Shown: positions 1 to 64,000 of the stretch, piece after piece
How positions within the stretch are numbered: position 1 is the stretch's first letter
Layout: every line of letters begins with the position of its first letter
The notes under the pieces: model-generated
Database searches by the model: none
Told to the model about the DNA's origin: nothing
Seen by the model: only the letters and a program-made list of their open reading frames with translations
Origin: Thermoanaerobaculia bacterium
Lineage (GTDB): Bacteria > Acidobacteriota > Thermoanaerobaculia > Gp7-AA8
DNA length: 64,000 nucleotides
Direction: 5' to 3'
Assembly: GCA_036522835.1 (NCBI GenBank)
Contig: DATDFB010000057.1
Span: 3,906-67,905 of the forward strand
Translations under genes and position numbers: made by a program

Positions 1-427
1 CCTGCGAGACGGTATTGAACACCGACTCCACTTCCTTCCGCTGCACGATCGTCCCCTGGTCGGCGTCGGTCGAGGTCTTGACCAGGCGGAGGTTCGAGTT
101 CACGGCGTTCTCGCGCGACTGCTTGTTGCGCATGAAGTCGATGGCCACGTTCGTCACCATGCGGTACAGCCAGGTGTCGAACGCGTATTGCGGATCGTAT
201 TTCTCGAGGTTCTCCCACAGCTTGATGAAGACGAGCTGGGAGATGTCCTTGGCGTCCTCGGAATTGCCGATGATGCGGTAGCAGAGGGAGTAGACCTTCG
301 ACGTTTTGCGCCGGACCAGCGCCTCGAACGCGTCGGGGTCGCCGCCCCGAATCGTTTCCACGAGCTGCCGGTCATCGGGTTCGACGGTCTCTTTGGTCGG
401 GATCATCAGGCGGAGTTCCGCTGCCAT
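1..427 (-). CDS. ECF-type sigma-70 family RNA polymerase sigma factor (partial; C-terminal part lies beyond window start)
   Basis: My own minus-strand translation from the ATG at complement 425-427 gives MAAELRLMIPTKETVEPDDRQLVETIRGGDPDAFEALVRRKTSKVYSLCYRIIGNSEDAKDISQLVFIKLWENLEKYDPQYAFDTWLYRMVTNVAIDFMRNKQSRE... This matches the sigma region 2 pattern. It is absent from the ORF track because it has no stop inside the window. Confidence 0.8.
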   Translation of the reverse strand, partial: MAAELRLMIPTKETVEPDDRQLVETIRGGDPDAFEALVRRKTSKVYSLCYRIIGNSEDAKDISQLVFIKLWENLEKYDPQYAFDTWLYRMVTNVAIDFMRNKQSRENAVNSNLRLVKTSTDADQGTIVQRKEVESVFNTVSQ

Positions 428-480
428 CGTAGACACAATTACGAGGGCCGTCGAGGAAACGTCTAGTCCGCCGCGAAACA

Positions 481-509
481 TTGCCGAAAATCGATTAGCC
501 CCTTAAAAT
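481..509 (+). promoter_or_regulatory. Candidate sigma-70-type promoter for purD (pattern match only)
   Basis: TTGCCG (481-486), 17-nt spacer, TAAAAT (504-509), ending 12 nt upstream of the purD ATG in the 94-bp divergent gap. It would give a very short leader that excludes the GAGG at 511-514, so it is uncertain. Confidence 0.25.
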
Positions 510-521
510 CGAGGCACTTTC

Positions 522-1829
522 ATGCGGGTACTCATCGTCGGGCAAGGCGCGCGCGAGCACGCGATCGCCTGGAAACTCAAGCAATCCCCTCTGGTCAAAG
601 AGCTTTACGCCGCCCCGGGGAACGCCGGCATCGCCCAGGTGGCGGACTGCGTCAACATCGGCGTGGCCGACATCATCGAGCTGGCGGACTTCGCCGAGGG
701 GCTGAAGATCGACCTCACGGTCGTCGGCCCCGAGCTCCCCCTCACCCTAGGCATCGTCGACGAGTTCCAAAAGCGCGGCCTGGCCTGCTTCGGCCCCACC
801 CGGCTCGCCTCCGAGCTCGAAGGCTCGAAGATCTTCTCCAAGGAATTCATGCGCAAGTATTCGATCCCGACCGCCGAGGCCGTCACCTGCGCCTCGATGG
901 ACGAGGCGAAGAGCGCGCTGAAAAAGATGGGCTATCCGGCCGTGCTGAAGGTCGACGGCCTCGCCGCCGGCAAGGGCGTGGTCATCGTCAAGAAGCCGTC
1001 CGACGCCGACGAGTTCCTGCACACGGTCTTCGGCGAGAAGAAGTTCGGCAACGCGGCCGACCGCATCCTCGTCGAGGAGTTTCTGACCGGCGACGAAGTC
1101 TCGTTCATGGCCATCACCGACGGAAAGCGCACCGTGCCCCTCGCCGCGGCAAAGGATTACAAGACCGCGCTCGACGGCGACCTCGGGCCGAACACCGGCG
1201 GCATGGGGGCGCACTCGCCCGCGGTCGTGTTGAGCGGCGACATGGCCGGCGAGGTGATGAAGACCATCATCCTGCCGACCGTGGCGGGCATGGCCACCGA
1301 GGGGCGGCCATACACCGGCGTGCTCTACGCGGGGCTGATGCTGACGCCGAACGGCCCGAAAGTGCTCGAGTACAACTGCCGCTTCGGCGATCCGGAGACG
1401 CAGGTGCAGATGCTGCGGCTCGAGGATGACCTCGCCGACGTCTGCCTCAAATCCGCCCGCGGCAACCTCGGGGACACGAAGCTGGCGTGGCGCAAGGAAG
1501 CGGCGGCGTGCGTCGTCATCGCCGTCGAGGGCTACCCCGACGAGTTCGCGAAGGGGCAGGAAGTGGCCATCGATCCGGTCGACGACGAGGCTGTCGTGAT
1601 CTTCCACGGAGGCACGATCCCGCGCGGCGGGAAGATGATCAACGTGGCCGGCCGCGTGGCCAGCGTCTGCGCCCGCGGCGCGACGCTCACGGAGGCGCTG
1701 GTCAAGGCCTATCAGAACGTGTCGAAGGTGCGATTCGAGGGAGCGCGCTACCGCCGCGACATCGGCTACCGCGCGCTCGAGAACCGCGCGCGCATCTACA
1801 GCGGTACGTTCCCGAGCGTGACGACGTGA
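522..1829 (+). CDS. purD: Phosphoribosylamine--glycine ligase
   Basis: 435-aa ORF. MRVLIVGQGAREHAIAWKL N-terminus, ATP-grasp core, GGMGAHSPA and LEYNCRFGDPETQ motifs typical of PurD. Confidence 0.95.
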   Translation: MRVLIVGQGAREHAIAWKLKQSPLVKELYAAPGNAGIAQVADCVNIGVADIIELADFAEGLKIDLTVVGPELPLTLGIVDEFQKRGLACFGPTRLASELEGSKIFSKEFMRKYSIPTAEAVTCASMDEAKSALKKMGYPAVLKVDGLAAGKGVVIVKKPSDADEFLHTVFGEKKFGNAADRILVEEFLTGDEVSFMAITDGKRTVPLAAAKDYKTALDGDLGPNTGGMGAHSPAVVLSGDMAGEVMKTIILPTVAGMATEGRPYTGVLYAGLMLTPNGPKVLEYNCRFGDPETQVQMLRLEDDLADVCLKSARGNLGDTKLAWRKEAAACVVIAVEGYPDEFAKGQEVAIDPVDDEAVVIFHGGTIPRGGKMINVAGRVASVCARGATLTEALVKAYQNVSKVRFEGARYRRDIGYRALENRARIYSGTFPSVTT

Positions 1830-2335
1830 CCGCGCCGTTCGTTTGCATCGTCATGGGCTCCGACTCCGACGCCGAGGTCATGGCGCAGGCGTGCGCGGCG
1901 CTCGACGAGCTGGGCGTCCAGTACGAGATGAAGGTGGCGTCGGCGCACCGTTCGCCGGAGCGGACGAAGCAGGTCATCGACGAGGCCGAGCGCGGCGGCG
2001 CGGCGGTCTTCATCGCCGGCGCCGGCATGGCCGCGCATCTGCCGGGCGTCGTGGCCAGCTTCACGACGAAGCCGGTCATCGGCGTGCCGCTCGCGGGAGG
2101 CGCGCTGCAGGGCTTCGACGCGCTGCTGGCGATCGTGCAGATGCCGCCGGGGATTCCGGTGGCGACGGTCGCGGTCGGCGGGGCGCGGAACGCGGGCGTG
2201 CTGGCGGCGCAGATCATGGCCGCGTCCGACGCGGCGCTGGCGGCGCGCTTGAAAGAACAGCGGGTCAAGATGGCCGAGGCGGTGGCGCAGAAGTCGAAGA
2301 AGGTGGAAAAGTCGACGCGTAGAGTGTCATCCTGA
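1826..2335 (+). CDS. purE: N5-carboxyaminoimidazole ribonucleotide mutase
   Basis: GTG at 1826 overlaps the purD stop (GTGA). CIVMGSDSDAEVM, ASAHRSPERT and AGAGMAAHLPGVVAS..T.PVIGVP match the PurE family. An alternative ATG lies at 1853. The last codons and the stop lie inside the palindromic repeat at 2324-2403. Confidence 0.92.
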   Translation: MTAPFVCIVMGSDSDAEVMAQACAALDELGVQYEMKVASAHRSPERTKQVIDEAERGGAAVFIAGAGMAAHLPGVVASFTTKPVIGVPLAGGALQGFDALLAIVQMPPGIPVATVAVGGARNAGVLAAQIMAASDAALAARLKEQRVKMAEAVAQKSKKVEKSTRRVSS

Positions 2336-2403
2336 GTCGCGCAGACGGCGAAGGATCCCCTCGGCGGGGGGTTCCTCACCGTCTGCGCGGCTCGGAATGA
2401 CAC
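2324..2403. repeat. REP-like palindrome, family GTGTCATYC...GRATGACAC
   Basis: ~36-bp arms: gtgtcatcctgagtcgcgcagacggcgaaggatcccc / ggggttcctcaccgtctgcgcggctcggaatgacac. Related copies at 18401-18479 and 45109-45213, with a half copy at 37755-37785. Confidence 0.85.
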
Positions 2404-3308
2404 ACGCACCGCACGCGCATGCCGACCTATCGCGCAAGCTCCTCATCGCCACGATCGCCACGGCCGTCTTCGTCGTCGTCGAGCTGATCGCCGGCATCGC
2501 CGCCAACTCCCTCGCGCTCATCGGCGACGCCTTCCACAACTTCACCGACTCGCTCGCGCTGGTCCTTGCGCTCGTGGCCGTGCGCATCGAGCGGCGGCCG
2601 GCAAACGCCACCAAGACCTACGGGTATCACCGCGCCGGCGTGCTCGCCGCGTTCATCAACTCCGGGACGCTCGTCGCCTTCACGATCTACATCTTCTACG
2701 AAGCGTGGCACCGGCTGCGCGTGCCGCACGCCGTCGACAGCCGGGCCATGCTCGTCGTCGCCGCGGTCGCGTTCGCGCTCAACGCCGCCATCACCTGGTG
2801 GCTGCACGACGAAGGGCGCGAAGACCTCAACGTCCGCAGCGCCGTGCTGCACATGCTCGGCGATGCGGCGTCGTCGGTCGGCATCGTCATCGCCGCGCTG
2901 CTCATCGCCCGCACCGGCCGGCCGTTCTGGGACCCGGCCATGTCGGTCTTGATCGGCATCCTGATTTTGTGGAGCAGCTTCGGCGTGCTGCGCGAGGCGG
3001 TGAATCTGTTGCTCGAAGGGACGCCGCCGGGCATCGATCCCGGCGCGGTCACGCGCGCCATCGAGTCGGTCGAGGGCATTCTCGGCGTGCACCACCTGCA
3101 CATCTGGGGGCTCGGCTCCGCGCGGCGCGCGCTCTCCGCGCACCTCATCGTCGGCGACGTGCCGCTCGCGGCCACGAGCCAGCTCCTCGGCCGCGTGAAC
3201 GCGCTGCTGCACGACCAGTACGGCATCGAGCACACCACCATTCAGTTCGAGCTCGCCGATTGCCCCGAGGAGGATCCGTACTGCTTGCCTATTTCGCGGG
3301 AGTCGTGA
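2397..3308 (+). CDS. Cation diffusion facilitator family metal efflux transporter (CzcD/ZitB-like)
   Basis: 303 aa. His-rich N-terminus (HAPHAHAD), six hydrophobic segments, IGDAFHNFTDS and LHMLGDAASSVG (TM2/TM5 metal-site HxxxD motifs), C-terminal cytoplasmic domain with HHLHIWGL. The ATG lies inside the right arm of the repeat. Confidence 0.9.
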   Translation: MTHAPHAHADLSRKLLIATIATAVFVVVELIAGIAANSLALIGDAFHNFTDSLALVLALVAVRIERRPANATKTYGYHRAGVLAAFINSGTLVAFTIYIFYEAWHRLRVPHAVDSRAMLVVAAVAFALNAAITWWLHDEGREDLNVRSAVLHMLGDAASSVGIVIAALLIARTGRPFWDPAMSVLIGILILWSSFGVLREAVNLLLEGTPPGIDPGAVTRAIESVEGILGVHHLHIWGLGSARRALSAHLIVGDVPLAATSQLLGRVNALLHDQYGIEHTTIQFELADCPEEDPYCLPISRES

Positions 3309-4806
3309 CCGTCACCTTCGTCACGCCGAACGGCAGCAGCATCGCGAAGTTCGGCGCGACGGCGTAGAACGGGCGGAGGTCGATCGGATTGCCGAGGAGC
3401 GCCGTGCCCGCTTTCGCACAGAGATCGCCCGTGCGGAGCATGTTCTCGATCGGGCGCTTCACGCGCATGGTCGGATAGAGCGCGTTCACCTCGTCGCGCA
3501 GGTTGCCTTGCGGCTTCTCTTTGTACTCCTTCGTGAACGACGTGACGGCGAGCTGATTGCCTTTCAGCTCCGCCTGCCAGGCCACGTGCGGCGCGCCCTC
3601 GGACGGGAAGCCGTCGTACCCGCCGTGGAAGAGAACCCCCGCCGGCGTCACCTCGGCGGCCATGTCGATGAGGTGTCCGCACGCGGCGGCGTTGACGTAT
3701 GACACATCCTGCCTGGCGATGCGATTCTGCGCGTCGTAGGTGTAGCGCGACGTGACGGCCTGCCCGTCGAGCACGAGCTCCTCGCGGTCGAGCAGCCACG
3801 CCTCGCCCGCTTTGTGCGCTCGGAAGTCGAGGAGGCCGGCGCGCTCGAGGTAGTCGGCGCCCTGCACGAGGCCCGGCCCGCTCAGGATCTCGCCGTCGTA
3901 CGTCCACCCCTCGCGCTTGCGCGCGTCCTGGATCTGCTTCTGCTTCACCGGCGTGTAGCGAAGGTCGTCGAACGGCACGCACGACAGCGTCTCGTTTCTG
4001 GCGACGCGGTCGTCGGCGTAGAACGACGTGCGCGTCGCGCCGTCGCTGCACGCGCGCGCATTCGCGTACGGCCCGTGCCAGCAGCGCGGGCACCACATCG
4101 CCCCCGTGGGGAGGCGGAGGCCGCAGAACGAGCAGACGATCTTCGTCTTCATGTCGTCGATCTCGCTCTCGAGCGCGAGGATGTGCGGCTCGATGTCCGC
4201 CTTTGACGCGGCGTCGAGGCCGGCGTAGCGGTGGAAGCGCTCCGCGGCCGTCGCCAAGTCGCCGCGCTTCTCGAAGATCACCGCCTCGTTGTAGACCGGC
4301 GCCGGGTCGTTCGGCCGCTTCTGCTCCGCGTCCTGAAAGAGCTTGAGCGCGGCGTCGTAGTCGCCCTTTTGGTAGAGGAAGCGGCCGCGCGTGAAGATCT
4401 CCGTGTACTCGTCCTCGGCCTGTTTCTTCTTCTGCAGCTCGCGCTGGAAGTCGAGCTCGAGCTGGAGCTTGGCGAGGTTCTCCTTTTCCGGTCCGGCCGG
4501 GTAGAGCTGGTTGTAGCGGTCGACTTTCTGCTGGGCCTCGGAGACGCGCCCGGCCTTGGCGAGCGTGAGGGCCATGTCGTACAGCACGCCGGCGACGTCG
4601 GGCTGCAACTGATCGGCCTTCGCGAACTGCGCGTAGGCCGCGGTGTAGTCCTTCATCGAATAGAACTTCTGGCCGAAGAAGACGGCCTTGGTGAACTCGT
4701 CCTCCGGCTGCTGCGCAAGACCGAATGCAGAATGCAGGATGCAGAATGCAGAAACGAGCAGCACCGCTCGCCATTCTGCATTTTGCATTCTGCATTCTGC
4801 ATTCAT
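3289..4806 (-). CDS. Exported TPR-repeat protein with internal zinc-ribbon (CSFCG...CPRC) and unknown C-terminal domain
   Basis: This is the C-terminal 505 codons of track ORF 3289..6636. The ATG at complement 4804-4806 overlaps the upstream gene's stop (ATGA). N-terminus MNAECRMQNAEWRAVLLVSAFCILHSAFGLAQQ is signal-peptide-like, followed by TPR-like helices (YTAAYAQFAKADQLQP..., YDAALKLFQDAEQKRPND...). No family recognised for the last ~280 aa. Confidence 0.7.
   Translation of the reverse strand: MNAECRMQNAEWRAVLLVSAFCILHSAFGLAQQPEDEFTKAVFFGQKFYSMKDYTAAYAQFAKADQLQPDVAGVLYDMALTLAKAGRVSEAQQKVDRYNQLYPAGPEKENLAKLQLELDFQRELQKKKQAEDEYTEIFTRGRFLYQKGDYDAALKLFQDAEQKRPNDPAPVYNEAVIFEKRGDLATAAERFHRYAGLDAASKADIEPHILALESEIDDMKTKIVCSFCGLRLPTGAMWCPRCWHGPYANARACSDGATRTSFYADDRVARNETLSCVPFDDLRYTPVKQKQIQDARKREGWTYDGEILSGPGLVQGADYLERAGLLDFRAHKAGEAWLLDREELVLDGQAVTSRYTYDAQNRIARQDVSYVNAAACGHLIDMAAEVTPAGVLFHGGYDGFPSEGAPHVAWQAELKGNQLAVTSFTKEYKEKPQGNLRDEVNALYPTMRVKRPIENMLRTGDLCAKAGTALLGNPIDLRPFYAVAPNFAMLLPFGVTKVTVTTPAK
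4722..4805. repeat. Hairpin repeat, GCAGAATGC family (diverged copy), inside the 5' end of a CDS
   Basis: gaatgcagaatgcaggatgcagaatgcagaa ... ccattctgcattttgcattctgcattctgcattc forms ~30-bp imperfect inverted arms. Related to 16330-16428 and 19813-19925. Confidence 0.75.
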
Positions 4807-5915
4807 TGCAGCAGCGCCTCCACCACCCCGCCCACCCAATCGTCGATCACCGGCGACGTTGCCAGATACGAGTAGAGTGCGTGGCGCTTCTGCTCCGACG
4901 GCGCGCTCGGGTTGCGCAGCACGCCCGCAGGATCGGGCATCAGGTCGACCACGACGTCGCGCGCGTCGCGCGGCGCCCAGTGCGAGGGCATGTCGCTGCC
5001 GAAGAGCTTCGACACGAGCGCAAGGCGGTCGCTTTCGCCGTGCGCGGCGCGCGCGGCGGCGGCGAGGCGGCCCTTCGAGCTCTCGATGAGCATGCGAAGA
5101 TTGGATAGCACCTGCAGCCGGCGCGTGCAGGCCTCGAGGATCTTGACGTCGGAGAGGGCCGTGCTGGCGGCGAGGATCTTCTGGATGCGGTCGGTCTCGA
5201 CGGAGATGAACGCGTCGGCCGGATCGTCGGCAGGGGGCGCCGGCTCGTCGACCTTCACCTCCGGCGTGGCCGGCGTGGCCACCGGCGCGGGCGGCATGGC
5301 CGGCGTCGGCACGATCTCGGCGAGCGGCAGATCGGAGATGGCCGGCGCATCGCCGATCTCGCTCTTCGGCATGCGCAGATCGGCCGGCTCGTTGGCGATC
5401 GCCGCCGGCGGCGGAGCGGGCGGCAGCGGCACGAGCTTCGCCGCACCGAACGGCGAGCCCGCCGGCGCGGCGGGGTCGCGCATCAAATCCGAATCCGTCG
5501 GCACTTCGGCGTCCATCAGCCGCTCGCGCACGCGCAGCCGCGTGTCGCCTGCCTGGCGCAGTTGAGCGTTGCGGGCCACGTCGTTGAGGTACGTCGCGCT
5601 CATGTCGCAGTGGCAGGGGCCGAAGTTGTCGGGCAGGTAGCGCTTGTCGTTGCGCTGGCGGTAGAAGTCGACGACCGCGGCGTTGTGGCGCATGGCCGCG
5701 TCGCGGGCGCGCTCGCAGGCGGCCTGCGAGGCGAACTGGTTGATGCCCGAAAACTCGTTGAAGCCGCGTAGTTCCGGGTTGTACATCTGCACGTGGTAGT
5801 GGAAGACGTCGCAGTGCGCCGGGGGCGTCGCAGAAGGCGGGCAGAGCAGCGCCTGCCCGAGGGCCGAGCCCGCCGTCACCGCCGCCACGAGAAAAACGCT
5901 TACGCGAAGCCGCAT
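4803..5915 (-). CDS. Exported hypothetical protein (Cys-containing N-domain, Pro-rich linker, helical C-domain)
   Basis: Track ORF 4803..5969. The best start is MRLRVSVFLVAAVTAGSALGQ (ATG at complement 5913-5915), because upstream codons are translation of a palindromic repeat. PPAPPPAA/PAMPPAPVATPATP linker. No family recognised. Confidence 0.65.
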   Translation of the reverse strand: MRLRVSVFLVAAVTAGSALGQALLCPPSATPPAHCDVFHYHVQMYNPELRGFNEFSGINQFASQAACERARDAAMRHNAAVVDFYRQRNDKRYLPDNFGPCHCDMSATYLNDVARNAQLRQAGDTRLRVRERLMDAEVPTDSDLMRDPAAPAGSPFGAAKLVPLPPAPPPAAIANEPADLRMPKSEIGDAPAISDLPLAEIVPTPAMPPAPVATPATPEVKVDEPAPPADDPADAFISVETDRIQKILAASTALSDVKILEACTRRLQVLSNLRMLIESSKGRLAAAARAAHGESDRLALVSKLFGSDMPSHWAPRDARDVVVDLMPDPAGVLRNPSAPSEQKRHALYSYLATSPVIDDWVGGVVEALLQ

Positions 5916-5975
5916 GTGGAGCGCGCCGGCCATGCCGGCGCCGTAAGAGCGGCGGCATGGCCGCCGCACTCCACA
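5916..5975. repeat. REP-like double palindrome, family TGGAGTGCGGCGGCCATGCCGCCGC
   Basis: gtggagcgcgccggccatgccggcgc-cgtaaga-gcggcggcatggccgccgcactccaca. Same architecture as 48434-48491 and 51917-51975. Confidence 0.85.
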
Positions 5976-6039
5976 GAATATACGACTTCAACACCGCGGC
6001 CCCTCTCGTCGTACCGCTGGCGACGAAAGGAGAACCTCC

Positions 6040-6507
6040 ATGAACAAGAAGCACCTCACCATCGCCGGAGTGATCGCGGCGCTCGTCCTCGTCGCGGCGC
6101 CCTTCGCGCTCGCCCAGCGGATGCACGGCGCGGCTCGCGGCGGCCCCGGCAGCGACCTCGGCGGCGTGATGTTCCTCGGGCACCTCCAGCGCGCCAAGCA
6201 CGCCCTCGGCCTCTCGGACCAGCAGGTCACCGACATCGAGACCATCTTCCGCGACCTGCGCACGCAGAACCAGACCTACCGCGACTCGCTTCACGGCGCG
6301 ATGGGCGAGATTGCCACCACGCTCATCAACAATCCGAACGATCTCGCGGCGGCGCAGGCGCTGCTCGACAAGCAGGAAGCGACCGAGCATCAGATGAAAG
6401 TCAACGCCCTGCAGGCGGCGTCGAAGGCGCTCAACGTCCTGACGCCCGATCAGCGCGCCAAGCTCGGCGACTTCATCAAGGAGCATCACGGCCCGATGGC
6501 GCGGTAA
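6040..6507 (+). CDS. Periplasmic Spy/CpxP/ZraP-like (LTxxQ-motif) stress or heavy-metal-resistance protein
   Basis: 155 aa. Strong SD (AAGGAG 6027-6032), signal peptide MNKKHLTIAGVIAALVLVAAPFALAQ, two LTxxQ-type motifs (LSDQQVTDI, LTPDQRAKL), all-helical composition. Confidence 0.8.
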   Translation: MNKKHLTIAGVIAALVLVAAPFALAQRMHGAARGGPGSDLGGVMFLGHLQRAKHALGLSDQQVTDIETIFRDLRTQNQTYRDSLHGAMGEIATTLINNPNDLAAAQALLDKQEATEHQMKVNALQAASKALNVLTPDQRAKLGDFIKEHHGPMAR

Positions 6508-6511
6508 GACG

Positions 6512-7153
6512 ATGGAACTGGCGGCTGTCAACGGAGCCCTGCTCCTCGATCGTCTAAGCTGGGTAGTGACGGCAGGATTCGAGACACTGCAACAGCCCGG
6601 CGACACCTTCGAGCAGCGCGCGATCGACGCGGTCAAACGCGGCGACGCATCGGCGTACGACTATCTCGTGTCAAAATACATGAAACGAGTGGTGTCGATC
6701 GCCTGGGGAATCGTGCGCAACGCGCACGACGCGGAAGACCTCGCGCAGGAGGCTTTCGTGAAGGCCTACCAGACCATCGGCCGCTTCAAGACGGGACAAC
6801 CTTTCGGTCCGTGGATCTATCGAATCGTGACGAACCTTTCATTGGACGTGGTCAAGCATCGCAAGCGCTTCCGCCACGAAGAGCTGCGCGACGTCGAGCC
6901 GGCGGCCCGCCGCGACGAGGCCGATCTGCCGGCGCGCGCGAACGAGCTGTCGGCGCGCATCGACGAGGCCATCGAGTCGCTGCCGGAGATGCAGCGCATC
7001 GTGGCCCGGCTCTACCTGGTCGAGGAGTTCAGCCACACCGAGATCGCGGAGATGACCAATCTGAGCGAGGGGACGGTGCGCTCGCACCTCTCCCTCGCGC
7101 GCGGAAAGCTCAAAGAGCGATTGAGCGATTTGTACGGAGAAGACCATGAGTGA
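6512..7153 (+). CDS. ECF-type RNA polymerase sigma factor
   Basis: DAEDLAQEAFVKAYQTIGRFK...FGPWIYRIVTNLSLDVVKHRKR (region 2) and MQRIVARLYLVEEFSHTEIAEMTNLSEGTVRSHLSLARGKLKERL (region 4 HTH). The start could instead be the GTG at 6566. Confidence 0.9.
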   Translation: MELAAVNGALLLDRLSWVVTAGFETLQQPGDTFEQRAIDAVKRGDASAYDYLVSKYMKRVVSIAWGIVRNAHDAEDLAQEAFVKAYQTIGRFKTGQPFGPWIYRIVTNLSLDVVKHRKRFRHEELRDVEPAARRDEADLPARANELSARIDEAIESLPEMQRIVARLYLVEEFSHTEIAEMTNLSEGTVRSHLSLARGKLKERLSDLYGEDHE

Positions 7154-7448
7154 CGACAACTTCCTGGAGCGCCTCCGCGGCGACGCGCGGCAGCTTCGCT
7201 ACGAGCCCGGCGACTTCGCCTTCGCGCGCCTGCAGGCGCGCGTGCGCGAGCGCCTCACCCAGCCGACCGCGGCCCAGTTTCTGGCGTCGTGGTTCCGGCC
7301 GCTCTCCGCGTCGCTGGCGGCGCTGTCGCTGGTAGCGGCCCTCGGCACGGCCTACTATGTCGACACGCGCGACCAGGTGACGATGGACTCCATGGCATCG
7401 AACTCCGTCGAGATCACGGTGGACGGGGCCACGTACAGTGTCGACTAG
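7146..7448 (+). CDS. Putative small single-pass anti-sigma factor
   Basis: 100 aa. Overlaps the sigma gene by 8 nt. One TM segment (LSASLAALSLVAALGTAYYV). The call rests on position and size, analogous to CnrY-type anti-sigmas; no conserved motif recognised. Confidence 0.55.
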   Translation: MSDDNFLERLRGDARQLRYEPGDFAFARLQARVRERLTQPTAAQFLASWFRPLSASLAALSLVAALGTAYYVDTRDQVTMDSMASNSVEITVDGATYSVD

Positions 7449-7854
7449 CCCCCGCGCCGTGGCGGCGCTGCTGATCGTGGCGGCGCTCATCGCCGGCATC
7501 GTCGTCGGCGTGGCCGGCGACCGCCTCTACATGATGCGGCGCGTGCCGCATCCGCCGCGATTCATGTCCGACCGGTTCGTCGAGCACCTCGATCGCGAGC
7601 TGCAGCTCACGCCGCAACAGCGCGACGCGGTCAAGCAGATCAGCGAGCGCCACCGCCAGCGCATCCAGGCGCTCTCCGACAGCATCCGTCCGCAGATGCG
7701 CCAGGAGCTCGACGCCATGAACGCGGAGATCGAGAACGTGCTGAACCCCGATCAGCAGAAGAAGTTCCGCGAGCTGTCGTCGCGGATGCACCGCCGGCGC
7801 GGCTCGCGCAGCGGCATGCCGCCCGCGGGTAGTCCGCCGCCGCCGCAGCCCTAA
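7438..7854 (+). CDS. Membrane-anchored periplasmic LTxxQ / heavy-metal-sensor-like protein
   Basis: 138 aa. N-terminal TM (AVAALLIVAALIAGIVVGVAG), LTPQQRDAVKQISERHRQRIQAL plus LNPDQQKKF motifs (Spy/CnrX/ZraP-like). Overlaps the upstream ORF by 11 nt. Confidence 0.7.
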   Translation: MSTSPRAVAALLIVAALIAGIVVGVAGDRLYMMRRVPHPPRFMSDRFVEHLDRELQLTPQQRDAVKQISERHRQRIQALSDSIRPQMRQELDAMNAEIENVLNPDQQKKFRELSSRMHRRRGSRSGMPPAGSPPPPQP

Positions 7855-9077
7855 CGCGCTGAGTCCGGCCGCACGCGCAAAAAGAACGTGCAGGCCTTCC
7901 CCGTCTTCGACTCCACCCACACCGAGCCGGAGTGGGCCACGGCGAATTCGCGCACTTTGAAGAGGCCGCGGCCGGTGCGCTCGGCGGCGTTCGGGTTCCA
8001 GACGAACGACGGCTCGAAGATCGCCGCGCGCAGATCCTCGGGGACGACCGGGCCGTTGTCCATCACGAAGAACAGCAGCAGCGGACGCCCCTTGTGCTCC
8101 ATCCAGCGCACGCCGACGACGACCTGCCCGCCCGCCGGCACGTAGTGCAGCGAGTTGTCCATCAGAATGCCGAGGGTGTCGGCGAGCTGGTCGTGGTTGC
8201 GGAAGCGCTCTTCGAGATCGGGAACGTCGACCTGCAGGTGGATCCCTTTGAGATCGGCGAACTGCTGGAAGCGGTTGGCGACGGTATGCACGACGTCGAC
8301 GACTTTCGGGATGCGCGTCTCCGGCGCCGGCTCCTCGACCTCGGGGGCCATCTCCAGCGACGAGAGGACCTGATCGATCGTCCCGGCGGCGTCGTCGAGC
8401 AGCGGATCGCTGTTGCGCTTGCGCGACGCGGCGATCATGGAGTCGCGCAGGAAGCGCATCGGCATCAGCACGGTCTCGCGCACGAAGGCGACGAAGGAAG
8501 CGTGCGATTCGCTGGCCGAGTCCGCCGGACGGAAGACGAGCACCGCGCCGCTCGCGCCGCCGGAGAGCGGGACGAGCGAGTAGATGATGTTCTGGTTGCC
8601 GATGTGCAGCGCCGAGGTGGCCGGCACGGAAAGCTCGCCGATGTGCAGCCCCGCCAGCGCCTCGATCTGCTTGACCGTGCCGAGGTCCGACTGCGCGACG
8701 CCGAAGAGCTTCTTGGCCTGCGACGTGACGAACTTCACGCCGCGGTCGGGCCCGAGGACGATCGAGGCGACGCCGGCGGCGATCAGCACGTTGGCGACGC
8801 TGGTGATCGCCAGCGAAGCCGACTCGACGGGGAAGGGAACGACGGGGGCTTTCGGGAACGCATCGGGAGCCACCGCCGGCGCGGTCGCTTGCGCCGCCGA
8901 TCCCTCGCCTCGCGAGGCGGGGAGAGGGTGGCGCGAAGCGCCGGGGGAGGGGCCGACGTTCGGCACCGCGGTCGTACCGCTCTCCGTCTTCGCTTTCGGT
9001 TTCCGCGGCTTATCGCATTTCTCGCAGAGAATGCCTTCCGAGATCGCCGCGCCGCACATGAAGCACTTGGAGGCCAT
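7851..9077 (-). CDS. Atypical histidine-kinase-like protein: N-terminal zinc ribbon, PAS-like region, degenerate DHp, HATPase_c
   Basis: 408 aa. CFMCGAAISEGILCEKC at the N-terminus. C-terminal ATPase boxes LGILMDNSLHYVP (N box), VMDNGPVVPED (G1-like), ERTGRGLFKV (G2-like). The H-box-like FVAFVRETVLMPM lacks His at the aligned position. Confidence 0.75.
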   Translation of the reverse strand: MASKCFMCGAAISEGILCEKCDKPRKPKAKTESGTTAVPNVGPSPGASRHPLPASRGEGSAAQATAPAVAPDAFPKAPVVPFPVESASLAITSVANVLIAAGVASIVLGPDRGVKFVTSQAKKLFGVAQSDLGTVKQIEALAGLHIGELSVPATSALHIGNQNIIYSLVPLSGGASGAVLVFRPADSASESHASFVAFVRETVLMPMRFLRDSMIAASRKRNSDPLLDDAAGTIDQVLSSLEMAPEVEEPAPETRIPKVVDVVHTVANRFQQFADLKGIHLQVDVPDLEERFRNHDQLADTLGILMDNSLHYVPAGGQVVVGVRWMEHKGRPLLLFFVMDNGPVVPEDLRAAIFEPSFVWNPNAAERTGRGLFKVREFAVAHSGSVWVESKTGKACTFFLRVRPDSAR

Positions 9078-9123
9078 TGAGGGTCACCGATCTTAGCAAA
9101 TCACGGTAGACTCCGCGCCCGCC

Positions 9124-9972
9124 ATGGAAAAAATCGTCGTCATCGGCGCCGGGACGATGGGCAACGGCATCGCCCACGTCGCCGCCGCCTCCGGGTTCCC
9201 CGTCACGCTCATCGACGTCGGCGACGAACTGCTCCGCCGCGCCGTCGACACCATCTCCGCAAACCTCCAGCGCGGCGTCGACAAAGGAAAAATGACCGCC
9301 GAGGAGAAGCAGGCGGTCCTAGGGCGGATCAACGCCGTCACCGGATTCGAGGCCGCCGCCGAGGCGGACATCGTCATCGAAGCCATCGTCGAGAACCTGG
9401 CCGCGAAAATCTCACTCTTCCAAAAGCTCGATAGCCTCGCCCCGCCGGAGTGCCTCCTGGCCTCGAACACGTCGTCGATCTCCATCACCAAGATCGCCGC
9501 GGCGACAAAGCGGCCGGAGAAGGTCATCGGCATGCACTTCATGAACCCGGTGCCGGTGATGACGCTCGTGGAGATCATCCGCGGCATCGCCACCTCGGAC
9601 GAGACCTACGCGAAAACCGAGGACCTCGCCAAGCGCATGGGGAAGACGCCGGTCGAAGCGAACGACTATCCCGGCTTCGTCTCCAACCGCGTCCTCATGC
9701 CGATGATCAACGAGGCCGTCTTCGCGCTGTACGAAGGCGTGGCCGGCAAGGAAGCGATCGACAGCGTGATGAAGCTGGGGATGAATCACCCGATGGGGCC
9801 GCTGACGCTCGCCGACTTCGTCGGCCTCGATGTCTGCCTGGCGGTCATGCGCGTGCTCGAGGAAGGCTTCGGCGATCCGAAATACCGCCCGTGCCCGTTA
9901 CTCGTAAAGATGGTGGATGCGGGGTGGCTGGGGAGGAAAACGGGAAGAGGGTTCTACGACTACCGAAAATGA
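9124..9972 (+). CDS. hbd: 3-hydroxybutyryl-CoA (3-hydroxyacyl-CoA) dehydrogenase
   Basis: 282 aa. [12 protein letters not shown] Rossmann motif, [24 protein letters not shown]-terminal dimerisation domain [12 protein letters not shown]. Confidence 0.92.
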
Positions 9973-10046
9973 CGGGAGGTCGATTTCTCGATTCTGAATT
10001 CGGAATTCCAAGTTTCGCAATTCCGGGGCCTGCCTCCCGTGTTTTA
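9971..10046 (+). terminator. Long hairpin with U-tract after hbd (possible terminator)
   Basis: ACGGGAGG (9972-9979) pairs with CCTCCCGT (10033-10040), followed by GTTTTAAT. There is an internal GAATTCGGAATTC palindrome. The loop is long, so function is uncertain. Confidence 0.35.
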
Positions 10047-10060
10047 ATCCGCACTCGAAC

Positions 10061-11929
10061 ATGCTCTGTCAATCCTGCAGCGCCTACAACGACGACGAAC
10101 GCGAGTTCTGCTACCGCTGCCAGAACAAGCTCATGGTCCTCTCCGGCGTCACCTCGTTCGAGGAAGACGAGATCGAGGACTACGAGGAAGAAGAGGATCT
10201 TTCCCTCGACGAGCACCTGCTCGAGCGCGTCTCGGCGATCGAGGAGATCGTCAAGCGCTCCGCCGAGACGCTGCGCACCGTCGTCGACGCCGTGCAGAAG
10301 CATGAGCGCGCCAACTTCATCAACCAAACGGGCCTGCTCTCGGTCAAGGAGCTCCTGGAGAAGAAGAACCTCGTCTCCTCCGACGAGCTCGTAGAGCTGT
10401 GGGAATCGAAGATGGGCGAGCAGATGCTCGCGCTGGAAAAGAAGCAGCGCTTCACCGAGCGCCGCGACCGCATGGTCTCGCTCTTCCGCAAGGGCGACAA
10501 GCGCGAGCGCTTCCTCCAGCACGTCGGCGAGGCCGCCGCGGCGTTCGACGGCTTCGATCCCGACCGCGGAATGAAGGCGCTCGAGGAGGCCTTCAAGCTC
10601 GACCGCGACAACTACGAGCTCTCCTTCTTCCTCGGCGAGATGTTCTTCAACGACGGCAACGTCGACCGCGCCAAGCACTACCTCGAGCGCACGCTCGAAG
10701 TGCAGCCCGACCACTTCGACGCCGCCGTCTTCTACGGCGTGCTGCTGCACGAACGGCAGGATCTCAAGGGCGCCGAGCGCTGGCTGCGCCGCGCCATCCA
10801 GATCTCCCAAGACTCGTTCCTCCCCTACTTCTCCCTCGGCGCGATCTACGCGCGCAAAGGAAAGCTGCTGCGCGCGCAGAAGTTCCTGGAGAAGGCCATC
10901 CAGATCGAGGCCATCCCGCAGGCCTACTTCCTCCTCGGTACGATCTTCTACGACAAGGGCCAGCTCGAGCGGGCCATCCGCTCGTTCCAGAACGCGCTGA
11001 AGCTCGATCCCGAGTACGAAGAGGCGATTTACCACCTCGGCCTCTGCTATCTCGACCGCAACTGGAACCGCAAGGCCATCCAGTGCTTCCAGGAGGCGCT
11101 GGAGCTCAATCCCAACAAGATGGAGTACCAGCAGGCGGTCAAGATCTACGAGGGGATCTCCGGCCACACGCCGCTCGAAGGGCCGGCCGCGACGGAGTTC
11201 GGCGAGGCGGAGACGCTGGTCACGCAGGGCAATTACATCGAGGCGCTCGATCATTACCGCCAGGCCGCGCAGGAAGAGCCGGAGAACGTCAACATCCTGA
11301 TGCCGTACGCGCTCCTCTGCTCGCACCTCGACATGAACGGCGAGGCCATCGCGGTGGCGCGGCGGATCCTCAAGCAGAAGCCGACCGAGGTCGTGGCCGC
11401 GGCCGCGTACACGACGCTCGTGGAAGCGCTGCGCGCCGAGGGGAATTACAAGGAAGCGAATCGAGCGCTCGAGGAGATGCTCGGCGAGTACACGTCGAAC
11501 TACGCGAAGTCGATCGCCTACTACGAGAAGGCTTACAACCTCGCCGAGATGGAAGAGAGCCTCGACGAAGCGCTGGAGAGCGCGCAACTGGCCCTGCGCT
11601 ACTCGCCGAAGGAGCTCAAACAGTTCCCCCTCGCCGCTCTCGGCTGGGTCTACTTCAAGCGCCGCGATTTCTCGAACGCCGTCGATTTCCTGACCAAGTC
11701 CGCTGACCTCGGTCCGACGGCGACGAATCTCATGCACCTCGGGATGGCGTTGCTCGAAAGCGGCCAGAAGGACCGCGCCCGCCAGGTCTTCCGCCGCGCC
11801 AAGAGCTTCAAGACGAAGGGCGCCGGCCTGGAGGAGAAGATCCTCGAGCAGGTGCGCTCGACGACGAAGCTGATCGACCGGTTGCACGCGCGGCGGCGGC
11901 GGGCGGCGGCGAAGCCGAGCGAGCGGTAA
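10061..11929 (+). CDS. TPR-repeat protein with N-terminal zinc ribbon
   Basis: 622 aa. MLCQSCSAYNDDEREFCYRCQNKL (CxxC...CxxC), acidic linker, coiled-coil region, then many TPR units (e.g. YFLLGTIFYDKGQLERAIRSFQNALKLDPEYEEAIYHLGLCY). Confidence 0.8.
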   Translation: MLCQSCSAYNDDEREFCYRCQNKLMVLSGVTSFEEDEIEDYEEEEDLSLDEHLLERVSAIEEIVKRSAETLRTVVDAVQKHERANFINQTGLLSVKELLEKKNLVSSDELVELWESKMGEQMLALEKKQRFTERRDRMVSLFRKGDKRERFLQHVGEAAAAFDGFDPDRGMKALEEAFKLDRDNYELSFFLGEMFFNDGNVDRAKHYLERTLEVQPDHFDAAVFYGVLLHERQDLKGAERWLRRAIQISQDSFLPYFSLGAIYARKGKLLRAQKFLEKAIQIEAIPQAYFLLGTIFYDKGQLERAIRSFQNALKLDPEYEEAIYHLGLCYLDRNWNRKAIQCFQEALELNPNKMEYQQAVKIYEGISGHTPLEGPAATEFGEAETLVTQGNYIEALDHYRQAAQEEPENVNILMPYALLCSHLDMNGEAIAVARRILKQKPTEVVAAAAYTTLVEALRAEGNYKEANRALEEMLGEYTSNYAKSIAYYEKAYNLAEMEESLDEALESAQLALRYSPKELKQFPLAALGWVYFKRRDFSNAVDFLTKSADLGPTATNLMHLGMALLESGQKDRARQVFRRAKSFKTKGAGLEEKILEQVRSTTKLIDRLHARRRRAAAKPSER

Positions 11930-11933
11930 GCCC

Positions 11934-11958
11934 TGGAGTGCGGCGGCCGCACTCCACA
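11934..11958. repeat. Minimal copy of the TGGAGTGCGGCGGCC...CACTCCA palindrome
   Basis: tggagtgcggcggccgcactccaca is a perfect hairpin. It lies between the convergent stops at 11929 and 11979 and is a possible bidirectional terminator. Confidence 0.75.
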
Positions 11959-11978
11959 AACCTTCGTCGTTCGCCGCG

Positions 11979-13505
11979 TCAGCGGTTCGACGAGAGCCGG
12001 ATCGTTCCCTCTTCCGCGTACAGCTCGAGCCTCTCGCCGCCGCCGTTGATCTTGCCGGTGGCGTGCACCTTCGTCCTCCCGCCAACCTGCTCCTTGCGGA
12101 TCTGCAGGCCGTTGAAGTCGGAGACGATCGGGTCGGCGTCGGCATCCGCGGTGAAGACCGTGGCGTCGACCTCGGCGCCGAAGCGCGAGGTGAGGTTGAG
12201 GATCACGTTGCCGCGCGCGGTGCGGGCGGTGATGCGCTGCGTGCGCTGCGTCGGGTCGGAGGTAATGGTGATGTCGCCCGAGCGCGTGTCGGCGTCGATC
12301 GGGCCGGCAGCCTGGCGGACGATGATGTCGCCGCCGAGCGATCTGAGCGTGGTCGGACCGCCGGTGTACTGCACCTCGACGATGCCGCCGTCGGTCGTGA
12401 TCGTGCCGCCGACGCGCGCGGCGCGCACGAGGATGCGCCCCACGCCGGTGTGCGCGGTCAGCCCCGCCATGGCCTCGGTGATGCTGATCGGGCCGCCGAC
12501 CGACGTGGCGTTCAGCTCCCCGTAGACCGTGCCGAGCTCGATCGCCCCCGCGCCGGTGAAGACGCGCAGCGCGCCGCGCGCTTCGCCGACCTGGATGTCG
12601 GCAACGCGCTGGGAGATCTCCATCGGCCCCTGCACGGTGGGGATCTGCACGCGCATCATCTGCGGGACCGCCGCCATCGGATCGCCGATCGTGCGCACCA
12701 GATCGCGCACCGAGCGCGCCGTCGACCCGTTCTCGCCGTTGGCCAGGATGGCCACACGGCCGAGCATCGTCCCCGTCACCAGGCGCGGCCCGCCGGGCGC
12801 GTTCACGCTGCCGTGGAAGACGCGTCCTTCCCAACGGCCGCGCAGCGGCAGCGTGGTCCAGAGGTCGCCGCGCAACGTGTCGGCAATCCAGTCGAAGTTC
12901 GAATCGAGCGGGAGATGCACCTCGATGTTGGCGTTGATGGCGTTGATCTGCGCGTGCGACACCGGCTTGGTCGTGTAGTTGTAGACGATGCGGCCGTTGG
13001 TCGAATCGACGATGGACGCGCCGGTGACGTTGTCGAACACGATCGTGCTGCTGAAGGCCTTCACCGTCACGTTGCCCATGATGTTGGAGACGTGGACCTG
13101 GTCGGCGCTCGTGGTCAGCACGCGCACGTGCACGGTCTTCGGCACGCGCACCGTGTATTTGACGCTGCTGCTCCAGCGCGGGCTGCGCAGCGGCGGCACG
13201 ACCGTCTTCACCACGCACTGGTGGGGGTTGTTGCAGTCGAAGTTGATGCTCGTGTTCTCGCGGGCCTCGTCGCGCGACTGGCGGTCGACGGCGATGATCG
13301 TCGTCACCGCGCTGATCGTCGCCTTGGCGCCGTCGACGCCGAAGATCTCGATCGTGCCGTCGGGATTGTCGATCCAGAACGTGCCGGCGATTTCGAGCGG
13401 ATACGTCTTGGTGACCGGGCCCTCGACGTACACATGGTTCGCGGCGCTGAGCGGGAGCGCGAGAGTCAGGAGCGCGGCGGCGAGTAGAGGGACCTGTCTC
13501 ATCAC
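11979..13505 (-). CDS. Exported DUF4097-like putative adhesin / beta-helical protein
   Basis: 508 aa. Signal peptide MMRQVPLLAAALLTLALPLSAANH. Repetitive G-x-I/V-x-V beta-strand units (GNVTVKAFSSTIVFDNVTGASIVDSTNGRIV, GDITITS, GNVILNL) as in YvlB/LiaG-type DUF4097 proteins. Start overlaps the anti-sigma stop. Confidence 0.7.
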   Translation of the reverse strand: MMRQVPLLAAALLTLALPLSAANHVYVEGPVTKTYPLEIAGTFWIDNPDGTIEIFGVDGAKATISAVTTIIAVDRQSRDEARENTSINFDCNNPHQCVVKTVVPPLRSPRWSSSVKYTVRVPKTVHVRVLTTSADQVHVSNIMGNVTVKAFSSTIVFDNVTGASIVDSTNGRIVYNYTTKPVSHAQINAINANIEVHLPLDSNFDWIADTLRGDLWTTLPLRGRWEGRVFHGSVNAPGGPRLVTGTMLGRVAILANGENGSTARSVRDLVRTIGDPMAAVPQMMRVQIPTVQGPMEISQRVADIQVGEARGALRVFTGAGAIELGTVYGELNATSVGGPISITEAMAGLTAHTGVGRILVRAARVGGTITTDGGIVEVQYTGGPTTLRSLGGDIIVRQAAGPIDADTRSGDITITSDPTQRTQRITARTARGNVILNLTSRFGAEVDATVFTADADADPIVSDFNGLQIRKEQVGGRTKVHATGKINGGGERLELYAEEGTIRLSSNR

Positions 13506-14542
13506 GGTTTGACGCTGCCGAGCGCCTCCGCCGCTTTGACTCGGACGTACATGTTCTCGTCGTCCTGCGCAGCCTTGGCGCGCAGCGTGTCGAGCGTGGC
13601 CGGGTCGGCCTGGCCGCCCTTCTTGAGCAGATTCGAGAGGGCCTCTACGGCTTTGAGGCGCACGGCGGGATTGGGATCGGTCTTCAGCGCCTGGATCAGC
13701 GCCTCCCGCGAGTCGCTCGTCGCGCCGCCCGCGGGCAGATTCGTCAGCGTCTCCACGGCCTTGATGCGCACGCCCTCGTGCGTGTCGTTGCGGAGGACGT
13801 TGGCCAGGGCGCGGGTGATCTCCGGATCGGCGTTGCCGGGCTGCGAGTACGTCGAGCGCACCCAGTCGATGGCCCGCGACTGCGACGGGGCCATGCGGTC
13901 CTCGTTCTCAAGGACGTAGCGCATCAGCCGCACCATGGTCTTGTCGGTTGGACGGCCGGTGACGGTCATGTGCGAGGTGATGTCGAACGAGACGCCGATC
14001 TGGTCGTCCGGCGCATTGAGCTGCGTGAAGCTCACGTTTTGGATGTCGGGACGCCCTTCGATCACCGGGCTGATGGAGTTGGCCGGCAGCACGCGCGATT
14101 CGGCGATGGAGAACGCGGCCGGCTGGTACGGCGTTGCGCTCGTGATCTTCGCCTCGGTCGTCGTCTGCGTTGCCGGCTTGTCGAAAACCGTCGTCGACGA
14201 CGTCGTCGTGCGATGTCCCGCCAAGTACGACCCGCCCGCGATCACGACGACCGCGGCGGCCTGCGCAAGCCAGCGGAACGCTGGCCGGCGACGAAACGGG
14301 ACGACGTCCGCCGATTCGACGGGAGGGTTCACGCGGTTGAGGAACTCCTGCTTCATGCGCGGCGGGACTTCGAGCTCGGGCAGTTGCTCGAGGAAGCTCC
14401 ACGTCTCGCGGTAGCCCGTCCACTCCTCGCCGCACGCCGCGCACTGCTCGATGTGCTGGTGCGTGGTCTCTCGCCGCACCGGGTCGAGCGACTCGGTCAA
14501 GAGCAGCGGCATCTGTTCGCGCATCAGAGTGCAGTCAGACAT
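13502..14542 (-). CDS. Anti-sigma factor: zf-HC2 N-terminus, one TM, periplasmic HEAT-repeat domain
   Basis: 346 aa. HQHIEQCAACGEEW (HxxxCxxC), TM WLAQAAAVVVIAGGSYLAG, three HEAT-like repeats (HEGVRIKAVETLTNL, NPAVRLKAVEALSNL, NMYVRVKAAEALGSV). Confidence 0.8.
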   Translation of the reverse strand: MSDCTLMREQMPLLLTESLDPVRRETTHQHIEQCAACGEEWTGYRETWSFLEQLPELEVPPRMKQEFLNRVNPPVESADVVPFRRRPAFRWLAQAAAVVVIAGGSYLAGHRTTTSSTTVFDKPATQTTTEAKITSATPYQPAAFSIAESRVLPANSISPVIEGRPDIQNVSFTQLNAPDDQIGVSFDITSHMTVTGRPTDKTMVRLMRYVLENEDRMAPSQSRAIDWVRSTYSQPGNADPEITRALANVLRNDTHEGVRIKAVETLTNLPAGGATSDSREALIQALKTDPNPAVRLKAVEALSNLLKKGGQADPATLDTLRAKAAQDDENMYVRVKAAEALGSVKP

Positions 14543-15135
14543 CGTTCACCTCCGCTCGCCTCGCCGGTGAGCGCTTTCTTCAACACTTCCATGGCCCGGA
14601 ACACGCGCGTCTTCACCGCCCCCTCCGAGCATCCTGCGATCTGCGCGATCTCCGCGTACGACAGCCCCTGGTAGCGCGAGAGCAGGATGGCTTCGCGCTG
14701 GTCCGGAGTCAGGAACTGCAGCGCTTTCTGGATCCTCAGTTGGTTCTCGCGCTGCTCGAGCCGGTGATGGGGCGACTCGGACTGGCTGGCCGGCAGCGTC
14801 ACCAGAGCATCGTCCGAGTCCTTCGGCTTGTTGTCCCCTTTGCGCAGGTAGTCGCGGCACCAATTGGCCGCGATGGAAAAGAGCCAGGTGGAGAGCTTTG
14901 CCTCTCCATTGAACTGGTTGGCGTGCTTGAGCATCTTGACAAAGACTTCCTGGGTCGCGTCTTCCGCTGCCTCGCTGTTCCGGAGGAAGCGGTAGGTGAA
15001 GTTGTAAATCCGGCCTGAATAACGGTCGTAGATCTCCGAGGCGGGGGAGAAGTCGCCCGCCTGAACGATGCGCATGAGCTCCTGATCGCTCAGGGACTTC
15101 ATCTCCCTCGGTTCTCTCTGCTTCGACGCGGACAT
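14524..15135 (-). CDS. ECF-type RNA polymerase sigma factor
   Basis: AAEDATQEVFVKMLKHANQF...LSTWLFSIAANWCRDYLRK (region 2) and LTPDQREAILLSRYQGLSYAEIAQIAGCSEGAVKTRVFRAMEVLKK (region 4). I prefer ATG 15135 (MSASKQ) because the track start at 15195 would overlap the upstream gene by 50 nt. Confidence 0.88.
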   Translation of the reverse strand: MSASKQREPREMKSLSDQELMRIVQAGDFSPASEIYDRYSGRIYNFTYRFLRNSEAAEDATQEVFVKMLKHANQFNGEAKLSTWLFSIAANWCRDYLRKGDNKPKDSDDALVTLPASQSESPHHRLEQRENQLRIQKALQFLTPDQREAILLSRYQGLSYAEIAQIAGCSEGAVKTRVFRAMEVLKKALTGEASGGERCLTAL

Positions 15136-15145
15136 GTCGGAAAGG

Positions 15146-16309
15146 TTACGGGCCGGCTGTTTGGAGTTGCGCAACAGCCGCCGGAGCGCCTTCATTGCGC
15201 TCGACCGAGGCGATCACCAGGGCGAAGAGGTCGAGCATGGCCAGAAAGACCTCGGTGTCGCCGAAGTTGAACTCGAACATCCCCGCGACGACGAGCCCGA
15301 CCGTAATGGCCACGCCGAGCTCGGCATATTTCGAGCCCCAGCCTCGGGCGCATTCCCTCAGAAAGAGCGCGATCAACACGACGTACGCGGCGAGCCCGAG
15401 AATGCCGCGCTCGGCCCAGAGCTGCACGAGGTTGTTGTGCAGGTGCGGGATGCGGAAGCGCGGCGCGTCGGGCTTGCGGTAGAGCGGATAGACCTCTTTC
15501 ATGTTGCCCGGGCCGACGCCGAGGACCGGAACGTCTTTGATGATCTCCACGCCGCCTTCGAACATGCGGATCCGGTCGAAGTTCGACGACTGCTTCGTGT
15601 CGAAGGCCGACAGGACCCGGGCGAAGTACGGCAGGGGGAGGAAAGTGATGACGAGGATGCCGGCCGGCACGGCCCAGGCAAGAAGGCGCGGCCGCTTCAG
15701 CGTGGCGAGCACGACGACGGCGACGAGCCAGCCGAGCCAGGCGCTGCGGGTGAAGGTCATGAGCAGCGTGAGCGTGGTCAGGATCGTGCCGCCCAGGAGC
15801 CAGAGGTTGCGGCGGTCGTGAATCCAGAGGACGAGGAAGATCAGCGCCACCGGCAGCATCAGCCCCGAATAGGTCATCACGTGCGCGGCCGGGCCGGTGA
15901 TGCGGTGCTCGAGATCGCGCTGGTGCAGTGCGAAATACTGCACAAAGCCGTAAAGCGAGGAGAAGACGCCGAAGGCGAGGAAGGTCTTCAGGGCCATCTC
16001 TTTGGTCCTCGGCACGTTCCTGAACAGGATGAGCGCGGCGGGAAAGAGCAGGCACTTCAACCACAGCGCGCTCTCGCCGAAGGCATGCTTCGACGCGCCG
16101 TTGGCGATGGAGGAGACCGAGGAGTCGAGCGCGTAGACGAAGAGCGGGAAGTAGAGGACGTGGAAGGAGGGTTTGATCTCGCCTTTCCAGATCAGCCAGG
16201 CGAGCGTGCCGATCATCAGAACGACGCCGAGCTCCGAGGAGGCGATCCAGCCGGCGCAGAAGATGTGGGCGAGGTAGAAGAAAGTCGCGAGTGCAACGCC
16301 GCGGGACAT
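15146..16309 (-). CDS. O-antigen ligase (Wzy_C/WaaL-like) family polytopic membrane protein
   Basis: 387 aa with about 10-12 hydrophobic segments. Central TFTRSAWLGWLVAVVVL plus loop FDRIRMFEGGVEIIKDVPVLGVGPGN and HLHNNLVQLWAERGILG, typical of O-antigen ligase/polymerase-like proteins. Confidence 0.8.
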   Translation of the reverse strand: MSRGVALATFFYLAHIFCAGWIASSELGVVLMIGTLAWLIWKGEIKPSFHVLYFPLFVYALDSSVSSIANGASKHAFGESALWLKCLLFPAALILFRNVPRTKEMALKTFLAFGVFSSLYGFVQYFALHQRDLEHRITGPAAHVMTYSGLMLPVALIFLVLWIHDRRNLWLLGGTILTTLTLLMTFTRSAWLGWLVAVVVLATLKRPRLLAWAVPAGILVITFLPLPYFARVLSAFDTKQSSNFDRIRMFEGGVEIIKDVPVLGVGPGNMKEVYPLYRKPDAPRFRIPHLHNNLVQLWAERGILGLAAYVVLIALFLRECARGWGSKYAELGVAITVGLVVAGMFEFNFGDTEVFLAMLDLFALVIASVERNEGAPAAVAQLQTAGP

Positions 16310-16329
16310 GGCGCGTTACGCCCGCATAC

Positions 16330-16428
16330 CACGGAAACTTAGAACGCAGAATGCGAATGCAGAATGAAGAAAGCTTCGCCGGCGATTTCTCAATTCTGCA
16401 TTCGCATTCTGCGTTCTGAATTTCCGTG
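16330..16428. repeat. ~100-bp hairpin repeat, AGAACGCAGAATGCGAATGCAGAATG family
   Basis: cacggaaacttagaacgcagaatgcgaatgcagaatgaagaaa ... tttctcaattctgcattcgcattctgcgttctgaatttccgtg. The arms are nearly identical to the copy at 19813-19925. Confidence 0.9.
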
Positions 16429-16446
16429 GGCCGAAAGCAGGCGAGC

Positions 16447-16686
16447 TCACATCTCCTCGAATGCCTCGTCCACCAGCATCACCGGGATGTCACTGACGAT
16501 CGGGTAGATCCGGTGGCACTTGACGCACTGCAGGCCCTGCTCGACGACGGGCTCCTCGCCGCGGAACTTCTCCCGGAACTTGTCGCGCACGGCCGCGCTC
16601 CGCTCCGCCGACAGCGGCACCATGCGCACCTCTTCCTTGCACAGCGGGCAGGCGAGGATCTCGAGCAGTTCCGTGTCGATGGCCAT
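16447..16686 (-). CDS. Trm112/YcaR (UPF0434) family small zinc-ribbon-like protein
   Basis: MAIDTELLEILACPLCKEEV...LQCVKCHRIYPIVSDIPVMLVDEA matches the Trm112 family pattern (LLxxLxCPxCK ... YPIxDGIPVML). Start taken at ATG 16686; the track start is 16707. Confidence 0.8.
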   Translation of the reverse strand: MAIDTELLEILACPLCKEEVRMVPLSAERSAAVRDKFREKFRGEEPVVEQGLQCVKCHRIYPIVSDIPVMLVDEAFEEM

Positions 16687-16717
16687 GGGCGGCGCGAAGT
16701 GTAGCATTCGCGGCGCA

Positions 16718-17776
16718 ATGCGAGTCCTGCACCTCGCCGCCGGAAACCGCTGGACCGGAGCCGCCGCGCCGGCGTTCGCCGAGGTGGCGGCGCTGCGCGA
16801 GGCGGGAGTCGATGCGCACTACGCCTACGTCGGCGGCTACAAGCTCGAGCAGAAGCTCGCCCACGTCGGCTTCGCCCACCCCGCGATCGCCAAGGCGCAG
16901 AATCCGCTGTCGTTCCTGCGCACAGCCACGAGGCTCGAGCACCTCATCGACCACCACGGCTTCGACGTCGTGCACGCGCACCTCACCTACGATCACGTGC
17001 TGGCGCGGTTCATCGCCAAGCGGGAGAAGGTGCGGATCGTGCGGACGTTCCACTCCCGGCGGGTGATCCGCGGCGACGTCTTCACGCGGGCGCTCGTCCG
17101 GCGCACCGACGCGATTTGCGTGATCAACGACGCGCTCGCCGAGGCGGCGCCGATCCGCGGCCGTTTCGCGCTCTACACACCGCCGCCGCTCGACACGCGG
17201 CAATTCACGCCCGAGGGGCCGGACTTGCGCGGGGCCTACGGCGTCGAGGGCGATGCGCTGCTCCTCGTCGCCATCGGCAAGCTCGATCCCGCGCGCGGCT
17301 TCGAGGACGTGCTGCGGACGTACGCACTGGTACGGCAGGCCATCGCCACGGCGCGGCTGATGATCATCGGCCACGGCCCGCACCGCCCGGCGCTCGAAGC
17401 GCTGGCGAGCTCGCTGCAAATCGAGCCGATCTGGGCCGGTTATCACGAGGACGATCTCGCCGAGCACTACCGCGCCGCCGACGTGCTGCTCTTCACCGCG
17501 CGCGGCTCCGACGAGGGCCACCGCGCCGTGATCGAGGCGATGGGCTGCGGCGTCGTGCCGGCGACGTATCGCCTCGACGGCATGCCCGCGATCCTCGGCG
17601 AGCTCGGCGCGGAGTCGCTGGCGGCGTCGCCGGCGCCGCAGGCGCTGGCCGAGCGCGTGATCGCCATCGCCCAAGGCGATCTCGCCGCATCGCGCCGCGC
17701 GGCGTTCGCACGGTCGGCGGAGTTTTCGTACGGGAAGGCCGCGGAGCGGCTGATGAAGCTGTACGAGTCGCTCTAA
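16718..17776 (+). CDS. Glycosyltransferase, GT-B fold (GT4-like)
   Basis: In-frame part of track ORF 16520..17776 starting MRVLHLAAGNRWTGAAAPAF. C-terminal half reads LMIIGHGPHRPALEALA...AADVLLFTARGSDEGHRAVIEAMGCGVVPA, typical of GT4 retaining transferases. Confidence 0.82.
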   Translation: MRVLHLAAGNRWTGAAAPAFAEVAALREAGVDAHYAYVGGYKLEQKLAHVGFAHPAIAKAQNPLSFLRTATRLEHLIDHHGFDVVHAHLTYDHVLARFIAKREKVRIVRTFHSRRVIRGDVFTRALVRRTDAICVINDALAEAAPIRGRFALYTPPPLDTRQFTPEGPDLRGAYGVEGDALLLVAIGKLDPARGFEDVLRTYALVRQAIATARLMIIGHGPHRPALEALASSLQIEPIWAGYHEDDLAEHYRAADVLLFTARGSDEGHRAVIEAMGCGVVPATYRLDGMPAILGELGAESLAASPAPQALAERVIAIAQGDLAASRRAAFARSAEFSYGKAAERLMKLYESL

Positions 17777-18396
17777 ATCGTTCGCAGCAGCGCCCGCACC
17801 GGACTGGCATCCCCACCCCGAATCCGCAGCGGCGCCGCGATCAGCTCGTACGCCCCCTCGGCCACGCCGTCGAGCACGAGCCCCTCGAGGTTGGCCATGT
17901 CGTGCTCCGCGAGCGCCTGGTGCGACTCCAGCGCCTTCGACTCGAACGGATCGACCGACGGCGTGTCGATGCCGACGAGGATCACGCCATGCTGGTGCAG
18001 CACGTCGATCACCGCGGGCGAGAGGCTGGCGAAATCGTCGTTCCAGTTGCGCGGATCGGGAAACGTGCCGGTGCGAAACAGCACGCGCGGCGCGGTGATG
18101 GCCTTGCCGGCGATGTGCATCGGGCGGATGCGGTCGCCGCGCTCGACGTTGACGTGCACGACGATGCACTGGCCGATGTAGTAATCGAGCGAGCGCGAGG
18201 CGATGTCGGCGCCGCCGGCGGCGTAATGGCTCGGCGCGTCGGCGTGCGCGCCGGCGTGGAGCGTGGTGCGGACGTCGGAGAGCGTCAGGTGCGCGCCGGC
18301 GTCGATGTCGAGGCTGACGTTGCGCGCGAACGGCGTGTCCCCGGGCCAGACTGCGACGCCCGCGTCGAGCACGGGCGAGATGTCGATGAGCGTCAT
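17773..18396 (-). CDS. kynB: Cyclase-family metallohydrolase, kynurenine (aryl)formamidase-like
   Basis: 207 aa. LHAGAHADAPSHY (HxGxHxDxPxH metal motif), VGIDTPSVDP, ESHQALAEH. Overall length and order match KynB-type arylformamidases. Confidence 0.8.
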   Translation of the reverse strand: MTLIDISPVLDAGVAVWPGDTPFARNVSLDIDAGAHLTLSDVRTTLHAGAHADAPSHYAAGGADIASRSLDYYIGQCIVVHVNVERGDRIRPMHIAGKAITAPRVLFRTGTFPDPRNWNDDFASLSPAVIDVLHQHGVILVGIDTPSVDPFESKALESHQALAEHDMANLEGLVLDGVAEGAYELIAAPLRIRGGDASPVRALLRTI

Positions 18397-18400
18397 ATGA

Positions 18401-18479
18401 GTGTCATTCCGAGCCGCGAAGACGGCGAAGAATCCCGTGCCTGCCGGCAGGGGGTCCCTCGCTCCGCTCGGGATGACAC
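18401..18479. repeat. REP-like palindrome, family GTGTCATYCCGAGC
   Basis: gtgtcattccgagccgcgaagacggcgaagaatccc...cctgccggcagg...gctcgggatgacac. It fills the gap between the kynB-like start and the upstream gene's stop. Confidence 0.85.
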
Positions 18480-18484
18480 GGCGG

Positions 18485-19816
18485 TCATGCCGAGGCGATC
18501 ACTTTCAACTCGACGAGGATCGGCGTCGGCAGGGAATCGACGCCGACCGTCGTCCGCGTCGGCTGGATCTTTCCGAGCGTCTCCGCGTAGACGCGGTTGA
18601 AGCGCTCGAAGTCGCGCTTCATGTCGGTGAGGTAGACGGTGACGTCGAGAACTTTGTCGAGCGAGCTGCCGGCCTCCTCGAGGATCGCCCTGACGTTCGC
18701 GATCGTCGCGCGCGTCTGCGTCTCGATGTCGGGCGCCGGCACCTCTCCCGTCCCCGGTTTGCGCGGGCCGACGCCGGAGAGGAAGAGGAGGTTGCCGACG
18801 CGGCGCGCGTGCGGGTATGGGCCGACCGGCGGCGGCGCCTTCGGCGTGACGAGCACCTCAGGCGTCTCTTCGCCGGGCGGCGGCGCGGCTGCGGCGAGAA
18901 CGTTGTGCGTCTCCAGTCCCGTGCCGCTCGACTGCGCGAAGGTGATCGGCGCCCCTTCGTCGAACTCCTTCTCCCACTCGATCTCTTTCTGCGGGTTCGG
19001 CGTCAGCTCGACGATGGCGTTGCCGGTGCCCCACACCGGCTGGTAGTCCCACACCTTGCCGTCGTAGCGGTTGTGCTCTCCCATCAGCGCGGCCAGCCAC
19101 CAGATGGCCTTGAAGCCCATGTCGGCGTTCGCTTCGCGGGCGAAGTCGCGCGCGACCTGGGCCACGTCCTCGAGCCGCCCCTCGCCGAGCATCTCCAGGA
19201 TCTTGCGGTTCCACTCGTCGTCCTTCGCCGAGGAGACGCGGTCGTGGGCCGGGTCGATGTCGCCGACTTCGTAGCGGTTGGAGAGGTTCGTGACGACGAC
19301 GACGACGGTTTTCTTGCCGTAGTGGTCGATGGCCGCGCGGCCGGCCATGCCGAGGGCGCGCGTCTCCTCGCGCTCCGCGTAGATGTTGCAGGACACGACG
19401 GAGGCGGGGACGGCGTTGTCCGGATTGAGGAGCTTCAGCGCCACGACGGTGCCGGTGTCGATCGGAAAGCCGTGATAGCTCACCTCCGCCGCCTGCATGC
19501 CGTTCTGTTTGCAGATCGCGCAGTAGAGTTTTCCGAATTCCGGATCGACGCGGAACTCGTAGGGGATCTCGCCGAACTGGTACCAGTTCTGATCGACGAG
19601 GATCCACTTCGGCGCGGGGTCGGTCTGGAAGAGGTGGCCGATGACGGAGAACCACTGCGTGGAGTAGACGAGGATCAGCTCCGCGCCCGACGCGGCGATC
19701 TCGCGGCCGACGGCCTCGTAGCTCGCACGCAGCGACGCCCAGCCGGGGCTCTTCTCCGGCGCGAGCAGGACGTGGGGTTGGCCGGGGACGAGATAAGCCT
19801 TCTGGATCATGGCCAC
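18485..19816 (-). CDS. Fusion protein: class III (LigB-type) extradiol dioxygenase-like domain + RidA/YjgF/UK114 enamine-imine deaminase domain
   Basis: 443 aa. N-terminal ~290 aa is LigB/AmnB-like (AYLVPGQPHVLL, LILVYSTQWFSVIGH, SYHGFPIDTGTVVAL). A PPPGEETPEV linker follows. C-terminal ~125 aa is an unmistakable RidA domain (PPVGPYPHARRVGNLLFLSGVGP...QTRATIANVRAILEEAGSSLDKVLDVTVYLTDM.DF..FN.VY...PTRTTVGV..LP....VELKVIA). An alternative ATG lies at 19810. Confidence 0.78.
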   Translation of the reverse strand: MAMIQKAYLVPGQPHVLLAPEKSPGWASLRASYEAVGREIAASGAELILVYSTQWFSVIGHLFQTDPAPKWILVDQNWYQFGEIPYEFRVDPEFGKLYCAICKQNGMQAAEVSYHGFPIDTGTVVALKLLNPDNAVPASVVSCNIYAEREETRALGMAGRAAIDHYGKKTVVVVVTNLSNRYEVGDIDPAHDRVSSAKDDEWNRKILEMLGEGRLEDVAQVARDFAREANADMGFKAIWWLAALMGEHNRYDGKVWDYQPVWGTGNAIVELTPNPQKEIEWEKEFDEGAPITFAQSSGTGLETHNVLAAAAPPPGEETPEVLVTPKAPPPVGPYPHARRVGNLLFLSGVGPRKPGTGEVPAPDIETQTRATIANVRAILEEAGSSLDKVLDVTVYLTDMKRDFERFNRVYAETLGKIQPTRTTVGVDSLPTPILVELKVIASA

Positions 19817-19925
19817 GGAAAATTAGAACGCAGAATGCGAATGCAGAATGAAGAAAACGGAGTCCGTTGGCCAAGGCGCTCCGGTTTTCTCAATTCTGCA
19901 TTCGCATTCTGCGTTCTGAATTTCC
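19813..19925. repeat. ~110-bp hairpin repeat, AGAACGCAGAATGCGAATGCAGAATG family
   Basis: ccacggaaaattagaacgcagaatgcgaatgcagaatgaagaaaacgg ... ccggttttctcaattctgcattcgcattctgcgttctgaatttcc. Near-identical arms to 16330-16428 with a larger loop. Confidence 0.9.
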
Positions 19926-19930
19926 TTGAT

Positions 19931-20611
19931 TTAGTGGACGTACGTCTCCCGCTCGACGACGTCTTTCCGCGACTGGATGATCGACGTCGCGAGCAGCGCG
20001 CGCCGGCCGATCTCGTCCCACTGCGCGGTGCGCACGAGGTCCGGTACGGCGAGCGACGAGCCGAGGTTGACGGCGACGCAGCCGGCGTCGAGGTAGGGCT
20101 CGATCATGTCGAGGGCCACGGGGCCGCCGGCGAGCATCTGCACGTCGCGGATGGGGCCGCGGATGGTGCGGATGTAATCGGGGCCGCCGAGGTGCGGTGC
20201 CGGGTAGACCTTGACGATGTCGGCGCCCGCTTCCCAGGCGCGGATGATCTCGGTCGGCGTGGCCGCGCCGGCGATGGAGAGGAGGTCGTTCTCCGTCGCG
20301 TACTCGATGATCTGGTAGTCGGTGTGCGGCGAGACGATCACGTGCGCGCCGGCGCGGCGGGCCAGCGCGGCGTCGTTGGCGCTGCGCACGGTGCCGGCGG
20401 CGATGACTACGTCGGCCGCGGCGTAGCGAGCGGCGAGCTTGGCGATGAGCTCGAAGGCGTCAGGCGTGGTGAGCGTGACCTCGATGATGCGCACGCCGTT
20501 GCGCGCGTACGCGTCCGCCACGGCCTCGGCCGCCTCGGCGGAGTTTTCACGGACGACGCCGATGATCTGCTCGGTGCGGGCTTTTTCGAAAAGTTCGGTG
20601 CGGAGGGACAT
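19931..20611 (-). CDS. KDPG / 4-hydroxy-2-oxoglutarate aldolase (Eda) family class I aldolase
   Basis: 226 aa. GVRIIEVTLTTPDA (E-x-T motif), AGTV, ADIVKVYPA (Schiff-base Lys context), LAGGPV. The start is 9 nt after the kinase stop. Confidence 0.85.
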   Translation of the reverse strand: MSLRTELFEKARTEQIIGVVRENSAEAAEAVADAYARNGVRIIEVTLTTPDAFELIAKLAARYAAADVVIAAGTVRSANDAALARRAGAHVIVSPHTDYQIIEYATENDLLSIAGAATPTEIIRAWEAGADIVKVYPAPHLGGPDYIRTIRGPIRDVQMLAGGPVALDMIEPYLDAGCVAVNLGSSLAVPDLVRTAQWDEIGRRALLATSIIQSRKDVVERETYVH

Positions 20612-20620
20612 GGCCGAATT

Positions 20621-22891
20621 CTAGTTCAACCGCGCGGCCAGGTCCCTGAACTCCGTCTCCTCCCGCAACACATCCAGCCGCGGATCGACCTCGATGAACA
20701 CCAGCCACGCGCTCCGGTCCTCGTACGCCTCCCGCAGCTTCGCCAGCGCGGCCGCCTTCTCGCCCAACCCCGCATAAATGATCGCGATGTCGTACGGCGA
20801 GATGTAGCGCGTCTTGGCCTGCTCCGAGAGCATCGTCAGGATCAGCTCCGCCTCCCGCCGCTGACCGGCAATGGCGCGGGTGTGGCCGAGCATGGCCAGC
20901 AAGATCGGCACGCGGTCCGTCTCCAGCGCGCGCTGGAACGACTGCAACGCCTCCTCGTAGCGGCCCTGCTGCCCCAAGGCCATGCCGCGCCAGGCCTGGG
21001 CGGGGATGAACTTCTCGTCGAGCTCCAGCGCCTTCTCGAAGCGGCCGATGGCGGACTCGTAATCGCGCGCGAAATAGAACGGCCAGCCGCTGTGCACGAA
21101 GATGATGCGCGACAGCGGATCGAGCTCCACCGCCTTCTTCACCTGCTCGAGCGACGCGTCGAAGCGGCCGCGCGCGCAGAGGAGCATGGCGTAGCCGTCG
21201 TGCGCCGTCGCGTAGTTCGGATTCAGCTTGATGGCGCTCGTGTACGCCGCCTCCGCCCCCTCCCAATCCCACTCGTACCACCACTTCACCGCCGCCAGCG
21301 ACGCCCACGCCTCCGCGAGCGACCCGTCGATCTTCAGCGCCTGCTCGGCCGCCGCCTTCGCCTTCGGCATGGCCTCGCGCGGCGGCAGCGGGATGTTCGT
21401 CGCCAGCGTCATGAGGCTGTCGGCCAGCCCGGCGTACGCGCCGGCGAACGACGGATCGCTCTCGATGGCCTCCTGGAAGTGGACGATCCCCTTCTTCAGA
21501 CTCTCCTCGGTGCGCTTGTTCCACTGATAGCGCCCCTTGAGATAGAGCTGGTACGCCTCCGTGTTTTTCGTCGACGTCTTGCGCAGCCGCTTCTTCTCCG
21601 CGCCGGTGAGGCGGATGCGCAGCGCTTCGGCGATCTCCTGCGACATCTCTTCCTGCAGCGTGACGAGGTCGGCGATCTGGCGGTTGTACTGCTCGCCCCA
21701 GAGGTGCGCGCCATCGAGGGAGTCGACCAGCTCGACGTTGATGACGATGCGGTCGCCGACGTGCTTCACCCGCCCGCTCAACACCGCGCGCACGCGCAGG
21801 TCGCGGCCGACGGCGCGCGGGTCGACTTCGCGGCCTTTGTAGCGGAACACGGTGCTGCGCGCCATCACCTTGAGCTTCGGCAGTTGCGAGAGCTTGTTGA
21901 TGACACCCTCGGTCACGCCGTCGGAGAGATAGTCGGTCTCGGCGTCGGCGCCGCCGTTCTGGAACGGCAGGACGGCGATGGAGTCGATGGCTTTCGACTT
22001 CCGCGTGCGCGGGCGCGGCAGCAGGTCGATGCGCGTCGTGGAGCTCGACGAGATCGCGCGCAGCGTCAGCGCCAGGTCGCGCGCGGACTGAAACCGCTGC
22101 AGCGGGTTCTTTTCCACGCACCCTTCGATGACGCGCTGGAACTCCGGCGGCACGGCCTCGGCCAGCTCGTCACGCGAGACGTCTTCCTTGAGAATGGCCG
22201 CGATCGTGGCCGCGCCGGAGCCGCGCTGGAACGGCTTCTTCGACGTGACCATCTCGTAGAGGATGCAGCCGAGGGAAAAGATGTCCGCAGTGCCGTCGAC
22301 CGCCTCGCCCTTGAGCTGTTCCGGCGCCATGTAGGCGAGCGTCCCCACGATCGTCCCCGGATCGGTGCGGAACTTCCGCGTCGGCAGGTTGCCGGTGTCC
22401 TCGCCGGTGAGGTACGGGTCGGTCTGGGCGAGGCCGAAGTCGAGGATCTTGATGCGCCCTTCGCGCGTGAGGAAGACGTTCTCCGGCTTGAGATCGCGGT
22501 GGACCACGGCGCGCGAGTGCGCCGCCGCCAGGCCTTCGGCGATCTCCGCGCCGATGTCGACCGCGGCGCGCCATTCGATGATCGCGTTCGCGAGCCGGGC
22601 GCGCAGCGTCTCCCCTTCGAGCAGCTCCGTGACGACGAAGAAGGTGCCGTCCTGGTCGCCGTAGTCGAAGATGGAGAGGACGTTCGGGTGCGACAGCGAC
22701 GCGATGGCGCGCGCCTCGCGCTCGAAGCGCGCCAGGGCATCGGCGTCGCGCGCGGAATCGGGCAGCAGCACCTTGATGGCCACGTCGCGGCCGAGGCGGG
22801 GGTCGCGGCCGCGGTAGACCGCACCCATCCCTCCCTCGCCGAGGAGCGTAAGAACTTCGTACGGACCGACGCGGGAGCCTGAAGCCAGCAT
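20621..22891 (-). CDS. Ser/Thr protein kinase with TolB-like N-terminal-type domain and C-terminal TPR repeats
   Basis: GPYEVLTLLGEGGMGAVYRGRD...AIKVL (VAIK), HRDLKPENVFL, DFGLA, APE. Then IAVLPFQNGGADAETDYLSDGVTEGVINKLS and TPR units. Start chosen at MLASGSRVGPYEV (22891); in-frame ATGs at 22933 and 22939 would overlap the divergent mglA-like gene. Confidence 0.9.
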   Translation of the reverse strand: MLASGSRVGPYEVLTLLGEGGMGAVYRGRDPRLGRDVAIKVLLPDSARDADALARFEREARAIASLSHPNVLSIFDYGDQDGTFFVVTELLEGETLRARLANAIIEWRAAVDIGAEIAEGLAAAHSRAVVHRDLKPENVFLTREGRIKILDFGLAQTDPYLTGEDTGNLPTRKFRTDPGTIVGTLAYMAPEQLKGEAVDGTADIFSLGCILYEMVTSKKPFQRGSGAATIAAILKEDVSRDELAEAVPPEFQRVIEGCVEKNPLQRFQSARDLALTLRAISSSSTTRIDLLPRPRTRKSKAIDSIAVLPFQNGGADAETDYLSDGVTEGVINKLSQLPKLKVMARSTVFRYKGREVDPRAVGRDLRVRAVLSGRVKHVGDRIVINVELVDSLDGAHLWGEQYNRQIADLVTLQEEMSQEIAEALRIRLTGAEKKRLRKTSTKNTEAYQLYLKGRYQWNKRTEESLKKGIVHFQEAIESDPSFAGAYAGLADSLMTLATNIPLPPREAMPKAKAAAEQALKIDGSLAEAWASLAAVKWWYEWDWEGAEAAYTSAIKLNPNYATAHDGYAMLLCARGRFDASLEQVKKAVELDPLSRIIFVHSGWPFYFARDYESAIGRFEKALELDEKFIPAQAWRGMALGQQGRYEEALQSFQRALETDRVPILLAMLGHTRAIAGQRREAELILTMLSEQAKTRYISPYDIAIIYAGLGEKAAALAKLREAYEDRSAWLVFIEVDPRLDVLREETEFRDLAARLN

Positions 22892-22922
22892 GCCGAGCGG
22901 TCCAATGCTAATCTTTTCCGCA

Positions 22923-23822
22923 ATGGTCCTCATTAACAAAGCGATTAACGAAGTGACGGTGAAGCTCGTCTATTACGGACCCGGTCTGTGCGGGAAGACG
23001 ACCAACCTGGAGAAGATCTACGGAAACCCGAAGCTCGAGAACAAAGGGAAGATGATCTCGATGTCGACGGAGACGGACCGAACGCTCTTTTTCGACTTCA
23101 TGCCGATGGAGCTCGGCACGATCGGCGGCCAGAAAGTGCGCGTGCAGCTCTACACCGTGCCGGGGCAGGTGTTCTACGACGCCACGCGCAAGCTCGTGCT
23201 GCGCGGCGCGGACGGCGTGGTCTTCGTGGCCGACTCGCAGTCGTCGATGCGGGAGTCGAACCTCCAATCGCTCGAGAACCTGATCACGAACCTGCGCCTC
23301 AACCGCATCGATCCGCAGAAAATCGCGCTCGTCTTTCAGTACAACAAGCGCGACCTGCCGAACGTCGACAGCGTCGAGGACATGAACGGATACCTGCATC
23401 CCGACGGCATTCCGGTCGTCGAGGCGGCGGCGATCAACGGCACCGGAGTGACGGCCACGCTGCGCACGGCGGTGGCGCGGATCCTCGACAACCTGAAGAA
23501 GGGCGTCGACACGACGCTGCACGAGGAGCCGGAGCTGGCGCCGCCGGACTTGAGCGTGGGGCTGTCGGGAAAACCTGTCGATCCGTTCGCACCAGTCGAC
23601 GAAGAGCCATTCGAGGCCGATGTCGCCGTGGCGGTGGCCGAGGAGGAGACGGAGGACCCGTTCGCGGCGCCGGCGGCGGAGATCCACGACACGGGCGCCG
23701 AGCGCGCCGAGCTCGAGGCCATGCTGGCGGGGGCGCGCGAGGTCGTGGCCTCGCTCGAAGCCGCGCTCGAGAAAGCGCGCCACCAGGAACGGCGGCTCGC
23801 GGATAAACTCGGCGCGCTTTGA
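22923..23822 (+). CDS. mglA: MglA-family Ras-like small GTPase with ~105-aa acidic C-terminal extension
   Basis: MVLINKAINEVTVKLVYYGPGLCGKTTN has the same N-terminal spacing as Myxococcus MglA. SMSTETDRTLFFDFMP, YTVPGQVFYDATRKL (MglA-specific TVPGQ), QYNKRDLP. The tail EEPELAPP...VDPFAP...EDPFAAP...AELEAMLAGAREVVASLEAALEKARHQERRLADKLGAL is not found in canonical MglA. Confidence 0.9.
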   Translation: MVLINKAINEVTVKLVYYGPGLCGKTTNLEKIYGNPKLENKGKMISMSTETDRTLFFDFMPMELGTIGGQKVRVQLYTVPGQVFYDATRKLVLRGADGVVFVADSQSSMRESNLQSLENLITNLRLNRIDPQKIALVFQYNKRDLPNVDSVEDMNGYLHPDGIPVVEAAAINGTGVTATLRTAVARILDNLKKGVDTTLHEEPELAPPDLSVGLSGKPVDPFAPVDEEPFEADVAVAVAEEETEDPFAAPAAEIHDTGAERAELEAMLAGAREVVASLEAALEKARHQERRLADKLGAL

Positions 23823-24520
23823 CCTGGTTCCACGAATGGTTCGGCGAGGAGTACCTCGCGCTCTACTCGCATCGTGACGACGACGAGGCGAGGCAGCAGG
23901 TCGTCTTCTTCAAAGAGCATTGCGGCGCCGTGCGCGGGCCGCTCCTCGACCTCGCCTGCGGCAAGGGGCGGCACATCGCCGAGCTGCGCGCCGCCGGCTA
24001 TGGCGCGGTCGGCTGCGACCTCTCCTTCACGCTGCTGCGCACCGGCCGCGCCGAGTACGGGCCGCTCCCGGTGGCGCGCGCGGACATGCGCGCGCTGCCG
24101 TTCTGCACGGCGGGCTTCGCCGGCCTGGTGAGCTTCTTCACCTCGTTCGGGTACTTCTCGGTTGAGGAGGAAAACGTGGCCGTCGTACGCGAGATGGCGC
24201 GCGTGCTGGAAAAGGGGGCGGTGTTCCTCTTCGACTACCTGAATCTGCACCGGGAGCTGGAGAAACTGGTGCAGCGCGAGACGCGCGGCGACGTCACGAT
24301 CGAGCGCTGGTTCGACTCGCAGGACCGCTCGTTCAACAAACGGATAACAATCGGACAAAAGCGCTACCTGGAGCGCGTTCGCGGATACGATCTCGACGAG
24401 ATCTCGATGATGTTCACGACGGCGGGCCTGACGATTCGCGCCGCGTTCGGCGATTTCCTCGGTGCGCCGTTCGAAATGAGCTCGCCGCGGCTGATCGTGC
24501 TGGGGACGAAGAATCGATGA
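23819..24520 (+). CDS. Class I SAM-dependent methyltransferase (candidate bacillithiol N-methyltransferase, NmbA-like by context)
   Basis: 233 aa. TTG start overlaps the mglA-like stop (TTGA). LLDLACGKGRHIAELRAAGYGAVGCDLS (motif I) and FAGLVSFFTSFGYF. The gene end overlaps the bshC start (ATGA). The NmbA assignment is contextual inference only. Confidence 0.8.
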   Translation: MTWFHEWFGEEYLALYSHRDDDEARQQVVFFKEHCGAVRGPLLDLACGKGRHIAELRAAGYGAVGCDLSFTLLRTGRAEYGPLPVARADMRALPFCTAGFAGLVSFFTSFGYFSVEEENVAVVREMARVLEKGAVFLFDYLNLHRELEKLVQRETRGDVTIERWFDSQDRSFNKRITIGQKRYLERVRGYDLDEISMMFTTAGLTIRAAFGDFLGAPFEMSSPRLIVLGTKNR

Positions 24521-26004
24521 CGATTCAGTTCCCGCTGGACTGTTATCCCGGGTTCAACCGATTCGTCCTCGACTGGCTCGGCGGCGATGCGAGGTTTCTT
24601 TGTCGCGGTGCCCACTCGGTAGGGGCGCACGGCGTGCGCCCGCGGCAACTTGCCGACGCGCTGATCGAATCCAACAAACGCTGGGGCCTCTTCGTCGACG
24701 ACGACGTCCGCCGCTGGCAACGCGGTGAAGGCATGACCGTCATCGCCGGCCAGCAAACCGGCTTCGCCGGCGGCCCTCTCTACACGCTCGTCAAGATCGC
24801 CACGCTCGTGCGGATGAAGCGCGACAACGAAGCGCGCGGCATCCCCACCACCGTCTTTTTCTGGCTGGCAACCGAGGATCACGACTTCGCCGAGGTGGCA
24901 AGCGTTGCCTTTCCAGCGGGCGACGCGCGCGCGCAGCGCGACCTCGTCTACCTCCGCGCCGCGCGCGCCGTGGAGACGCGCGACGTCGTCGGCCCGCAGC
25001 CCGTCCCGCCGGTGCTGATCGACGAGCTCCTTGCGTTTTTCAACATGCCGCGGCCGCCGTGGCTGCGCGAAGGGATCTCGTTCCGCGACTCCTTCGCGGA
25101 GCTGATCGCCGGCGTCTTTCCGCGCGACGTCGTGCTCGTCGATGCGCTGCTGCCGGAGCTGCGGCGCGCGGGAGCGCCGCTCTTCGCATCGATCGTGTCG
25201 ACGTGGGACGCGATTCAGAGCGCGCTCGCCACGCGCGCCGCCGAGCTGACCGCCGCCGGCTACACGCCGCAAGTCGCGCCGCGCGAGAACGGGCAGTACA
25301 CGCTGCTCTACGAGATCGGCGAGCGCGGCAACCGCGAAATCACCGACAAAGCGGCCGTGCCGGAATGGACATCCACGTCGGCGCTCACGCGGCCTTTGCT
25401 GCAGGACTCCGTGCTGCAACCTGACGTCTTCGTCGGCGGGCCGGCCGAGGTCGCGTACTACGCGCAGATCGCGCCGCTGCACGAAATGCTCGGCATTGCC
25501 ATGCCGCGCGTTGCGCTGCGCGCGCACGCGCTCATCGCGCCGAAGCGCATCGCCCGCGCGATCGAGCGCTACGACATCAAACCGGAGGACATCTTCACGA
25601 GCGCGGATGAACTGCTGGCCACGCGCGAGCCGGAAGGCGTCGCCACGATTCGCGAAGCGGCGGAAAAGGGCCGCAAAGAGCTGACGGACGTTTTCACGCA
25701 GATCGGCGACGTCGCATTTCCCGCCGATCACGCCATTGCCAGAAGAGTCAGCCGCTCCATCGGCCACATCGAGTACCACTTCGACAAGCTCGCCGAGCGG
25801 GCCACGCGCTCGCTCGTGCGCAAGGACCGCGAGCGCTACGCCGCGGTGCGCGAGCTCGTGGCCGCGCTCTTCCCCGACCGCCAGGTGCAGGACCGCGTCG
25901 CCGGCTGGTTTGCCTACTGGAGCGAATCCGGCAACCATCTCGTCGAGCGCTTGATCGAGGAGATCGAGCCGGACAGCGACGTCTGCAGGATCGTGACGCT
26001 ATGA
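24517..26004 (+). CDS. bshC: Bacillithiol biosynthesis cysteine-adding enzyme
   Basis: 495 aa. VIAGQQTGFAGGPLYTLVKIATLV matches the BshC hallmark (GGQQxGxxxGPLYTxxK). Length and position next to bshB/bshA also fit. Confidence 0.82.
   Translation: MTIQFPLDCYPGFNRFVLDWLGGDARFLCRGAHSVGAHGVRPRQLADALIESNKRWGLFVDDDVRRWQRGEGMTVIAGQQTGFAGGPLYTLVKIATLVRMKRDNEARGIPTTVFFWLATEDHDFAEVASVAFPAGDARAQRDLVYLRAARAVETRDVVGPQPVPPVLIDELLAFFNMPRPPWLREGISFRDSFAELIAGVFPRDVVLVDALLPELRRAGAPLFASIVSTWDAIQSALATRAAELTAAGYTPQVAPRENGQYTLLYEIGERGNREITDKAAVPEWTSTSALTRPLLQDSVLQPDVFVGGPAEVAYYAQIAPLHEMLGIAMPRVALRAHALIAPKRIARAIERYDIKPEDIFTSADELLATREPEGVATIREAAEKGRKELTDVFTQIGDVAFPADHAIARRVSRSIGHIEYHFDKLAERATRSLVRKDRERYAAVRELVAALFPDRQVQDRVAGWFAYWSESGNHLVERLIEEIEPDSDVCRIVTL
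24618..24641. repeat. Half copy of the GGTAGGGGCGCACGGCGTGCGCCC palindrome, in frame inside bshC
   Basis: ggtaggggcgcacggcgtgcgccc translates as VGAHGVRP in the BshC N-terminal region. Full copies lie at 32153-32209 and 53541-53589. Confidence 0.8.
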
Positions 26005-26720
26005 AACCCGTCGACGCCATCTTCTTCGACGCCCATCCCGACGACATCGAGCTCTCCTGCGGCGGCACGATCGTCGACTTCGTCAGCCGCGGCCTCAGGG
26101 TCGGCATCATTGACCTCACCAGCGGCGAGATGGGGACGCGCGGCACGCCCGAGACGCGCCGCCGCGAGGCCTCCGCCTCCGCCGAGATCCTCGGCGCGTC
26201 CTTCCGCGAGCAGCTCGACTTCGGCGACGGCGCCCTCCGCACCGGCCGCGAGGAAGAGCTGCAGATCATCGGCGTCATCCGCAAGTACCGCCCGAAAATC
26301 ATCTTCGCGCCGTGGCCCGACGAGCGCCATCCCGACCACGCCCGTGCCGGGCGCCTCATCACCGAGGCGTCGTTCTACGCGGGGCTGCGCGCGCTGGAGA
26401 CGGCGCTGCCCGCGCACCGCCCGCAGGTCACGATCTACTACCTGCAGAACTACCTTCCGCCGATCAGCTTCGTCGTCGACGTGTCGAAGGCGTGGCCGAC
26501 GAAGATGCGCGCCATCGGCGCCTTCGAGTCGCAGTTCTACAAACCGAATTCGACCGAGCCGGAGACGTTCATCGCCAAGAAGTCGTTTCTCGACATGATC
26601 GAGGCGCGCGGCCGCCACTTCGGCGCGCTCATCGGCGCGGAGTACGGCGAGGCCTACGTGACGAAGCAGCCGCCGAAGATCGAGGACGTGATCGCGGCGT
26701 ACAGCGGGAGGGAACCGTGA
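26001..26720 (+). CDS. bshB: N-acetyl-alpha-D-glucosaminyl L-malate deacetylase (PIG-L/LmbE family)
   Basis: 239 aa. FFDAHPDDIELSCGGTI (AHPDD...GG), DLTSGEMGTRG, ERHPDHARAG. ATGA overlap with bshC. Confidence 0.85.
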   Translation: MKPVDAIFFDAHPDDIELSCGGTIVDFVSRGLRVGIIDLTSGEMGTRGTPETRRREASASAEILGASFREQLDFGDGALRTGREEELQIIGVIRKYRPKIIFAPWPDERHPDHARAGRLITEASFYAGLRALETALPAHRPQVTIYYLQNYLPPISFVVDVSKAWPTKMRAIGAFESQFYKPNSTEPETFIAKKSFLDMIEARGRHFGALIGAEYGEAYVTKQPPKIEDVIAAYSGREP

Positions 26721-27841
26721 GAATCGGCATCACCTGCTACCCCACCTTCGGCGGCTCCGGCGTGGTAGCCACGGAGCTCGGCATCGCTCTGGCCAAGATG
26801 GGCGACGACGTCCACTTCATCAGCTACGCGCCGCCGTCGCGGCTCAACATCCTCCACGAGCGCGTGCGCTTCCACGAAGTCACGGTCACGCCGTATCCGC
26901 TCTTCGATCCGTTCCCGCCGTACACGCTGGCGCTGGCGACGAAGATGGCGGAGATCGCCGAGTACGAGCGCCTCGACGTGCTGCACGTGCACTACGCGAT
27001 CCCGCACGCCATCAGCGCCCACCTCGCCCGCGAGATCCTCGGCGACAAGATGCGCTTCGTCACCACCCTGCACGGCACCGACATCACCCTCGTCGGGCGC
27101 GACGCGTCGTATCTGCCGATCACGAAGTTCGGCATCGAAGTCTCCGACGGCGTCACGGCCGTGTCGCATTGGCTGCGCGACGAGACGGAGAAGAACTTCG
27201 GCACGAAGAAGGAGATCGCCGTCATCCCGAACTTCGTCGATCCGCTGCGCTTCCAGCGCCACGAGAGCGCGTTCTGCCACCTCTTCGGCGACGCCGGCGA
27301 CCGCCTCCTCTGCCACGTCTCGAACTTCCGTCCCGTGAAGCGGATCATGGACGTGCTGGCCGTCTTCGAGCGCGTGCTGCGCGTGATCCCGAGCCGCCTG
27401 GTGATGATCGGCGACGGCCCCGACCGTTCCAAGGCCGAGGCGTTCTGCCGTCAACATCATTTGAAGGACCGCGTCTTTTTCCTCGGCAATGTTCCGAATC
27501 TCGAAGAGATCGTCGGCGCCAGCGACGTGTTCCTCCTGCCCAGCGAGCACGAGTCGTTCGGCATGGCCGCGCTGGAGGCGATGGCCTCGGAAGTCCCGGT
27601 CATCGCCACGCGCGCGGGCGGACTGCCCGAGGTCGTGGTCGACGGCGAGACCGGATACCTCCTGCCGGTCGGCGACGTCGACGCCATGGCCGAGCGCGCC
27701 ATCGCCATCCTCACCGACAAGGTCCTGCAGCGCCGCCTCGGGCGCGCCGGACGCGCGCTGGCGGAGGAGCAGTTCAACGTGAACCGCGTCGTGCCGATGT
27801 ACCGCGAGTTCTATGAGAAGTTCCTGGTTCTTCGTTCTTAG
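26717..27841 (+). CDS. bshA: N-acetyl-alpha-D-glucosaminyl L-malate synthase (GT4)
   Basis: GTG start overlapping the bshB stop (GTGA). VRIGITCYPTFGGSGVVATELG, LHVHYAIPHA, TTLHGTDITLVG, HVSNFRPVKR, ESFGMAALEAMASEVPVIATRAGGLPEVV closely parallel Bacillus BshA. Confidence 0.88.
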   Translation: MRIGITCYPTFGGSGVVATELGIALAKMGDDVHFISYAPPSRLNILHERVRFHEVTVTPYPLFDPFPPYTLALATKMAEIAEYERLDVLHVHYAIPHAISAHLAREILGDKMRFVTTLHGTDITLVGRDASYLPITKFGIEVSDGVTAVSHWLRDETEKNFGTKKEIAVIPNFVDPLRFQRHESAFCHLFGDAGDRLLCHVSNFRPVKRIMDVLAVFERVLRVIPSRLVMIGDGPDRSKAEAFCRQHHLKDRVFFLGNVPNLEEIVGASDVFLLPSEHESFGMAALEAMASEVPVIATRAGGLPEVVVDGETGYLLPVGDVDAMAERAIAILTDKVLQRRLGRAGRALAEEQFNVNRVVPMYREFYEKFLVLRS

Positions 27842-27852
27842 TTCTTGGTTGG
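27821..27852. repeat. GTTCTT-rich half element at a convergent gene junction
   Basis: ttcctggttcttcgttcttagttcttggttgg. Related to the arms at 30363-30440. It encodes the last codons and stops of both bshA (+) and the transglycosylase (-). Confidence 0.65.
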
Positions 27853-29892
27853 TCGGGCGTAGATCTCCGCGTAGTTCTCGTACGAATTCAGCACCTTGCG
27901 CACGTAGTCCTTCGTCTCGTCGAAGCTGACGGCGGTGAGGAAGAAGTCGTCGCCGGGGCCGGCGGCGAGGCGCGACCAGAGCGCGGCCTGCTTCGGGCCG
28001 GCGTTGTAGGCGGCGGCGATCTTGTAGCGGTCGCCGCCGAGCTCTTTCGACAGCGTGGCCACGTACTTCGCGCCCAGGCGGATGACGACGCGCGGGTCGT
28101 AGAGATCGTCTTCGTCGACGTCGACGAGGCCGATGTCGCGGCCGATCTGCCGCGCCGTGGTGATGATGAGCTGCAGGAGACCTCGCGCCGCCGCCTCCGA
28201 CTTCGCGCGCGGATCGAAGCGCGACTCCTCGCGCATGATGGCGAAAAGCAGCGTCGGATCGGCGCTGTAGCTCTTCGCGTCGGCCTCGATGAAGCTCGCG
28301 AAGTAGCGCGGATAGAGCAGCTCGCGGACGACGCGCGGGAGGAGCTGCGGGACGAAGTCGTCGGGCACGCCGTTCATCACCGTCTCGATGGCGCGGATCG
28401 ACTCGTGCGAGGCATTGCCGAGGTTCAGGGCGAGCGATTGCGTGAGGCCGCTCTGCATGGGGTGCAGCGGCCAGATCTTCGGGATGTCGTCGGCCGCCTC
28501 GTCGAAGAGGCCCATGGCCATGAGCTGTTCGGCGCGCGAGGCATCGGGCGGGAGAGGGACGTGCGGGAAGGGGAGCGGCTTCAGGTCGAGGACGGCCTTG
28601 TACGGCGGCTTCTGTTGGTAGCTCGCGGCAATTTGCTTCAGGTCCGGCTGGAAATGCAGCCGCTGCCGCGCGAAGTAGGCGAAGTGCGTCGGCACGGTGG
28701 CGTGGATGACCCGGAGATAGGCCTCGCGCGACGCCTGCGGATTCGACGACTCCAGCGCGCGGCCGCGCCAGTAGTCGATCTCGTACGGATCGAATTTGTC
28801 GAGCAGGTTCCGCGGGATGGCGTTCAGCGTGACGACGCACGCGCCGGCGTTCCCCGCGCCGAGCATGCCGACGGCGTAGGCGAGCGAGGCGTCGACGAGC
28901 GCGCGGTCCTTCGGGAAGAGCTTGCGCATCGCCGCCAGATCCGCCGCCGCATCGGCAAAGCGCCGCTGCTTAAGGCGCGTGCGCAAACGCTGCGTCAACG
29001 CGGCGGCGGTCGAGGCCGTGCGCGCCGGCACGGCGATGGCCTGCGTCATGAGCTGCTCCGCGCCGGCGTCATTCCCCTGCAGTTGCGCGGCGCGCGCGGC
29101 ATGCCAGAGGAAGGTAATCTTCATTGCCGCGCTCTTCGTCTGCTGCGCGCCGCGGAGGTACGTCGCCTGCGCCTGCGCAAACTTTTCGTCGCCGTAGTAG
29201 GCGCGGCCGATCGAAAAGGTGATGTCGTCGCTCGGCGGCACGGAACCGAGCAGCGCCACGGCGCGGTCGAAGTGGCGGTGGTTGAGCATGGCCGTGCCGA
29301 GGAGAATTCTCTGTGGCGGCGTGAGCCGCGCGCGCAGCTCCGCCGTGTCGAGAGCGCGCGCGACGTGCTCCGCGGCGTCGTCCATCGTGCCGCCGGCGAG
29401 GATGGCCAGACACGCCGCGCCGTTCCGCGACGCTTCGGCGAGGCGCGCCTGAATGTCGCGTGACGGCGGAAGCCGCTGCGCGAACGCCGACAGCCGCTGC
29501 GGGTCCTTCATGAGGTATTCGACTTCGTCCTCGATGGCTTGCTGGCGATAGAACGCGTGCGGGTACTCGAAGATCAGCGTTTGCCGGTCGCGGCTCGCCG
29601 CCTCGCCGTCCTCGATCTCGGCCTTGTGGTAGAGCGCAAGGTCGCGGAAGGGATTCCCCGGCGCGAGGAACGGCGCCAGCTCTTTCGCCGCGGCAGCGCG
29701 CTCATTGCGGTCGACGAGAAGCCGGGCACGGAGGTACGAGGGCGCCGGCGCAGCCGGCAGCGCCGTCCTCTCGACACGAAAGACCCGCCGGCGCGCCACG
29801 CGCTGCCGCGCGGCGACGATCCCGAGAATGACGACGATCAGGATGAGGGCAGCAAGGGCGGAAAGGAGAAGGACGAGTCGTTTCTTCGTCAA
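27838..29892 (-). CDS. Soluble-lytic-transglycosylase-like (Slt70-type) murein transglycosylase with N-terminal anchor
   Basis: 684 aa. TTG start in TTGA overlap with the upstream ORF. N-terminal TM LVLLLSALAALILIVVILGIV, a long superhelical repeat region, and a C-terminal SLT domain LFAIMREESRFDPRAKSEAAARGLLQLI...AAYNAGP. Confidence 0.88.
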   Translation of the reverse strand: MTKKRLVLLLSALAALILIVVILGIVAARQRVARRRVFRVERTALPAAPAPSYLRARLLVDRNERAAAAKELAPFLAPGNPFRDLALYHKAEIEDGEAASRDRQTLIFEYPHAFYRQQAIEDEVEYLMKDPQRLSAFAQRLPPSRDIQARLAEASRNGAACLAILAGGTMDDAAEHVARALDTAELRARLTPPQRILLGTAMLNHRHFDRAVALLGSVPPSDDITFSIGRAYYGDEKFAQAQATYLRGAQQTKSAAMKITFLWHAARAAQLQGNDAGAEQLMTQAIAVPARTASTAAALTQRLRTRLKQRRFADAAADLAAMRKLFPKDRALVDASLAYAVGMLGAGNAGACVVTLNAIPRNLLDKFDPYEIDYWRGRALESSNPQASREAYLRVIHATVPTHFAYFARQRLHFQPDLKQIAASYQQKPPYKAVLDLKPLPFPHVPLPPDASRAEQLMAMGLFDEAADDIPKIWPLHPMQSGLTQSLALNLGNASHESIRAIETVMNGVPDDFVPQLLPRVVRELLYPRYFASFIEADAKSYSADPTLLFAIMREESRFDPRAKSEAAARGLLQLIITTARQIGRDIGLVDVDEDDLYDPRVVIRLGAKYVATLSKELGGDRYKIAAAYNAGPKQAALWSRLAAGPGDDFFLTAVSFDETKDYVRKVLNSYENYAEIYARPTKN

Positions 29893-30338
29893 ACGTCATC
29901 TCGGGCCAGCGTTCCCGACAGAACTGCGTGCGGGGCGCGCCTGAGAATCTCGTTCTTAGCAATCGCGTAGCCAAGGATCGCGTCGACCAGCACCCGCCGC
30001 CCGTCCGCGGAGAGCAGCACCAGAATCTTCCGCTTGATCTCGCGGATCTCCACGATCTCCTCCCAGCGCAGCCACCGCCCCGGCTTCCCGAGCCACGACA
30101 GCACGCGGTTCTCGTACATCACGCCGTCGTCGCTGAAATAGATGTGGTCGCCGTACTGCACCGCCGCCGCGGCGAGCGTGCCGAGGAAGAGGAGCACCAG
30201 CACCGTCAGCGTGAACGGCTCGATCTCCTTCGCGCCGTGCGAGAGGTAGTCGAACACCAGCGCCGCCGAGGCGAACGTCGCCGCGCAGGAGATGAGCCGC
30301 GCGATGGGCGTTCGGTCGAAGCGGAGGATACGGTTCAT
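29889..30338 (-). CDS. Small membrane protein (two TM segments plus PH-like soluble domain), unknown function
   Basis: 149 aa. Hydrophobic segments LISCAATFASAALVF and FTLTVLVLLFLGTLAAAAV. Translationally coupled to the transglycosylase gene. No family firmly recognised. Confidence 0.6.
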   Translation of the reverse strand: MNRILRFDRTPIARLISCAATFASAALVFDYLSHGAKEIEPFTLTVLVLLFLGTLAAAAVQYGDHIYFSDDGVMYENRVLSWLGKPGRWLRWEEIVEIREIKRKILVLLSADGRRVLVDAILGYAIAKNEILRRAPHAVLSGTLARDDV

Positions 30339-30362
30339 GTATGGCGTAGAACGAATTGTGCG

Positions 30363-30440
30363 GGGTTCTTAGTTCTTAGTTCTTGGTTCTTAAGTTTTGC
30401 CGAAACCCAAGAACCTAACAACATAAGAACCTAAGAACCA
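30363..30440. repeat. Low-complexity hairpin (TTCTTAG repeats / CTAAGAA repeats)
   Basis: ggttcttagttcttagttcttggttcttaagtttt-gccgaaa-cccaagaacctaacaacataagaacctaagaacc. It occupies most of the 118-bp divergent gap upstream of proS. Confidence 0.8.
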
Positions 30441-30456
30441 CTACAATCCCCCGCCC

Positions 30457-32157
30457 ATGCGCTGGAGCCAGTCCTTCATTCACACCCTGCGCGAAGTTCC
30501 GGCCGACGCGGACGTCGTCAGCCAGAGACTGATGATGCGCGCCGGCATGATCCGCAAAGTAGCCGCCGGAATTTACACCTATCTCCCCCTCGGCCTCCGT
30601 TCGATGCAGAAGCTCGAGGCCATCATCCGCGAGGAGATGAACCGCGCCGGCGCGGTGGAGCTCCTCGGGCCGACCATCCACCCGGGCGAGTTGTGGATGG
30701 AGTCGGGACGCTGGCAGCGCTACGGCAAGGAGCTCCTGCGCATCAAAGACCGCCACGAGCGCGACTTCGTCTACGGCCCCACGGCCGAGGAGGTCGTGAC
30801 CGACGCCGTGCGGAACACGCTCAACTCCTATCGACAGCTCCCGATCAACCTCTATCAGATCCAGACCAAGTTTCGCGACGAAGTGCGGCCCCGCTTCGGC
30901 CTCATGCGCGGGCGCGAGTTCACCATGAAGGACGCGTACTCCTTCCACGCCACGGCATCGTCGCTCGACGAGACGTACGAGAAGATGCGCGACGCCTACA
31001 GCGCCATCTTCCGCCGCTGCGCGCTCGACCACGTGCCGGTCGAGGCCGACACCGGCAACATCGGCGGCAGCGCCTCGCACGAGTTCATGGTGCTGGCGCA
31101 GTCGGGCGAGGACGCGGTCGTGTCGTGCCCCAACTGCCGCTACGGCGCGAACGTGGAGAAGGCCACGTCGAAGTTCTTCCTCGACGAGCCGGAGCCCGCG
31201 CCGATGGAAGCGATGGCCGAATTGCACACGCCGGGAACGCAGACGATCGACGACGTCGGCCGCTTCCTCGGCAAGCCGACCTCGCAGCTCGTCAAGACCC
31301 TCGTCTTCGACACCGACAAAGGGTGTCTGATGGTCCTCGTGCGCGGCGACCGCGAGGGGAACGAGGTCAAGATCAAGAACGTCTCCGGCGCCGAGTGGAT
31401 GGAGATGATGCCCGACGCGCGCTTCGAGGAGGCCACGGGCGGCCCGGTCGGCTATTGCGGTCCGGTCGGGACGAAGGCGGCACGCGTGATCGCCGACGTA
31501 TCGCTCAAAGGCCACGTCAACTGGATCGTCGGTGGCAATAAGAAGGACTACCACCTCGGCGGCGCGAATCCCGGCCGCGACTTCCCCGAGCCGGAGTACG
31601 CCGACGTCACGACCGTCTTCGCCGGCGATCCCTGTCCGCGCTGCGGCACGCCGCTGGAGATCAACCGCGGCATCGAGGTCGGCCATGTGTTCAAGCTCGG
31701 AACGAAGTACTCCGAGCCGATGGGCTGCACGTTCCTCGATGAGAACGGCGAGCGCAAGCCGATGATCATGGGCTGCTACGGCTTGGGCGTCGGCCGCACG
31801 GTCGCCGCCGCGGTGGAGCAGAGCCACGACGACGACGGCATCATCTGGCCGATCCCGATCGCGCCGTACACCGTCGTCGTGACCGCGCTCGGCAAAGAGG
31901 AGAGCGTGCGCGCGACGGCCGAGGAGGTCTACGCGAAGCTCCTGGCCGCCGGCGTCGACGTGCTCTTCGACGACCGCGACGAGCGCCCCGGCGTGAAGTT
32001 CAAGGACGCGGATCTGATCGGTTTTCCGCTGCGCATCGCCGTCGGCGCGAAGAGCCTGGCGAACGGCGTCATCGAGTGGAGCTGGCGCAAGGATCGCGCG
32101 AAGCAGCTCGGGCCGCCGGGCGAGGTGGTGGAGACGGTCATAACGGCCGCTCGGTAG
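30457..32157 (+). CDS. proS: Proline--tRNA ligase (bacterial type with editing domain)
   Basis: 566 aa. MRWSQSFIHTLREVPADADVVSQRLMMRAGMIRKVAAGIYTYLPLG, class II motifs FRDEVRPRFGLMRGREFTMKDAYSF and GCYGLGVGR, anticodon-binding C-terminus. The stop TAG lies inside a palindromic repeat. Confidence 0.97.
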   Translation: MRWSQSFIHTLREVPADADVVSQRLMMRAGMIRKVAAGIYTYLPLGLRSMQKLEAIIREEMNRAGAVELLGPTIHPGELWMESGRWQRYGKELLRIKDRHERDFVYGPTAEEVVTDAVRNTLNSYRQLPINLYQIQTKFRDEVRPRFGLMRGREFTMKDAYSFHATASSLDETYEKMRDAYSAIFRRCALDHVPVEADTGNIGGSASHEFMVLAQSGEDAVVSCPNCRYGANVEKATSKFFLDEPEPAPMEAMAELHTPGTQTIDDVGRFLGKPTSQLVKTLVFDTDKGCLMVLVRGDREGNEVKIKNVSGAEWMEMMPDARFEEATGGPVGYCGPVGTKAARVIADVSLKGHVNWIVGGNKKDYHLGGANPGRDFPEPEYADVTTVFAGDPCPRCGTPLEINRGIEVGHVFKLGTKYSEPMGCTFLDENGERKPMIMGCYGLGVGRTVAAAVEQSHDDDGIIWPIPIAPYTVVVTALGKEESVRATAEEVYAKLLAAGVDVLFDDRDERPGVKFKDADLIGFPLRIAVGAKSLANGVIEWSWRKDRAKQLGPPGEVVETVITAAR

Positions 32158-32209
32158 GGGCGCACGGCGTGCGCCCTCAGCGTCCGGGCGCACGCCGTGC
32201 GCCCCTACC
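32153..32209. repeat. REP-like palindrome, family GGTAGGGGCGCACGGCGTGCGCCC
   Basis: Perfect 24-bp inverted arms ggtaggggcgcacggcgtgcgccc / gggcgcacgccgtgcgcccctacc separated by 9 nt. It contains the proS stop codon. Confidence 0.9.
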
Positions 32210-32224
32210 TGTTATCCTTTTCCT

Positions 32225-33607
32225 ATGCGCAAGACCTTTCTTTTGCTCGCGTTAACTGCGGCTCTGCCCGCCTTTGCCCAGAACACCGACATCGAGTCCC
32301 TCTCCGGCCTGCAATTCAATTTCGGCAACCCCGGCGCCCGCTCCCTCGGCATGGGCGGCGCGTTCCTCGGCCTCGCCGACGACGCCTCGGCCGCCGAGGC
32401 GAACCCGGCCGGGCTCACCATCCTGCGCAAGCCCGAGGTCTCCATCGAGATCCGCAACTACGTCGAGCAGCAGACCTTCACCACCACCGGCACCTATCCG
32501 GACATCAGCCGCACCGACTTCAACCATTACAGCCAGCGCGTCCCCATCACCTTCGCCAGCGCGGTTTACCCGTACAAGAACGCCACCTTCGGCCTCTACT
32601 ACCACGAGGCGCTGCGCAATCAAGGCTCGGGGCAGGTCATCCCCATCCGCAACGAATTCAGCGGCGCGGTGACGGCCGACGTCCCGAACTTCTACCTCGC
32701 CAAGGGCGGGACCGCTCCGGTCACGCGCGATCAGTGCATCGCCATCAACGTCGCGGCGAAGGACGACTTCGCCTGCCTGCAGTACACCATCCTTCCGTTC
32801 CTCAGCGCGCTCGACGTCACCGAGCGCACGTTCGGCCTGGCCGGCGCGTACAAGATCGGCAAGTTCTCCTTCGGCGGCACCGTGCGCTACCAGCGCTTCA
32901 ACGAGACCGCGTTCACCTTCCGCGTCACGCCGGACTTCGATTTCTCGTCGATCTCCGTGCAGGCCACGAGTGACATCCGTGAGAACAGCGACAAGGCGAA
33001 GGACGTCAGCGACGTCACCTTCACCGCGGGCGTGAAGTGGACGCCGAACGACCGCTTCAGCGCCGGCGCGGTCTACAAGCAGGGGGCGCGCTACAAGGCC
33101 CCCACCTTCGCCGCGAACGAGGATACAAACTTCGACTTCGTCAAAGTCTCCGACACGACCTTCCACATCCCCGACATCTTCGGCGCCGGCGTTTCCGTCC
33201 GGCCCATCCCGGTGCTGACGGTCAACGTCGACGCCGTGCGGGTGAAGTACTCGAACCTCGTCGACAACTTCGTCTCCATCAACGAGTCGGTGCGCGAGAT
33301 CGACCAAGCCTACAAGGCTCCCGACGTCACGGAGCTCCACGCCGGCGCGGAGTACTTCTTCGCGACGAAGATTCCGCTGGCGCTGCGCGTCGGCTGGTGG
33401 CACGACCCGGCGCACTCGATCGAATACCGCGGACCGCTGAGCACGCCCGACCGCGTCGCCGCGGCGATCCTCTACCCGCGCGGCGAGTCGCAGAACCACC
33501 GCTCCATCGGCGCGGGATTAGCGTGGCCGCGATTCCAGGTTGATGCCGCGTATGACACCTCACCGCACTACAAGGTCGCCTCGGTTTCGATGGTTGCTCG
33601 TTTCTAG
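32225..33607 (+). CDS. Outer-membrane beta-barrel protein, FadL/TodX (OMPP1)-like
   Basis: 460 aa. Signal peptide MRKTFLLLALTAALPAFAQ, GARSLGMGGAFLGLADDASAAEANPAGL (FadL-family N-terminal motif), alternating beta-strand pattern, C-terminal ...SMVARF. Confidence 0.72.
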   Translation: MRKTFLLLALTAALPAFAQNTDIESLSGLQFNFGNPGARSLGMGGAFLGLADDASAAEANPAGLTILRKPEVSIEIRNYVEQQTFTTTGTYPDISRTDFNHYSQRVPITFASAVYPYKNATFGLYYHEALRNQGSGQVIPIRNEFSGAVTADVPNFYLAKGGTAPVTRDQCIAINVAAKDDFACLQYTILPFLSALDVTERTFGLAGAYKIGKFSFGGTVRYQRFNETAFTFRVTPDFDFSSISVQATSDIRENSDKAKDVSDVTFTAGVKWTPNDRFSAGAVYKQGARYKAPTFAANEDTNFDFVKVSDTTFHIPDIFGAGVSVRPIPVLTVNVDAVRVKYSNLVDNFVSINESVREIDQAYKAPDVTELHAGAEYFFATKIPLALRVGWWHDPAHSIEYRGPLSTPDRVAAAILYPRGESQNHRSIGAGLAWPRFQVDAAYDTSPHYKVASVSMVARF

Positions 33608-35519
33608 CGCGCTGCTCGTCTGCGCGCTCGCGGCGAGCGCGCAGGTGCAGGAATCGATCACCGTCAACCTCATCGAAGTGCCGGTGACGGTCGTCGACTC
33701 GAGCGGCAACCCGGTCCGCGGGCTCACCGCCGCGAACTTCAAGCTCTACGACCAGGGGAAAGAGGTCGCCGTCAGCTCGGTCGACACAATCGACTTCGCC
33801 TCGAAGGAGTCGATGAGCGCGGTCTCGCCGCTGAATCCGGCGGCGCGGCGCAAGTTCCTCGTCCTCTTCGATCTTTCCTTCTCGAAGCCGTCGTCGCTGG
33901 CGCGCGCGCAGGAGGCGGCGCGGGCGTTCGTGACCAAGTCGGTGCAGCCGCGCGACCTCGTCGGCGTCGGCACGGTCGACAAGCGCGGCTTCCGCCTCGT
34001 TGCCTCGTTCACCACGGACCGCAAGCTCGTCGCCGACGCGATCGCCAATCCGGCGCAGATGAAGACGGACGATCCGCTGCACCTCGGCCGCAGCGGCATC
34101 GCCTTCGAGCTCTCCGACCATTCGAGCGAGACCGGGAAAGGGAGAGCGGCGATGGGCGACGAGAACGTCGCCGCGCTCATGGCCGACTCCATGCGCCAGA
34201 ACCGCGAGACCGCGCGCGCCGAGGCCGAGAAGGAGATGGACTTCCTCGGCGACCTGGCCAAAACGCTGCGCAGCATCCCGGGGAAGAAGCAGGTCGTCTT
34301 CCTCTCCGAGGGCTTCGACCCGCGCTTCATTTCCGGAAGCGACGCGCGCGAGGACCTCACCTACCAGGCCAGCGTCTTCGATACGAGCGACGACAAACGC
34401 TTCGGCTCGAACAGCGCCTCCACGACACTGCGGCGGATGGCCGACGCCTTCCGCGGCTCCGACGTCGTTCTGCACGCGCTCGACATCCAGGGTCTGCGCG
34501 TCGACAACAGCATCGAGGGCGGCTTCGTCAACAGCAACGACTCGCTGCGCCTCCTGGCCCAGCCGACCGGCGGCATGGTCTTCAAGAACGCGAACAAGAT
34601 CGAGACCGACTTCGAGCGCCTCATGAAGACGGAGGAAGTCGTCTACGTGCTGTCGTTTCAGGCGCCGGCGTCGAAGCCCGGCAAGTTCCACGACCTGAAG
34701 GTGAAGCTCGTCAACGTCCCGGGCGGCGCGAAGGCCTTCGCGCGCGCCGGCTACTACGAGAGCGGCAGCGAGACGCAGCAGGAGCGCACGATGACGAATG
34801 CCGAGATCGTGATGAACGACGTGGAGCAGAAGGACTTCCGCACCGCGTCGCTCGCCGCGGCGTTCCCGACGATGACGGATGCGGCGCAGGTGCCGGTCAT
34901 CGTCGAGATCAGCGGCACCGACCTCGAGAAACAGAACGCCGTCGACTTCTACGTCTACGCATTCGATGAAGAGGGGACGGTGCGCGACCGCCTCTACCAG
35001 CGCGTGACGCTCGACCTAGGCAAGGTCGGCGCGAAGCTGCGCGCGAACGGCCTGAAGTACTGGGCCACGCTGTCGCTGCCGCCGGGCAAGTACGCGGTGA
35101 AGACGCTCGTCCTGGCCGGAGCGAAGAAAGGCTTCGCGCGCGCCGACGTCGTCGTCCCCGCGTCCAACCAGCTCACCGCCGCGCCGATCTTCGTCGACGA
35201 CAGCTCGGCCAATTGGGTGCTGGTGAAGGGAACGTCGCACGCGCAGGCGGCGGCGTATCCGTTCGACCTCAGCGGCGAGCATTTCATCCCCGCCGCCACG
35301 GCGCGCACGAAGCGCTTCGCCGTCTTCGTGCCGAACGCGAAGCCGGAGGACGTCACCTTCGAGACGACGCCGAAGGTGAAGTTCCTCGGCGCGGCAAAGA
35401 GCGGGGGGGCGACGGCGCTGGTGATGGAGCTCGACCAGGCGGTAAAGGACGTGGAGCTGACGATCCGCAAGAAGGGCGTGGCCACGCCGGAGAAGATTCC
35501 GCTGCACATCGTGCAGTAA
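33540..35519 (+). CDS. Exported VWA-domain protein (VWFA-related acidobacterial-type domain)
   Basis: 659 aa. Signal peptide ...WLLVSSALLVCALAASAQ. ITVNLIEVPVTVVDSSGNPVRGLTAANFKLYDQGKEV followed by KFLVLFDLSFS (DxSxS MIDAS-like), typical of this family. The start is ambiguous (33540-33552) and overlaps the upstream OMP gene. Confidence 0.78.
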   Translation: MMPRMTPHRTTRSPRFRWLLVSSALLVCALAASAQVQESITVNLIEVPVTVVDSSGNPVRGLTAANFKLYDQGKEVAVSSVDTIDFASKESMSAVSPLNPAARRKFLVLFDLSFSKPSSLARAQEAARAFVTKSVQPRDLVGVGTVDKRGFRLVASFTTDRKLVADAIANPAQMKTDDPLHLGRSGIAFELSDHSSETGKGRAAMGDENVAALMADSMRQNRETARAEAEKEMDFLGDLAKTLRSIPGKKQVVFLSEGFDPRFISGSDAREDLTYQASVFDTSDDKRFGSNSASTTLRRMADAFRGSDVVLHALDIQGLRVDNSIEGGFVNSNDSLRLLAQPTGGMVFKNANKIETDFERLMKTEEVVYVLSFQAPASKPGKFHDLKVKLVNVPGGAKAFARAGYYESGSETQQERTMTNAEIVMNDVEQKDFRTASLAAAFPTMTDAAQVPVIVEISGTDLEKQNAVDFYVYAFDEEGTVRDRLYQRVTLDLGKVGAKLRANGLKYWATLSLPPGKYAVKTLVLAGAKKGFARADVVVPASNQLTAAPIFVDDSSANWVLVKGTSHAQAAAYPFDLSGEHFIPAATARTKRFAVFVPNAKPEDVTFETTPKVKFLGAAKSGGATALVMELDQAVKDVELTIRKKGVATPEKIPLHIVQ

Positions 35520-35521
35520 CG

Positions 35522-36145
35522 TCACCGTGCGGCGGCGAGCGAATCCAGCGGAACGTCGAGGAGCTCGAATTTCTCCCAACCCTTGAAGTCGTAGTGCCAC
35601 CACTCCGACGGCAACGGCTCGAAGCCGTGTCGCGTCATGACCTCGCGCAACCTGGCGCGGTTGGCGATGGCCTCGGCGGGGAGATCGTTGAAGTCGTTCC
35701 GCGCGCGCGGCGTGAAGTCGTCGAAGCCGGTCGGCATCAGGAGCTCCTTGCCGGTCTCGAGGTCGATGAGCGTCAGATCGACGGCCGCGCCGCGGTTGTG
35801 CCGCGAGCCCTTCTTCGGGTCGGCGACATAGTCGGGATTCTTGATCGGCTCCCACATCGCCACCGTCACGCGGTAGGGGCGGTAGGCGTCCCAGACTTTC
35901 AGCCCGAGGCGTTGCGGCGCGAGCTCGCGCTCGACATCGGCGAGCGCCGCGGCCACCGGCGCGCGGAGGTAGGCCTTCGCCACCGGATACAGCTGCGTGT
36001 GCATGAAGTTGTTCGTCGTGGCGTAGCGGAGGTCGAGGGCGACGCCGGTGGTGGAAAGGTCGATCATCTCCCGCGGGTCGACGCTGCGCGCCACGCGCGG
36101 GCCGGTGGCGCAGGCGATCAGCAGGAGCAGCAGAAGCCGCTTCAT
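35522..36145 (-). CDS. D-alanyl-D-alanine dipeptidase (VanX/DdpX, peptidase M15D), lipoprotein form
   Basis: 207 aa. Lipobox MKRLLLLLLIAC, WDAYRPY, SRHNRGAAVDLTL (Zn ligands), EWWHYD. Confidence 0.88.
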   Translation of the reverse strand: MKRLLLLLLIACATGPRVARSVDPREMIDLSTTGVALDLRYATTNNFMHTQLYPVAKAYLRAPVAAALADVERELAPQRLGLKVWDAYRPYRVTVAMWEPIKNPDYVADPKKGSRHNRGAAVDLTLIDLETGKELLMPTGFDDFTPRARNDFNDLPAEAIANRARLREVMTRHGFEPLPSEWWHYDFKGWEKFELLDVPLDSLAAAR

Positions 36146-36165
36146 TCGAAGACATAATACCGGCC

Positions 36166-37332
36166 GTGGAATTCGACATCTTCTTCTCGATCTGCCAGAC
36201 GGAGGTCGACGGGTATCTGCCCGACGAGCGAACGATGTTCGCGAATTTCTTCGAGCAGGTCGAGCTCGCCGACCGTCTCGGCTTCGGCACGGCGTGGGTG
36301 GCGGAGAGCCATCTTTCGACCGAGGTGCAGAAGACCAATCCCGGCGCGGTCATTCCGCACTTCGTCGGGGAGATCGGGCTCAACACCGACATCCTGCAGC
36401 TCGCGCACCGCGTCTTCGCGCGCACGAAGCGGATCGGCGTCGGCTCAGCGATCCTGAACATCCTCTGCAACGGCGGGCCGATTGCGCATGCGGAGCGGAT
36501 CAAGACGTTCCTGGCTTTGCACGGGCTCGACCCCGAGGAGCGGCGCACGCTGACGATCGGCTTCGCCTCGGGGCGCTTCCCGTTCATCAACGTGCCGTAC
36601 GGCGTCGTGCCGCGGAATCCGGTCGAGAGCGCGGCGTGGCCCGTGGTCAAGAACAAGATTTTCGAAGAGGCGACGGAGATTTTTCTCCGCCTGCTCAAAG
36701 GGGAGACGCTCAACTCGACGATGATCGCCCCGCGCGTGCTGCGGCGCGGCGACTTCCGCTCCGAGGAGGACTGGCAGCGCGTGCTCGAAGCGCACGGGCA
36801 GTACGTCGACGACGTGCCGCTCGCGCCACGCTGGACGTTCCCGAACCTGAAGATCGTTCCGCAGGAGTCGCGCATGGACCTCCTGCGACTCTCCATCGGG
36901 TCGCACGACCCGGCGCTGCAGGCGTTCGCGAACACGTTCCTGCCGGTCGGCGTCTTCAATCTCTCCATCACGCCGGGAAAAGAGATCGAGGAGACGAACC
37001 GTCGGATGCTGACGCAGTACCACGGCGGCGGATGGGAGCGGCGCCTCATGCCGCGCACGGTGCTCGTTTTTCCGAACGAGGCGGAGGCGACGACGGCGCT
37101 CTCGAACTACTGGCGCGCGCTGGAGGGGACGCTCGACGAGGAAAAGGTGCGCCGGGCCACGAACAACGCGCTCGTCGGCGACGCCGGGACGATCGCGCGG
37201 CAGATGCGGGAACGCTTCGATCCCGCGGACCGTTTGATGCTCTGGTTCGACTTCAACAACCACGACTCCAAGCGCGTGATGCAGAGCATGGACGACTTCA
37301 TGACCAAGGTGGCGCCGAGCTTCGCCGGATGA
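36166..37332 (+). CDS. LLM-class (luciferase-like) flavin-dependent oxidoreductase
   Basis: 388 aa. GTG start. FFEQVELADRLGFGTAWVAESH and the overall TIM-barrel LLM pattern. Substrate unknown. Confidence 0.8.
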   Translation: MEFDIFFSICQTEVDGYLPDERTMFANFFEQVELADRLGFGTAWVAESHLSTEVQKTNPGAVIPHFVGEIGLNTDILQLAHRVFARTKRIGVGSAILNILCNGGPIAHAERIKTFLALHGLDPEERRTLTIGFASGRFPFINVPYGVVPRNPVESAAWPVVKNKIFEEATEIFLRLLKGETLNSTMIAPRVLRRGDFRSEEDWQRVLEAHGQYVDDVPLAPRWTFPNLKIVPQESRMDLLRLSIGSHDPALQAFANTFLPVGVFNLSITPGKEIEETNRRMLTQYHGGGWERRLMPRTVLVFPNEAEATTALSNYWRALEGTLDEEKVRRATNNALVGDAGTIARQMRERFDPADRLMLWFDFNNHDSKRVMQSMDDFMTKVAPSFAG

Positions 37333-39167
37333 TCCGCCGCACGCTGCTGCTCTTCGCCGCCAATCTCGTGCTCTTCACGCTGCTGCGGGTGGCGTTTCTC
37401 CTGGTCTTCGGCCATCGCCTGGCCGGGAACGATCTTCTGCGCGCCTTTTACCTCGGATTGAAATTCGACGCGCGGCTGGCGGCGCTGGTCGTCGCGCCGA
37501 TCGCGATTTTCGGCACGCGCCGCGCGGCGACGATCGTCTTCGCAATCTTCGAGCTCATCGTCCTCCTCTGCTACGCCATCGACTTCGGCTCGTACGCGTA
37601 CGTCCACCAGCGCGTGAACGCCAGCGAGCTGGAGTTCCTCCGCAATCCGCTGATCTCGCTGCACATGGTGTGGGAGTCGTACCACGTCGTCTGGTTCGGG
37701 CTGGGCATCCTGCTGTTCCTCGCGGCGCTCGTGTTCGCGCTGCGCGGCGGCGACGTGTCATCCCGAGCGCAGCGAGGGATCCCCCGCGACCCGCTCTGGC
37801 AGCGCATCGCCCTCATCGTCTTTCTTCTGGCGTGCATCTACGGCAAGGCCTCGCGCTACCCGCTGCGCTGGAGCGACGCCTACGTCGCACGCGATCCCTT
37901 CGCCGCGGAGCTCGCGCTCAACCCGCCGCAGTTCCTCTTCGAGACGATGCGCGAGGAGCCGGTGAAGCTCGACGAGAACCGCGTGCGGCGGCTCTACCCG
38001 GTCATGGCCGCGTATGCCGGAGTCGATCGCCCCGATCCGAAATCGCTGTCGCTGGCGCGCACGCCGAGGCTCTTTCCGCAGACCACCGGGGCGCCCAACG
38101 TCGTCGTCATCCAGCTCGAGTCCTTCGCGGCGTTCAAGAGCGGCGCGTTCGGCAACCGCGCCAACGGCTGCCCGAACGTCGACCGCCTGGCGCGCGAGGG
38201 GCTGCTCTTCACGAACTACTACTCCCCCTCGGAGAAGACCGCGCGCGCGCTCTATGCCGCCGTCTTCGGCATGGCCGACGTGAGCCCGTGGCAGGCCGCC
38301 GGCAACAACCCCATGGCGGTCGACCAGTACACGATCATCAACGCCTTCCGCGGCTACGAGAAGTATTTCTTCCTCGGCGGGAGCGCGAACTGGTCGAACA
38401 TCCGCGGGATGCTCGCGCACAATATCGACGGACTGAAGATCTTCGAGGAAGGCTCGTACAAAGCGAAGCCGGTCGACGTCTGGGGCGTGACGGACGAAGA
38501 GGTGTTCCTCACGGCGAGCGACGAGCTCTCGAAACAGCGCAAGCCATTCTTCGCGCTGATCCTGACCTCCGGCAATCACCGCCCCTACACCGTGCCGAAG
38601 GAGACGCACGGCTACGCGCGCGAGATCCTGTCGAACGAAGACCTGCGCGCGAACGGCTTCGAGTCGAACGACGAGTACAACTCCTTCCGCTACCTCGACC
38701 ACGCCGTCGGCCTCTTTTTCGAGAAGGCCGAGAAGGAGCCGTGGTTCAAGAACACCGTCTTTGTTCTCTACGGCGACCACGGCACGCGCACCGGCGCGCC
38801 CGGCGAAGCGCTCACGCTCGGCGACCTCTCGCTCATCGTCTACCACGTGCCGATGATCATCTACGCGCCCGGCTTCAACGTGCCGCCGCGCAGGATCGAC
38901 ATCGCCGCGAGCCACATGGACCTGATGCCGACGATCGCGAGCTTTTGCGGAGTGCCGTACCGCAATCAGACGCTGGGCATCGATCTCTTCGATCCGAATT
39001 CCGCCGGACACTCGGCAGCGTTCGTTTTTACAACGTTTCGCCAGCCGCCCACCCTCGGCCTGGTCGAAGGCGCGCGCTACACGATCGTAAAATCGGGGAC
39101 GAGCAACACCCTTCCGGAAGCGTTTTATGAGTTTTCTCGTTGGCTGATGCTGCACAATAAACCGTAA
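37329..39167 (+). CDS. LTA-synthase / phosphoglycerol-transferase family membrane sulfatase-fold protein
   Basis: In-frame part of track ORF 36048..39167 from MIRRTLLLFAANLVLFTLL (ATGA overlap with the LLM gene). About 5 N-terminal TM segments, then a sulfatase domain: VVVIQLESFAAF, LILTSGNHRPYTVP, VLYGDHGTR. Confidence 0.85.
   Translation: MIRRTLLLFAANLVLFTLLRVAFLLVFGHRLAGNDLLRAFYLGLKFDARLAALVVAPIAIFGTRRAATIVFAIFELIVLLCYAIDFGSYAYVHQRVNASELEFLRNPLISLHMVWESYHVVWFGLGILLFLAALVFALRGGDVSSRAQRGIPRDPLWQRIALIVFLLACIYGKASRYPLRWSDAYVARDPFAAELALNPPQFLFETMREEPVKLDENRVRRLYPVMAAYAGVDRPDPKSLSLARTPRLFPQTTGAPNVVVIQLESFAAFKSGAFGNRANGCPNVDRLAREGLLFTNYYSPSEKTARALYAAVFGMADVSPWQAAGNNPMAVDQYTIINAFRGYEKYFFLGGSANWSNIRGMLAHNIDGLKIFEEGSYKAKPVDVWGVTDEEVFLTASDELSKQRKPFFALILTSGNHRPYTVPKETHGYAREILSNEDLRANGFESNDEYNSFRYLDHAVGLFFEKAEKEPWFKNTVFVLYGDHGTRTGAPGEALTLGDLSLIVYHVPMIIYAPGFNVPPRRIDIAASHMDLMPTIASFCGVPYRNQTLGIDLFDPNSAGHSAAFVFTTFRQPPTLGLVEGARYTIVKSGTSNTLPEAFYEFSRWLMLHNKP
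37755..37785. repeat. Half copy of the GTGTCATCCCGAGC palindrome, in frame in a CDS
   Basis: gtgtcatcccgagcgcagcgagggatcccc translates as VSSRAQRGIP in a loop between TM segments of the LTA-synthase-like protein. Confidence 0.75.
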
Positions 39168-39176
39168 TCGCAAACG

Positions 39177-39206
39177 ACAGCGGCGGCATGGCCGCCGCAC
39201 TCCACA
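39177..39206. repeat. Half copy of the GCGGCGGCATGGCCGCCGCACTCCACA palindrome abutting the hflX ATG
   Basis: acagcggcggcatggccgccgcactccaca is followed immediately by the ATG at 39207. Confidence 0.85.
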
Positions 39207-40460
39207 ATGCCTGAAACTGCCATCGCCGTAGGACTTCTCCTGCCGGACACATCGCGTACCGTCGCCGACGAGCACCTCGACGAGCTCGAGAAACTGATCG
39301 AGACGGCCGGCGGCAACGTCGTCGCCAAAATGCTGGCCCGCCGCCCCGCGCCCGATCCCGCCACCTTCGTCGGCAAGGGGAAGGCGGAAGAGATCAAGGT
39401 CATCGCCGAGAATCACGGCGCGCAGCTCGTGGTCTTCGACGACGACTTGAGCCCCGCGCAGGTGCGCAACCTCGAGAAGATCACGGGCGTCAAGGTCATC
39501 GACCGCAGCGGCCTCATTCTCGACATCTTCGCCGGCCGCGCGCGCAGCCGCGAGGCGCGCACGCAGGTGGAGCTGGCGCAGCTCGAGTACACGCTGCCGC
39601 GCCTCACCCGCGCCTGGACGCACCTGGAGCGGCAGGCCGGCGGCATCGGCACGCGCGGCGTCGGCGAGACGCAGATCGAGCTCGACCGCCGCATCATCCG
39701 CAACCGCATCGCCCACCTCAAAGAAGAGCTGCGCAAGATCGAGCGGACGCGCGTCACGCAGCGCAAGGCGCGCAGCAGCGCCTTCACCGTCGCGCTGGTC
39801 GGCTACACGAATGCCGGGAAGTCGACGCTCTTCAACCAGCTCACGCGCGGCGGCGCCGAGGCGGTCGACAAGCTGTTCGCCACGCTCGATGCGAAGTCGC
39901 AGCGCGCCGCGTTCGAGATGCCGCGCGAGACCGTCGTCATCGACACCGTCGGCTTCATCCGCAAGCTGCCGCACAACCTCGTGGCCTCGTTCCGCTCGAC
40001 GATGGAGGAGGCGGTCGCCGCCGACCTCGTGCTGCACGTCATCGATGTGAGCCATCCACAGTACGAAGAGCAGCGCACCGTCGCCGAGGAAGTGTTGAAA
40101 GAGCTCGGCGTGCCGGCGGAGCGGGTCATGGAGGTCTACAACAAAGTCGACCGCGCCGAGACCATGATCCGCCGCAAGGGCGCCGTCGGCGTGTCCGCGC
40201 TGACGGGGCGGAACATCGACAAGCTGGTCGATGCCATCCGGCAGCGCGAGCTCGAAGGCGGCGAGGTCGTGCAGCTCGAGATCCCGCACTCCGAGCCGAA
40301 GCTCCTGGCGGAGCTGCACGAGACCGCGGTGGTGTACGCGCAGACGGCATCCGACGACATCACGGCCGTCACGGCGTGGCTGCCGTTCGAGGTCCTGCCG
40401 CGATTCACCGAGTACCGGCGGCCCGACGTGGCCGCCGCCGCGCGCGCGACGCTCAGGTGA
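39207..40460 (+). CDS. hflX: GTPase HflX
   Basis: 417 aa. N-terminal HflX domain (FVGKGKAEEIK), GYTNAGKSTLFNQLT (G1), DTVGFIRKLPH (G3), NKVD (G4). Confidence 0.93.
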   Translation: MPETAIAVGLLLPDTSRTVADEHLDELEKLIETAGGNVVAKMLARRPAPDPATFVGKGKAEEIKVIAENHGAQLVVFDDDLSPAQVRNLEKITGVKVIDRSGLILDIFAGRARSREARTQVELAQLEYTLPRLTRAWTHLERQAGGIGTRGVGETQIELDRRIIRNRIAHLKEELRKIERTRVTQRKARSSAFTVALVGYTNAGKSTLFNQLTRGGAEAVDKLFATLDAKSQRAAFEMPRETVVIDTVGFIRKLPHNLVASFRSTMEEAVAADLVLHVIDVSHPQYEEQRTVAEEVLKELGVPAERVMEVYNKVDRAETMIRRKGAVGVSALTGRNIDKLVDAIRQRELEGGEVVQLEIPHSEPKLLAELHETAVVYAQTASDDITAVTAWLPFEVLPRFTEYRRPDVAAAARATLR

Positions 40461-41532
40461 TCGTGCGCAAGCGGTCGTTGATGACGCGCGTCCGCCCGCC
40501 GGCGTTGATGCGCAGCTCGAGACCCGGCTTGCCGTCCAGATCGGACGCGCCGAGGTACGTCCATGCCGCGCCGGCCGTGTAGGTGAAGCTCGATCCGTCG
40601 GCATCGTGGTAGATGTCGATGGCGCTTCCCACGTTGAACACGAGATCGTTGCCGGGCCGCCCATCGGTGTCGACGGCGTCGACCAGCGTCCACCCTTTCG
40701 TGCTGACGAGGTGGCTCGTCACGGTGCCGCCGGCGTCGTGAATGATGCGAACGGCCGATCCGATGTTGAGAATCAGCTCCGCGCCCGCCTTGCCGTCGAG
40801 ATCGGCGGCGCGCATGAACTTCCACGAGCTGCCGCCGTCGTAGTCCCTCGACGCGCCCGTGCCGGCGTGAACGATCCGGATTTTGGAGCCGAGATTCAGC
40901 ACCAACTCCGCGCCCGGCAGTCCGTCGAGCTCCGCCGAGGTGACCAACGCCCACGCCGGCCCGAGAGCCGGAAAATCGACGACGCTGTTGCTGCCGTCGC
41001 GGATCACGCGGAGCGTCGATCCGAGATTCACCGCCAGCTCGGCGCCCGGCTTCCCGTCGAGCTCCGCGATCGTGACGACCGTCCAGACCGGGCCGAGATT
41101 CGCAGTATCGCTCGAGGTGCCGGCCGCGTCGTGAATGATGCGGATCGTCGAGCCGAGGTTCAGCACGAGCTCCGCGCCGGCTTTGCCGTCGGTATCCACC
41201 GTGGCGATCAGCTTCCACGCCGCCGCCGCGTTGTAGTCCTGCATCTTGCCGGTCGCGTCGCGGATCACGCGGATCTTCGCGCCGAGATTGAGCACGAGCT
41301 CCAGGCCGGGTCGGCCGTCGAGATCGGCCGCGCCCGCGAAGGCCCACCCGGCGCCGGCGGCGTACGTGTTCGACGTTCCGTTCGCGCGCTGCACGCGGAT
41401 CGTGGCGCCCTCGTTGAAGACCTTCTCGGCCGCACCGTCGCCGTTCGTGTCCCAACTGCCCATCAGGATGCTGCCGGCAGCCATGGCATCCGAGGCGAGG
41501 AGAAAGAGGGTCAGGAGCCGGAGAAACCGCAT
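40453..41532 (-). CDS. Exported beta-propeller protein with about eight FG-GAP-like DxDGxxGxE repeats
   Basis: Start at MRFLRLLTLFLLASDAMAAG (complement 41530-41532). Seven full ~42-aa repeats plus one partial, e.g. DLDGRPGLELVLNLGAKIRVIRDATGKMQDYNAAAAWKLIATV. The 3' end overlaps the hflX stop by 8 nt. Confidence 0.75.
   Translation of the reverse strand: MRFLRLLTLFLLASDAMAAGSILMGSWDTNGDGAAEKVFNEGATIRVQRANGTSNTYAAGAGWAFAGAADLDGRPGLELVLNLGAKIRVIRDATGKMQDYNAAAAWKLIATVDTDGKAGAELVLNLGSTIRIIHDAAGTSSDTANLGPVWTVVTIAELDGKPGAELAVNLGSTLRVIRDGSNSVVDFPALGPAWALVTSAELDGLPGAELVLNLGSKIRIVHAGTGASRDYDGGSSWKFMRAADLDGKAGAELILNIGSAVRIIHDAGGTVTSHLVSTKGWTLVDAVDTDGRPGNDLVFNVGSAIDIYHDADGSSFTYTAGAAWTYLGASDLDGKPGLELRINAGGRTRVINDRLRTIT
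40456..41454 (-). repeat. Internal ~126-bp coding tandem repeats (propeller blades)
   Basis: The repeated peptide pattern D-[LT]-D-G-[KR]-[PA]-G-x-E-L-V-L-N-L-G-S-x-I-R-[IV]-I recurs at about 42-aa spacing through the ORF. Confidence 0.8.
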
Positions 41533-41599
41533 CGAAACTCCTGTCGTTTCGTACAGATGACGTCGCGCGCGGCCCAAACGTGATAGGAATCAGGAAGCG

Positions 41600-42088
41600 A
41601 TGAAAATCCGTCCAGCCGAGGCGAAGGACCGCCCGCGCATCCGCGAGATCCTCGTTGCCACGGCGCGATTCACGGACGACGAGATCCGCGCCGCGGTCGA
41701 GCTCGTCGACCACTACCTCGACCATCCCGCCCGCTCCGAATACCTCACCTTCGTTCTCGAGTCGCCCGAGAGCGGCCCCAGCCGCCAGGTGCAGGGCTAC
41801 GTCACTTACGGCGCTACGCCGAAGACCGAGGGCGTGTTCGATCTCTACTGGATCGCCGTCGACCCGCGGCACCAGGGGCAGGGCTTCGGACAGCTTCTTC
41901 TACGCTTCGTAGAGAACGAAGTGCGCCGGCACCGAGGCAGAATGTTGCTCATCGAGACCTCGTCGAAGGAAAGTTATTCGTCGACGTTGCGCTTTTACCA
42001 ACGCAGCGGTTACGACGAGATCTCGCGAATTAAAGACTTCTACCGCATCGAGTGCGACAAAATCGTCTTCTGTAAGAAATTCGCATGA
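41600..42088 (+). CDS. GNAT family N-acetyltransferase
   Basis: 162 aa. YWIAVDPRHQGQGFGQLLLRFVE (Q/RxxGxG acetyl-CoA motif), ...TLRFYQRSGY. Confidence 0.85.
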   Translation: MKIRPAEAKDRPRIREILVATARFTDDEIRAAVELVDHYLDHPARSEYLTFVLESPESGPSRQVQGYVTYGATPKTEGVFDLYWIAVDPRHQGQGFGQLLLRFVENEVRRHRGRMLLIETSSKESYSSTLRFYQRSGYDEISRIKDFYRIECDKIVFCKKFA

Positions 42089-42873
42089 GCCCGAACCTGA
42101 CCCTTTACGCCGCACTCGGCCTCTACGCCGCCGGCACGCTGATGGCCTTGGCGTCGCTGTTCGGGCGGCGTTTGCAGACGCCGGCGCTGGTGCTGATGCT
42201 GGCCGGGTTCGTCAGCCACACGGTCTGGATCGGGACGATTTGCGTGCGCACGCACCACCCGCCGCTCACGAACCTGCCGGAGATCGCGGCGTTCCTGTCG
42301 TGGACGGTGTTCGTCGTGGAGCTGGTGCTGCTGTTCAAGTACCGCGTGCACGCGGCGTCGTTCTTCGTCTACCCGCTCGTGCTGATGCTCCTGACCGTCT
42401 CGGCCGTCGTGCACGAGCCGTTCGCGCTGGCCGGCCCGACGGCGCAGTCGAAGCTCTTCACGACGCACATCCTCCTCTCGACGGTCGGCGTGGCCGCACT
42501 GCTCATCGGCGTCGCGTTCAATGCGCTGGCCTGGATGCAAGACCGGTCGCTCAAGTCGAAGCACCGCGGGCGGACGTGGGAGTGGATCCCGAGCCTCAAC
42601 GTCTGCAAGACGCTGAGTTACCGGGCGCTGGCCGTCGGCTTCAGCATCTACACGCTCGGGATTCTGACGGGGATTCTCTGGTCCTACCGCACGACTTCGG
42701 AGCTGCTCGACCTGCGCGTCAAGCAGGTCGGCGCGATCGTGGCGTGGGTGCTCTTCGCAACGCTCCTGCAGTCGTACGTCAGCGGCGCGTATCGCGCGCG
42801 GAGGGCCATGGTGATCTCGGCCTGCGCGCTCGTGGCGGTGCTCGTGGCCATTTTGGGGATCCGGCATGTCTGA
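42085..42873 (+). CDS. Cytochrome c assembly protein family (CcsA/HemX-like) membrane protein
   Basis: 262 aa with 7-8 TM segments. W-rich region LGILTGILWSY...VAWVLFATLLQ as in CcsA/HemX proteins that accompany hemA. ATGA overlap with the GNAT gene. Confidence 0.75.
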   Translation: MSPNLTLYAALGLYAAGTLMALASLFGRRLQTPALVLMLAGFVSHTVWIGTICVRTHHPPLTNLPEIAAFLSWTVFVVELVLLFKYRVHAASFFVYPLVLMLLTVSAVVHEPFALAGPTAQSKLFTTHILLSTVGVAALLIGVAFNALAWMQDRSLKSKHRGRTWEWIPSLNVCKTLSYRALAVGFSIYTLGILTGILWSYRTTSELLDLRVKQVGAIVAWVLFATLLQSYVSGAYRARRAMVISACALVAVLVAILGIRHV

Positions 42874-43079
42874 GCAGAACGCTCGCACTCTGCCAACGCT
42901 CGGGAGAACGACCGGGAGGCCTCCGGCGGGCGGGCACGGCCCGCAGCGTTTGTTGGCGCGCAAATCATGTTTCCTGCGAAACCCGTACGTTCGGCCGGAG
43001 GCAACCAGCGCTGCGGGCCGCGCCCGCCCGCCGGAGGCCCTTCGTCGTCCCCTGCGTTGGCAGAGTGCGAGCGTTCTGC
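42874..43079. repeat. 206-bp nested palindrome (MITE-like or structured-RNA-like) between the ccsA-like gene and hemA
   Basis: Outer arms form a perfect 26-bp inverted repeat: gcagaacgctcgcactctgccaacgc (42874-42899) / gcgttggcagagtgcgagcgttctgc (43054-43079). Inner arms 42914-42948 / 43009-43040 are about 32 bp with 1-2 mismatches. About 60-nt central region. Confidence 0.85.
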
Positions 43080-43092
43080 ACGGGAGGGCGAC

Positions 43093-44355
43093 ATGGCCCT
43101 GATCGCCATCGGCCTCAACCACCGCACTGCCCCCGTGGACGTGCGCGAGCGGCTCAGCGTGGCCGAGTCGAAGCTGCCGGAGTTGATCGCGAGCCTCACG
43201 GCCATGAGCGGCGTCGACGGCGGCGCCATCGTCTCGACCTGCAACCGCGTCGAGACCTACGTCTCCGCCTCGAGCGAAGACATCATCGAAGCGGTCGTCG
43301 ACTGGCTCGCCGAGCGCGCCGGCGCCGACCGGGCCGAGATCGAGAAGCACCTCTACATCCTTCGCCACGGCGACGTGGTCAAGCACCTCTTCCGCGTGGC
43401 CGCGGGGCTCGACTCGATGATTGTCGGCGAGCCGCAGATCCACGGCCAGGTGCGCGCGGCGTTCCTGGAGTCGCAGCGCTGCGGCGCGCTCGACGCACTG
43501 CTGATGCACGTCTTCGAGCAGACCATGCGCGTGGCCAAGAAGATCCGCACCGACACCGGCATCGGCGAGCACGCCGTCTCCGTGCCGTACGCCGCGGTGG
43601 AGCTGGCGAAGAAGATCTTCGGCGAGCTCGACGGCCTGCAGGCGCTGCTCCTCGGCGCGGGCGACATCGGCGAGCTAACGGCGGAGCACCTCGCGGGCTC
43701 GGGTGTGCGCCAGATCTTCGTGGCCAACCGCGCCTACGAGCGCGGCGTGCAGCTCGCCGAGCGCTTCGGCGGCGCGGCCATCCAGTTCAGCGCTGTCGAG
43801 CCGTACCTGGCCACGTGCGACATCGTCATCGCCTCGACCGCAGCGCCGCACTTCGTCATCGAGCGCGGCCAGGTCGCGCGCGCGCTGGAGTCGCGGAAGA
43901 TGAAGAACCTCTTCCTCATCGACCTGAGCGTGCCGCGCAACATCGACCCGGCCATCGCCAAGGTCGAGGGCGCCTATCTCTACAACATCGACGACCTCCA
44001 GCTCGTGGCCGAGTCGAACCGCGAGCTGCGCATGAAGAAGGCCCAGCAGGCGGAGGAGATCGTGGCGCGCGAGGTGGAGTCGTTCCGCCGCCGCATCGCC
44101 GCCATGGACGCGGTGCCGACGATCGTCGAGCTGCAGCAGCGCCTCGAGGAGATCCGCGCCACGGAGCTGGAACGGTGCCTCCGCCGCGTCGGCCCGATCA
44201 CCGCCGAGCAGCGCGAGGCCATCGAGATGATGACCACGCAGATGGTCAACAAGATCCTCCACTACCCGATCCTCCAGCTCAAGGAAGCCGACGAGCCGCA
44301 GGAGCAGCGCGAGTCGCTCCGCAAGACGATTCGAAAGATCTTCGGGCTGCGATGA
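43093..44355 (+). CDS. hemA: Glutamyl-tRNA reductase
   Basis: In-frame part of track ORF 42967..44355 from MALIAIGLNHRTAPVDVRERLSV. SD GGGAGGG at 43082-43088. STCNRVE catalytic Cys motif and LLGAGDIGELTAEHL NADPH site. Confidence 0.95.
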   Translation: MALIAIGLNHRTAPVDVRERLSVAESKLPELIASLTAMSGVDGGAIVSTCNRVETYVSASSEDIIEAVVDWLAERAGADRAEIEKHLYILRHGDVVKHLFRVAAGLDSMIVGEPQIHGQVRAAFLESQRCGALDALLMHVFEQTMRVAKKIRTDTGIGEHAVSVPYAAVELAKKIFGELDGLQALLLGAGDIGELTAEHLAGSGVRQIFVANRAYERGVQLAERFGGAAIQFSAVEPYLATCDIVIASTAAPHFVIERGQVARALESRKMKNLFLIDLSVPRNIDPAIAKVEGAYLYNIDDLQLVAESNRELRMKKAQQAEEIVAREVESFRRRIAAMDAVPTIVELQQRLEEIRATELERCLRRVGPITAEQREAIEMMTTQMVNKILHYPILQLKEADEPQEQRESLRKTIRKIFGLR

Positions 44356-45356
44356 GCGAGACAATCCGCATCGGCACGCGCGGCAGCCAACTCGCGCTCT
44401 GGCAAGCCAACGAAGTGTCGAACCGGCTCAGCGAAATCGGCTACCGGCCGGAGATCGCGGTCATCAAGACGACGGGCGACAAGCGCACCGACGTGCCGCT
44501 GTCGTCGGTCGGCGGCAAGGGCCTCTTCATCAAGGAGCTCGAGGAGGCGCTGGCGCGGCGCGAGATCGATGTGGCCGTGCACTCGCTCAAGGACGTGCCG
44601 TCGCTCGTCCCCGAGCCGTTCGTGCTGGCCGGCTTCCTCGAGCGCGCCGACGCCCGCGACGCCTGGGTGCAGCTCGACGGCACGCGCATCGAGGAGCTGG
44701 CTGCAGGCGCGGTCGTCGGCACGAGCGCGCCGCGGCGGCGCGCGCAACTGCGGCTGCTCTTTCCGTCGCTCACGCTCGAGGAGATGCGCGGCAACGTCGA
44801 CACGCGCATCAATAAACTGCGCGCCGGCTTGTACGACGGCGCGGTGCTGGCGTCGGCCGGACTCATTCGACTCGGCCGTTCCAGCGAGATCACCGCGCAG
44901 TTCGACGTCGACCAGATGGTGCCGGCCGCGGGGCAGGGCATCGTCACGATCGAGTGCAACAAAGACGACGATCGCGCGCGCCAGGCCGCCGCGGCGATCA
45001 ACCACCATCCCAGCGAGGCCGCGGCGCGCGCCGAGCGCGGCGTGCTGCAGAAGTTCGGCGAGGCGCTCGACTGCTACTCCGCCGTGGCCGTGCATGCGAC
45101 GTGGGCCCGTGTCATTCCGCGTCGCGAAGACGGCGAGGAGTCCCGTGCACACGACGACGGCGATGCTCCGTCGGCAGGAGATCCTTCGCCGTCTTCGCGG
45201 CTCGGGATGACACGTCTCAAGATCCGCGCGTTCTTCGGCGAGCTCGAAGGCGAGCGCCATTTGCACGTCACGCGCGAAGGCGACGAGGCCGACGCCGTCG
45301 TGCAGCAAGTCTTCGACGAGCTCGTCGACCGCGGAGCCATGGAGCTGCTCAAGTGA
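44352..45356 (+). CDS. hemC: Hydroxymethylbilane synthase (porphobilinogen deaminase) with in-frame repeat-derived insertion
   Basis: Last 335 codons of track ORF 42240..45356. ATGA overlap with hemA. IRIGTRGSQLALWQA, HSLKDVP, RGNVDTRINKL, and the cofactor Cys in EALDCYSAV. Contains a 35-codon insert, (R)VIPRREDGEESRAHDDGDAPSAGDPSPSSRLGMTR. Confidence 0.93.
   Translation: MSETIRIGTRGSQLALWQANEVSNRLSEIGYRPEIAVIKTTGDKRTDVPLSSVGGKGLFIKELEEALARREIDVAVHSLKDVPSLVPEPFVLAGFLERADARDAWVQLDGTRIEELAAGAVVGTSAPRRRAQLRLLFPSLTLEEMRGNVDTRINKLRAGLYDGAVLASAGLIRLGRSSEITAQFDVDQMVPAAGQGIVTIECNKDDDRARQAAAAINHHPSEAAARAERGVLQKFGEALDCYSAVAVHATWARVIPRREDGEESRAHDDGDAPSAGDPSPSSRLGMTRLKIRAFFGELEGERHLHVTREGDEADAVVQQVFDELVDRGAMELLK
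45109..45213. repeat. REP-like palindrome (GTGTCATTCC...GGGATGACAC), 105 bp, in frame inside hemC
   Basis: gtgtcattccgcgtcgcgaagacggcgaggagtccc ... ggagatccttcgccgtcttcgcggctcgggatgacac. About 36-bp arms, about 33-nt loop. Length 105 = 35 codons. Confidence 0.88.
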
Positions 45357-46810
45357 AGAGCGGAAAAGTCTTTCTCACCGGCGCCGGCCCGGGCGATCCG
45401 GGGCTCCTGACGACGCTCGCCGCGCAGTTGATCGCGACGGCCGATCTCATCGCCACCGACGCGCTGGTCTCGCGCGAGATCGTGGCGCTCTTTCCGAAAA
45501 CGGCGCAGGTCGTCTACGTCGGCAAACGCGCCAGCGCGCACACGCTGCCGCAGGACCAGATCAATCAGCTCCTCATCGACGAGGCGAAGAAGGGGAAGCG
45601 CGTCGTGCGGCTCAAGGGCGGCGATCCGTTCGTCTTCGGCCGCGGCGGGGAGGAGGCGGAGGAGCTCGCCGCCGCCGGCGTGGAGTTCGAGATCGTCCCC
45701 GGCATCTCCTCGGCGATCGCCGGCCCCGCCTACGCCGGCATTCCGGTCACGCACCGCGCCCACGCCACGTCGGTGACGCTCGTGACCGGCCACGAATCGG
45801 AAGAGTCGACGGGAATCCAATGGGCCGCGCTCGCGCAGCTCAACGGCACGATCGTCTTCATGATGGGTCTCGCCAATCTGCCGCTCATCGCGCGCAAGCT
45901 GCGCGAGCACGGCGTTCCCGGCACGCGCCGCGCCGCGGTGATCTCGCACGCTACGCGTCCCGAGCAGCGCACCGTGGCCGGCACGCTCGACGACATCGAG
46001 TCGCGCGCGGCGGAGGCGAAGATCGAGCCGCCGGCGCTCATCGTGGTGGGCGAGGTCGTGCAGCTCCACGACACGATCGATTGGTTCGAGTCGAAGCCGC
46101 TCTTCGGCCGCCGCGTCGTCGTCACGCGCGCCCGCGAGCAAGCCTCGGATCTGAAGCGCCTCTTCGAGGAGAGCGGCGCGCAGGTCGTGCAGTTTCCGAC
46201 GATCGAGATCGTGCCGCCGGAGTCGTGGGATTCGCTCGACCGCGCCGTCGACGAGGCGTGGGACTGGCTGATCTTCACCTCGACGAACGGCGTGGGCGCC
46301 TTCTTCGAGCGCCTCTTCGCCCGCGGCAAAGACGTGCGGGCGATTGCGCCGAAGATCGCCGCCGTCGGCGAGGCTACGGCCGCGTCGCTGCGCGCGCGCG
46401 GCATCGCGCCCGACGTCGTTCCCGACAAGTTCCTGTCCTCCGCCCTGATTCCGTTGCTGCCCGAGAATCCCGGCCGCACGGCGATCGTCCGCGCGCAGGA
46501 AGGGCGCGACGATCTCCTCGACGCGCTGCGCGGGCGCGGCGCCGAGGTGCATCTGGCGGTGGCGTACCGCAACGTTCCAGTCGTGCACGACAAGGACGAG
46601 CTTCACGACATCGACGTCGTCACGTTCACCAGCGCCTCGACCGTCGACAACTTCTTCGCCAGCGGCGGCAACGCCAACGGCGCGCTCGTGGCCTCGATCG
46701 GCCCGATCACCAGCGAGGCGATCCGGAAGCACGGGCGCGCCGTCGACGTCGAGGCGCCGGCGGCGACGATTCAGGCGCTGCACGACGCGGTGGTGGCGCG
46801 GCTGCGCTAG
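45353..46810 (+). CDS. cobA: Bifunctional uroporphyrinogen-III C-methyltransferase / uroporphyrinogen-III synthase
   Basis: GTG start in GTGA overlap with hemC. GKVFLTGAGPGDPGLLT, RLKGGDPFVFGRGGEE, VPGISSAIAGPAYAGIPVTHR (SUMT). The C-terminal ~235 aa (LFGRRVVVTRAREQASDL...) is HemD-like. Confidence 0.9.
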   Translation: MKSGKVFLTGAGPGDPGLLTTLAAQLIATADLIATDALVSREIVALFPKTAQVVYVGKRASAHTLPQDQINQLLIDEAKKGKRVVRLKGGDPFVFGRGGEEAEELAAAGVEFEIVPGISSAIAGPAYAGIPVTHRAHATSVTLVTGHESEESTGIQWAALAQLNGTIVFMMGLANLPLIARKLREHGVPGTRRAAVISHATRPEQRTVAGTLDDIESRAAEAKIEPPALIVVGEVVQLHDTIDWFESKPLFGRRVVVTRAREQASDLKRLFEESGAQVVQFPTIEIVPPESWDSLDRAVDEAWDWLIFTSTNGVGAFFERLFARGKDVRAIAPKIAAVGEATAASLRARGIAPDVVPDKFLSSALIPLLPENPGRTAIVRAQEGRDDLLDALRGRGAEVHLAVAYRNVPVVHDKDELHDIDVVTFTSASTVDNFFASGGNANGALVASIGPITSEAIRKHGRAVDVEAPAATIQALHDAVVARLR

Positions 46811-47062
46811 CGCCTCGTCAGCCGCAGTACGGCGGGCACTCGCCAGAGGTTGCGCAGCAGCAACAGACCGCGCAGTGAATGTGCTGATGCTCGCACGTAA
46901 ATCGTCACCGTTGTAGTGCGACTCGCACTCGCTCCGTCCCGGTCTCGTTCCAGGTGCCGAACGCGAAGGCAAAACCGGCGCGCCCGTTCAACTTCGCCAA
47001 GGACGGCCGGCGACGCATGGACACATCAGCGGCGCGGCCGCCTGCGCGGTTGGCGGTGTGGC

Positions 47063-50000
47063 ATGCCATACGAATGCCAGTCAGGCTTGGACGCCGCCGC
47101 CCTCAGCTACACTCCGCGCGTGCCGCGCGTCCTCAAAGCCTCGCTCTGGCTGGCCGCCTTCTTTTTCGCCTGCGGTATTTTCCTCGGCACGACGCAACTG
47201 CTTCGGGCCGTGCCGCCGACGCCGCACGTGGCCGTGGGGCGGGTGACGGTCGAGAACGCGTCGAAGCTGCGCGAGTACCTCACGGCGCTCCTCTTTTTCG
47301 TCCTCGTCCCGCCGCTGACGATCGGCCTCTATCGGCTCGGCTCCCGGCAGCTCGAGCGGTTTCCCGGCACCCTTCCCTCGGCACTCTTCGTCGCGCCATT
47401 TTTCCTCGCGCCGTTCCTTTATCTGACGACGTTCAAGTGGGGCTGGCCGCTCATCATCCCGCTCGCGGCGTCGCAGCTCGGCCCGCGCGCGCTGCTGCTC
47501 TTCCGGCGCACGCGCTGGCTGCGACAGCTCCTGGCGATGAAAGCGTTCAACGCCCTCATCGCCGCCGAGGCGCTGGCGTGGATCCTCTTCTTCTACATCG
47601 GCACGTGGCACCGCATCGCCCACATCGCCACGCTCTTTCTCGAGATCGTCTTCGTCGGCTTCTTCATCGCCCTCTTCTGGTGCGCCTTCGCCCTGATCGC
47701 GCGGATCGCCTCGTTCACCGGCGGCATCGACATCGAGGTCGCGTTCCAGAGAGTCGCCGCCGGCGCGCTGCCGCTGATCATCCTGCCGGCGCTCGGCCTT
47801 CGCTTCGTCCCGGCGCACATCGCCATCTCCACGGTCATGGCCGTGACGTTCGCGACGATCGCGATGGTTCTGCAAGGCAAGGAGCCGGTCGATGCGAGGC
47901 GCGTCCGCAACGTCACCGCGTACGTCATCTTCCCGCTCCTCCTCTATTGCGTCAGCTACGCCTCGACCGCGGCGCTCTCGCAGTGGATCGACCTCTTCCA
48001 CCGCGGCGAGTCGCTCGGCCCAGCCTTCGACTACCTCCGCGGCAAAGTCCCGTACCGCGACGTCTTCGTCCTGCACGGCCTGCTCGAGGACGGCCAGCTC
48101 GACGCCTGGCTCTTCCAGCTCTTCGGCCGCAATGCCGGCATCGCCCTGGCGCGGCCCGTGATCCTAGGCTCGTTCGCCGTGCCGGCGCTCTGGTACGTCG
48201 GCATGGCCATCTTCGACTCGATCCCGCTCGCGGCGCTGGTGATGCTCCTCGGGGCCGTGACAACGGTCGACAACGAGCGCGAGTTGTGGGAGATCCTCGT
48301 CCTGGCGCTGCTCCTCGGCGCGCTGCGGCGGAAATCGAAAATGCTCTATGTCCTCAGCGGCGTCGCCGCCGGCGTCACGCTCTTCTTCAGCTTCGACATC
48401 GGCCTCTACTCGATCGCCGGCGGCTTGATCGTTTGTGGAGTGCGGTGGCCACGCCACCGCTCTGACAGCGGCGGCATGGCCGCCGCACTCCAGATCTTCG
48501 GCATCGCGATCGGCACCGCACCGTTCATCGCATATCTGGCGAGCAAAGGTGCCGTTAAAGCCTTCTTCGAAACCTCCTTCGTCACGATCCCGCGAATCAT
48601 CGACGCCGTCTGGTCGCTCCCCTTTCCCGACCTCACCTCCACGTTCCGCAGCAAGAATCTCAACCTCCACACACTCTCCGACTTTTTCCTCTACGAGCAC
48701 TTCCGCTACATCCTCAATCCGCTCGTCATCTGCCTGGCCATTCTGGTGCTGCTGTGGCGGCGCAAGCGGTGGGAGTGGATCGACACCGCCCTCTTCGCGC
48801 TCACGATCTTCGCCGTCCTCACCCAGCGCAGCGCGTTGGGCCGCGCCGACTTCCCGCATCAATACTTCTCCGCGTTTCTCATCGGCCCGATGATCCTCAT
48901 CCTCCTCGTGCTTCTCGCGCGGGCGGGGCAGTGGTCGGTGGCGCTGCTCGTGCCGCTGCTCGCCGTCGTGCTGTGGGTGCCGGACATCGCCAACGGCCGC
49001 ATCGACGACACCTGCCACTACCAGGGCCGCGTCAGCGGCACCATTCGCGACCCGAAGGCGGAGGAGGTGCGCAACCGCATCGACGCCGTGCGCTACTGGG
49101 TCTGGCAGCACAGCAAGCCGAATCAGCCGATCTTCGACTTCTCGAACCAGCCGGCGCTCTACTTCTTCTGCGAGCGGCCGAATCCGACGCGCTTCTACCA
49201 GGTGCCGATCCTCTCGCCGCCGGCGCTGCAGCGCGAGACGATTCTGGCGCTCGAGCGCGCGAAGCCGCCCGTCGTCATCCGGCGCTCGCCGCAGGAGTTC
49301 GACGTCTTCGACGGCATCGACAACGCCATCCGCGCGCAGGCCGTGGCCGCGTATCTCGACGACTTCTACGTCTTCGCCCACACCACGCGCGGCGTCGAGG
49401 TGTGGGTGCGCAAGGCGCCGGCGCCGCAGCTCAATCTCGCCGGTTACATGCGCCGCTACCGCATCCCCACGCTCGAGGAGCTCGGCACGATCGGCGGGCG
49501 CTCGCGCGTCGTCTTCCCGACCGTCGGCACCGTGCCGGGCGTCGGCGGTGCGTACTGGCGCTCCGATTTGATGCTGCACAACCCGTGGAAGGAGACGATC
49601 TCGCTCGACCTCCGTTACGTCGCCGGCGACGTCCGCGCGCACCGCAACGTCATCCTAGGCGCCGGGCAGAGCATCGTCTGGCCCGACGTCGTACGCACGT
49701 TCTTCGGCGCGCCGGAGAGCCGCGGGGTGCTGTGGATCGAGTACCGCGGCACGAACGCGCCCGTCGCGCGGGTGAAGACGTCCGATGTCGCGCACGAGGC
49801 GAAGGCGACGATCGACGCGCCGCTGACGCTCGCCGGCTCCGCGACGGCCGGGACGCCGAGCGACGACCTGACGATTTTCGGCCTCCCCTCGACGAAGGAC
49901 CGGCGGATCAACATCGGCATCGTGAACGTCGGCGCGATTCCGGCCACGTTCCGCATCACGGCGCGCTCGCGCACCGGGCAGCCGATCGGCAGGCCGATCG

Positions 50001-50188
50001 AGGAAGGGCTGGCCGAGGACGAGTCGTACACGCTGACCGACCTCGAGTCGCAGTTGCGCGCGCGGCTCGATGAGACGACGAGCGTGCACGTCGGCGTCGT
50101 GGCCGGGACGTGCATCGCCTACGCGACGGTCGTCGACATCAACGGCGACACGCAGTTCATCGCCGCGCTGCCGTCGCAGCAGCCATGA
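47063..50188 (+). CDS. Large (~1040 aa) polytopic membrane protein with C-terminal soluble beta-rich domain; function unknown
   Basis: Track ORF 46916..50188. The first 49 codons are Arg-rich junk, so the start is taken at ATG 47063 (alternative GTG 47120). More than 15 hydrophobic segments over ~650 aa. The soluble tail has GGAYWRSDLMLHNPWKETISLDLRYV... Contains an in-frame palindromic repeat at 48434-48491. Confidence 0.7.
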   Translation: MPYECQSGLDAAALSYTPRVPRVLKASLWLAAFFFACGIFLGTTQLLRAVPPTPHVAVGRVTVENASKLREYLTALLFFVLVPPLTIGLYRLGSRQLERFPGTLPSALFVAPFFLAPFLYLTTFKWGWPLIIPLAASQLGPRALLLFRRTRWLRQLLAMKAFNALIAAEALAWILFFYIGTWHRIAHIATLFLEIVFVGFFIALFWCAFALIARIASFTGGIDIEVAFQRVAAGALPLIILPALGLRFVPAHIAISTVMAVTFATIAMVLQGKEPVDARRVRNVTAYVIFPLLLYCVSYASTAALSQWIDLFHRGESLGPAFDYLRGKVPYRDVFVLHGLLEDGQLDAWLFQLFGRNAGIALARPVILGSFAVPALWYVGMAIFDSIPLAALVMLLGAVTTVDNERELWEILVLALLLGALRRKSKMLYVLSGVAAGVTLFFSFDIGLYSIAGGLIVCGVRWPRHRSDSGGMAAALQIFGIAIGTAPFIAYLASKGAVKAFFETSFVTIPRIIDAVWSLPFPDLTSTFRSKNLNLHTLSDFFLYEHFRYILNPLVICLAILVLLWRRKRWEWIDTALFALTIFAVLTQRSALGRADFPHQYFSAFLIGPMILILLVLLARAGQWSVALLVPLLAVVLWVPDIANGRIDDTCHYQGRVSGTIRDPKAEEVRNRIDAVRYWVWQHSKPNQPIFDFSNQPALYFFCERPNPTRFYQVPILSPPALQRETILALERAKPPVVIRRSPQEFDVFDGIDNAIRAQAVAAYLDDFYVFAHTTRGVEVWVRKAPAPQLNLAGYMRRYRIPTLEELGTIGGRSRVVFPTVGTVPGVGGAYWRSDLMLHNPWKETISLDLRYVAGDVRAHRNVILGAGQSIVWPDVVRTFFGAPESRGVLWIEYRGTNAPVARVKTSDVAHEAKATIDAPLTLAGSATAGTPSDDLTIFGLPSTKDRRINIGIVNVGAIPATFRITARSRTGQPIGRPIEEGLAEDESYTLTDLESQLRARLDETTSVHVGVVAGTCIAYATVVDINGDTQFIAALPSQQP
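48434..48491. repeat. REP-like double palindrome (TGGAGTGCGG...CCGCACTCCA) in frame inside the large membrane protein gene
   Basis: tgtggagtgcggtggccacgccaccgc-tctgaca-gcggcggcatggccgccgcactcca translates as CGVRWPRHRSDSGGMAAALQ. Confidence 0.85.
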
Positions 50189-50736
50189 TCGAGCTCGCGT
50201 TGCCCTGGGGCGATCGCGCCATCGCCATCCGCGACGTCGACGATCCGGAATCGTGGCTGCGCGGAGACGAGCTCGCGGTCGCGCGCGCCTTCCCGCGCGA
50301 GAAGCGCAGACAGGAGTGGATGCTCGCCCGCGCCGCTGCGAAAGTGCTCGCGCGCCGCCGCGGCCTCGGCGACATCGCCGTCGAGCGCCCGCTCGTGTCG
50401 GTCTCGCACTCAGGCCCGTGGGCCGCGGCGGCGATCGACACGATGCCGGTCGGCATCGACATCGAAGTCGTGCGCGACGTCAGCGAGCGCGCCGCGCGGC
50501 ACTTCCTTACCGAGGAGCAGATCGCGCAGATGGAGTCATGCACGATTCCGCATCGCCTGCTGCACTTCTGGTGCGCAAAGGAGGCGGCATGGAAGCGGCT
50601 GTGCGGCTCGATTCCGTTTCTGAAAGGCGTCCCGCTGACGCTTCTGGAGTGCGGCGGCCATGCCGCCGCTTTCGATTCCGTGGAGACGATCGAGCTCGGC
50701 GGCGTCGTCGTCGCCCTCACGCGCCCCACTTCTTGA
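50185..50736 (+). CDS. 4'-phosphopantetheinyl transferase superfamily protein (Sfp/EntD-like)
   Basis: In-frame part of track ORF 50110..50736 from MIELALPWGD (ATGA overlap with the upstream gene). SVSHSGPWAAAA, PVGIDIEVV, FWCAKEAAWK (W/FxxKEAxxK). Confidence 0.8.
   Translation: MIELALPWGDRAIAIRDVDDPESWLRGDELAVARAFPREKRRQEWMLARAAAKVLARRRGLGDIAVERPLVSVSHSGPWAAAAIDTMPVGIDIEVVRDVSERAARHFLTEEQIAQMESCTIPHRLLHFWCAKEAAWKRLCGSIPFLKGVPLTLLECGGHAAAFDSVETIELGGVVVALTRPTS
50645..50670. repeat. Half copy of the TGGAGTGCGGCGGCCATGCCGCCGCT palindrome in frame in the PPTase gene
   Basis: tggagtgcggcggccatgccgccgct translates as LECGGHAAA near the PPTase C-terminus. Confidence 0.8.
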
Positions 50737-51571
50737 GCAGCGCCCGCGCGTCGTCCACCGCCGCGGCGTTCTCCACCTCGAACTCCGGCGGGTTCGGCGC
50801 GGCGATGGTCTCCTTCAGCATCTGCACCGCCTGCGGCCCAGTGTGGCTGTCGTTGCTCACCATCGCCTCCGCCAGGAACACCTTCGTGATCTTGTTCGTC
50901 GGGTCGACTTTCAGCGACTCGTTGAGAAACCGCACCGCCTCCTTCGACGACGCCCAGCCGGTGAGGAAGGGGATGCGCGGCGTCTGATCGTGCAGGCGGC
51001 CCAGGACGCGCTGGGGAGAGCCGCCGTCCATCCGCGGATCGACGAGCATCGCGATCGTCGCCTCCCGTTTGATGCGGTCGGCGGCGCCCTCGCGCGCGGC
51101 GGCCATCTTGCCGTAGGCAAGCGCCCACTCGCCCCAGTTGATCGCGTCCCAGAGGAACGTTTCGCCGGCGCCGGGGATGGTGCGCGCGACGTCGGCGACG
51201 CGCTTCTCCGTCGCCTTCGCCACCGAGGTCACGCCTTTCGCTTTCAGCAGATTGTCGACAACGGCGAGCGCGCCTTCGCCGGCCTTCTTCGCGTCACCGT
51301 AAATTTTCTTCTTCTCGTCGTTCGACGCGGCGACGTACGCGCCCTTGAAGCGGTACGCGCGCAGCAGCTTCCAGCGCGCCTCGACGTCGTTCGGGCTCGC
51401 GGCGACGGCGCGCTGGTACGCGGCGATGGCGGCATCGATCTGCGCCGCCTTGGCCCTCCCGCCCACGTGCCCCTCGGCGCGCGCATTCCAATGCTGGTCG
51501 CCCTCCGCAACCTGCGCCAGCGCGGCGACGGGCATCGTGAGAGCGAGGAGCGCGATGAAGATGTTTCGCAT
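50717..51571 (-). CDS. Exported helical-repeat (TPR-like, TatT-family-like) protein
   Basis: In-frame part of track ORF 50717..52021 from MRNIFIALLALTMPVAALAQ (ATG at complement 51569-51571). Helical repeats. FLWDAINWGEWALAYGK and GSPQRVLGRLH resemble TatT-type TPR proteins. Weak family call. Confidence 0.6.
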   Translation of the reverse strand: MRNIFIALLALTMPVAALAQVAEGDQHWNARAEGHVGGRAKAAQIDAAIAAYQRAVAASPNDVEARWKLLRAYRFKGAYVAASNDEKKKIYGDAKKAGEGALAVVDNLLKAKGVTSVAKATEKRVADVARTIPGAGETFLWDAINWGEWALAYGKMAAAREGAADRIKREATIAMLVDPRMDGGSPQRVLGRLHDQTPRIPFLTGWASSKEAVRFLNESLKVDPTNKITKVFLAEAMVSNDSHTGPQAVQMLKETIAAPNPPEFEVENAAAVDDARALLKKWGA

Positions 51572-51612
51572 ACGTGCGATTTTATGGCACACCGCTTGAA
51601 CCGGCTTCAGCC

Positions 51613-51915
51613 ATGCGCAGCATTGTTTGTCTCGCCGCCGTCCTCGCACTCGCGGCTTGCCGCGGCGAGAAGATTCCGCGCGACTACCAGAACAACCCGC
51701 CGGCGATGACGCACCCGGTGACGAAGTCGTCCGATACGCCGACCGCGCACGGCATGCCCGGCCCGGCGCCGGAGCCGAGCAAGGGCGCCGAGGGGAAGAA
51801 CGTGAGCCGGCAGCCGACGTCGCCGACCTCGACAACGTACACCCTCGGCGATCAGGCGCCGACGCAGACGACCAGCACCTCCGCGACGGGGACGCAGTTG
51901 AAGGTGAAGCCATAA
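51613..51915 (+). CDS. Small lipoprotein, Pro/Thr/Ser-rich, unknown function
   Basis: MRSIVCLAAVLALAAC lipobox at the start chosen within track ORF 51574..51915. Low-complexity remainder. Coding status is moderate. Confidence 0.5.
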   Translation: MRSIVCLAAVLALAACRGEKIPRDYQNNPPAMTHPVTKSSDTPTAHGMPGPAPEPSKGAEGKNVSRQPTSPTSTTYTLGDQAPTQTTSTSATGTQLKVKP

Positions 51916-51916
51916 T

Positions 51917-51975
51917 GCGGAGTGCGGCGGCCATGCCGCCGCTGTAACAGCGCCGGCATGGCCGGCGCACTCCAC
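51917..51975. repeat. REP-like double palindrome abutting the fmt ATG
   Basis: gcggagtgcggcggccatgccgccgc-tgtaaca-gcgccggcatggccggcgcactccac is followed directly by the ATG at 51976. Confidence 0.88.
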
Positions 51976-52836
51976 ATGCGCCTGCTTTTTTTCGGAACCC
52001 CGCAATTCGCCGTGCCGACACTCGAGGCCATCGCGCGCGAGCACGAGGTCGTGCTCGTCGTCGCGCAGCCCGACAAGCCCGCGGGCCGCGGCATGCATCT
52101 GCAGGCTCCCGCGGTGGTCGTGCGCGCGCGCGAGCTTGGGCTGCCGGTGGCGCAGCCGCCGAAGATCCGCGACTTCGCGCCGCCCGCGGCCGAGGCGGCG
52201 ATCGTCGTCGCGTACGGAAAGATCCTGCCGGCGGCGCTGCTCGCCACGATGCCGTTCTACAACGTGCACGCGTCGCTGCTGCCGAAGTACCGCGGCGCGG
52301 CGCCGATCCAGCGTTCCATCGAGCACGGCGAAGCGGAAACGGGCGTGACGATCATGCGCATCGACGAGCAGCTCGATCATGGGCCGACGCTGCTGGCTGC
52401 GTCGACGGCAATCGACCCCGATGAGCATTCGCCGGGGCTCGGCTCCCGGCTTTCGGCTCTCGGCGCGGATTTGATGCGGCGGGTGCTGCGCGAGCGGCCG
52501 GCCGAGGTCGAGCAGGACCACGCGCGGGCCACGCTCGCGCCGAAGATCGACAAGGAGGAGGGACTCGTCGACTGGAGCGCCCCGGCGCGGGCGATCTACG
52601 ACAAGTTCCGCGCCTTCGATCCATGGCCCGGGATTTTCACGGACACGATGAAGTTGATCGACGTCGCGCCGGCTTCCGGCCAGGGCGCGCCGGAAAGCAT
52701 CCTCGCCATCGACGACGGCGTCGTCGTCGCTTGCGGCGAGGGCGCGCTGCGCGTGCGCACGATCCAGCGCGCGGGAAAGCCGCGCGTGAACGCCGCCGAC
52801 GTGGCGCGCGCGGAACGCTGGCGCGTCTTCCCATGA
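51976..52836 (+). CDS. fmt: Methionyl-tRNA formyltransferase
   Basis: In-frame part of track ORF 51922..52836 from MRLLFFGTPQFAVPTL. AQPDKPAGRG and NVHASLLPKYRGAAPIQRSI. Confidence 0.93.
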   Translation: MRLLFFGTPQFAVPTLEAIAREHEVVLVVAQPDKPAGRGMHLQAPAVVVRARELGLPVAQPPKIRDFAPPAAEAAIVVAYGKILPAALLATMPFYNVHASLLPKYRGAAPIQRSIEHGEAETGVTIMRIDEQLDHGPTLLAASTAIDPDEHSPGLGSRLSALGADLMRRVLRERPAEVEQDHARATLAPKIDKEEGLVDWSAPARAIYDKFRAFDPWPGIFTDTMKLIDVAPASGQGAPESILAIDDGVVVACGEGALRVRTIQRAGKPRVNAADVARAERWRVFP

Positions 52837-53984
52837 ACGAGCGCCAGCGCGCGCTGCACCTCCTCCGCCGCATCGAGCGCGAGCAGGCGTTTGCCGCGCC
52901 GCTTCTGGCCCAGGAATCCGGCTTCGTCCGCACGCTCGTCCTCGGCGTGCTGCGCTGGCGCTCGCGTCTCGACTTCGCCGTGTCGGCACACGCGAAACGA
53001 AAAATCGACGATCAAGTCCTCGATGTCCTCCGCCTCGGCGCGTACCAACTGCTCTTCATGGACATCGCCAAGTACGCCGCCGTCGCGGAGACAGTGGAGC
53101 TCGCGCCAAAGCATGCGCGCGGCTTCGTCAACGCGATGCTGCGGCGCGTGACGGACGTCGAGCCCAAAGATCTCGCCACCCGCACCGCCCACCCCCCCTG
53201 GCTGATCGCGCGCTGGGTGCGCCACTACGGCGAGGAGCGCGCCGCGCGCATCGCCGCCGCGAATCAGGAGCTGTCGTATCCGGACGTGATCGCGAACGAG
53301 CCGCCGCCCGAGGCCACGCCGTCCGAGCTCGTCCCCGGCATGTGGAAGCTGCATGGATCCTCCGCCGACGTCGAAGGCATCGTTCTCGACGAAGGAAGCG
53401 CGGTCATCGGCGACCTCGCCGCGGCGACGTCAAACGACATTCTCGACCTCGCCGCCGCGCCGGGCGGGAAGAGCATCGTCGCGGCGCTGCGCGGGGCGCA
53501 TGTGGTGAGCAACGATGTCTCGATTGGACGGCTGCTCGGCGGGCGCATGCTATGCGCCCCTACCGGTAGGGGCGCACGGCGTGCGCCCCTCGTTGTCTCC
53601 GACGCGCGGCAACCGCCGTTCCGAAGAACGTTCGACACCGTCCTCCTCGATGCGCCGTGCAGTGCCACCGGCACGATCCGCAAGAATCCGGAGCTGAAGT
53701 GGCGTCTGCGCGAGGAGGACCTGCCGTCGTTCGCGAAACTGCAGCGCGAGATGCTGGAAAGCGCCGTGCGCCTCGCAAAACGCTACGTCGTCTACTCCAC
53801 CTGCTCTCTCGAGCCCGAAGAAAACGACGAAGTCGTGAACGGATTCGAACGGGAAGACGCGGCGGGCTTCGTCAACGATAACGTCCGCCGCTGGGTCGAA
53901 GACGGCGTGCTCCGCCTCACGCCCGAGTCGGGCGCGGACGGCTTCACCGCGTTTGTGCTAAGAATTCCGCCCCATGCCGCGTGA
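52833..53984 (+). CDS. rsmB: 16S rRNA (cytosine-C5)-methyltransferase RsmB/Sun family
   Basis: ATGA overlap with fmt. N-terminal NusB-like MNERQRALHLLRRIEREQAFA, ILDLAAAPGGKS, LLDAPCSATGTIRKNPE, YSTCSLEPEEN. Contains an in-frame palindromic repeat. Confidence 0.9.
   Translation: MNERQRALHLLRRIEREQAFAAPLLAQESGFVRTLVLGVLRWRSRLDFAVSAHAKRKIDDQVLDVLRLGAYQLLFMDIAKYAAVAETVELAPKHARGFVNAMLRRVTDVEPKDLATRTAHPPWLIARWVRHYGEERAARIAAANQELSYPDVIANEPPPEATPSELVPGMWKLHGSSADVEGIVLDEGSAVIGDLAAATSNDILDLAAAPGGKSIVAALRGAHVVSNDVSIGRLLGGRMLCAPTGRGARRAPLVVSDARQPPFRRTFDTVLLDAPCSATGTIRKNPELKWRLREEDLPSFAKLQREMLESAVRLAKRYVVYSTCSLEPEENDEVVNGFEREDAAGFVNDNVRRWVEDGVLRLTPESGADGFTAFVLRIPPHAA
53541..53589. repeat. REP-like palindrome (GGGCGCA...TACCGGTAGGGGCGCACGGCGTGCGCCC) in frame inside rsmB
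   Basis: gggcgcatgctatgcgcccctaccggtaggggcgcacggcgtgcgcccc translates as GRMLCAPTGRGARRAP within the methyltransferase domain. Confidence 0.85.
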
Positions 53985-56016
53985 CATCCCTGTTGGCAAC
54001 GGCTCGTTGCTCGTTGCCTTCGATGCCAAGTACCGCCTCGCCGACATCTACTTCCCCCATGTCGGCCACGAGAACCACAGCGGCGCGCGCTTCCGCTTCG
54101 GCATCTTCGCCGACGGCGTTTGCAGTTGGATCGAGGACGACCGCTGGCAGCGCACGCTCGGGTACCTGCGCGACACGATCGTCAGCGACGTGGTGGCCGA
54201 GAACGCCGAGCTGGGCCTGCGCCTGCGCTGCCACGACGCCGTCGATGCCGACGCCAACGTCTACGTCCGCAAAATCGTGGTGCGCAACACGCGCGACGAC
54301 GCCCGCACGGTGAAGTTCTTCTTCCACCACGACTTCAACCTCTACGGCAACCCGAACGGCGACACGGCCATGTTCGATCCCGACTCGGCGAGCGTCATCC
54401 ACTACAAGATGAAGCGCTACTTCCTCGTCAGCGCCGGCACGGATGCGCGCAGCGGCATCGACGAGTACGCATGCGGGCGGAGCGGCATCGGCGGCGAGGA
54501 GGGGACGTGGCGCGACGCCGAGGATGGCGCGCTGTCGATGAATGCCATTCAGCAGGGGTCGGTCGACTCGACGATCGCCATCAGCGTCGACATCGAAGCG
54601 CACGGCAGCGCCACCGTCTACTACTGGATCTGCGCCGGCGCGCGCTACGGCGAAGTGCGCGAGCTCGACCGCTACGTGCGCGAGGAGACGCCGGCGCGCA
54701 TCATCGCCCGCACCGCGTCGCTTTGGTACACGTGGGTCAACAAGAACGGCGAGGATCTCTCCGACCTGCCCGAGGAGATCGGCGATCTCTACCGGCGCTC
54801 GCTCCTGGTCGTGCAGACGCAGTGCGACCACGAGGGCGGCATCACCGCCGCGAACGACTCCGACATCGAGTGGAGCCACAACGATCACTACTCGTACGTC
54901 TGGCCGCGCGACGGCGCCTTCGTCGCCGACGCCATGGACCGCGCCGGCTTCCACGCCCTGGCGCGGCGCTTCCTACAGTTCGCGCACGACTCGATCTCCA
55001 GCGAAGGCTACTTCCTGCACAAGTACGCGCCCGACGGCTCGGTGGCGTCGGCGTGGAACCCGTGGGTACGCCGCGGCAAGAAACAACTCCCCATTCAGGA
55101 AGACGAGACCGCGCTGATCCTCTGGCTCGTGGCGCGGCACTACGAGCGGACGCGCGACCTCGAGTTCGTCCGGGCCGTCTACCGGCGCCTGGTCGTGCAG
55201 CCGGCGGAGTTCATGATCGACTTCCGCGATCCGCTCACGCATCTGCCGCAGCCGTCGTTCGACATCTGGGAGGAGCGGCAGGGCGTCTTCACCTTCACCT
55301 GCGCCGCGGTCTCCGCGGGGTTGCGCGCCGCCTCGGAGCTCGCCAACCTGTTCAACGAGCAGGAGCGGCGCAACCGCTACGCGCGCGCGGCGGCCGAGGT
55401 GCGCGATGCCATCGTGCGGCATCTGTGGCTCGAACAGGAGGGGCGCTTCGCGCGCGGCCTGGCGCTGCGCGACGACGACACGCTCGAGCTCGACGCCACG
55501 ATCGACGCCTCGGCGTTCGGTACGTTCTACCTCGACGTCTTTCCGGCGGAGAGCGCCATGGTGGAGGGCACGATGCGCGCCGTGCGCGAGGCGCTGTGGA
55601 TCTCGACGGAGACCGGCGGCGTGGCCCGTTACGAGCGCGACCGCTACCAGCGCACGAGCAACGATGACGAGAGCATCGCCGGGAACCCGTGGCTGATCTG
55701 CACGCTCTGGCTGGCCGAGCACGCCGTGGCGCGGGCGACGTCCGTGGCGGAGCTGCAATCGGCGCTCGACCTGGTGCGCTGGGCGCGCTCGAAGGCGCGG
55801 CCGTCGCTGGTGTTGCCCGAGCAGATCGATCCGTCGACGGGCGCGCCGCTCTCCGTCGCGCCGTTCACGTGGAGTCACGCGCAGGTGATCTCGGTCGTGC
55901 GCGGCTACCTCGACGCGCTTCGTTTTCTGCGCCGCGAATCGCGCGACAACGCCGCGCGCGGCGAGGAAAAAATCGCGCGCGATCATCCCGTTGACAAACC
56001 GAAATGGTTTCCATAG
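53974..56016 (+). CDS. Glycoside hydrolase family 15 protein (glucoamylase / trehalase-related)
   Basis: 680 aa. N-terminal beta-sandwich (GNGSLLVAFDAKYRLADIYFPHVG) plus (alpha/alpha)6 catalytic domain with YSYVWPRDGAFVADAM, IWEER and NPWLICTLWLAEH. Confidence 0.88.
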   Translation: MPRDIPVGNGSLLVAFDAKYRLADIYFPHVGHENHSGARFRFGIFADGVCSWIEDDRWQRTLGYLRDTIVSDVVAENAELGLRLRCHDAVDADANVYVRKIVVRNTRDDARTVKFFFHHDFNLYGNPNGDTAMFDPDSASVIHYKMKRYFLVSAGTDARSGIDEYACGRSGIGGEEGTWRDAEDGALSMNAIQQGSVDSTIAISVDIEAHGSATVYYWICAGARYGEVRELDRYVREETPARIIARTASLWYTWVNKNGEDLSDLPEEIGDLYRRSLLVVQTQCDHEGGITAANDSDIEWSHNDHYSYVWPRDGAFVADAMDRAGFHALARRFLQFAHDSISSEGYFLHKYAPDGSVASAWNPWVRRGKKQLPIQEDETALILWLVARHYERTRDLEFVRAVYRRLVVQPAEFMIDFRDPLTHLPQPSFDIWEERQGVFTFTCAAVSAGLRAASELANLFNEQERRNRYARAAAEVRDAIVRHLWLEQEGRFARGLALRDDDTLELDATIDASAFGTFYLDVFPAESAMVEGTMRAVREALWISTETGGVARYERDRYQRTSNDDESIAGNPWLICTLWLAEHAVARATSVAELQSALDLVRWARSKARPSLVLPEQIDPSTGAPLSVAPFTWSHAQVISVVRGYLDALRFLRRESRDNAARGEEKIARDHPVDKPKWFP

Positions 56017-56067
56017 ATTGTCGAAACCGGCTTAAAACAAGGGGTTTCGCACAGGAGGAAGGCGTAT

Positions 56068-56373
56068 ATGGCAGGAAAAGGTGACGTCATCAACGAGATC
56101 GCCGACCAGGCTGGGATCTCGAAGAAGGAAGCGGCCGCAGCGTTCGACGCATTCGTCAGCTACATCTCCGGCTCGTGCCAGCGAGGCGAGCGCTGCTCGA
56201 TCCCAGGGCTCGGCAGCTTCTCCGTCTCGCAGCGCAAGGCGCGCGAGGGCCGCAACCCCCGCACGAACGAAAAGATCACCATCCCGGCATCGAAGAACGT
56301 CCGCTTCAAGGCCGGCAAGGACCTCAAGGACGCCGTAAACGTTTCCGGTAAGCGGGGGTCGAAGAAGAAGTAG
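56068..56373 (+). CDS. hup: HU/IHF family nucleoid-associated DNA-binding protein with Lys-rich tail
   Basis: 101 aa. Strong SD AGGAGG (56053-56058). ISKKEAAAAFDAF, IPGLGSFSVSQRKAREGRNPRTNEKITIPASKNVRFKAGKDLK, C-terminal GKRGSKKK. Confidence 0.92.
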   Translation: MAGKGDVINEIADQAGISKKEAAAAFDAFVSYISGSCQRGERCSIPGLGSFSVSQRKAREGRNPRTNEKITIPASKNVRFKAGKDLKDAVNVSGKRGSKKK

Positions 56374-56404
56374 CCCGTCACCTGCCAGAAGCCTGCGATG
56401 AACG

Positions 56405-56436
56405 AGCGCTCCGGGAAGCCGGAGCGTTTTTCGTTT
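56405..56436 (+). terminator. Rho-independent terminator downstream of hup
   Basis: 8-bp GC stem CGCTCCGG (56407-56414), GAAG loop, CCGGAGCG (56419-56426), followed by TTTTTCGTTT. Confidence 0.75.
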
Positions 56437-56470
56437 AAGTTGTTAGGTTCGCAGGTTGTTACGTTCTTCA

Positions 56471-56687
56471 CCGATCGAAGAGCGCACGCTTCCGATCGAA
56501 GAACGAACGCTTCAATCGGAATCGTGCGCTCTTCGATTTTAATCGTACGCTCTTCGATCTTTATCGCGCGCTCTTCGATCTTTATCGCGCGCTCTTCGAT
56601 CGGAATCGCGCGCTCTTCGATCGGAATGGCGCACTCTTCGATCGGAATCGTGCGTTCTTCGGTTGCAAGCGTGCGTTCTTCGAAAAC
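56471..56687. repeat. Array of ten 21-bp units (2 inverted + 8 direct), consensus AATCGCGCGCTCTTCGATCGG
   Basis: Direct units start at 56520, 56541, 56562, 56583, 56604, 56625, 56646 and 56667. Inverted units are at 56471-56491 and 56492-56512 (ccgatcgaagagcgcacgctt is the exact reverse complement of aagcgtgcgctcttcgatcgg). The array is flanked by GTTGTTAGG / CCTAAGAAC-type inverted sequences at 56437-56470 and 56688-56716. Confidence 0.9.
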
Positions 56688-56723
56688 AACCTAAGAACTC
56701 AACAACTTAACAACCGGATCACC

Positions 56724-57749
56724 TCAAACCCACGCCCGCGGTACGAACAACGTCTCATACAACTTGATCGCGTACCGATCCGTCATCCCGGCCACGAAGT
56801 CGATGGCCAGCCGCTCGGTCGTCTCTTCGCTGTTCACCGGCAGGTACTCCTCGGGGTGGGCGACGACGTACTCGAAGAGCGCGGTGACGATGCGCTTCGC
56901 TTTTTCCAATTCGTCGCGCACGGCGGGGATGAGGTACATGTGCTCGAACATGTAGCGGCGTAGCTCTTCGAGCGCCTCCAGCACCTCGGCCGACATGCGG
57001 ATCGCCTCGTAGCCGCAGGCGAGCGTCTGGGCGACGACGTCGCGCACCATGCGGTCGATGCGCTGGCTGCCGGTGGGGCCGAGCGTGTCGCGGATCGCCT
57101 TCGGGATGTCGTCCTCGGTCAAGAGGCCGGCGCGGATGCCGTCGTCGATGTCGTGGTTCACGTAGGCGACGATGTCGGAGATGCGCACGATGTCGCCCTC
57201 GAGCGTGAGCGCCCGGGAGCGCGGCCGCGAGCGCAGCAACTCTCCCTTCTCGCCCTTCGAATGTTTGAGGATGCCGTCGCGCACTTCGATCGTGAGGTTG
57301 AGGCCGCGGCCGTCGTTCTCCAGCACCTCCACGACGCGCACCGACTGCCGGTAGTGATCGAAGCCGCCGCGCACGAGCTTATTGAGCGCCGCCTCGCCGG
57401 CGTGCCCGAACGCGGAGTGCCCGAGGTCGTGGCCGAGACCGATGGCCTCGGTGAGCACTTCGTTGAGGCGCAGCGACTTCGCGATCGTGCGCGCGATCTG
57501 CGTCACCTCCAGCACGTGCGTCAGGCGCGTGCGGTAGTGGTCGCCCTCGGGTGCGAGGAACACCTGCGTCTTGTGCTTGAGGCGCCGGAAGGCCTTGCAG
57601 TGAATGATGCGGTCGCGGTCGCGCTGGTAGGAGGGGCGGAGGTCGTCCTCCGGCTCGGCGCGGTCGCGGCCGCGCGTGCCGGCGCTCTTCGCGGCGCGCG
57701 GGTGAAACGTCTCGGCTTCGATTTGCTCGAGGGTCTCGCGGATCGTCAC
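56724..57749 (-). CDS. dgt: dGTP triphosphohydrolase-like HD-domain protein
   Basis: 341 aa. RDRDRIIHCKAFRRLKHKTQVF, RTRLTHVLEVTQIARTIA, GLGHDLGHSAFGHAGE. Confidence 0.9.
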   Translation of the reverse strand: MTIRETLEQIEAETFHPRAAKSAGTRGRDRAEPEDDLRPSYQRDRDRIIHCKAFRRLKHKTQVFLAPEGDHYRTRLTHVLEVTQIARTIAKSLRLNEVLTEAIGLGHDLGHSAFGHAGEAALNKLVRGGFDHYRQSVRVVEVLENDGRGLNLTIEVRDGILKHSKGEKGELLRSRPRSRALTLEGDIVRISDIVAYVNHDIDDGIRAGLLTEDDIPKAIRDTLGPTGSQRIDRMVRDVVAQTLACGYEAIRMSAEVLEALEELRRYMFEHMYLIPAVRDELEKAKRIVTALFEYVVAHPEEYLPVNSEETTERLAIDFVAGMTDRYAIKLYETLFVPRAWV

Positions 57750-57762
57750 CGCGGCAATCGTA

Positions 57763-59337
57763 TCAGTGCCGCGCCGCGCGGCGGCGCACGTTCGGCGCCG
57801 GCGGGATCACCAGCAGCGTCACGCTCTTCGCCGGCAGCGTGAGCGAGAGCGCGCCGCCGCTGACGGCGACGTCGGCTAGGCGCGCGACGTGAGTGCCGGA
57901 GGCGAGCTGCCACCGCTGCGCGTTCGCGGCGGCGTTGAAGTTCGACAACTTGACGGCTGCCGCCGTCGTGCCGCTGAGGACTTTCACGATCATCACCGTG
58001 AGCGCGTTGTCGGACGAGCGCTGCGCGGCGAAGACGGCGACATCGTCCGGATTCGGGCCGCCGGCGCCGACCGAGGTGTCGCCGAACGCCGACTTCGCGC
58101 CGTCGTAGTTGCGATAGATCTTGATCGCGTCGTACGCCGGCGAGCCGGCAGCGGGCGTCGTCCAGCGCGCGGCGAGGTCGAGGCCCTCGCGGCCGAAGAT
58201 GCCGAGGACGTCCGCCTGCGCCGTGGCGCCGTTCATGTTCCCCTCGGCGCCCCAGTTGTACTCGGTGATCCCGATCGGCAGTCCCGCCGCCCACTCGCGC
58301 ATGCGCGGAATCAGCCGCACCGTGTCGCCGATCCACGACTCATCGACGTACTTCGGGTCCCACAGCGAGCGCGTGGAGCGGTTGCGGCGGAGCTGCATGG
58401 CCGTGGAGAGGTCGTCGCTGAGCTCGCCGCTTTGCGGGTAATAGTGCACGGTGACGACGTCGAGCAGCCCGCGCAACTGCGAGACGAGCCACGGCACGGA
58501 CTCCGCGCCGCCGTGCGCCGTGCGGTCGGGAAAGCTCGACCAGTCGTGCGCCGCGGCCCACTGCTGGTCGTAGCCGCTGTAGAAGTACCCGGCCCAGCCC
58601 CACTCCTCGGGGCCGCAGATCAGCGCATTCGGGTCGGTGGCGCGGATGCGCTGGGCGTGATCGCGCATCTTCGCCAGCACTTCGTCCATCGTTGCGCCGG
58701 CCGGGTGCACGTCGCGGTGCGTGGCGTGCCAGATCGACGGCTCGTTGTCGAGCAGGTACCAGCGCACGCCGCCCCACTGCGTGACGAGATGTTGCACCCA
58801 GGCCTGCTGGAAGAGCGCGTCGACCGGCATGTTCGCGTCGTTTGGATCGTTGCCGCCGATCTCGCTGCCGTTCGCGCGCACGCCGTTGCCGGCGTCAGGC
58901 ATGTATGGGTCGGTGGACTGCTGCGCGCCGTACTTCGCCACGGAGAAGCTCGCCAGCTTGGCGCGGTTCGGACCGAGCTTCGCCGTCCAGCCGATCATGG
59001 GGATGGTGATCATCGGCTGCGCGCCGGCCGACTTCGTGTCGCGGATGAACGCGTCGGCGCTCTCGCCGGCGAGCGCGCTGGTCTCGCCGATCGACTCGTA
59101 GAACCAGTCGGCGGCGCGGTTGGCGGCGTTGAGCTGCCAGTTGTAGCGCGTCGCGGCGTTGCCGCCGGAGCGGTTCAGCGGGACGTTGAGGTCGGCCAGT
59201 TGCGCCGCCGTGGCGAAGGCGACCCCGTAGACGTTCGGATTGATCGGATGGCGATTCGCGGCCGCGTCGACGTTGATGGCGATCTGCGCGAAAAGCGCCG
59301 GCGCGAAGAAGAGCGCGGCGAGCACACTCCAGCCCAA
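57763..59337 (-). CDS. Secreted glycoside hydrolase family 44 (endoglucanase/xyloglucanase-like)
   Basis: 524 aa. TTG start, signal peptide MGWSVLAALFFAPALFAQ. PLNRSGGNAATRYNW, WYLLDNEPSIWHATHRDVHP, GITEYNWG. Confidence 0.85.
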   Translation of the reverse strand: MGWSVLAALFFAPALFAQIAINVDAAANRHPINPNVYGVAFATAAQLADLNVPLNRSGGNAATRYNWQLNAANRAADWFYESIGETSALAGESADAFIRDTKSAGAQPMITIPMIGWTAKLGPNRAKLASFSVAKYGAQQSTDPYMPDAGNGVRANGSEIGGNDPNDANMPVDALFQQAWVQHLVTQWGGVRWYLLDNEPSIWHATHRDVHPAGATMDEVLAKMRDHAQRIRATDPNALICGPEEWGWAGYFYSGYDQQWAAAHDWSSFPDRTAHGGAESVPWLVSQLRGLLDVVTVHYYPQSGELSDDLSTAMQLRRNRSTRSLWDPKYVDESWIGDTVRLIPRMREWAAGLPIGITEYNWGAEGNMNGATAQADVLGIFGREGLDLAARWTTPAAGSPAYDAIKIYRNYDGAKSAFGDTSVGAGGPNPDDVAVFAAQRSSDNALTVMIVKVLSGTTAAAVKLSNFNAAANAQRWQLASGTHVARLADVAVSGGALSLTLPAKSVTLLVIPPAPNVRRRAARH

Positions 59338-59423
59338 GTACGCCGGCCAGTGCGTGTGAGCGTTCGCGCCGTGAAGGATTGGGGCAATCTAGGCTTCCGT
59401 CGCTGGAGAAGAGGTGAGCCAGC

Positions 59424-59855
59424 TCACAAACGGAGCTCCAGGAAGCGCGAGCCCTCGACGGGATTGAAGCGATACGGCGCGATGTCGGTGAAGCCGAGCT
59501 CCTCGTACAGCGCCATGGCCGCGCGCATCTGCGGCAGCGTATCGAGGCGCATCCGCTCGTAGCCGCGGCGCCGCGCCTCGGCGATGACGGCCTCCGCCAG
59601 CGCGCGGCCGAGGCCGCGGCCGCGGGCGGTGGGGCGGACGTAGAGGCGCTTCATCTCGCAGATGCGCTCGTCAATCCGGCGCAGCGCCACACAGCCGCCG
59701 GCGTCGCCGGCGACGAAGATGCACTCGTAAAACTCGCCGAGATGCGCGAGCTCGTCGTCGAAGTTCTGGAATCCGAGGTCGACGCCGAGCGACGCCGCGT
59801 ACTCGAGGAAGAGCTCGCGGACGACGCCGAGATCGCGCGCGGGAGCGATGGTCAT
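59424..59855 (-). CDS. GNAT family N-acetyltransferase
   Basis: C-terminal 143 codons of track ORF 59424..60752 from [33 protein letters not shown] and ALYEELGF. Confidence 0.85.
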
Positions 59856-59864
59856 TCGCCGATA

Positions 59865-60854
59865 ATGCGCAGCGCTTCGATGCGACGCAAGCTGATGGAG
59901 ATCCTCGCGGAGCCCGGCACGGGCGCGCCGCTGCGGCTGGAGGTGACGCGCGGCTCCGGCGACGTCGTCGAGGAAGGCGCGCTCGTCTCCGAGACGAAGC
60001 GCTATCCGATCGCCGGCGGCATTCCGCGCTTCGTCGAGCCCGACAACTACGCGGCGTCGTTCGGCCAGCAGTGGAACGCCTTCCGCGAAGTGCAGCTCGA
60101 CTCGGCGAACGGCGCGTCGTATTCGCGGCGGCGCTTCGACGCCGAGGTTGGGTGGGCGGAGGATGAGCTGCGCGGGAAGTGGCTGCTCGACGCCGGCTGC
60201 GGCGCCGGACGCTTCGCCGAGGTGAGCGCGGCGCGCGGGGCGAACCTCGTCGCGCTCGATCTCTCCTCGGCCGTCGATGCCGCGGCCAAAACGCTCGCGC
60301 GCTTTCCGAACGCCGACGTCGTGCAGGGGAGCATCCTCGATCCGCCGTTCCGCCGCGGCGCGTTCGACTTCTGCTATTGCATCGGCGTCATCCAGCACAC
60401 CCCCGACCCGCCGCGGGCCATCCGCACGCTCGCCGGCGCCGTGCGCCCCGGCGGAAAGTTCGCGTTCACGATGTACGGGCGGCGCTGGTACACGAAGCTC
60501 TATGCGAAGTACCTGGTGCGCCCGCTGACGAAGCGGATGCGGCCGGCCACGCTGCTGGCGGCGATCGAGACGACGATGCCGTTCTTCTTCCCGCTGACCG
60601 ACGCCTTGTTCCGCGCGCCGCTCATCGGAAAGCTCGCCGGCTTCACCATTCCGATCGCGAACGATCCGTCGATGACGGAGCTCACGCGCGAGCAGCGCTA
60701 CCGCCTGGCCATCCTCGACACCTTCGACATGCTCGCGCCGCAGCACGACCACCCGATGACGTGGCAGGAGATGGAGCGCGAGCTGCGCGCGGCGGGAGCG
60801 GCGCGGTGGGAGTTCAGGAGCCGGGTGCCGGTGGTCGTGTCAGGAGTCCGCTAG
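59865..60854 (+). CDS. Class I SAM-dependent methyltransferase with N-terminal Trm112-like segment
   Basis: In-frame part of track ORF 59742..60854. [11 protein letters not shown] (Trm112-like), [14 protein letters not shown] (motif I), VRPGGKFAF. The start is ambiguous (59865, 59880 or 59895). Confidence 0.8.
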
Positions 60855-61631
60855 CTCGCCCCGCAGCGTCGTCACCGCCTGGCCGCCGAGCTTGACCCGG
60901 TCGCCGGCGAGCCGCACGCGCAGCTCGCCGCCGCGCCGGGAAACCTGCAGCGCGCGCATTTCCGTCTTGCCGAGACGCGCGGACCAGAACGGCGCGAGGC
61001 AGCAGTGCGCGCTGCCGGTGACCGGATCCTCGGGGACGCCGGCGGCTGGGGCGAAGAAGCGCGAGACGAAGTCGGCGCCGTCCGTCGACGCCTTGCTCGT
61101 CACCATCACGCCGCGCGCCTGGATCTGCGCCAGCCGCGCGAAGTCGGGCTGCAGGGCACGCACCTCGTCCTCGGAATCGACTTCGACGAGGTAGTCGAGC
61201 TCGTTGCGGCCGACGTAGGCCGCGCGTTGCACGCCGAGCGACGGCAGCAGGCCATCCGGCGGCGCGGTCTCTCGTTCCCTCAACGCGGGGAAGTCGAGCT
61301 CGATCCACTCCCCGTCGCGCGATGCCGTCAACGCGCCGCTCAGCGTGTAGAAGCGCGCAACGTCGTTCGCGCCGAGCCGCCCCTCCTCCCACAGCGCGTG
61401 CGCGCTGCCGAGCGTGGCGTGGCCGCAGAGCTTCACCTCGACCGAGGGGGTGAACCAGCGCAGCGACCAGCCGTCGCCGCGCGGGAGGAGGAACGCCGTC
61501 TCGGAGAGATTCATCTCCGCGGCGACGTTCCTCATCCACTCATCGCCGCGCTCGCGGTCGAGAAAGCAGACCGCCGCGGGGTTGCCGCGGAACGGCTCGG
61601 ACGTGAACGCGTCGACCTGGATCAGGCGCAT
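60840..61631 (-). CDS. PhzF family isomerase-like protein
   Basis: 263 aa. MRLIQVDAFTSEPFRGNPAAVCF, ETAFLLP, LCGHATLGSAHAL, DPVTGSAHCCLAPFW. Confidence 0.88.
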   Translation of the reverse strand: MRLIQVDAFTSEPFRGNPAAVCFLDRERGDEWMRNVAAEMNLSETAFLLPRGDGWSLRWFTPSVEVKLCGHATLGSAHALWEEGRLGANDVARFYTLSGALTASRDGEWIELDFPALRERETAPPDGLLPSLGVQRAAYVGRNELDYLVEVDSEDEVRALQPDFARLAQIQARGVMVTSKASTDGADFVSRFFAPAAGVPEDPVTGSAHCCLAPFWSARLGKTEMRALQVSRRGGELRVRLAGDRVKLGGQAVTTLRGELADS

Positions 61632-62420
61632 CTAGAACCCCGGAACCTTCGCCGCTTTCTTGTACAGCAGCCAGACCACGAAAAAGCCGAGAACGATCAC
61701 GCCGGCGGCGTATGCGTCGCGCGCGGCATTGCTGAACATCGGGAAGTAGTGGTTGCTGAGCATGAACAGCACCAGCGGCACCGACATGTACGTGTTGTGC
61801 CGCGAGCGCAGCCCGGCGATCTTCACCTCGGCCGAGTCGGCCGGCAGCGGCGTCCCCGCCTTCGTCGCGGCGATGATCTTTTTCTGGTACGGCCAGATCA
61901 GCATCCAGACATTGAGCGCCATCGTCGTGCCGAAGGTCATGCCGCCGTGGATGTAGAGCGCGCGGCCGCCGTAATGGCCGACGCACTCCAGGAGAGCCCA
62001 AACGCCGGCATAGAGCACCAGACAGATCGCCGCGCCGACGACCTTGTTCGGAAGCGCCTTCATGATCGCGTTGTAGACCACGAAGCCGACGGCGAGCGTG
62101 ACCAGGTAGATGGCCAGCCAGAGCCAGGGGTTGTTGTCGGCGTGGTTGTCGTCGAAGAGCTGCTTCCGTTCGGAGTAGTAGACAAGTCCAGCCAGGACGA
62201 AGCCGGTGATCCAGGTCCAGGCCGCGCCCCAGCGGAACCAGAACAGCGCGCGCGGCATTAGCTCGGGGTTGACGGCGCGCTTGGTCGGGCCGTCGATCTT
62301 GCCCTGGAACGGGCCGTTGACCCAGTTGAAGAACCAGAGATGGCCGATCCAGGCGATGGCGGCGATCACGTGAGCCCAGCGAAAGAAGAGGTTGAGTAGC
62401 GTGTTCAGCGGTTCATTCAT
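61632..62420 (-). CDS. Polytopic membrane protein resembling the membrane domain of urate hydroxylase PuuD (no cytochrome c domain)
   Basis: 262 aa. LNLFFRWAHVIAAIAWIGHLWFFNWVN resembles the PuuD N-terminus as I remember it. No CxxCH motif is present. Its stop directly abuts the PhzF start. The family call is from memory. Confidence 0.45.
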   Translation of the reverse strand: MNEPLNTLLNLFFRWAHVIAAIAWIGHLWFFNWVNGPFQGKIDGPTKRAVNPELMPRALFWFRWGAAWTWITGFVLAGLVYYSERKQLFDDNHADNNPWLWLAIYLVTLAVGFVVYNAIMKALPNKVVGAAICLVLYAGVWALLECVGHYGGRALYIHGGMTFGTTMALNVWMLIWPYQKKIIAATKAGTPLPADSAEVKIAGLRSRHNTYMSVPLVLFMLSNHYFPMFSNAARDAYAAGVIVLGFFVVWLLYKKAAKVPGF

Positions 62421-62468
62421 GCGCCCTCCTCAAAGATCTGTCGTTTGGAGTAGCCTGCCGCCGATTAT

Positions 62469-63158
62469 ATGGAATTCCAAGAACGCATCGCCGTCATCAC
62501 CGGCGCGTCGAGCGGCATCGGCGCCAGTTGCGCGCGGAAACTCGCCGAGCGCGGCGCCCGCGTCGTCCTCTTCGCCCGCTCGCTCGACAAGCTGCGCGAG
62601 ATCGCCGCGCGGCACGAAGACCGCATGCTCGCCGTCTCCGGCGACGTGGCCGAGGAAGCCGACATCGAGCGTCTCTTCGCGGAGACGGAGTCGCGCTTCG
62701 GCGCGTGCGACCTCCTGATCAACAACGCCGGCATGATCGATCCGAAGCCGATGGAAGCGACGAGCGCGGACGACTGGGACCGCATGTTCGCGGTGAACGT
62801 CCGCGGCGCGTTCCTCTGCGCGCGGCGCGCGCTGCGGGCGATGCCGGGCGGCGCGGCGATCGTCAACGTCGCCTCGATCTCCGGCGTGGCCGGCCCGGAG
62901 AAGTTCCCCGGCTGGATCTCCTACTGCGCGAGCAAGGGGGCGGTGATCTCCATGACCGAGGCGATGGCGGTGGAGCTGAAGGGGCGTGGCGTGCGCGTGA
63001 ACTGCGTGAGCCCCGGCTCGGTCGACACGAAGATGTGGGCGGAGGCGAGCGGAGGCGCGCCCGCGGACATGACGCCGGACGAGGTCGCGGAAACGATTCT
63101 CTTTCTGGCCTCGGAGCGCTCGCGGCCGATGAACGGACAGAACGTCAATGTGTGGTGA
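62469..63158 (+). CDS. Short-chain dehydrogenase/reductase (SDR)
   Basis: 229 aa. ITGASSGIG (TGxxxGxG), NNAG, S...YCASK catalytic set. Confidence 0.9.
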   Translation: MEFQERIAVITGASSGIGASCARKLAERGARVVLFARSLDKLREIAARHEDRMLAVSGDVAEEADIERLFAETESRFGACDLLINNAGMIDPKPMEATSADDWDRMFAVNVRGAFLCARRALRAMPGGAAIVNVASISGVAGPEKFPGWISYCASKGAVISMTEAMAVELKGRGVRVNCVSPGSVDTKMWAEASGGAPADMTPDEVAETILFLASERSRPMNGQNVNVW

Positions 63159-63170
63159 CGGGCGCAGATC

Positions 63171-64000
63171 GTGACGTCGCAAGAACACCACCTGCGCCCG
63201 ACCTGGGCCGAGGTCGACCTCGGCGCGTTCCGCCGCAACGTCGACGCCGTCGCGCGCATGCTGCCGGAGCGCTCGCGCCTCATCGCCGTGCTGAAGGCAA
63301 ACGCGTACGGCCACGGCGCGGTGGAGGTGGCGCGCGCGTGCCACCACGACCGCGTGGCCATGATCGCCGTGGCGTTGCTCGAGGAGGCGCTACAGCTGCG
63401 CGCCGCCGGCATCGCGCTGCCGATCCTCGTGCTCGGAGCGCTGACGCGCGAGCAGATCGCCGTGGCCACGGACAAGAGCATTGTCCCCGGCGTCATCGGC
63501 CCCGAGGAGCTCGCCTACGCGTGCGACGTGGCGCGGGACCGCGACGTCACCGTGCACCTCAAGCTCGACAGCGGCATGGGGCGGATGGGGATTCTCGAAG
63601 CGGAGCTCCCGCGGGCGATCGAGATGATCCGCTCCGCGCCGCGGCTGCGCATCGACGCGATCTACACCCACTACGCGAACGCGGACGATCCGCTCGACGC
63701 ATTCACGCAGACGCAGACGGAGAATTTTCAGCGCCTGCTGGCCAAGCTGCGCGAGGCGGGCATCGACGCGCCGGCGCACCACGCCGCGAACAGCGCGGCC
63801 ACGATGCGGGGATTGGTCGCGCCGGGAGACTACGCGCGAACGGGAATCGTGCTGTACGGCGTCAAGCCGCTGGAGCCTGTCCTCCGCTGGCGCACGGAGA
63901 TCGTGCGCTTGAAAACGCTCCCCCCCGGCTACGCCATCGGCTACGGCACGACCTTCCACACCGCGCGCGAAAGCCGCATCGCCACGCTGCCCGTCGGTTA
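63171..64000 (+). CDS. alr: Alanine racemase (partial; continues beyond window end)
   Basis: My own translation from GTG 63171 gives VTSQEHHLRPTWAEVDLGAFRRNVDAVARMLPERSRLIAVLKANAYGHGAVEVA... (PLP-Lys motif AVLKANAYGHG) and KLDSGMGRMG. Not in the ORF track because there is no stop in the window. Confidence 0.9.
   Translation, partial: MTSQEHHLRPTWAEVDLGAFRRNVDAVARMLPERSRLIAVLKANAYGHGAVEVARACHHDRVAMIAVALLEEALQLRAAGIALPILVLGALTREQIAVATDKSIVPGVIGPEELAYACDVARDRDVTVHLKLDSGMGRMGILEAELPRAIEMIRSAPRLRIDAIYTHYANADDPLDAFTQTQTENFQRLLAKLREAGIDAPAHHAANSAATMRGLVAPGDYARTGIVLYGVKPLEPVLRWRTEIVRLKTLPPGYAIGYGTTFHTARESRIATLPVG

Follow-up and report, generated by a model that had tools for sequence, protein, structure and literature searches.

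REP sequences depend on RAYT transposases and the units of BIMEs alternate in orientation; classical VNTRs, such as the mycobacterial MIRUs, are direct arrays, and plasmid iterons or partition centromeres adjoin their own rep or par genes and keep a conserved binding motif. REP clusters have been described as partial terminators and mRNA stabilisers in 3′UTRs, and they sit between convergent genes (bioRxiv 10.64898/2026.03.23.713779). REPINs are described as inverted REP doublets forming long hairpins (PMC3116915), and REPs themselves as high-copy sequences that are conserved within a genome and carry GTAG/CGTC tags (PMC3733652). The BrickBuilt elements of Porphyromonas gingivalis consist of direct repeats only, set between a leader and a tail that are both long and conserved; a genome carries 19 of them, and they have promoter activity (PMC4596501). 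The heptamer repeats of cyanobacteria and Beggiatoaceae (STRR, TAACTGA) are direct arrays of one conserved heptamer, mostly located just upstream of start codons (PMC4679880).

The element compared here is a 21-bp repeat array lying in a 64-kb stretch of DNA (the window, meaning the whole stretch analysed) of an uncultured soil member of the Thermoanaerobaculia (Acidobacteriota). It shares with the REP, BIME and REPIN sequences of Enterobacteria and Pseudomonas an extragenic position, palindromic and clustered units, a convergent 3′ context and a presence and number that vary by strain. Extragenic imperfect palindromes at 3′ ends or between convergent genes are indeed found at this locus as well as at the second one described below. 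In contrast to REP/BIME, the element appears low in copy over the ~200 kb examined, and it is arranged in two blocks (n units, then m inverted ones) and kept in strict 21-bp phase. Unlike that of REPs, its unit sequence turns over between strains, no RAYT gene was seen among the 50 window proteins scanned, and neither GTAG nor CGTC is part of the 21-bp unit consensus. Like BrickBuilt (PMC4596501), it is an intergenic, spacer-less tandem repeat of ~21-23 nt, nested between inverted-ended flanks and variable in copy number, whereas its units occur in both orientations, its flanks are short repeat-armed hairpins that can be missing, and no promoter-like site was found within it. The head-to-tail intergenic unit in the 10-100-bp range, the strain copy-number polymorphism and the higher-order periods (63, 42 bp) are those of bacterial minisatellites and VNTRs (mycobacterial MIRUs), from which the two-arm inverted layout and the co-evolution of the arms set it apart. 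Contiguous short repeats of the ~17-22-bp range, in both orientations and in helical phase, also recall plasmid iterons and type Ib/II partition centromeres (parC of R1, omega-binding heptads); here, in contrast, there are neither adjoining rep/par genes nor a conserved motif. The arms of the bracket that frames the array, and those of other hairpins of the class, resemble the intergenic tandem heptamers of the STRR/TAACTGA type (PMC4679880), unlike which they use many heptamers, form hairpin arms and lie mostly at gene 3′ ends. The element would work most like REP/BIME/REPIN sequences; in appearance, its nearest counterpart is a minisatellite placed within a hairpin element, comparable to BrickBuilt within its MITE. 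The literature yielded analogues and no description of an identical class, and no paper was found on repeat elements of soil Thermoanaerobaculia. The arrangement in inverted blocks, the co-evolving arms and the repeat-armed hairpins found across the class appear to be undescribed in the literature.

The array between the HU and dgt genes

The left neighbour of the element is an HU-family nucleoid protein gene on the plus strand (56068-56373; PF00216, E=4e-31), with a sigma-70-like promoter at 55991-56019 and an intrinsic terminator at 56404-56436 (stem-loop 56404-56429, 11-bp stem, 4-nt loop and T-run), recognised by a terminator scan and in alignments. This terminator is kept in all relatives and forms the left limit of the variable region. 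On the right side, the minus-strand gene at 56724-57749 encodes a dGTPase-like HD phosphohydrolase (dgt; PF01966 and PF13286), the named homologs of which, dGTP triphosphohydrolases, all come from Thermoanaerobaculia MAGs (Acidobacteriota) at 82-92% identity. The convergent intergenic position between the HU terminator and the dgt stop, as given in the preliminary description, is borne out by the Pfam matches and by the terminator scan. The element sits in the dgt 3′ flank, 8 nt past the dgt stop codon. The scan of the region revealed only the plus-strand HU terminator and no intrinsic terminator for dgt. The 50 predicted window proteins scanned against Pfam correspond to ordinary chromosomal or housekeeping genes, with no replication, partition (Rep, ParA/B), transposase, Y1 transposase or RAYT-like gene among them. 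The window is syntenic with chromosomal contigs of relatives, and no DnaA box was found in its 64 kb at up to one mismatch.

Two 21-bp units in minus orientation (56471-56513; period 21, 2.0 copies and 90% matches in Tandem Repeats Finder, TRF) form the left arm of a palindromic minisatellite. They are 91-93% complementary to the eight direct units that follow on the plus strand (56510-56683; period 21, 8.3 copies, 84% matches, 0% indels, score 187), the consensus of which is CTTCGATCGGAATCG(C/T)GCGCT in the unit table. The arrangement initially described, with two inverted and eight direct units in strict 21-bp phase, is thus confirmed by TRF, which also detects a higher-order period of 63 bp in the array (score 208). 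As its units point both ways, the 280-bp element amounts as a whole to one long, imperfect inverted repeat; the best hairpin at the inverted/direct junction has 28-nt arms (93%). A repeat search of the region gave 13 inverted-repeat pairs, in families agreeing with those of TRF. At up to three mismatches, the consensus 21-mer occurs five times in the window, all within the array region, against 0.02 expected. Other details of the preliminary description had to be corrected. The first inverted unit had been taken for the exact reverse complement of a unit variant; it is that of no direct unit and lies two mismatches from the consensus. GCGCGC and a TCGATCG-type palindrome had both been attributed to each unit, whereas GCGCGC is found in three and TCGATCG in four of the eight direct units only. 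The degeneration toward both ends of the array holds only roughly.

The array sequence is identical in two independent assemblies (L001 from ENA, L002 from JGI), and is thus not a one-off assembly artefact; the array copy numbers given throughout derive from short-read assemblies, which may misjudge them. The G+C content is ~0.51 in the element versus ~0.68-0.72 a few hundred bases away on either side. RNA folding of the window element gives z-scores of about -8 to -10 on both strands and DNA folding a z of -6.5, in support of the cruciform or RNA hairpin potential noted beforehand. A search of 55500-57500 against Rfam 15 gave no match at E <= 1.

A few other identities were considered for the array. 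A CRISPR array was ruled out, the units being contiguous and devoid of spacers. The reading of the 21-bp unit as three diverged heptamers was rejected by inspection, the three 7-mers being unrelated. A CsrA sponge (GGA in CGAUCGGAAUCG mini-hairpins) does not fit either, GGA being missing in several window units and in the L003, L060 and L068 alleles. Z-DNA or gyrase-site readings of the alternating purine-pyrimidine cores are inseparable from a trivial cause, since a transition-mutated GC palindrome stays alternating.

The array is framed by an AT-rich outer bracket. Its left arm (56435-56468), delimited by a repeat search, is made of 7-8-nt sub-repeats (GTTGTTAGG / GTTGTTACGTTCTT). Its right arm (56685-56716; AACAACCTAAGAACTCAACAACTTAACAAC) was recognised by a TRF period of 8 and by an inverted-repeat search. 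Over 26 nt (56435-56460 / 56685-56710), the two arms are 85% complementary. The bracket motif AACCTAAGAAC gives eight matches in the window at up to one mismatch, against 0.07 expected, and these are located only in the bracket and at 30386-30438. The latter segment belongs to a stand-alone member of the same hairpin family (30365-30439; GTTCTTA x4 / AACCTAAG x4.5), identified by TRF, by its sequence and by the common motif. The proposed kinship of the bracket with the family at 30363-30440 is supported both by this common motif and by an array-free heptamer hairpin at the same, orthologous site in the relative L066, the GTTCTTA x4 arm of which is orthologous to the left bracket arm.

Alleles, relatives and a second locus

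The exact HU protein is present on seven soil-metagenome contigs. In L004, where the flanking genes are 94-97% identical, the array is two units shorter through a 43-bp deletion and carries additional substitutions. In L003/L005, the flanks are 93-95% identical and the HU protein 100% identical, and the intergenic region is only 76% identical. Their CTTCGTTTGCAAGCGTGCGCT-like units form a block of ~4.6 followed by ~6.4 inverted ones; the array reaches the dgt stop codon, and no right AT-rich arm is left. For the L003 array, the predicted fold is a hairpin with ~125-nt arms that pair almost perfectly (-190 kcal/mol, z -11.8). Copy-number variation among strains, which had been suggested as a check, is therefore real, with two units fewer in L004 and another count and orientation in L003/L005. 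At 56657, the last direct unit in the window belongs to the ancestral TTGCAAGCG type, which is that of L003; the CGATCGG variant of the window would therefore be derived and have expanded.

In relatives whose dgt is 83-92% identical, the dgt/HU junction (window 56374-56723) displays at least six different states, including the HU terminator alone, two distinct heptamer hairpins, the 21-bp array, an insert, a CLIPPER-domain gene and the rearrangement seen in L063. In L064 (84% dgt), the junction is 64 nt long and contains the HU terminator alone. In L066 (91% dgt, NCBI GCA_035942935.1), a hairpin of GTTCTTA x4 / TAAGAAC x4, of the same family as the window bracket and the 30365-30439 hairpin, lies between the dgt stop and the HU terminator. 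The hairpin found at the same place in L067 (91% dgt) is built from another heptamer, GGTTAGC. Genes are inserted at the junction in L061, L062 and L065, one insert measuring 1.9 kb with three ORFs without Pfam match. These varied states designate the junction as a rearrangement hot spot. No 21-bp array was found in L061-L067 by TRF and unit search. Together with the orthologous hairpin, these array-free relatives point to a young array, seated inside a pre-existing repeat-armed hairpin; to judge from them, the array is recent and unstable. Comparison of L064 (empty), L066 (hairpin only) and the window, the sequences of which have diverged, revealed no evident target-site duplication.

The same 21-bp family was also encountered at a second locus. 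In L060, a 427-bp gap between convergent genes is filled by ~9 + 10 inverted 21-bp units, next to a gene for a 166-aa protein with Thermoanaerobaculia homologs. The orthologous gap in L068/L069 (NCBI metagenome-assembly contig, 96% aa identity) contains 7 + ~9 inverted units, with the variant CTGAGTTTGTCGG. Lineages related to this second locus at 91-93% have no array and different neighbours. The second-locus arrays have no AT-rich bracket, and neither HU nor dgt nearby, so that the 21-bp family is independent of both. The adjacency of the window array to hup is thus, on this comparison, a coincidence.

Wider searches brought few further members. A double-unit pattern run against 185,579 representative genomes, among which the source lineage may not be included, revealed no array; its five matches are each a single chance match in coding DNA. 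A looser pattern gave at least 50 loci in metagenome contigs, L060 being the sole true relative among the matches listed, from which the known positive L002 was absent. Viral contigs showed no related array; the eight hits there were 2-copy duplications of another kind, within phage coding sequence for IEEL-type heptads. Such collection scans may miss other unit variants and do not bound the size of the array family. Array density is low, with one array per 64-kb window and ~200 kb examined. What has been seen so far is a low-copy family filling convergent intergenic regions, only in soil Thermoanaerobaculia.

The 57 units of five alleles give the consensus CTTCGTTTG(T/C)AAGCG(C/T)GCGCT, with no invariant position. 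The unit combines a GC-rich near-palindromic core (GCGYGCRCGC) with an asymmetric, A/T-richer spacer, the direction of which sets the orientation. Between strains that are 93-95% identical in the flanks and 100% identical in the HU protein, several positions of the unit consensus change. Within one allele, variants are common to both arms, such as CGATCGG in the window and TTTGCAA in L003; the second-locus variant mentioned above lies on both L068 arms and is missing from L060. The fraction of 8-mers that an array shares between its own two arms is 0.53, 0.42, 0.21 and 0.26, versus 0.26, 0.10, 0.12 and 0.10 when the comparison is made with the other allele's orthologous left arm. An exception is the right arm of L060, which shares 0.29 of its 8-mers with the L068 right arm against 0.23 with its own left arm. 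The two arms seem to switch unit variant jointly, a pattern that is clearest at the HU-dgt locus. At either locus, each allele is predicted to form a long hairpin on both strands (z -7 to -14). What persists, as far as these alleles can tell, is the structure or symmetry, not the sequence. Such arm co-evolution can arise mechanically, through template switching at quasi-palindromes, without selection.

Competing readings of the element

The chances look about even that the element is a non-coding palindromic minisatellite grown inside a repeat-armed hairpin, which would behave, if it acts at all, as a REP/BIME-like 3′-end hairpin. A 21-bp unit would have multiplied inside the pre-existing AT-rich repeat-armed hairpin, just past the dgt stop codon. 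The array would then grow, shrink and alter its unit sequence fast, by slippage or by unequal exchange of one to three units. Its arms would be kept alike by selection for pairing or by arm-to-arm template switching, and any function would depend on structure, not on sequence. Transcribed at the end of the GH44-dgt transcript, the element may fold into a long hairpin, which could limit read-through into the converging HU gene and/or shield the 3′ end from exonucleases, as E. coli REP/BIME sequences do. Some observations argue against a 3′-hairpin role. Read on the minus strand, that of dgt, the hairpin runs into AAACGAAAAACG instead of a U-run, and the HU gene has its own terminator. The 64-nt junction of L064, with no hairpin, implies that any function is dispensable. 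Moreover, two window hairpins (16329-16429 and 30365-30439) lie in divergent promoter regions, the gene calls having been checked with Pfam, so that the 3′-end position is not universal.

A less probable, still serious reading is that of a neutral by-product, in which a functionless minisatellite arises by slippage in a permissive 3′-3′ gap and owes its complementarity only to mechanical template switching. This would account for the relatives (84-91% dgt identity) that lack the array, for strains of at least 93% identity that vary in copy number and unit sequence, and for a hot spot with at least six states. The arrays extend exactly to stop codons or to the terminator, as if bounded only by selection on the neighbours, and a one-arm expansion is seen in the asymmetric heptamer hairpin L071 6319-6443 (GTTGGCA x12 vs x2-3). 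What a neutral origin explains less readily is the long hairpin potential kept in every allele, at two independent loci, despite complete unit turnover. In addition, the gene end that bears a hairpin in L066 also bears one in L067, made of a different heptamer, a recurrence suggesting that structure persists. It is unlikely that the array is the cargo of a transposing MITE-like or REPIN-like element, the AT-rich arms being its terminal inverted repeats. The arms are indeed terminal inverted repeats (26-30 nt, 70-85% complementary), the bracket belongs to a dispersed hairpin family (30365-30439; L066), near-identical hairpin copies exist at 16329-16429 and 19814-19928, an unrelated second locus (L060, L068) carries homologous 21-bp units, and BrickBuilt offers the precedent of a minisatellite in a MITE (PMC4596501). 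However, the second-locus and L003 arrays are devoid of one or both bracket arms, and filled and empty sites show no evident target-site duplication. No transposase or RAYT-like gene was detected among the 50 Pfam-scanned window proteins, the 64 kb of the window contain a single array while ~70 kb of related contigs contain none, and the two near-identical hairpins have differing loops, unlike MITE copies. Dispersed copies with a common internal sequence were not seen in the 64-kb window or in L061-L067, and the second-locus arrays come without bracket. The MITE-like cargo of the preliminary description is therefore retained in one part only, the nesting of the array in a pre-existing hairpin element.

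Quite unlikely as well is the idea that the arrays and heptamer hairpins are products of one dedicated, undescribed process, which would build and symmetrise arm repeats at gene ends and for which a hairpin-specific nuclease/polymerase or a RAYT-like enzyme could be candidates. The presence of different repeats at the same orthologous site, with arms changing together, fits such a process. If it were true, these sequences would form a new class of self-expanding palindromic elements, possibly used as gyrase or supercoil sinks, or insulating transcription where two genes converge. An iteron- or centromere-like array, with a dimeric protein bound to near-palindromic cores every two helical turns, is very improbable. 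Each unit of the family does contain a 10-14-bp near-palindrome (e.g. AAGAGCGCGCTCTT in L003), with cores that alternate purine and pyrimidine, and the 21-bp phase is exact, with no indels; whole-unit duplication yields this exact phase automatically. Against protein binding stand the lack of any invariant position over the 57 units and a unit consensus that is not kept between strains of identical HU protein and 93-95% flank identity. A rep, par or DnaA-box context was not found in the window, the array lies downstream of both genes rather than at a promoter or origin, and close relatives have no array. The initial iteron-like label finds no support, given this missing Rep/Par and DnaA-box context, the unconserved unit and the array-free relatives, and the element does not indicate a new replication, partition or nucleoid-organising site. 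Finally, the probability is close to nil that the 98-aa ORF (56398-56694), or a dgt read-through extension, encodes a heptad-repeat peptide. Although 21 nt correspond to seven codons and all six frames of the consensus unit are open, the start of the ORF falls within the HU terminator, L004 has at least two stops in every frame, frames differ between alleles, and no gene is called at the array in any public contig. The read-through extension was rejected because the in-frame continuation of dgt ends after 10 codons. Six-frame consensus peptides of three unit types gave no match at E <= 0.01 in a 5.8-billion-protein database. The earlier view that the 98-aa ORF merely translates the array agrees with its lack of Pfam match and with the broken frame in L004, and a coding reading is effectively refuted.

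If the reading as a palindromic minisatellite within a repeat-armed hairpin is true, soil Thermoanaerobaculia, an abundant and uncultured acidobacterial class, would carry their own REP-like kind of element, tandem-repeat-armed hairpins, which would occasionally inflate into 250-430-bp palindromic minisatellites. Such elements are natural strain-typing markers in metagenomes, and likely causes of contig breaks and spurious ORF calls. They also provide a clean natural system in which to follow the persistence of long bacterial palindromes, and of arm complementarity amid sequence turnover.

Other hairpins in the window and in the class

Repeat-armed hairpins are common in Thermoanaerobaculia, with many different heptamers, and many of them start -2 to +13 nt from a stop codon. 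A window example at 4723-4804 has arms of GAATGCA x4.4 / TGCATTC x4.7 (31 nt, 94% complementary) around a 20-nt GC-rich loop, its right arm overlapping the stop codon of the minus-strand ORF 4803-5969. The two copies at 16329-16429 and 19814-19928 have the same 44-45-nt arms (CCACGGAAA.TTAGAACGCAGAATGCGAATGCAGAATGAAGAAA) and quite different loops (13 vs 25 nt); such conserved arms with variable loops differ from ordinary MITE copies. The former occupies the divergent region between a Wzy_C-like gene (minus strand) and a GT4 glycosyltransferase gene (plus strand), the latter the interval between a KDPG aldolase stop and the start of a LigB/RidA gene. A half-array with no inverted partner, AGTTCTT x4.6 at 27819-27850, spans the overlapping stops of the convergent GT4 (26312-27841) and SLT transglycosylase (27838-29892) genes, and the repeat thus encodes the last residues of one protein. 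In L071 (6319-6443), a near-perfect (GTTGGCA) x12.4 block is followed, after ~20 nt, by 2-3 inverted TGCCAAC units and abuts the stop of a TetR-family gene. This one-armed expansion parallels the 2-vs-8 asymmetry of the window array.

A stop codon, either TAG (GTTCTTA-G, GGTTAGC, GCTCTTA-G) or TGA (AGTGATC), is included in several of the hairpin heptamers. They are found in the hairpins L066 1203-1285, L067 3475-3552, L064 9697-9780 and L063 7737-7861. As a stop-containing heptamer is repeated every 7 nt, it places a stop in all three frames within three repeats, which could be the reason for the 7-nt period at gene ends, or a coincidence.

The window and related contigs contain further palindromic structures. 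A REP-like hairpin family (GTGTCATCCTGAG...GAAGGATCC) is present in the window at 2324-2403 and 45108-45214, and at 9726-9860 in L063. A GC-rich palindrome (TGGAGTGCGGCGGCCATGCCGCCGC...) occurs in three copies (5915-5975, 48436-48492 and 51915-51977) that overlap predicted ORFs. The predicted ORFs 46916-50188 and 50717-52021 have no Pfam match; either the palindromes are intragenic or the ORF calls are wrong. A perfect hairpin with 24-nt arms at 32153-32209 (GGTAGGGGCGCACGGCGTGCGCCC / complement), each arm of which is itself palindromic, begins within the stop-codon region of the prolyl-tRNA synthetase gene (30457-32157). At 42874-43079, between a cytochrome-c assembly gene (42085-42873) and hemA, lies the window's longest inverted repeat (59-nt arms, 78%, with an inner 38-nt pair at 92%); it overlaps the predicted hemA start (42967) and may be a leader or regulatory structure.
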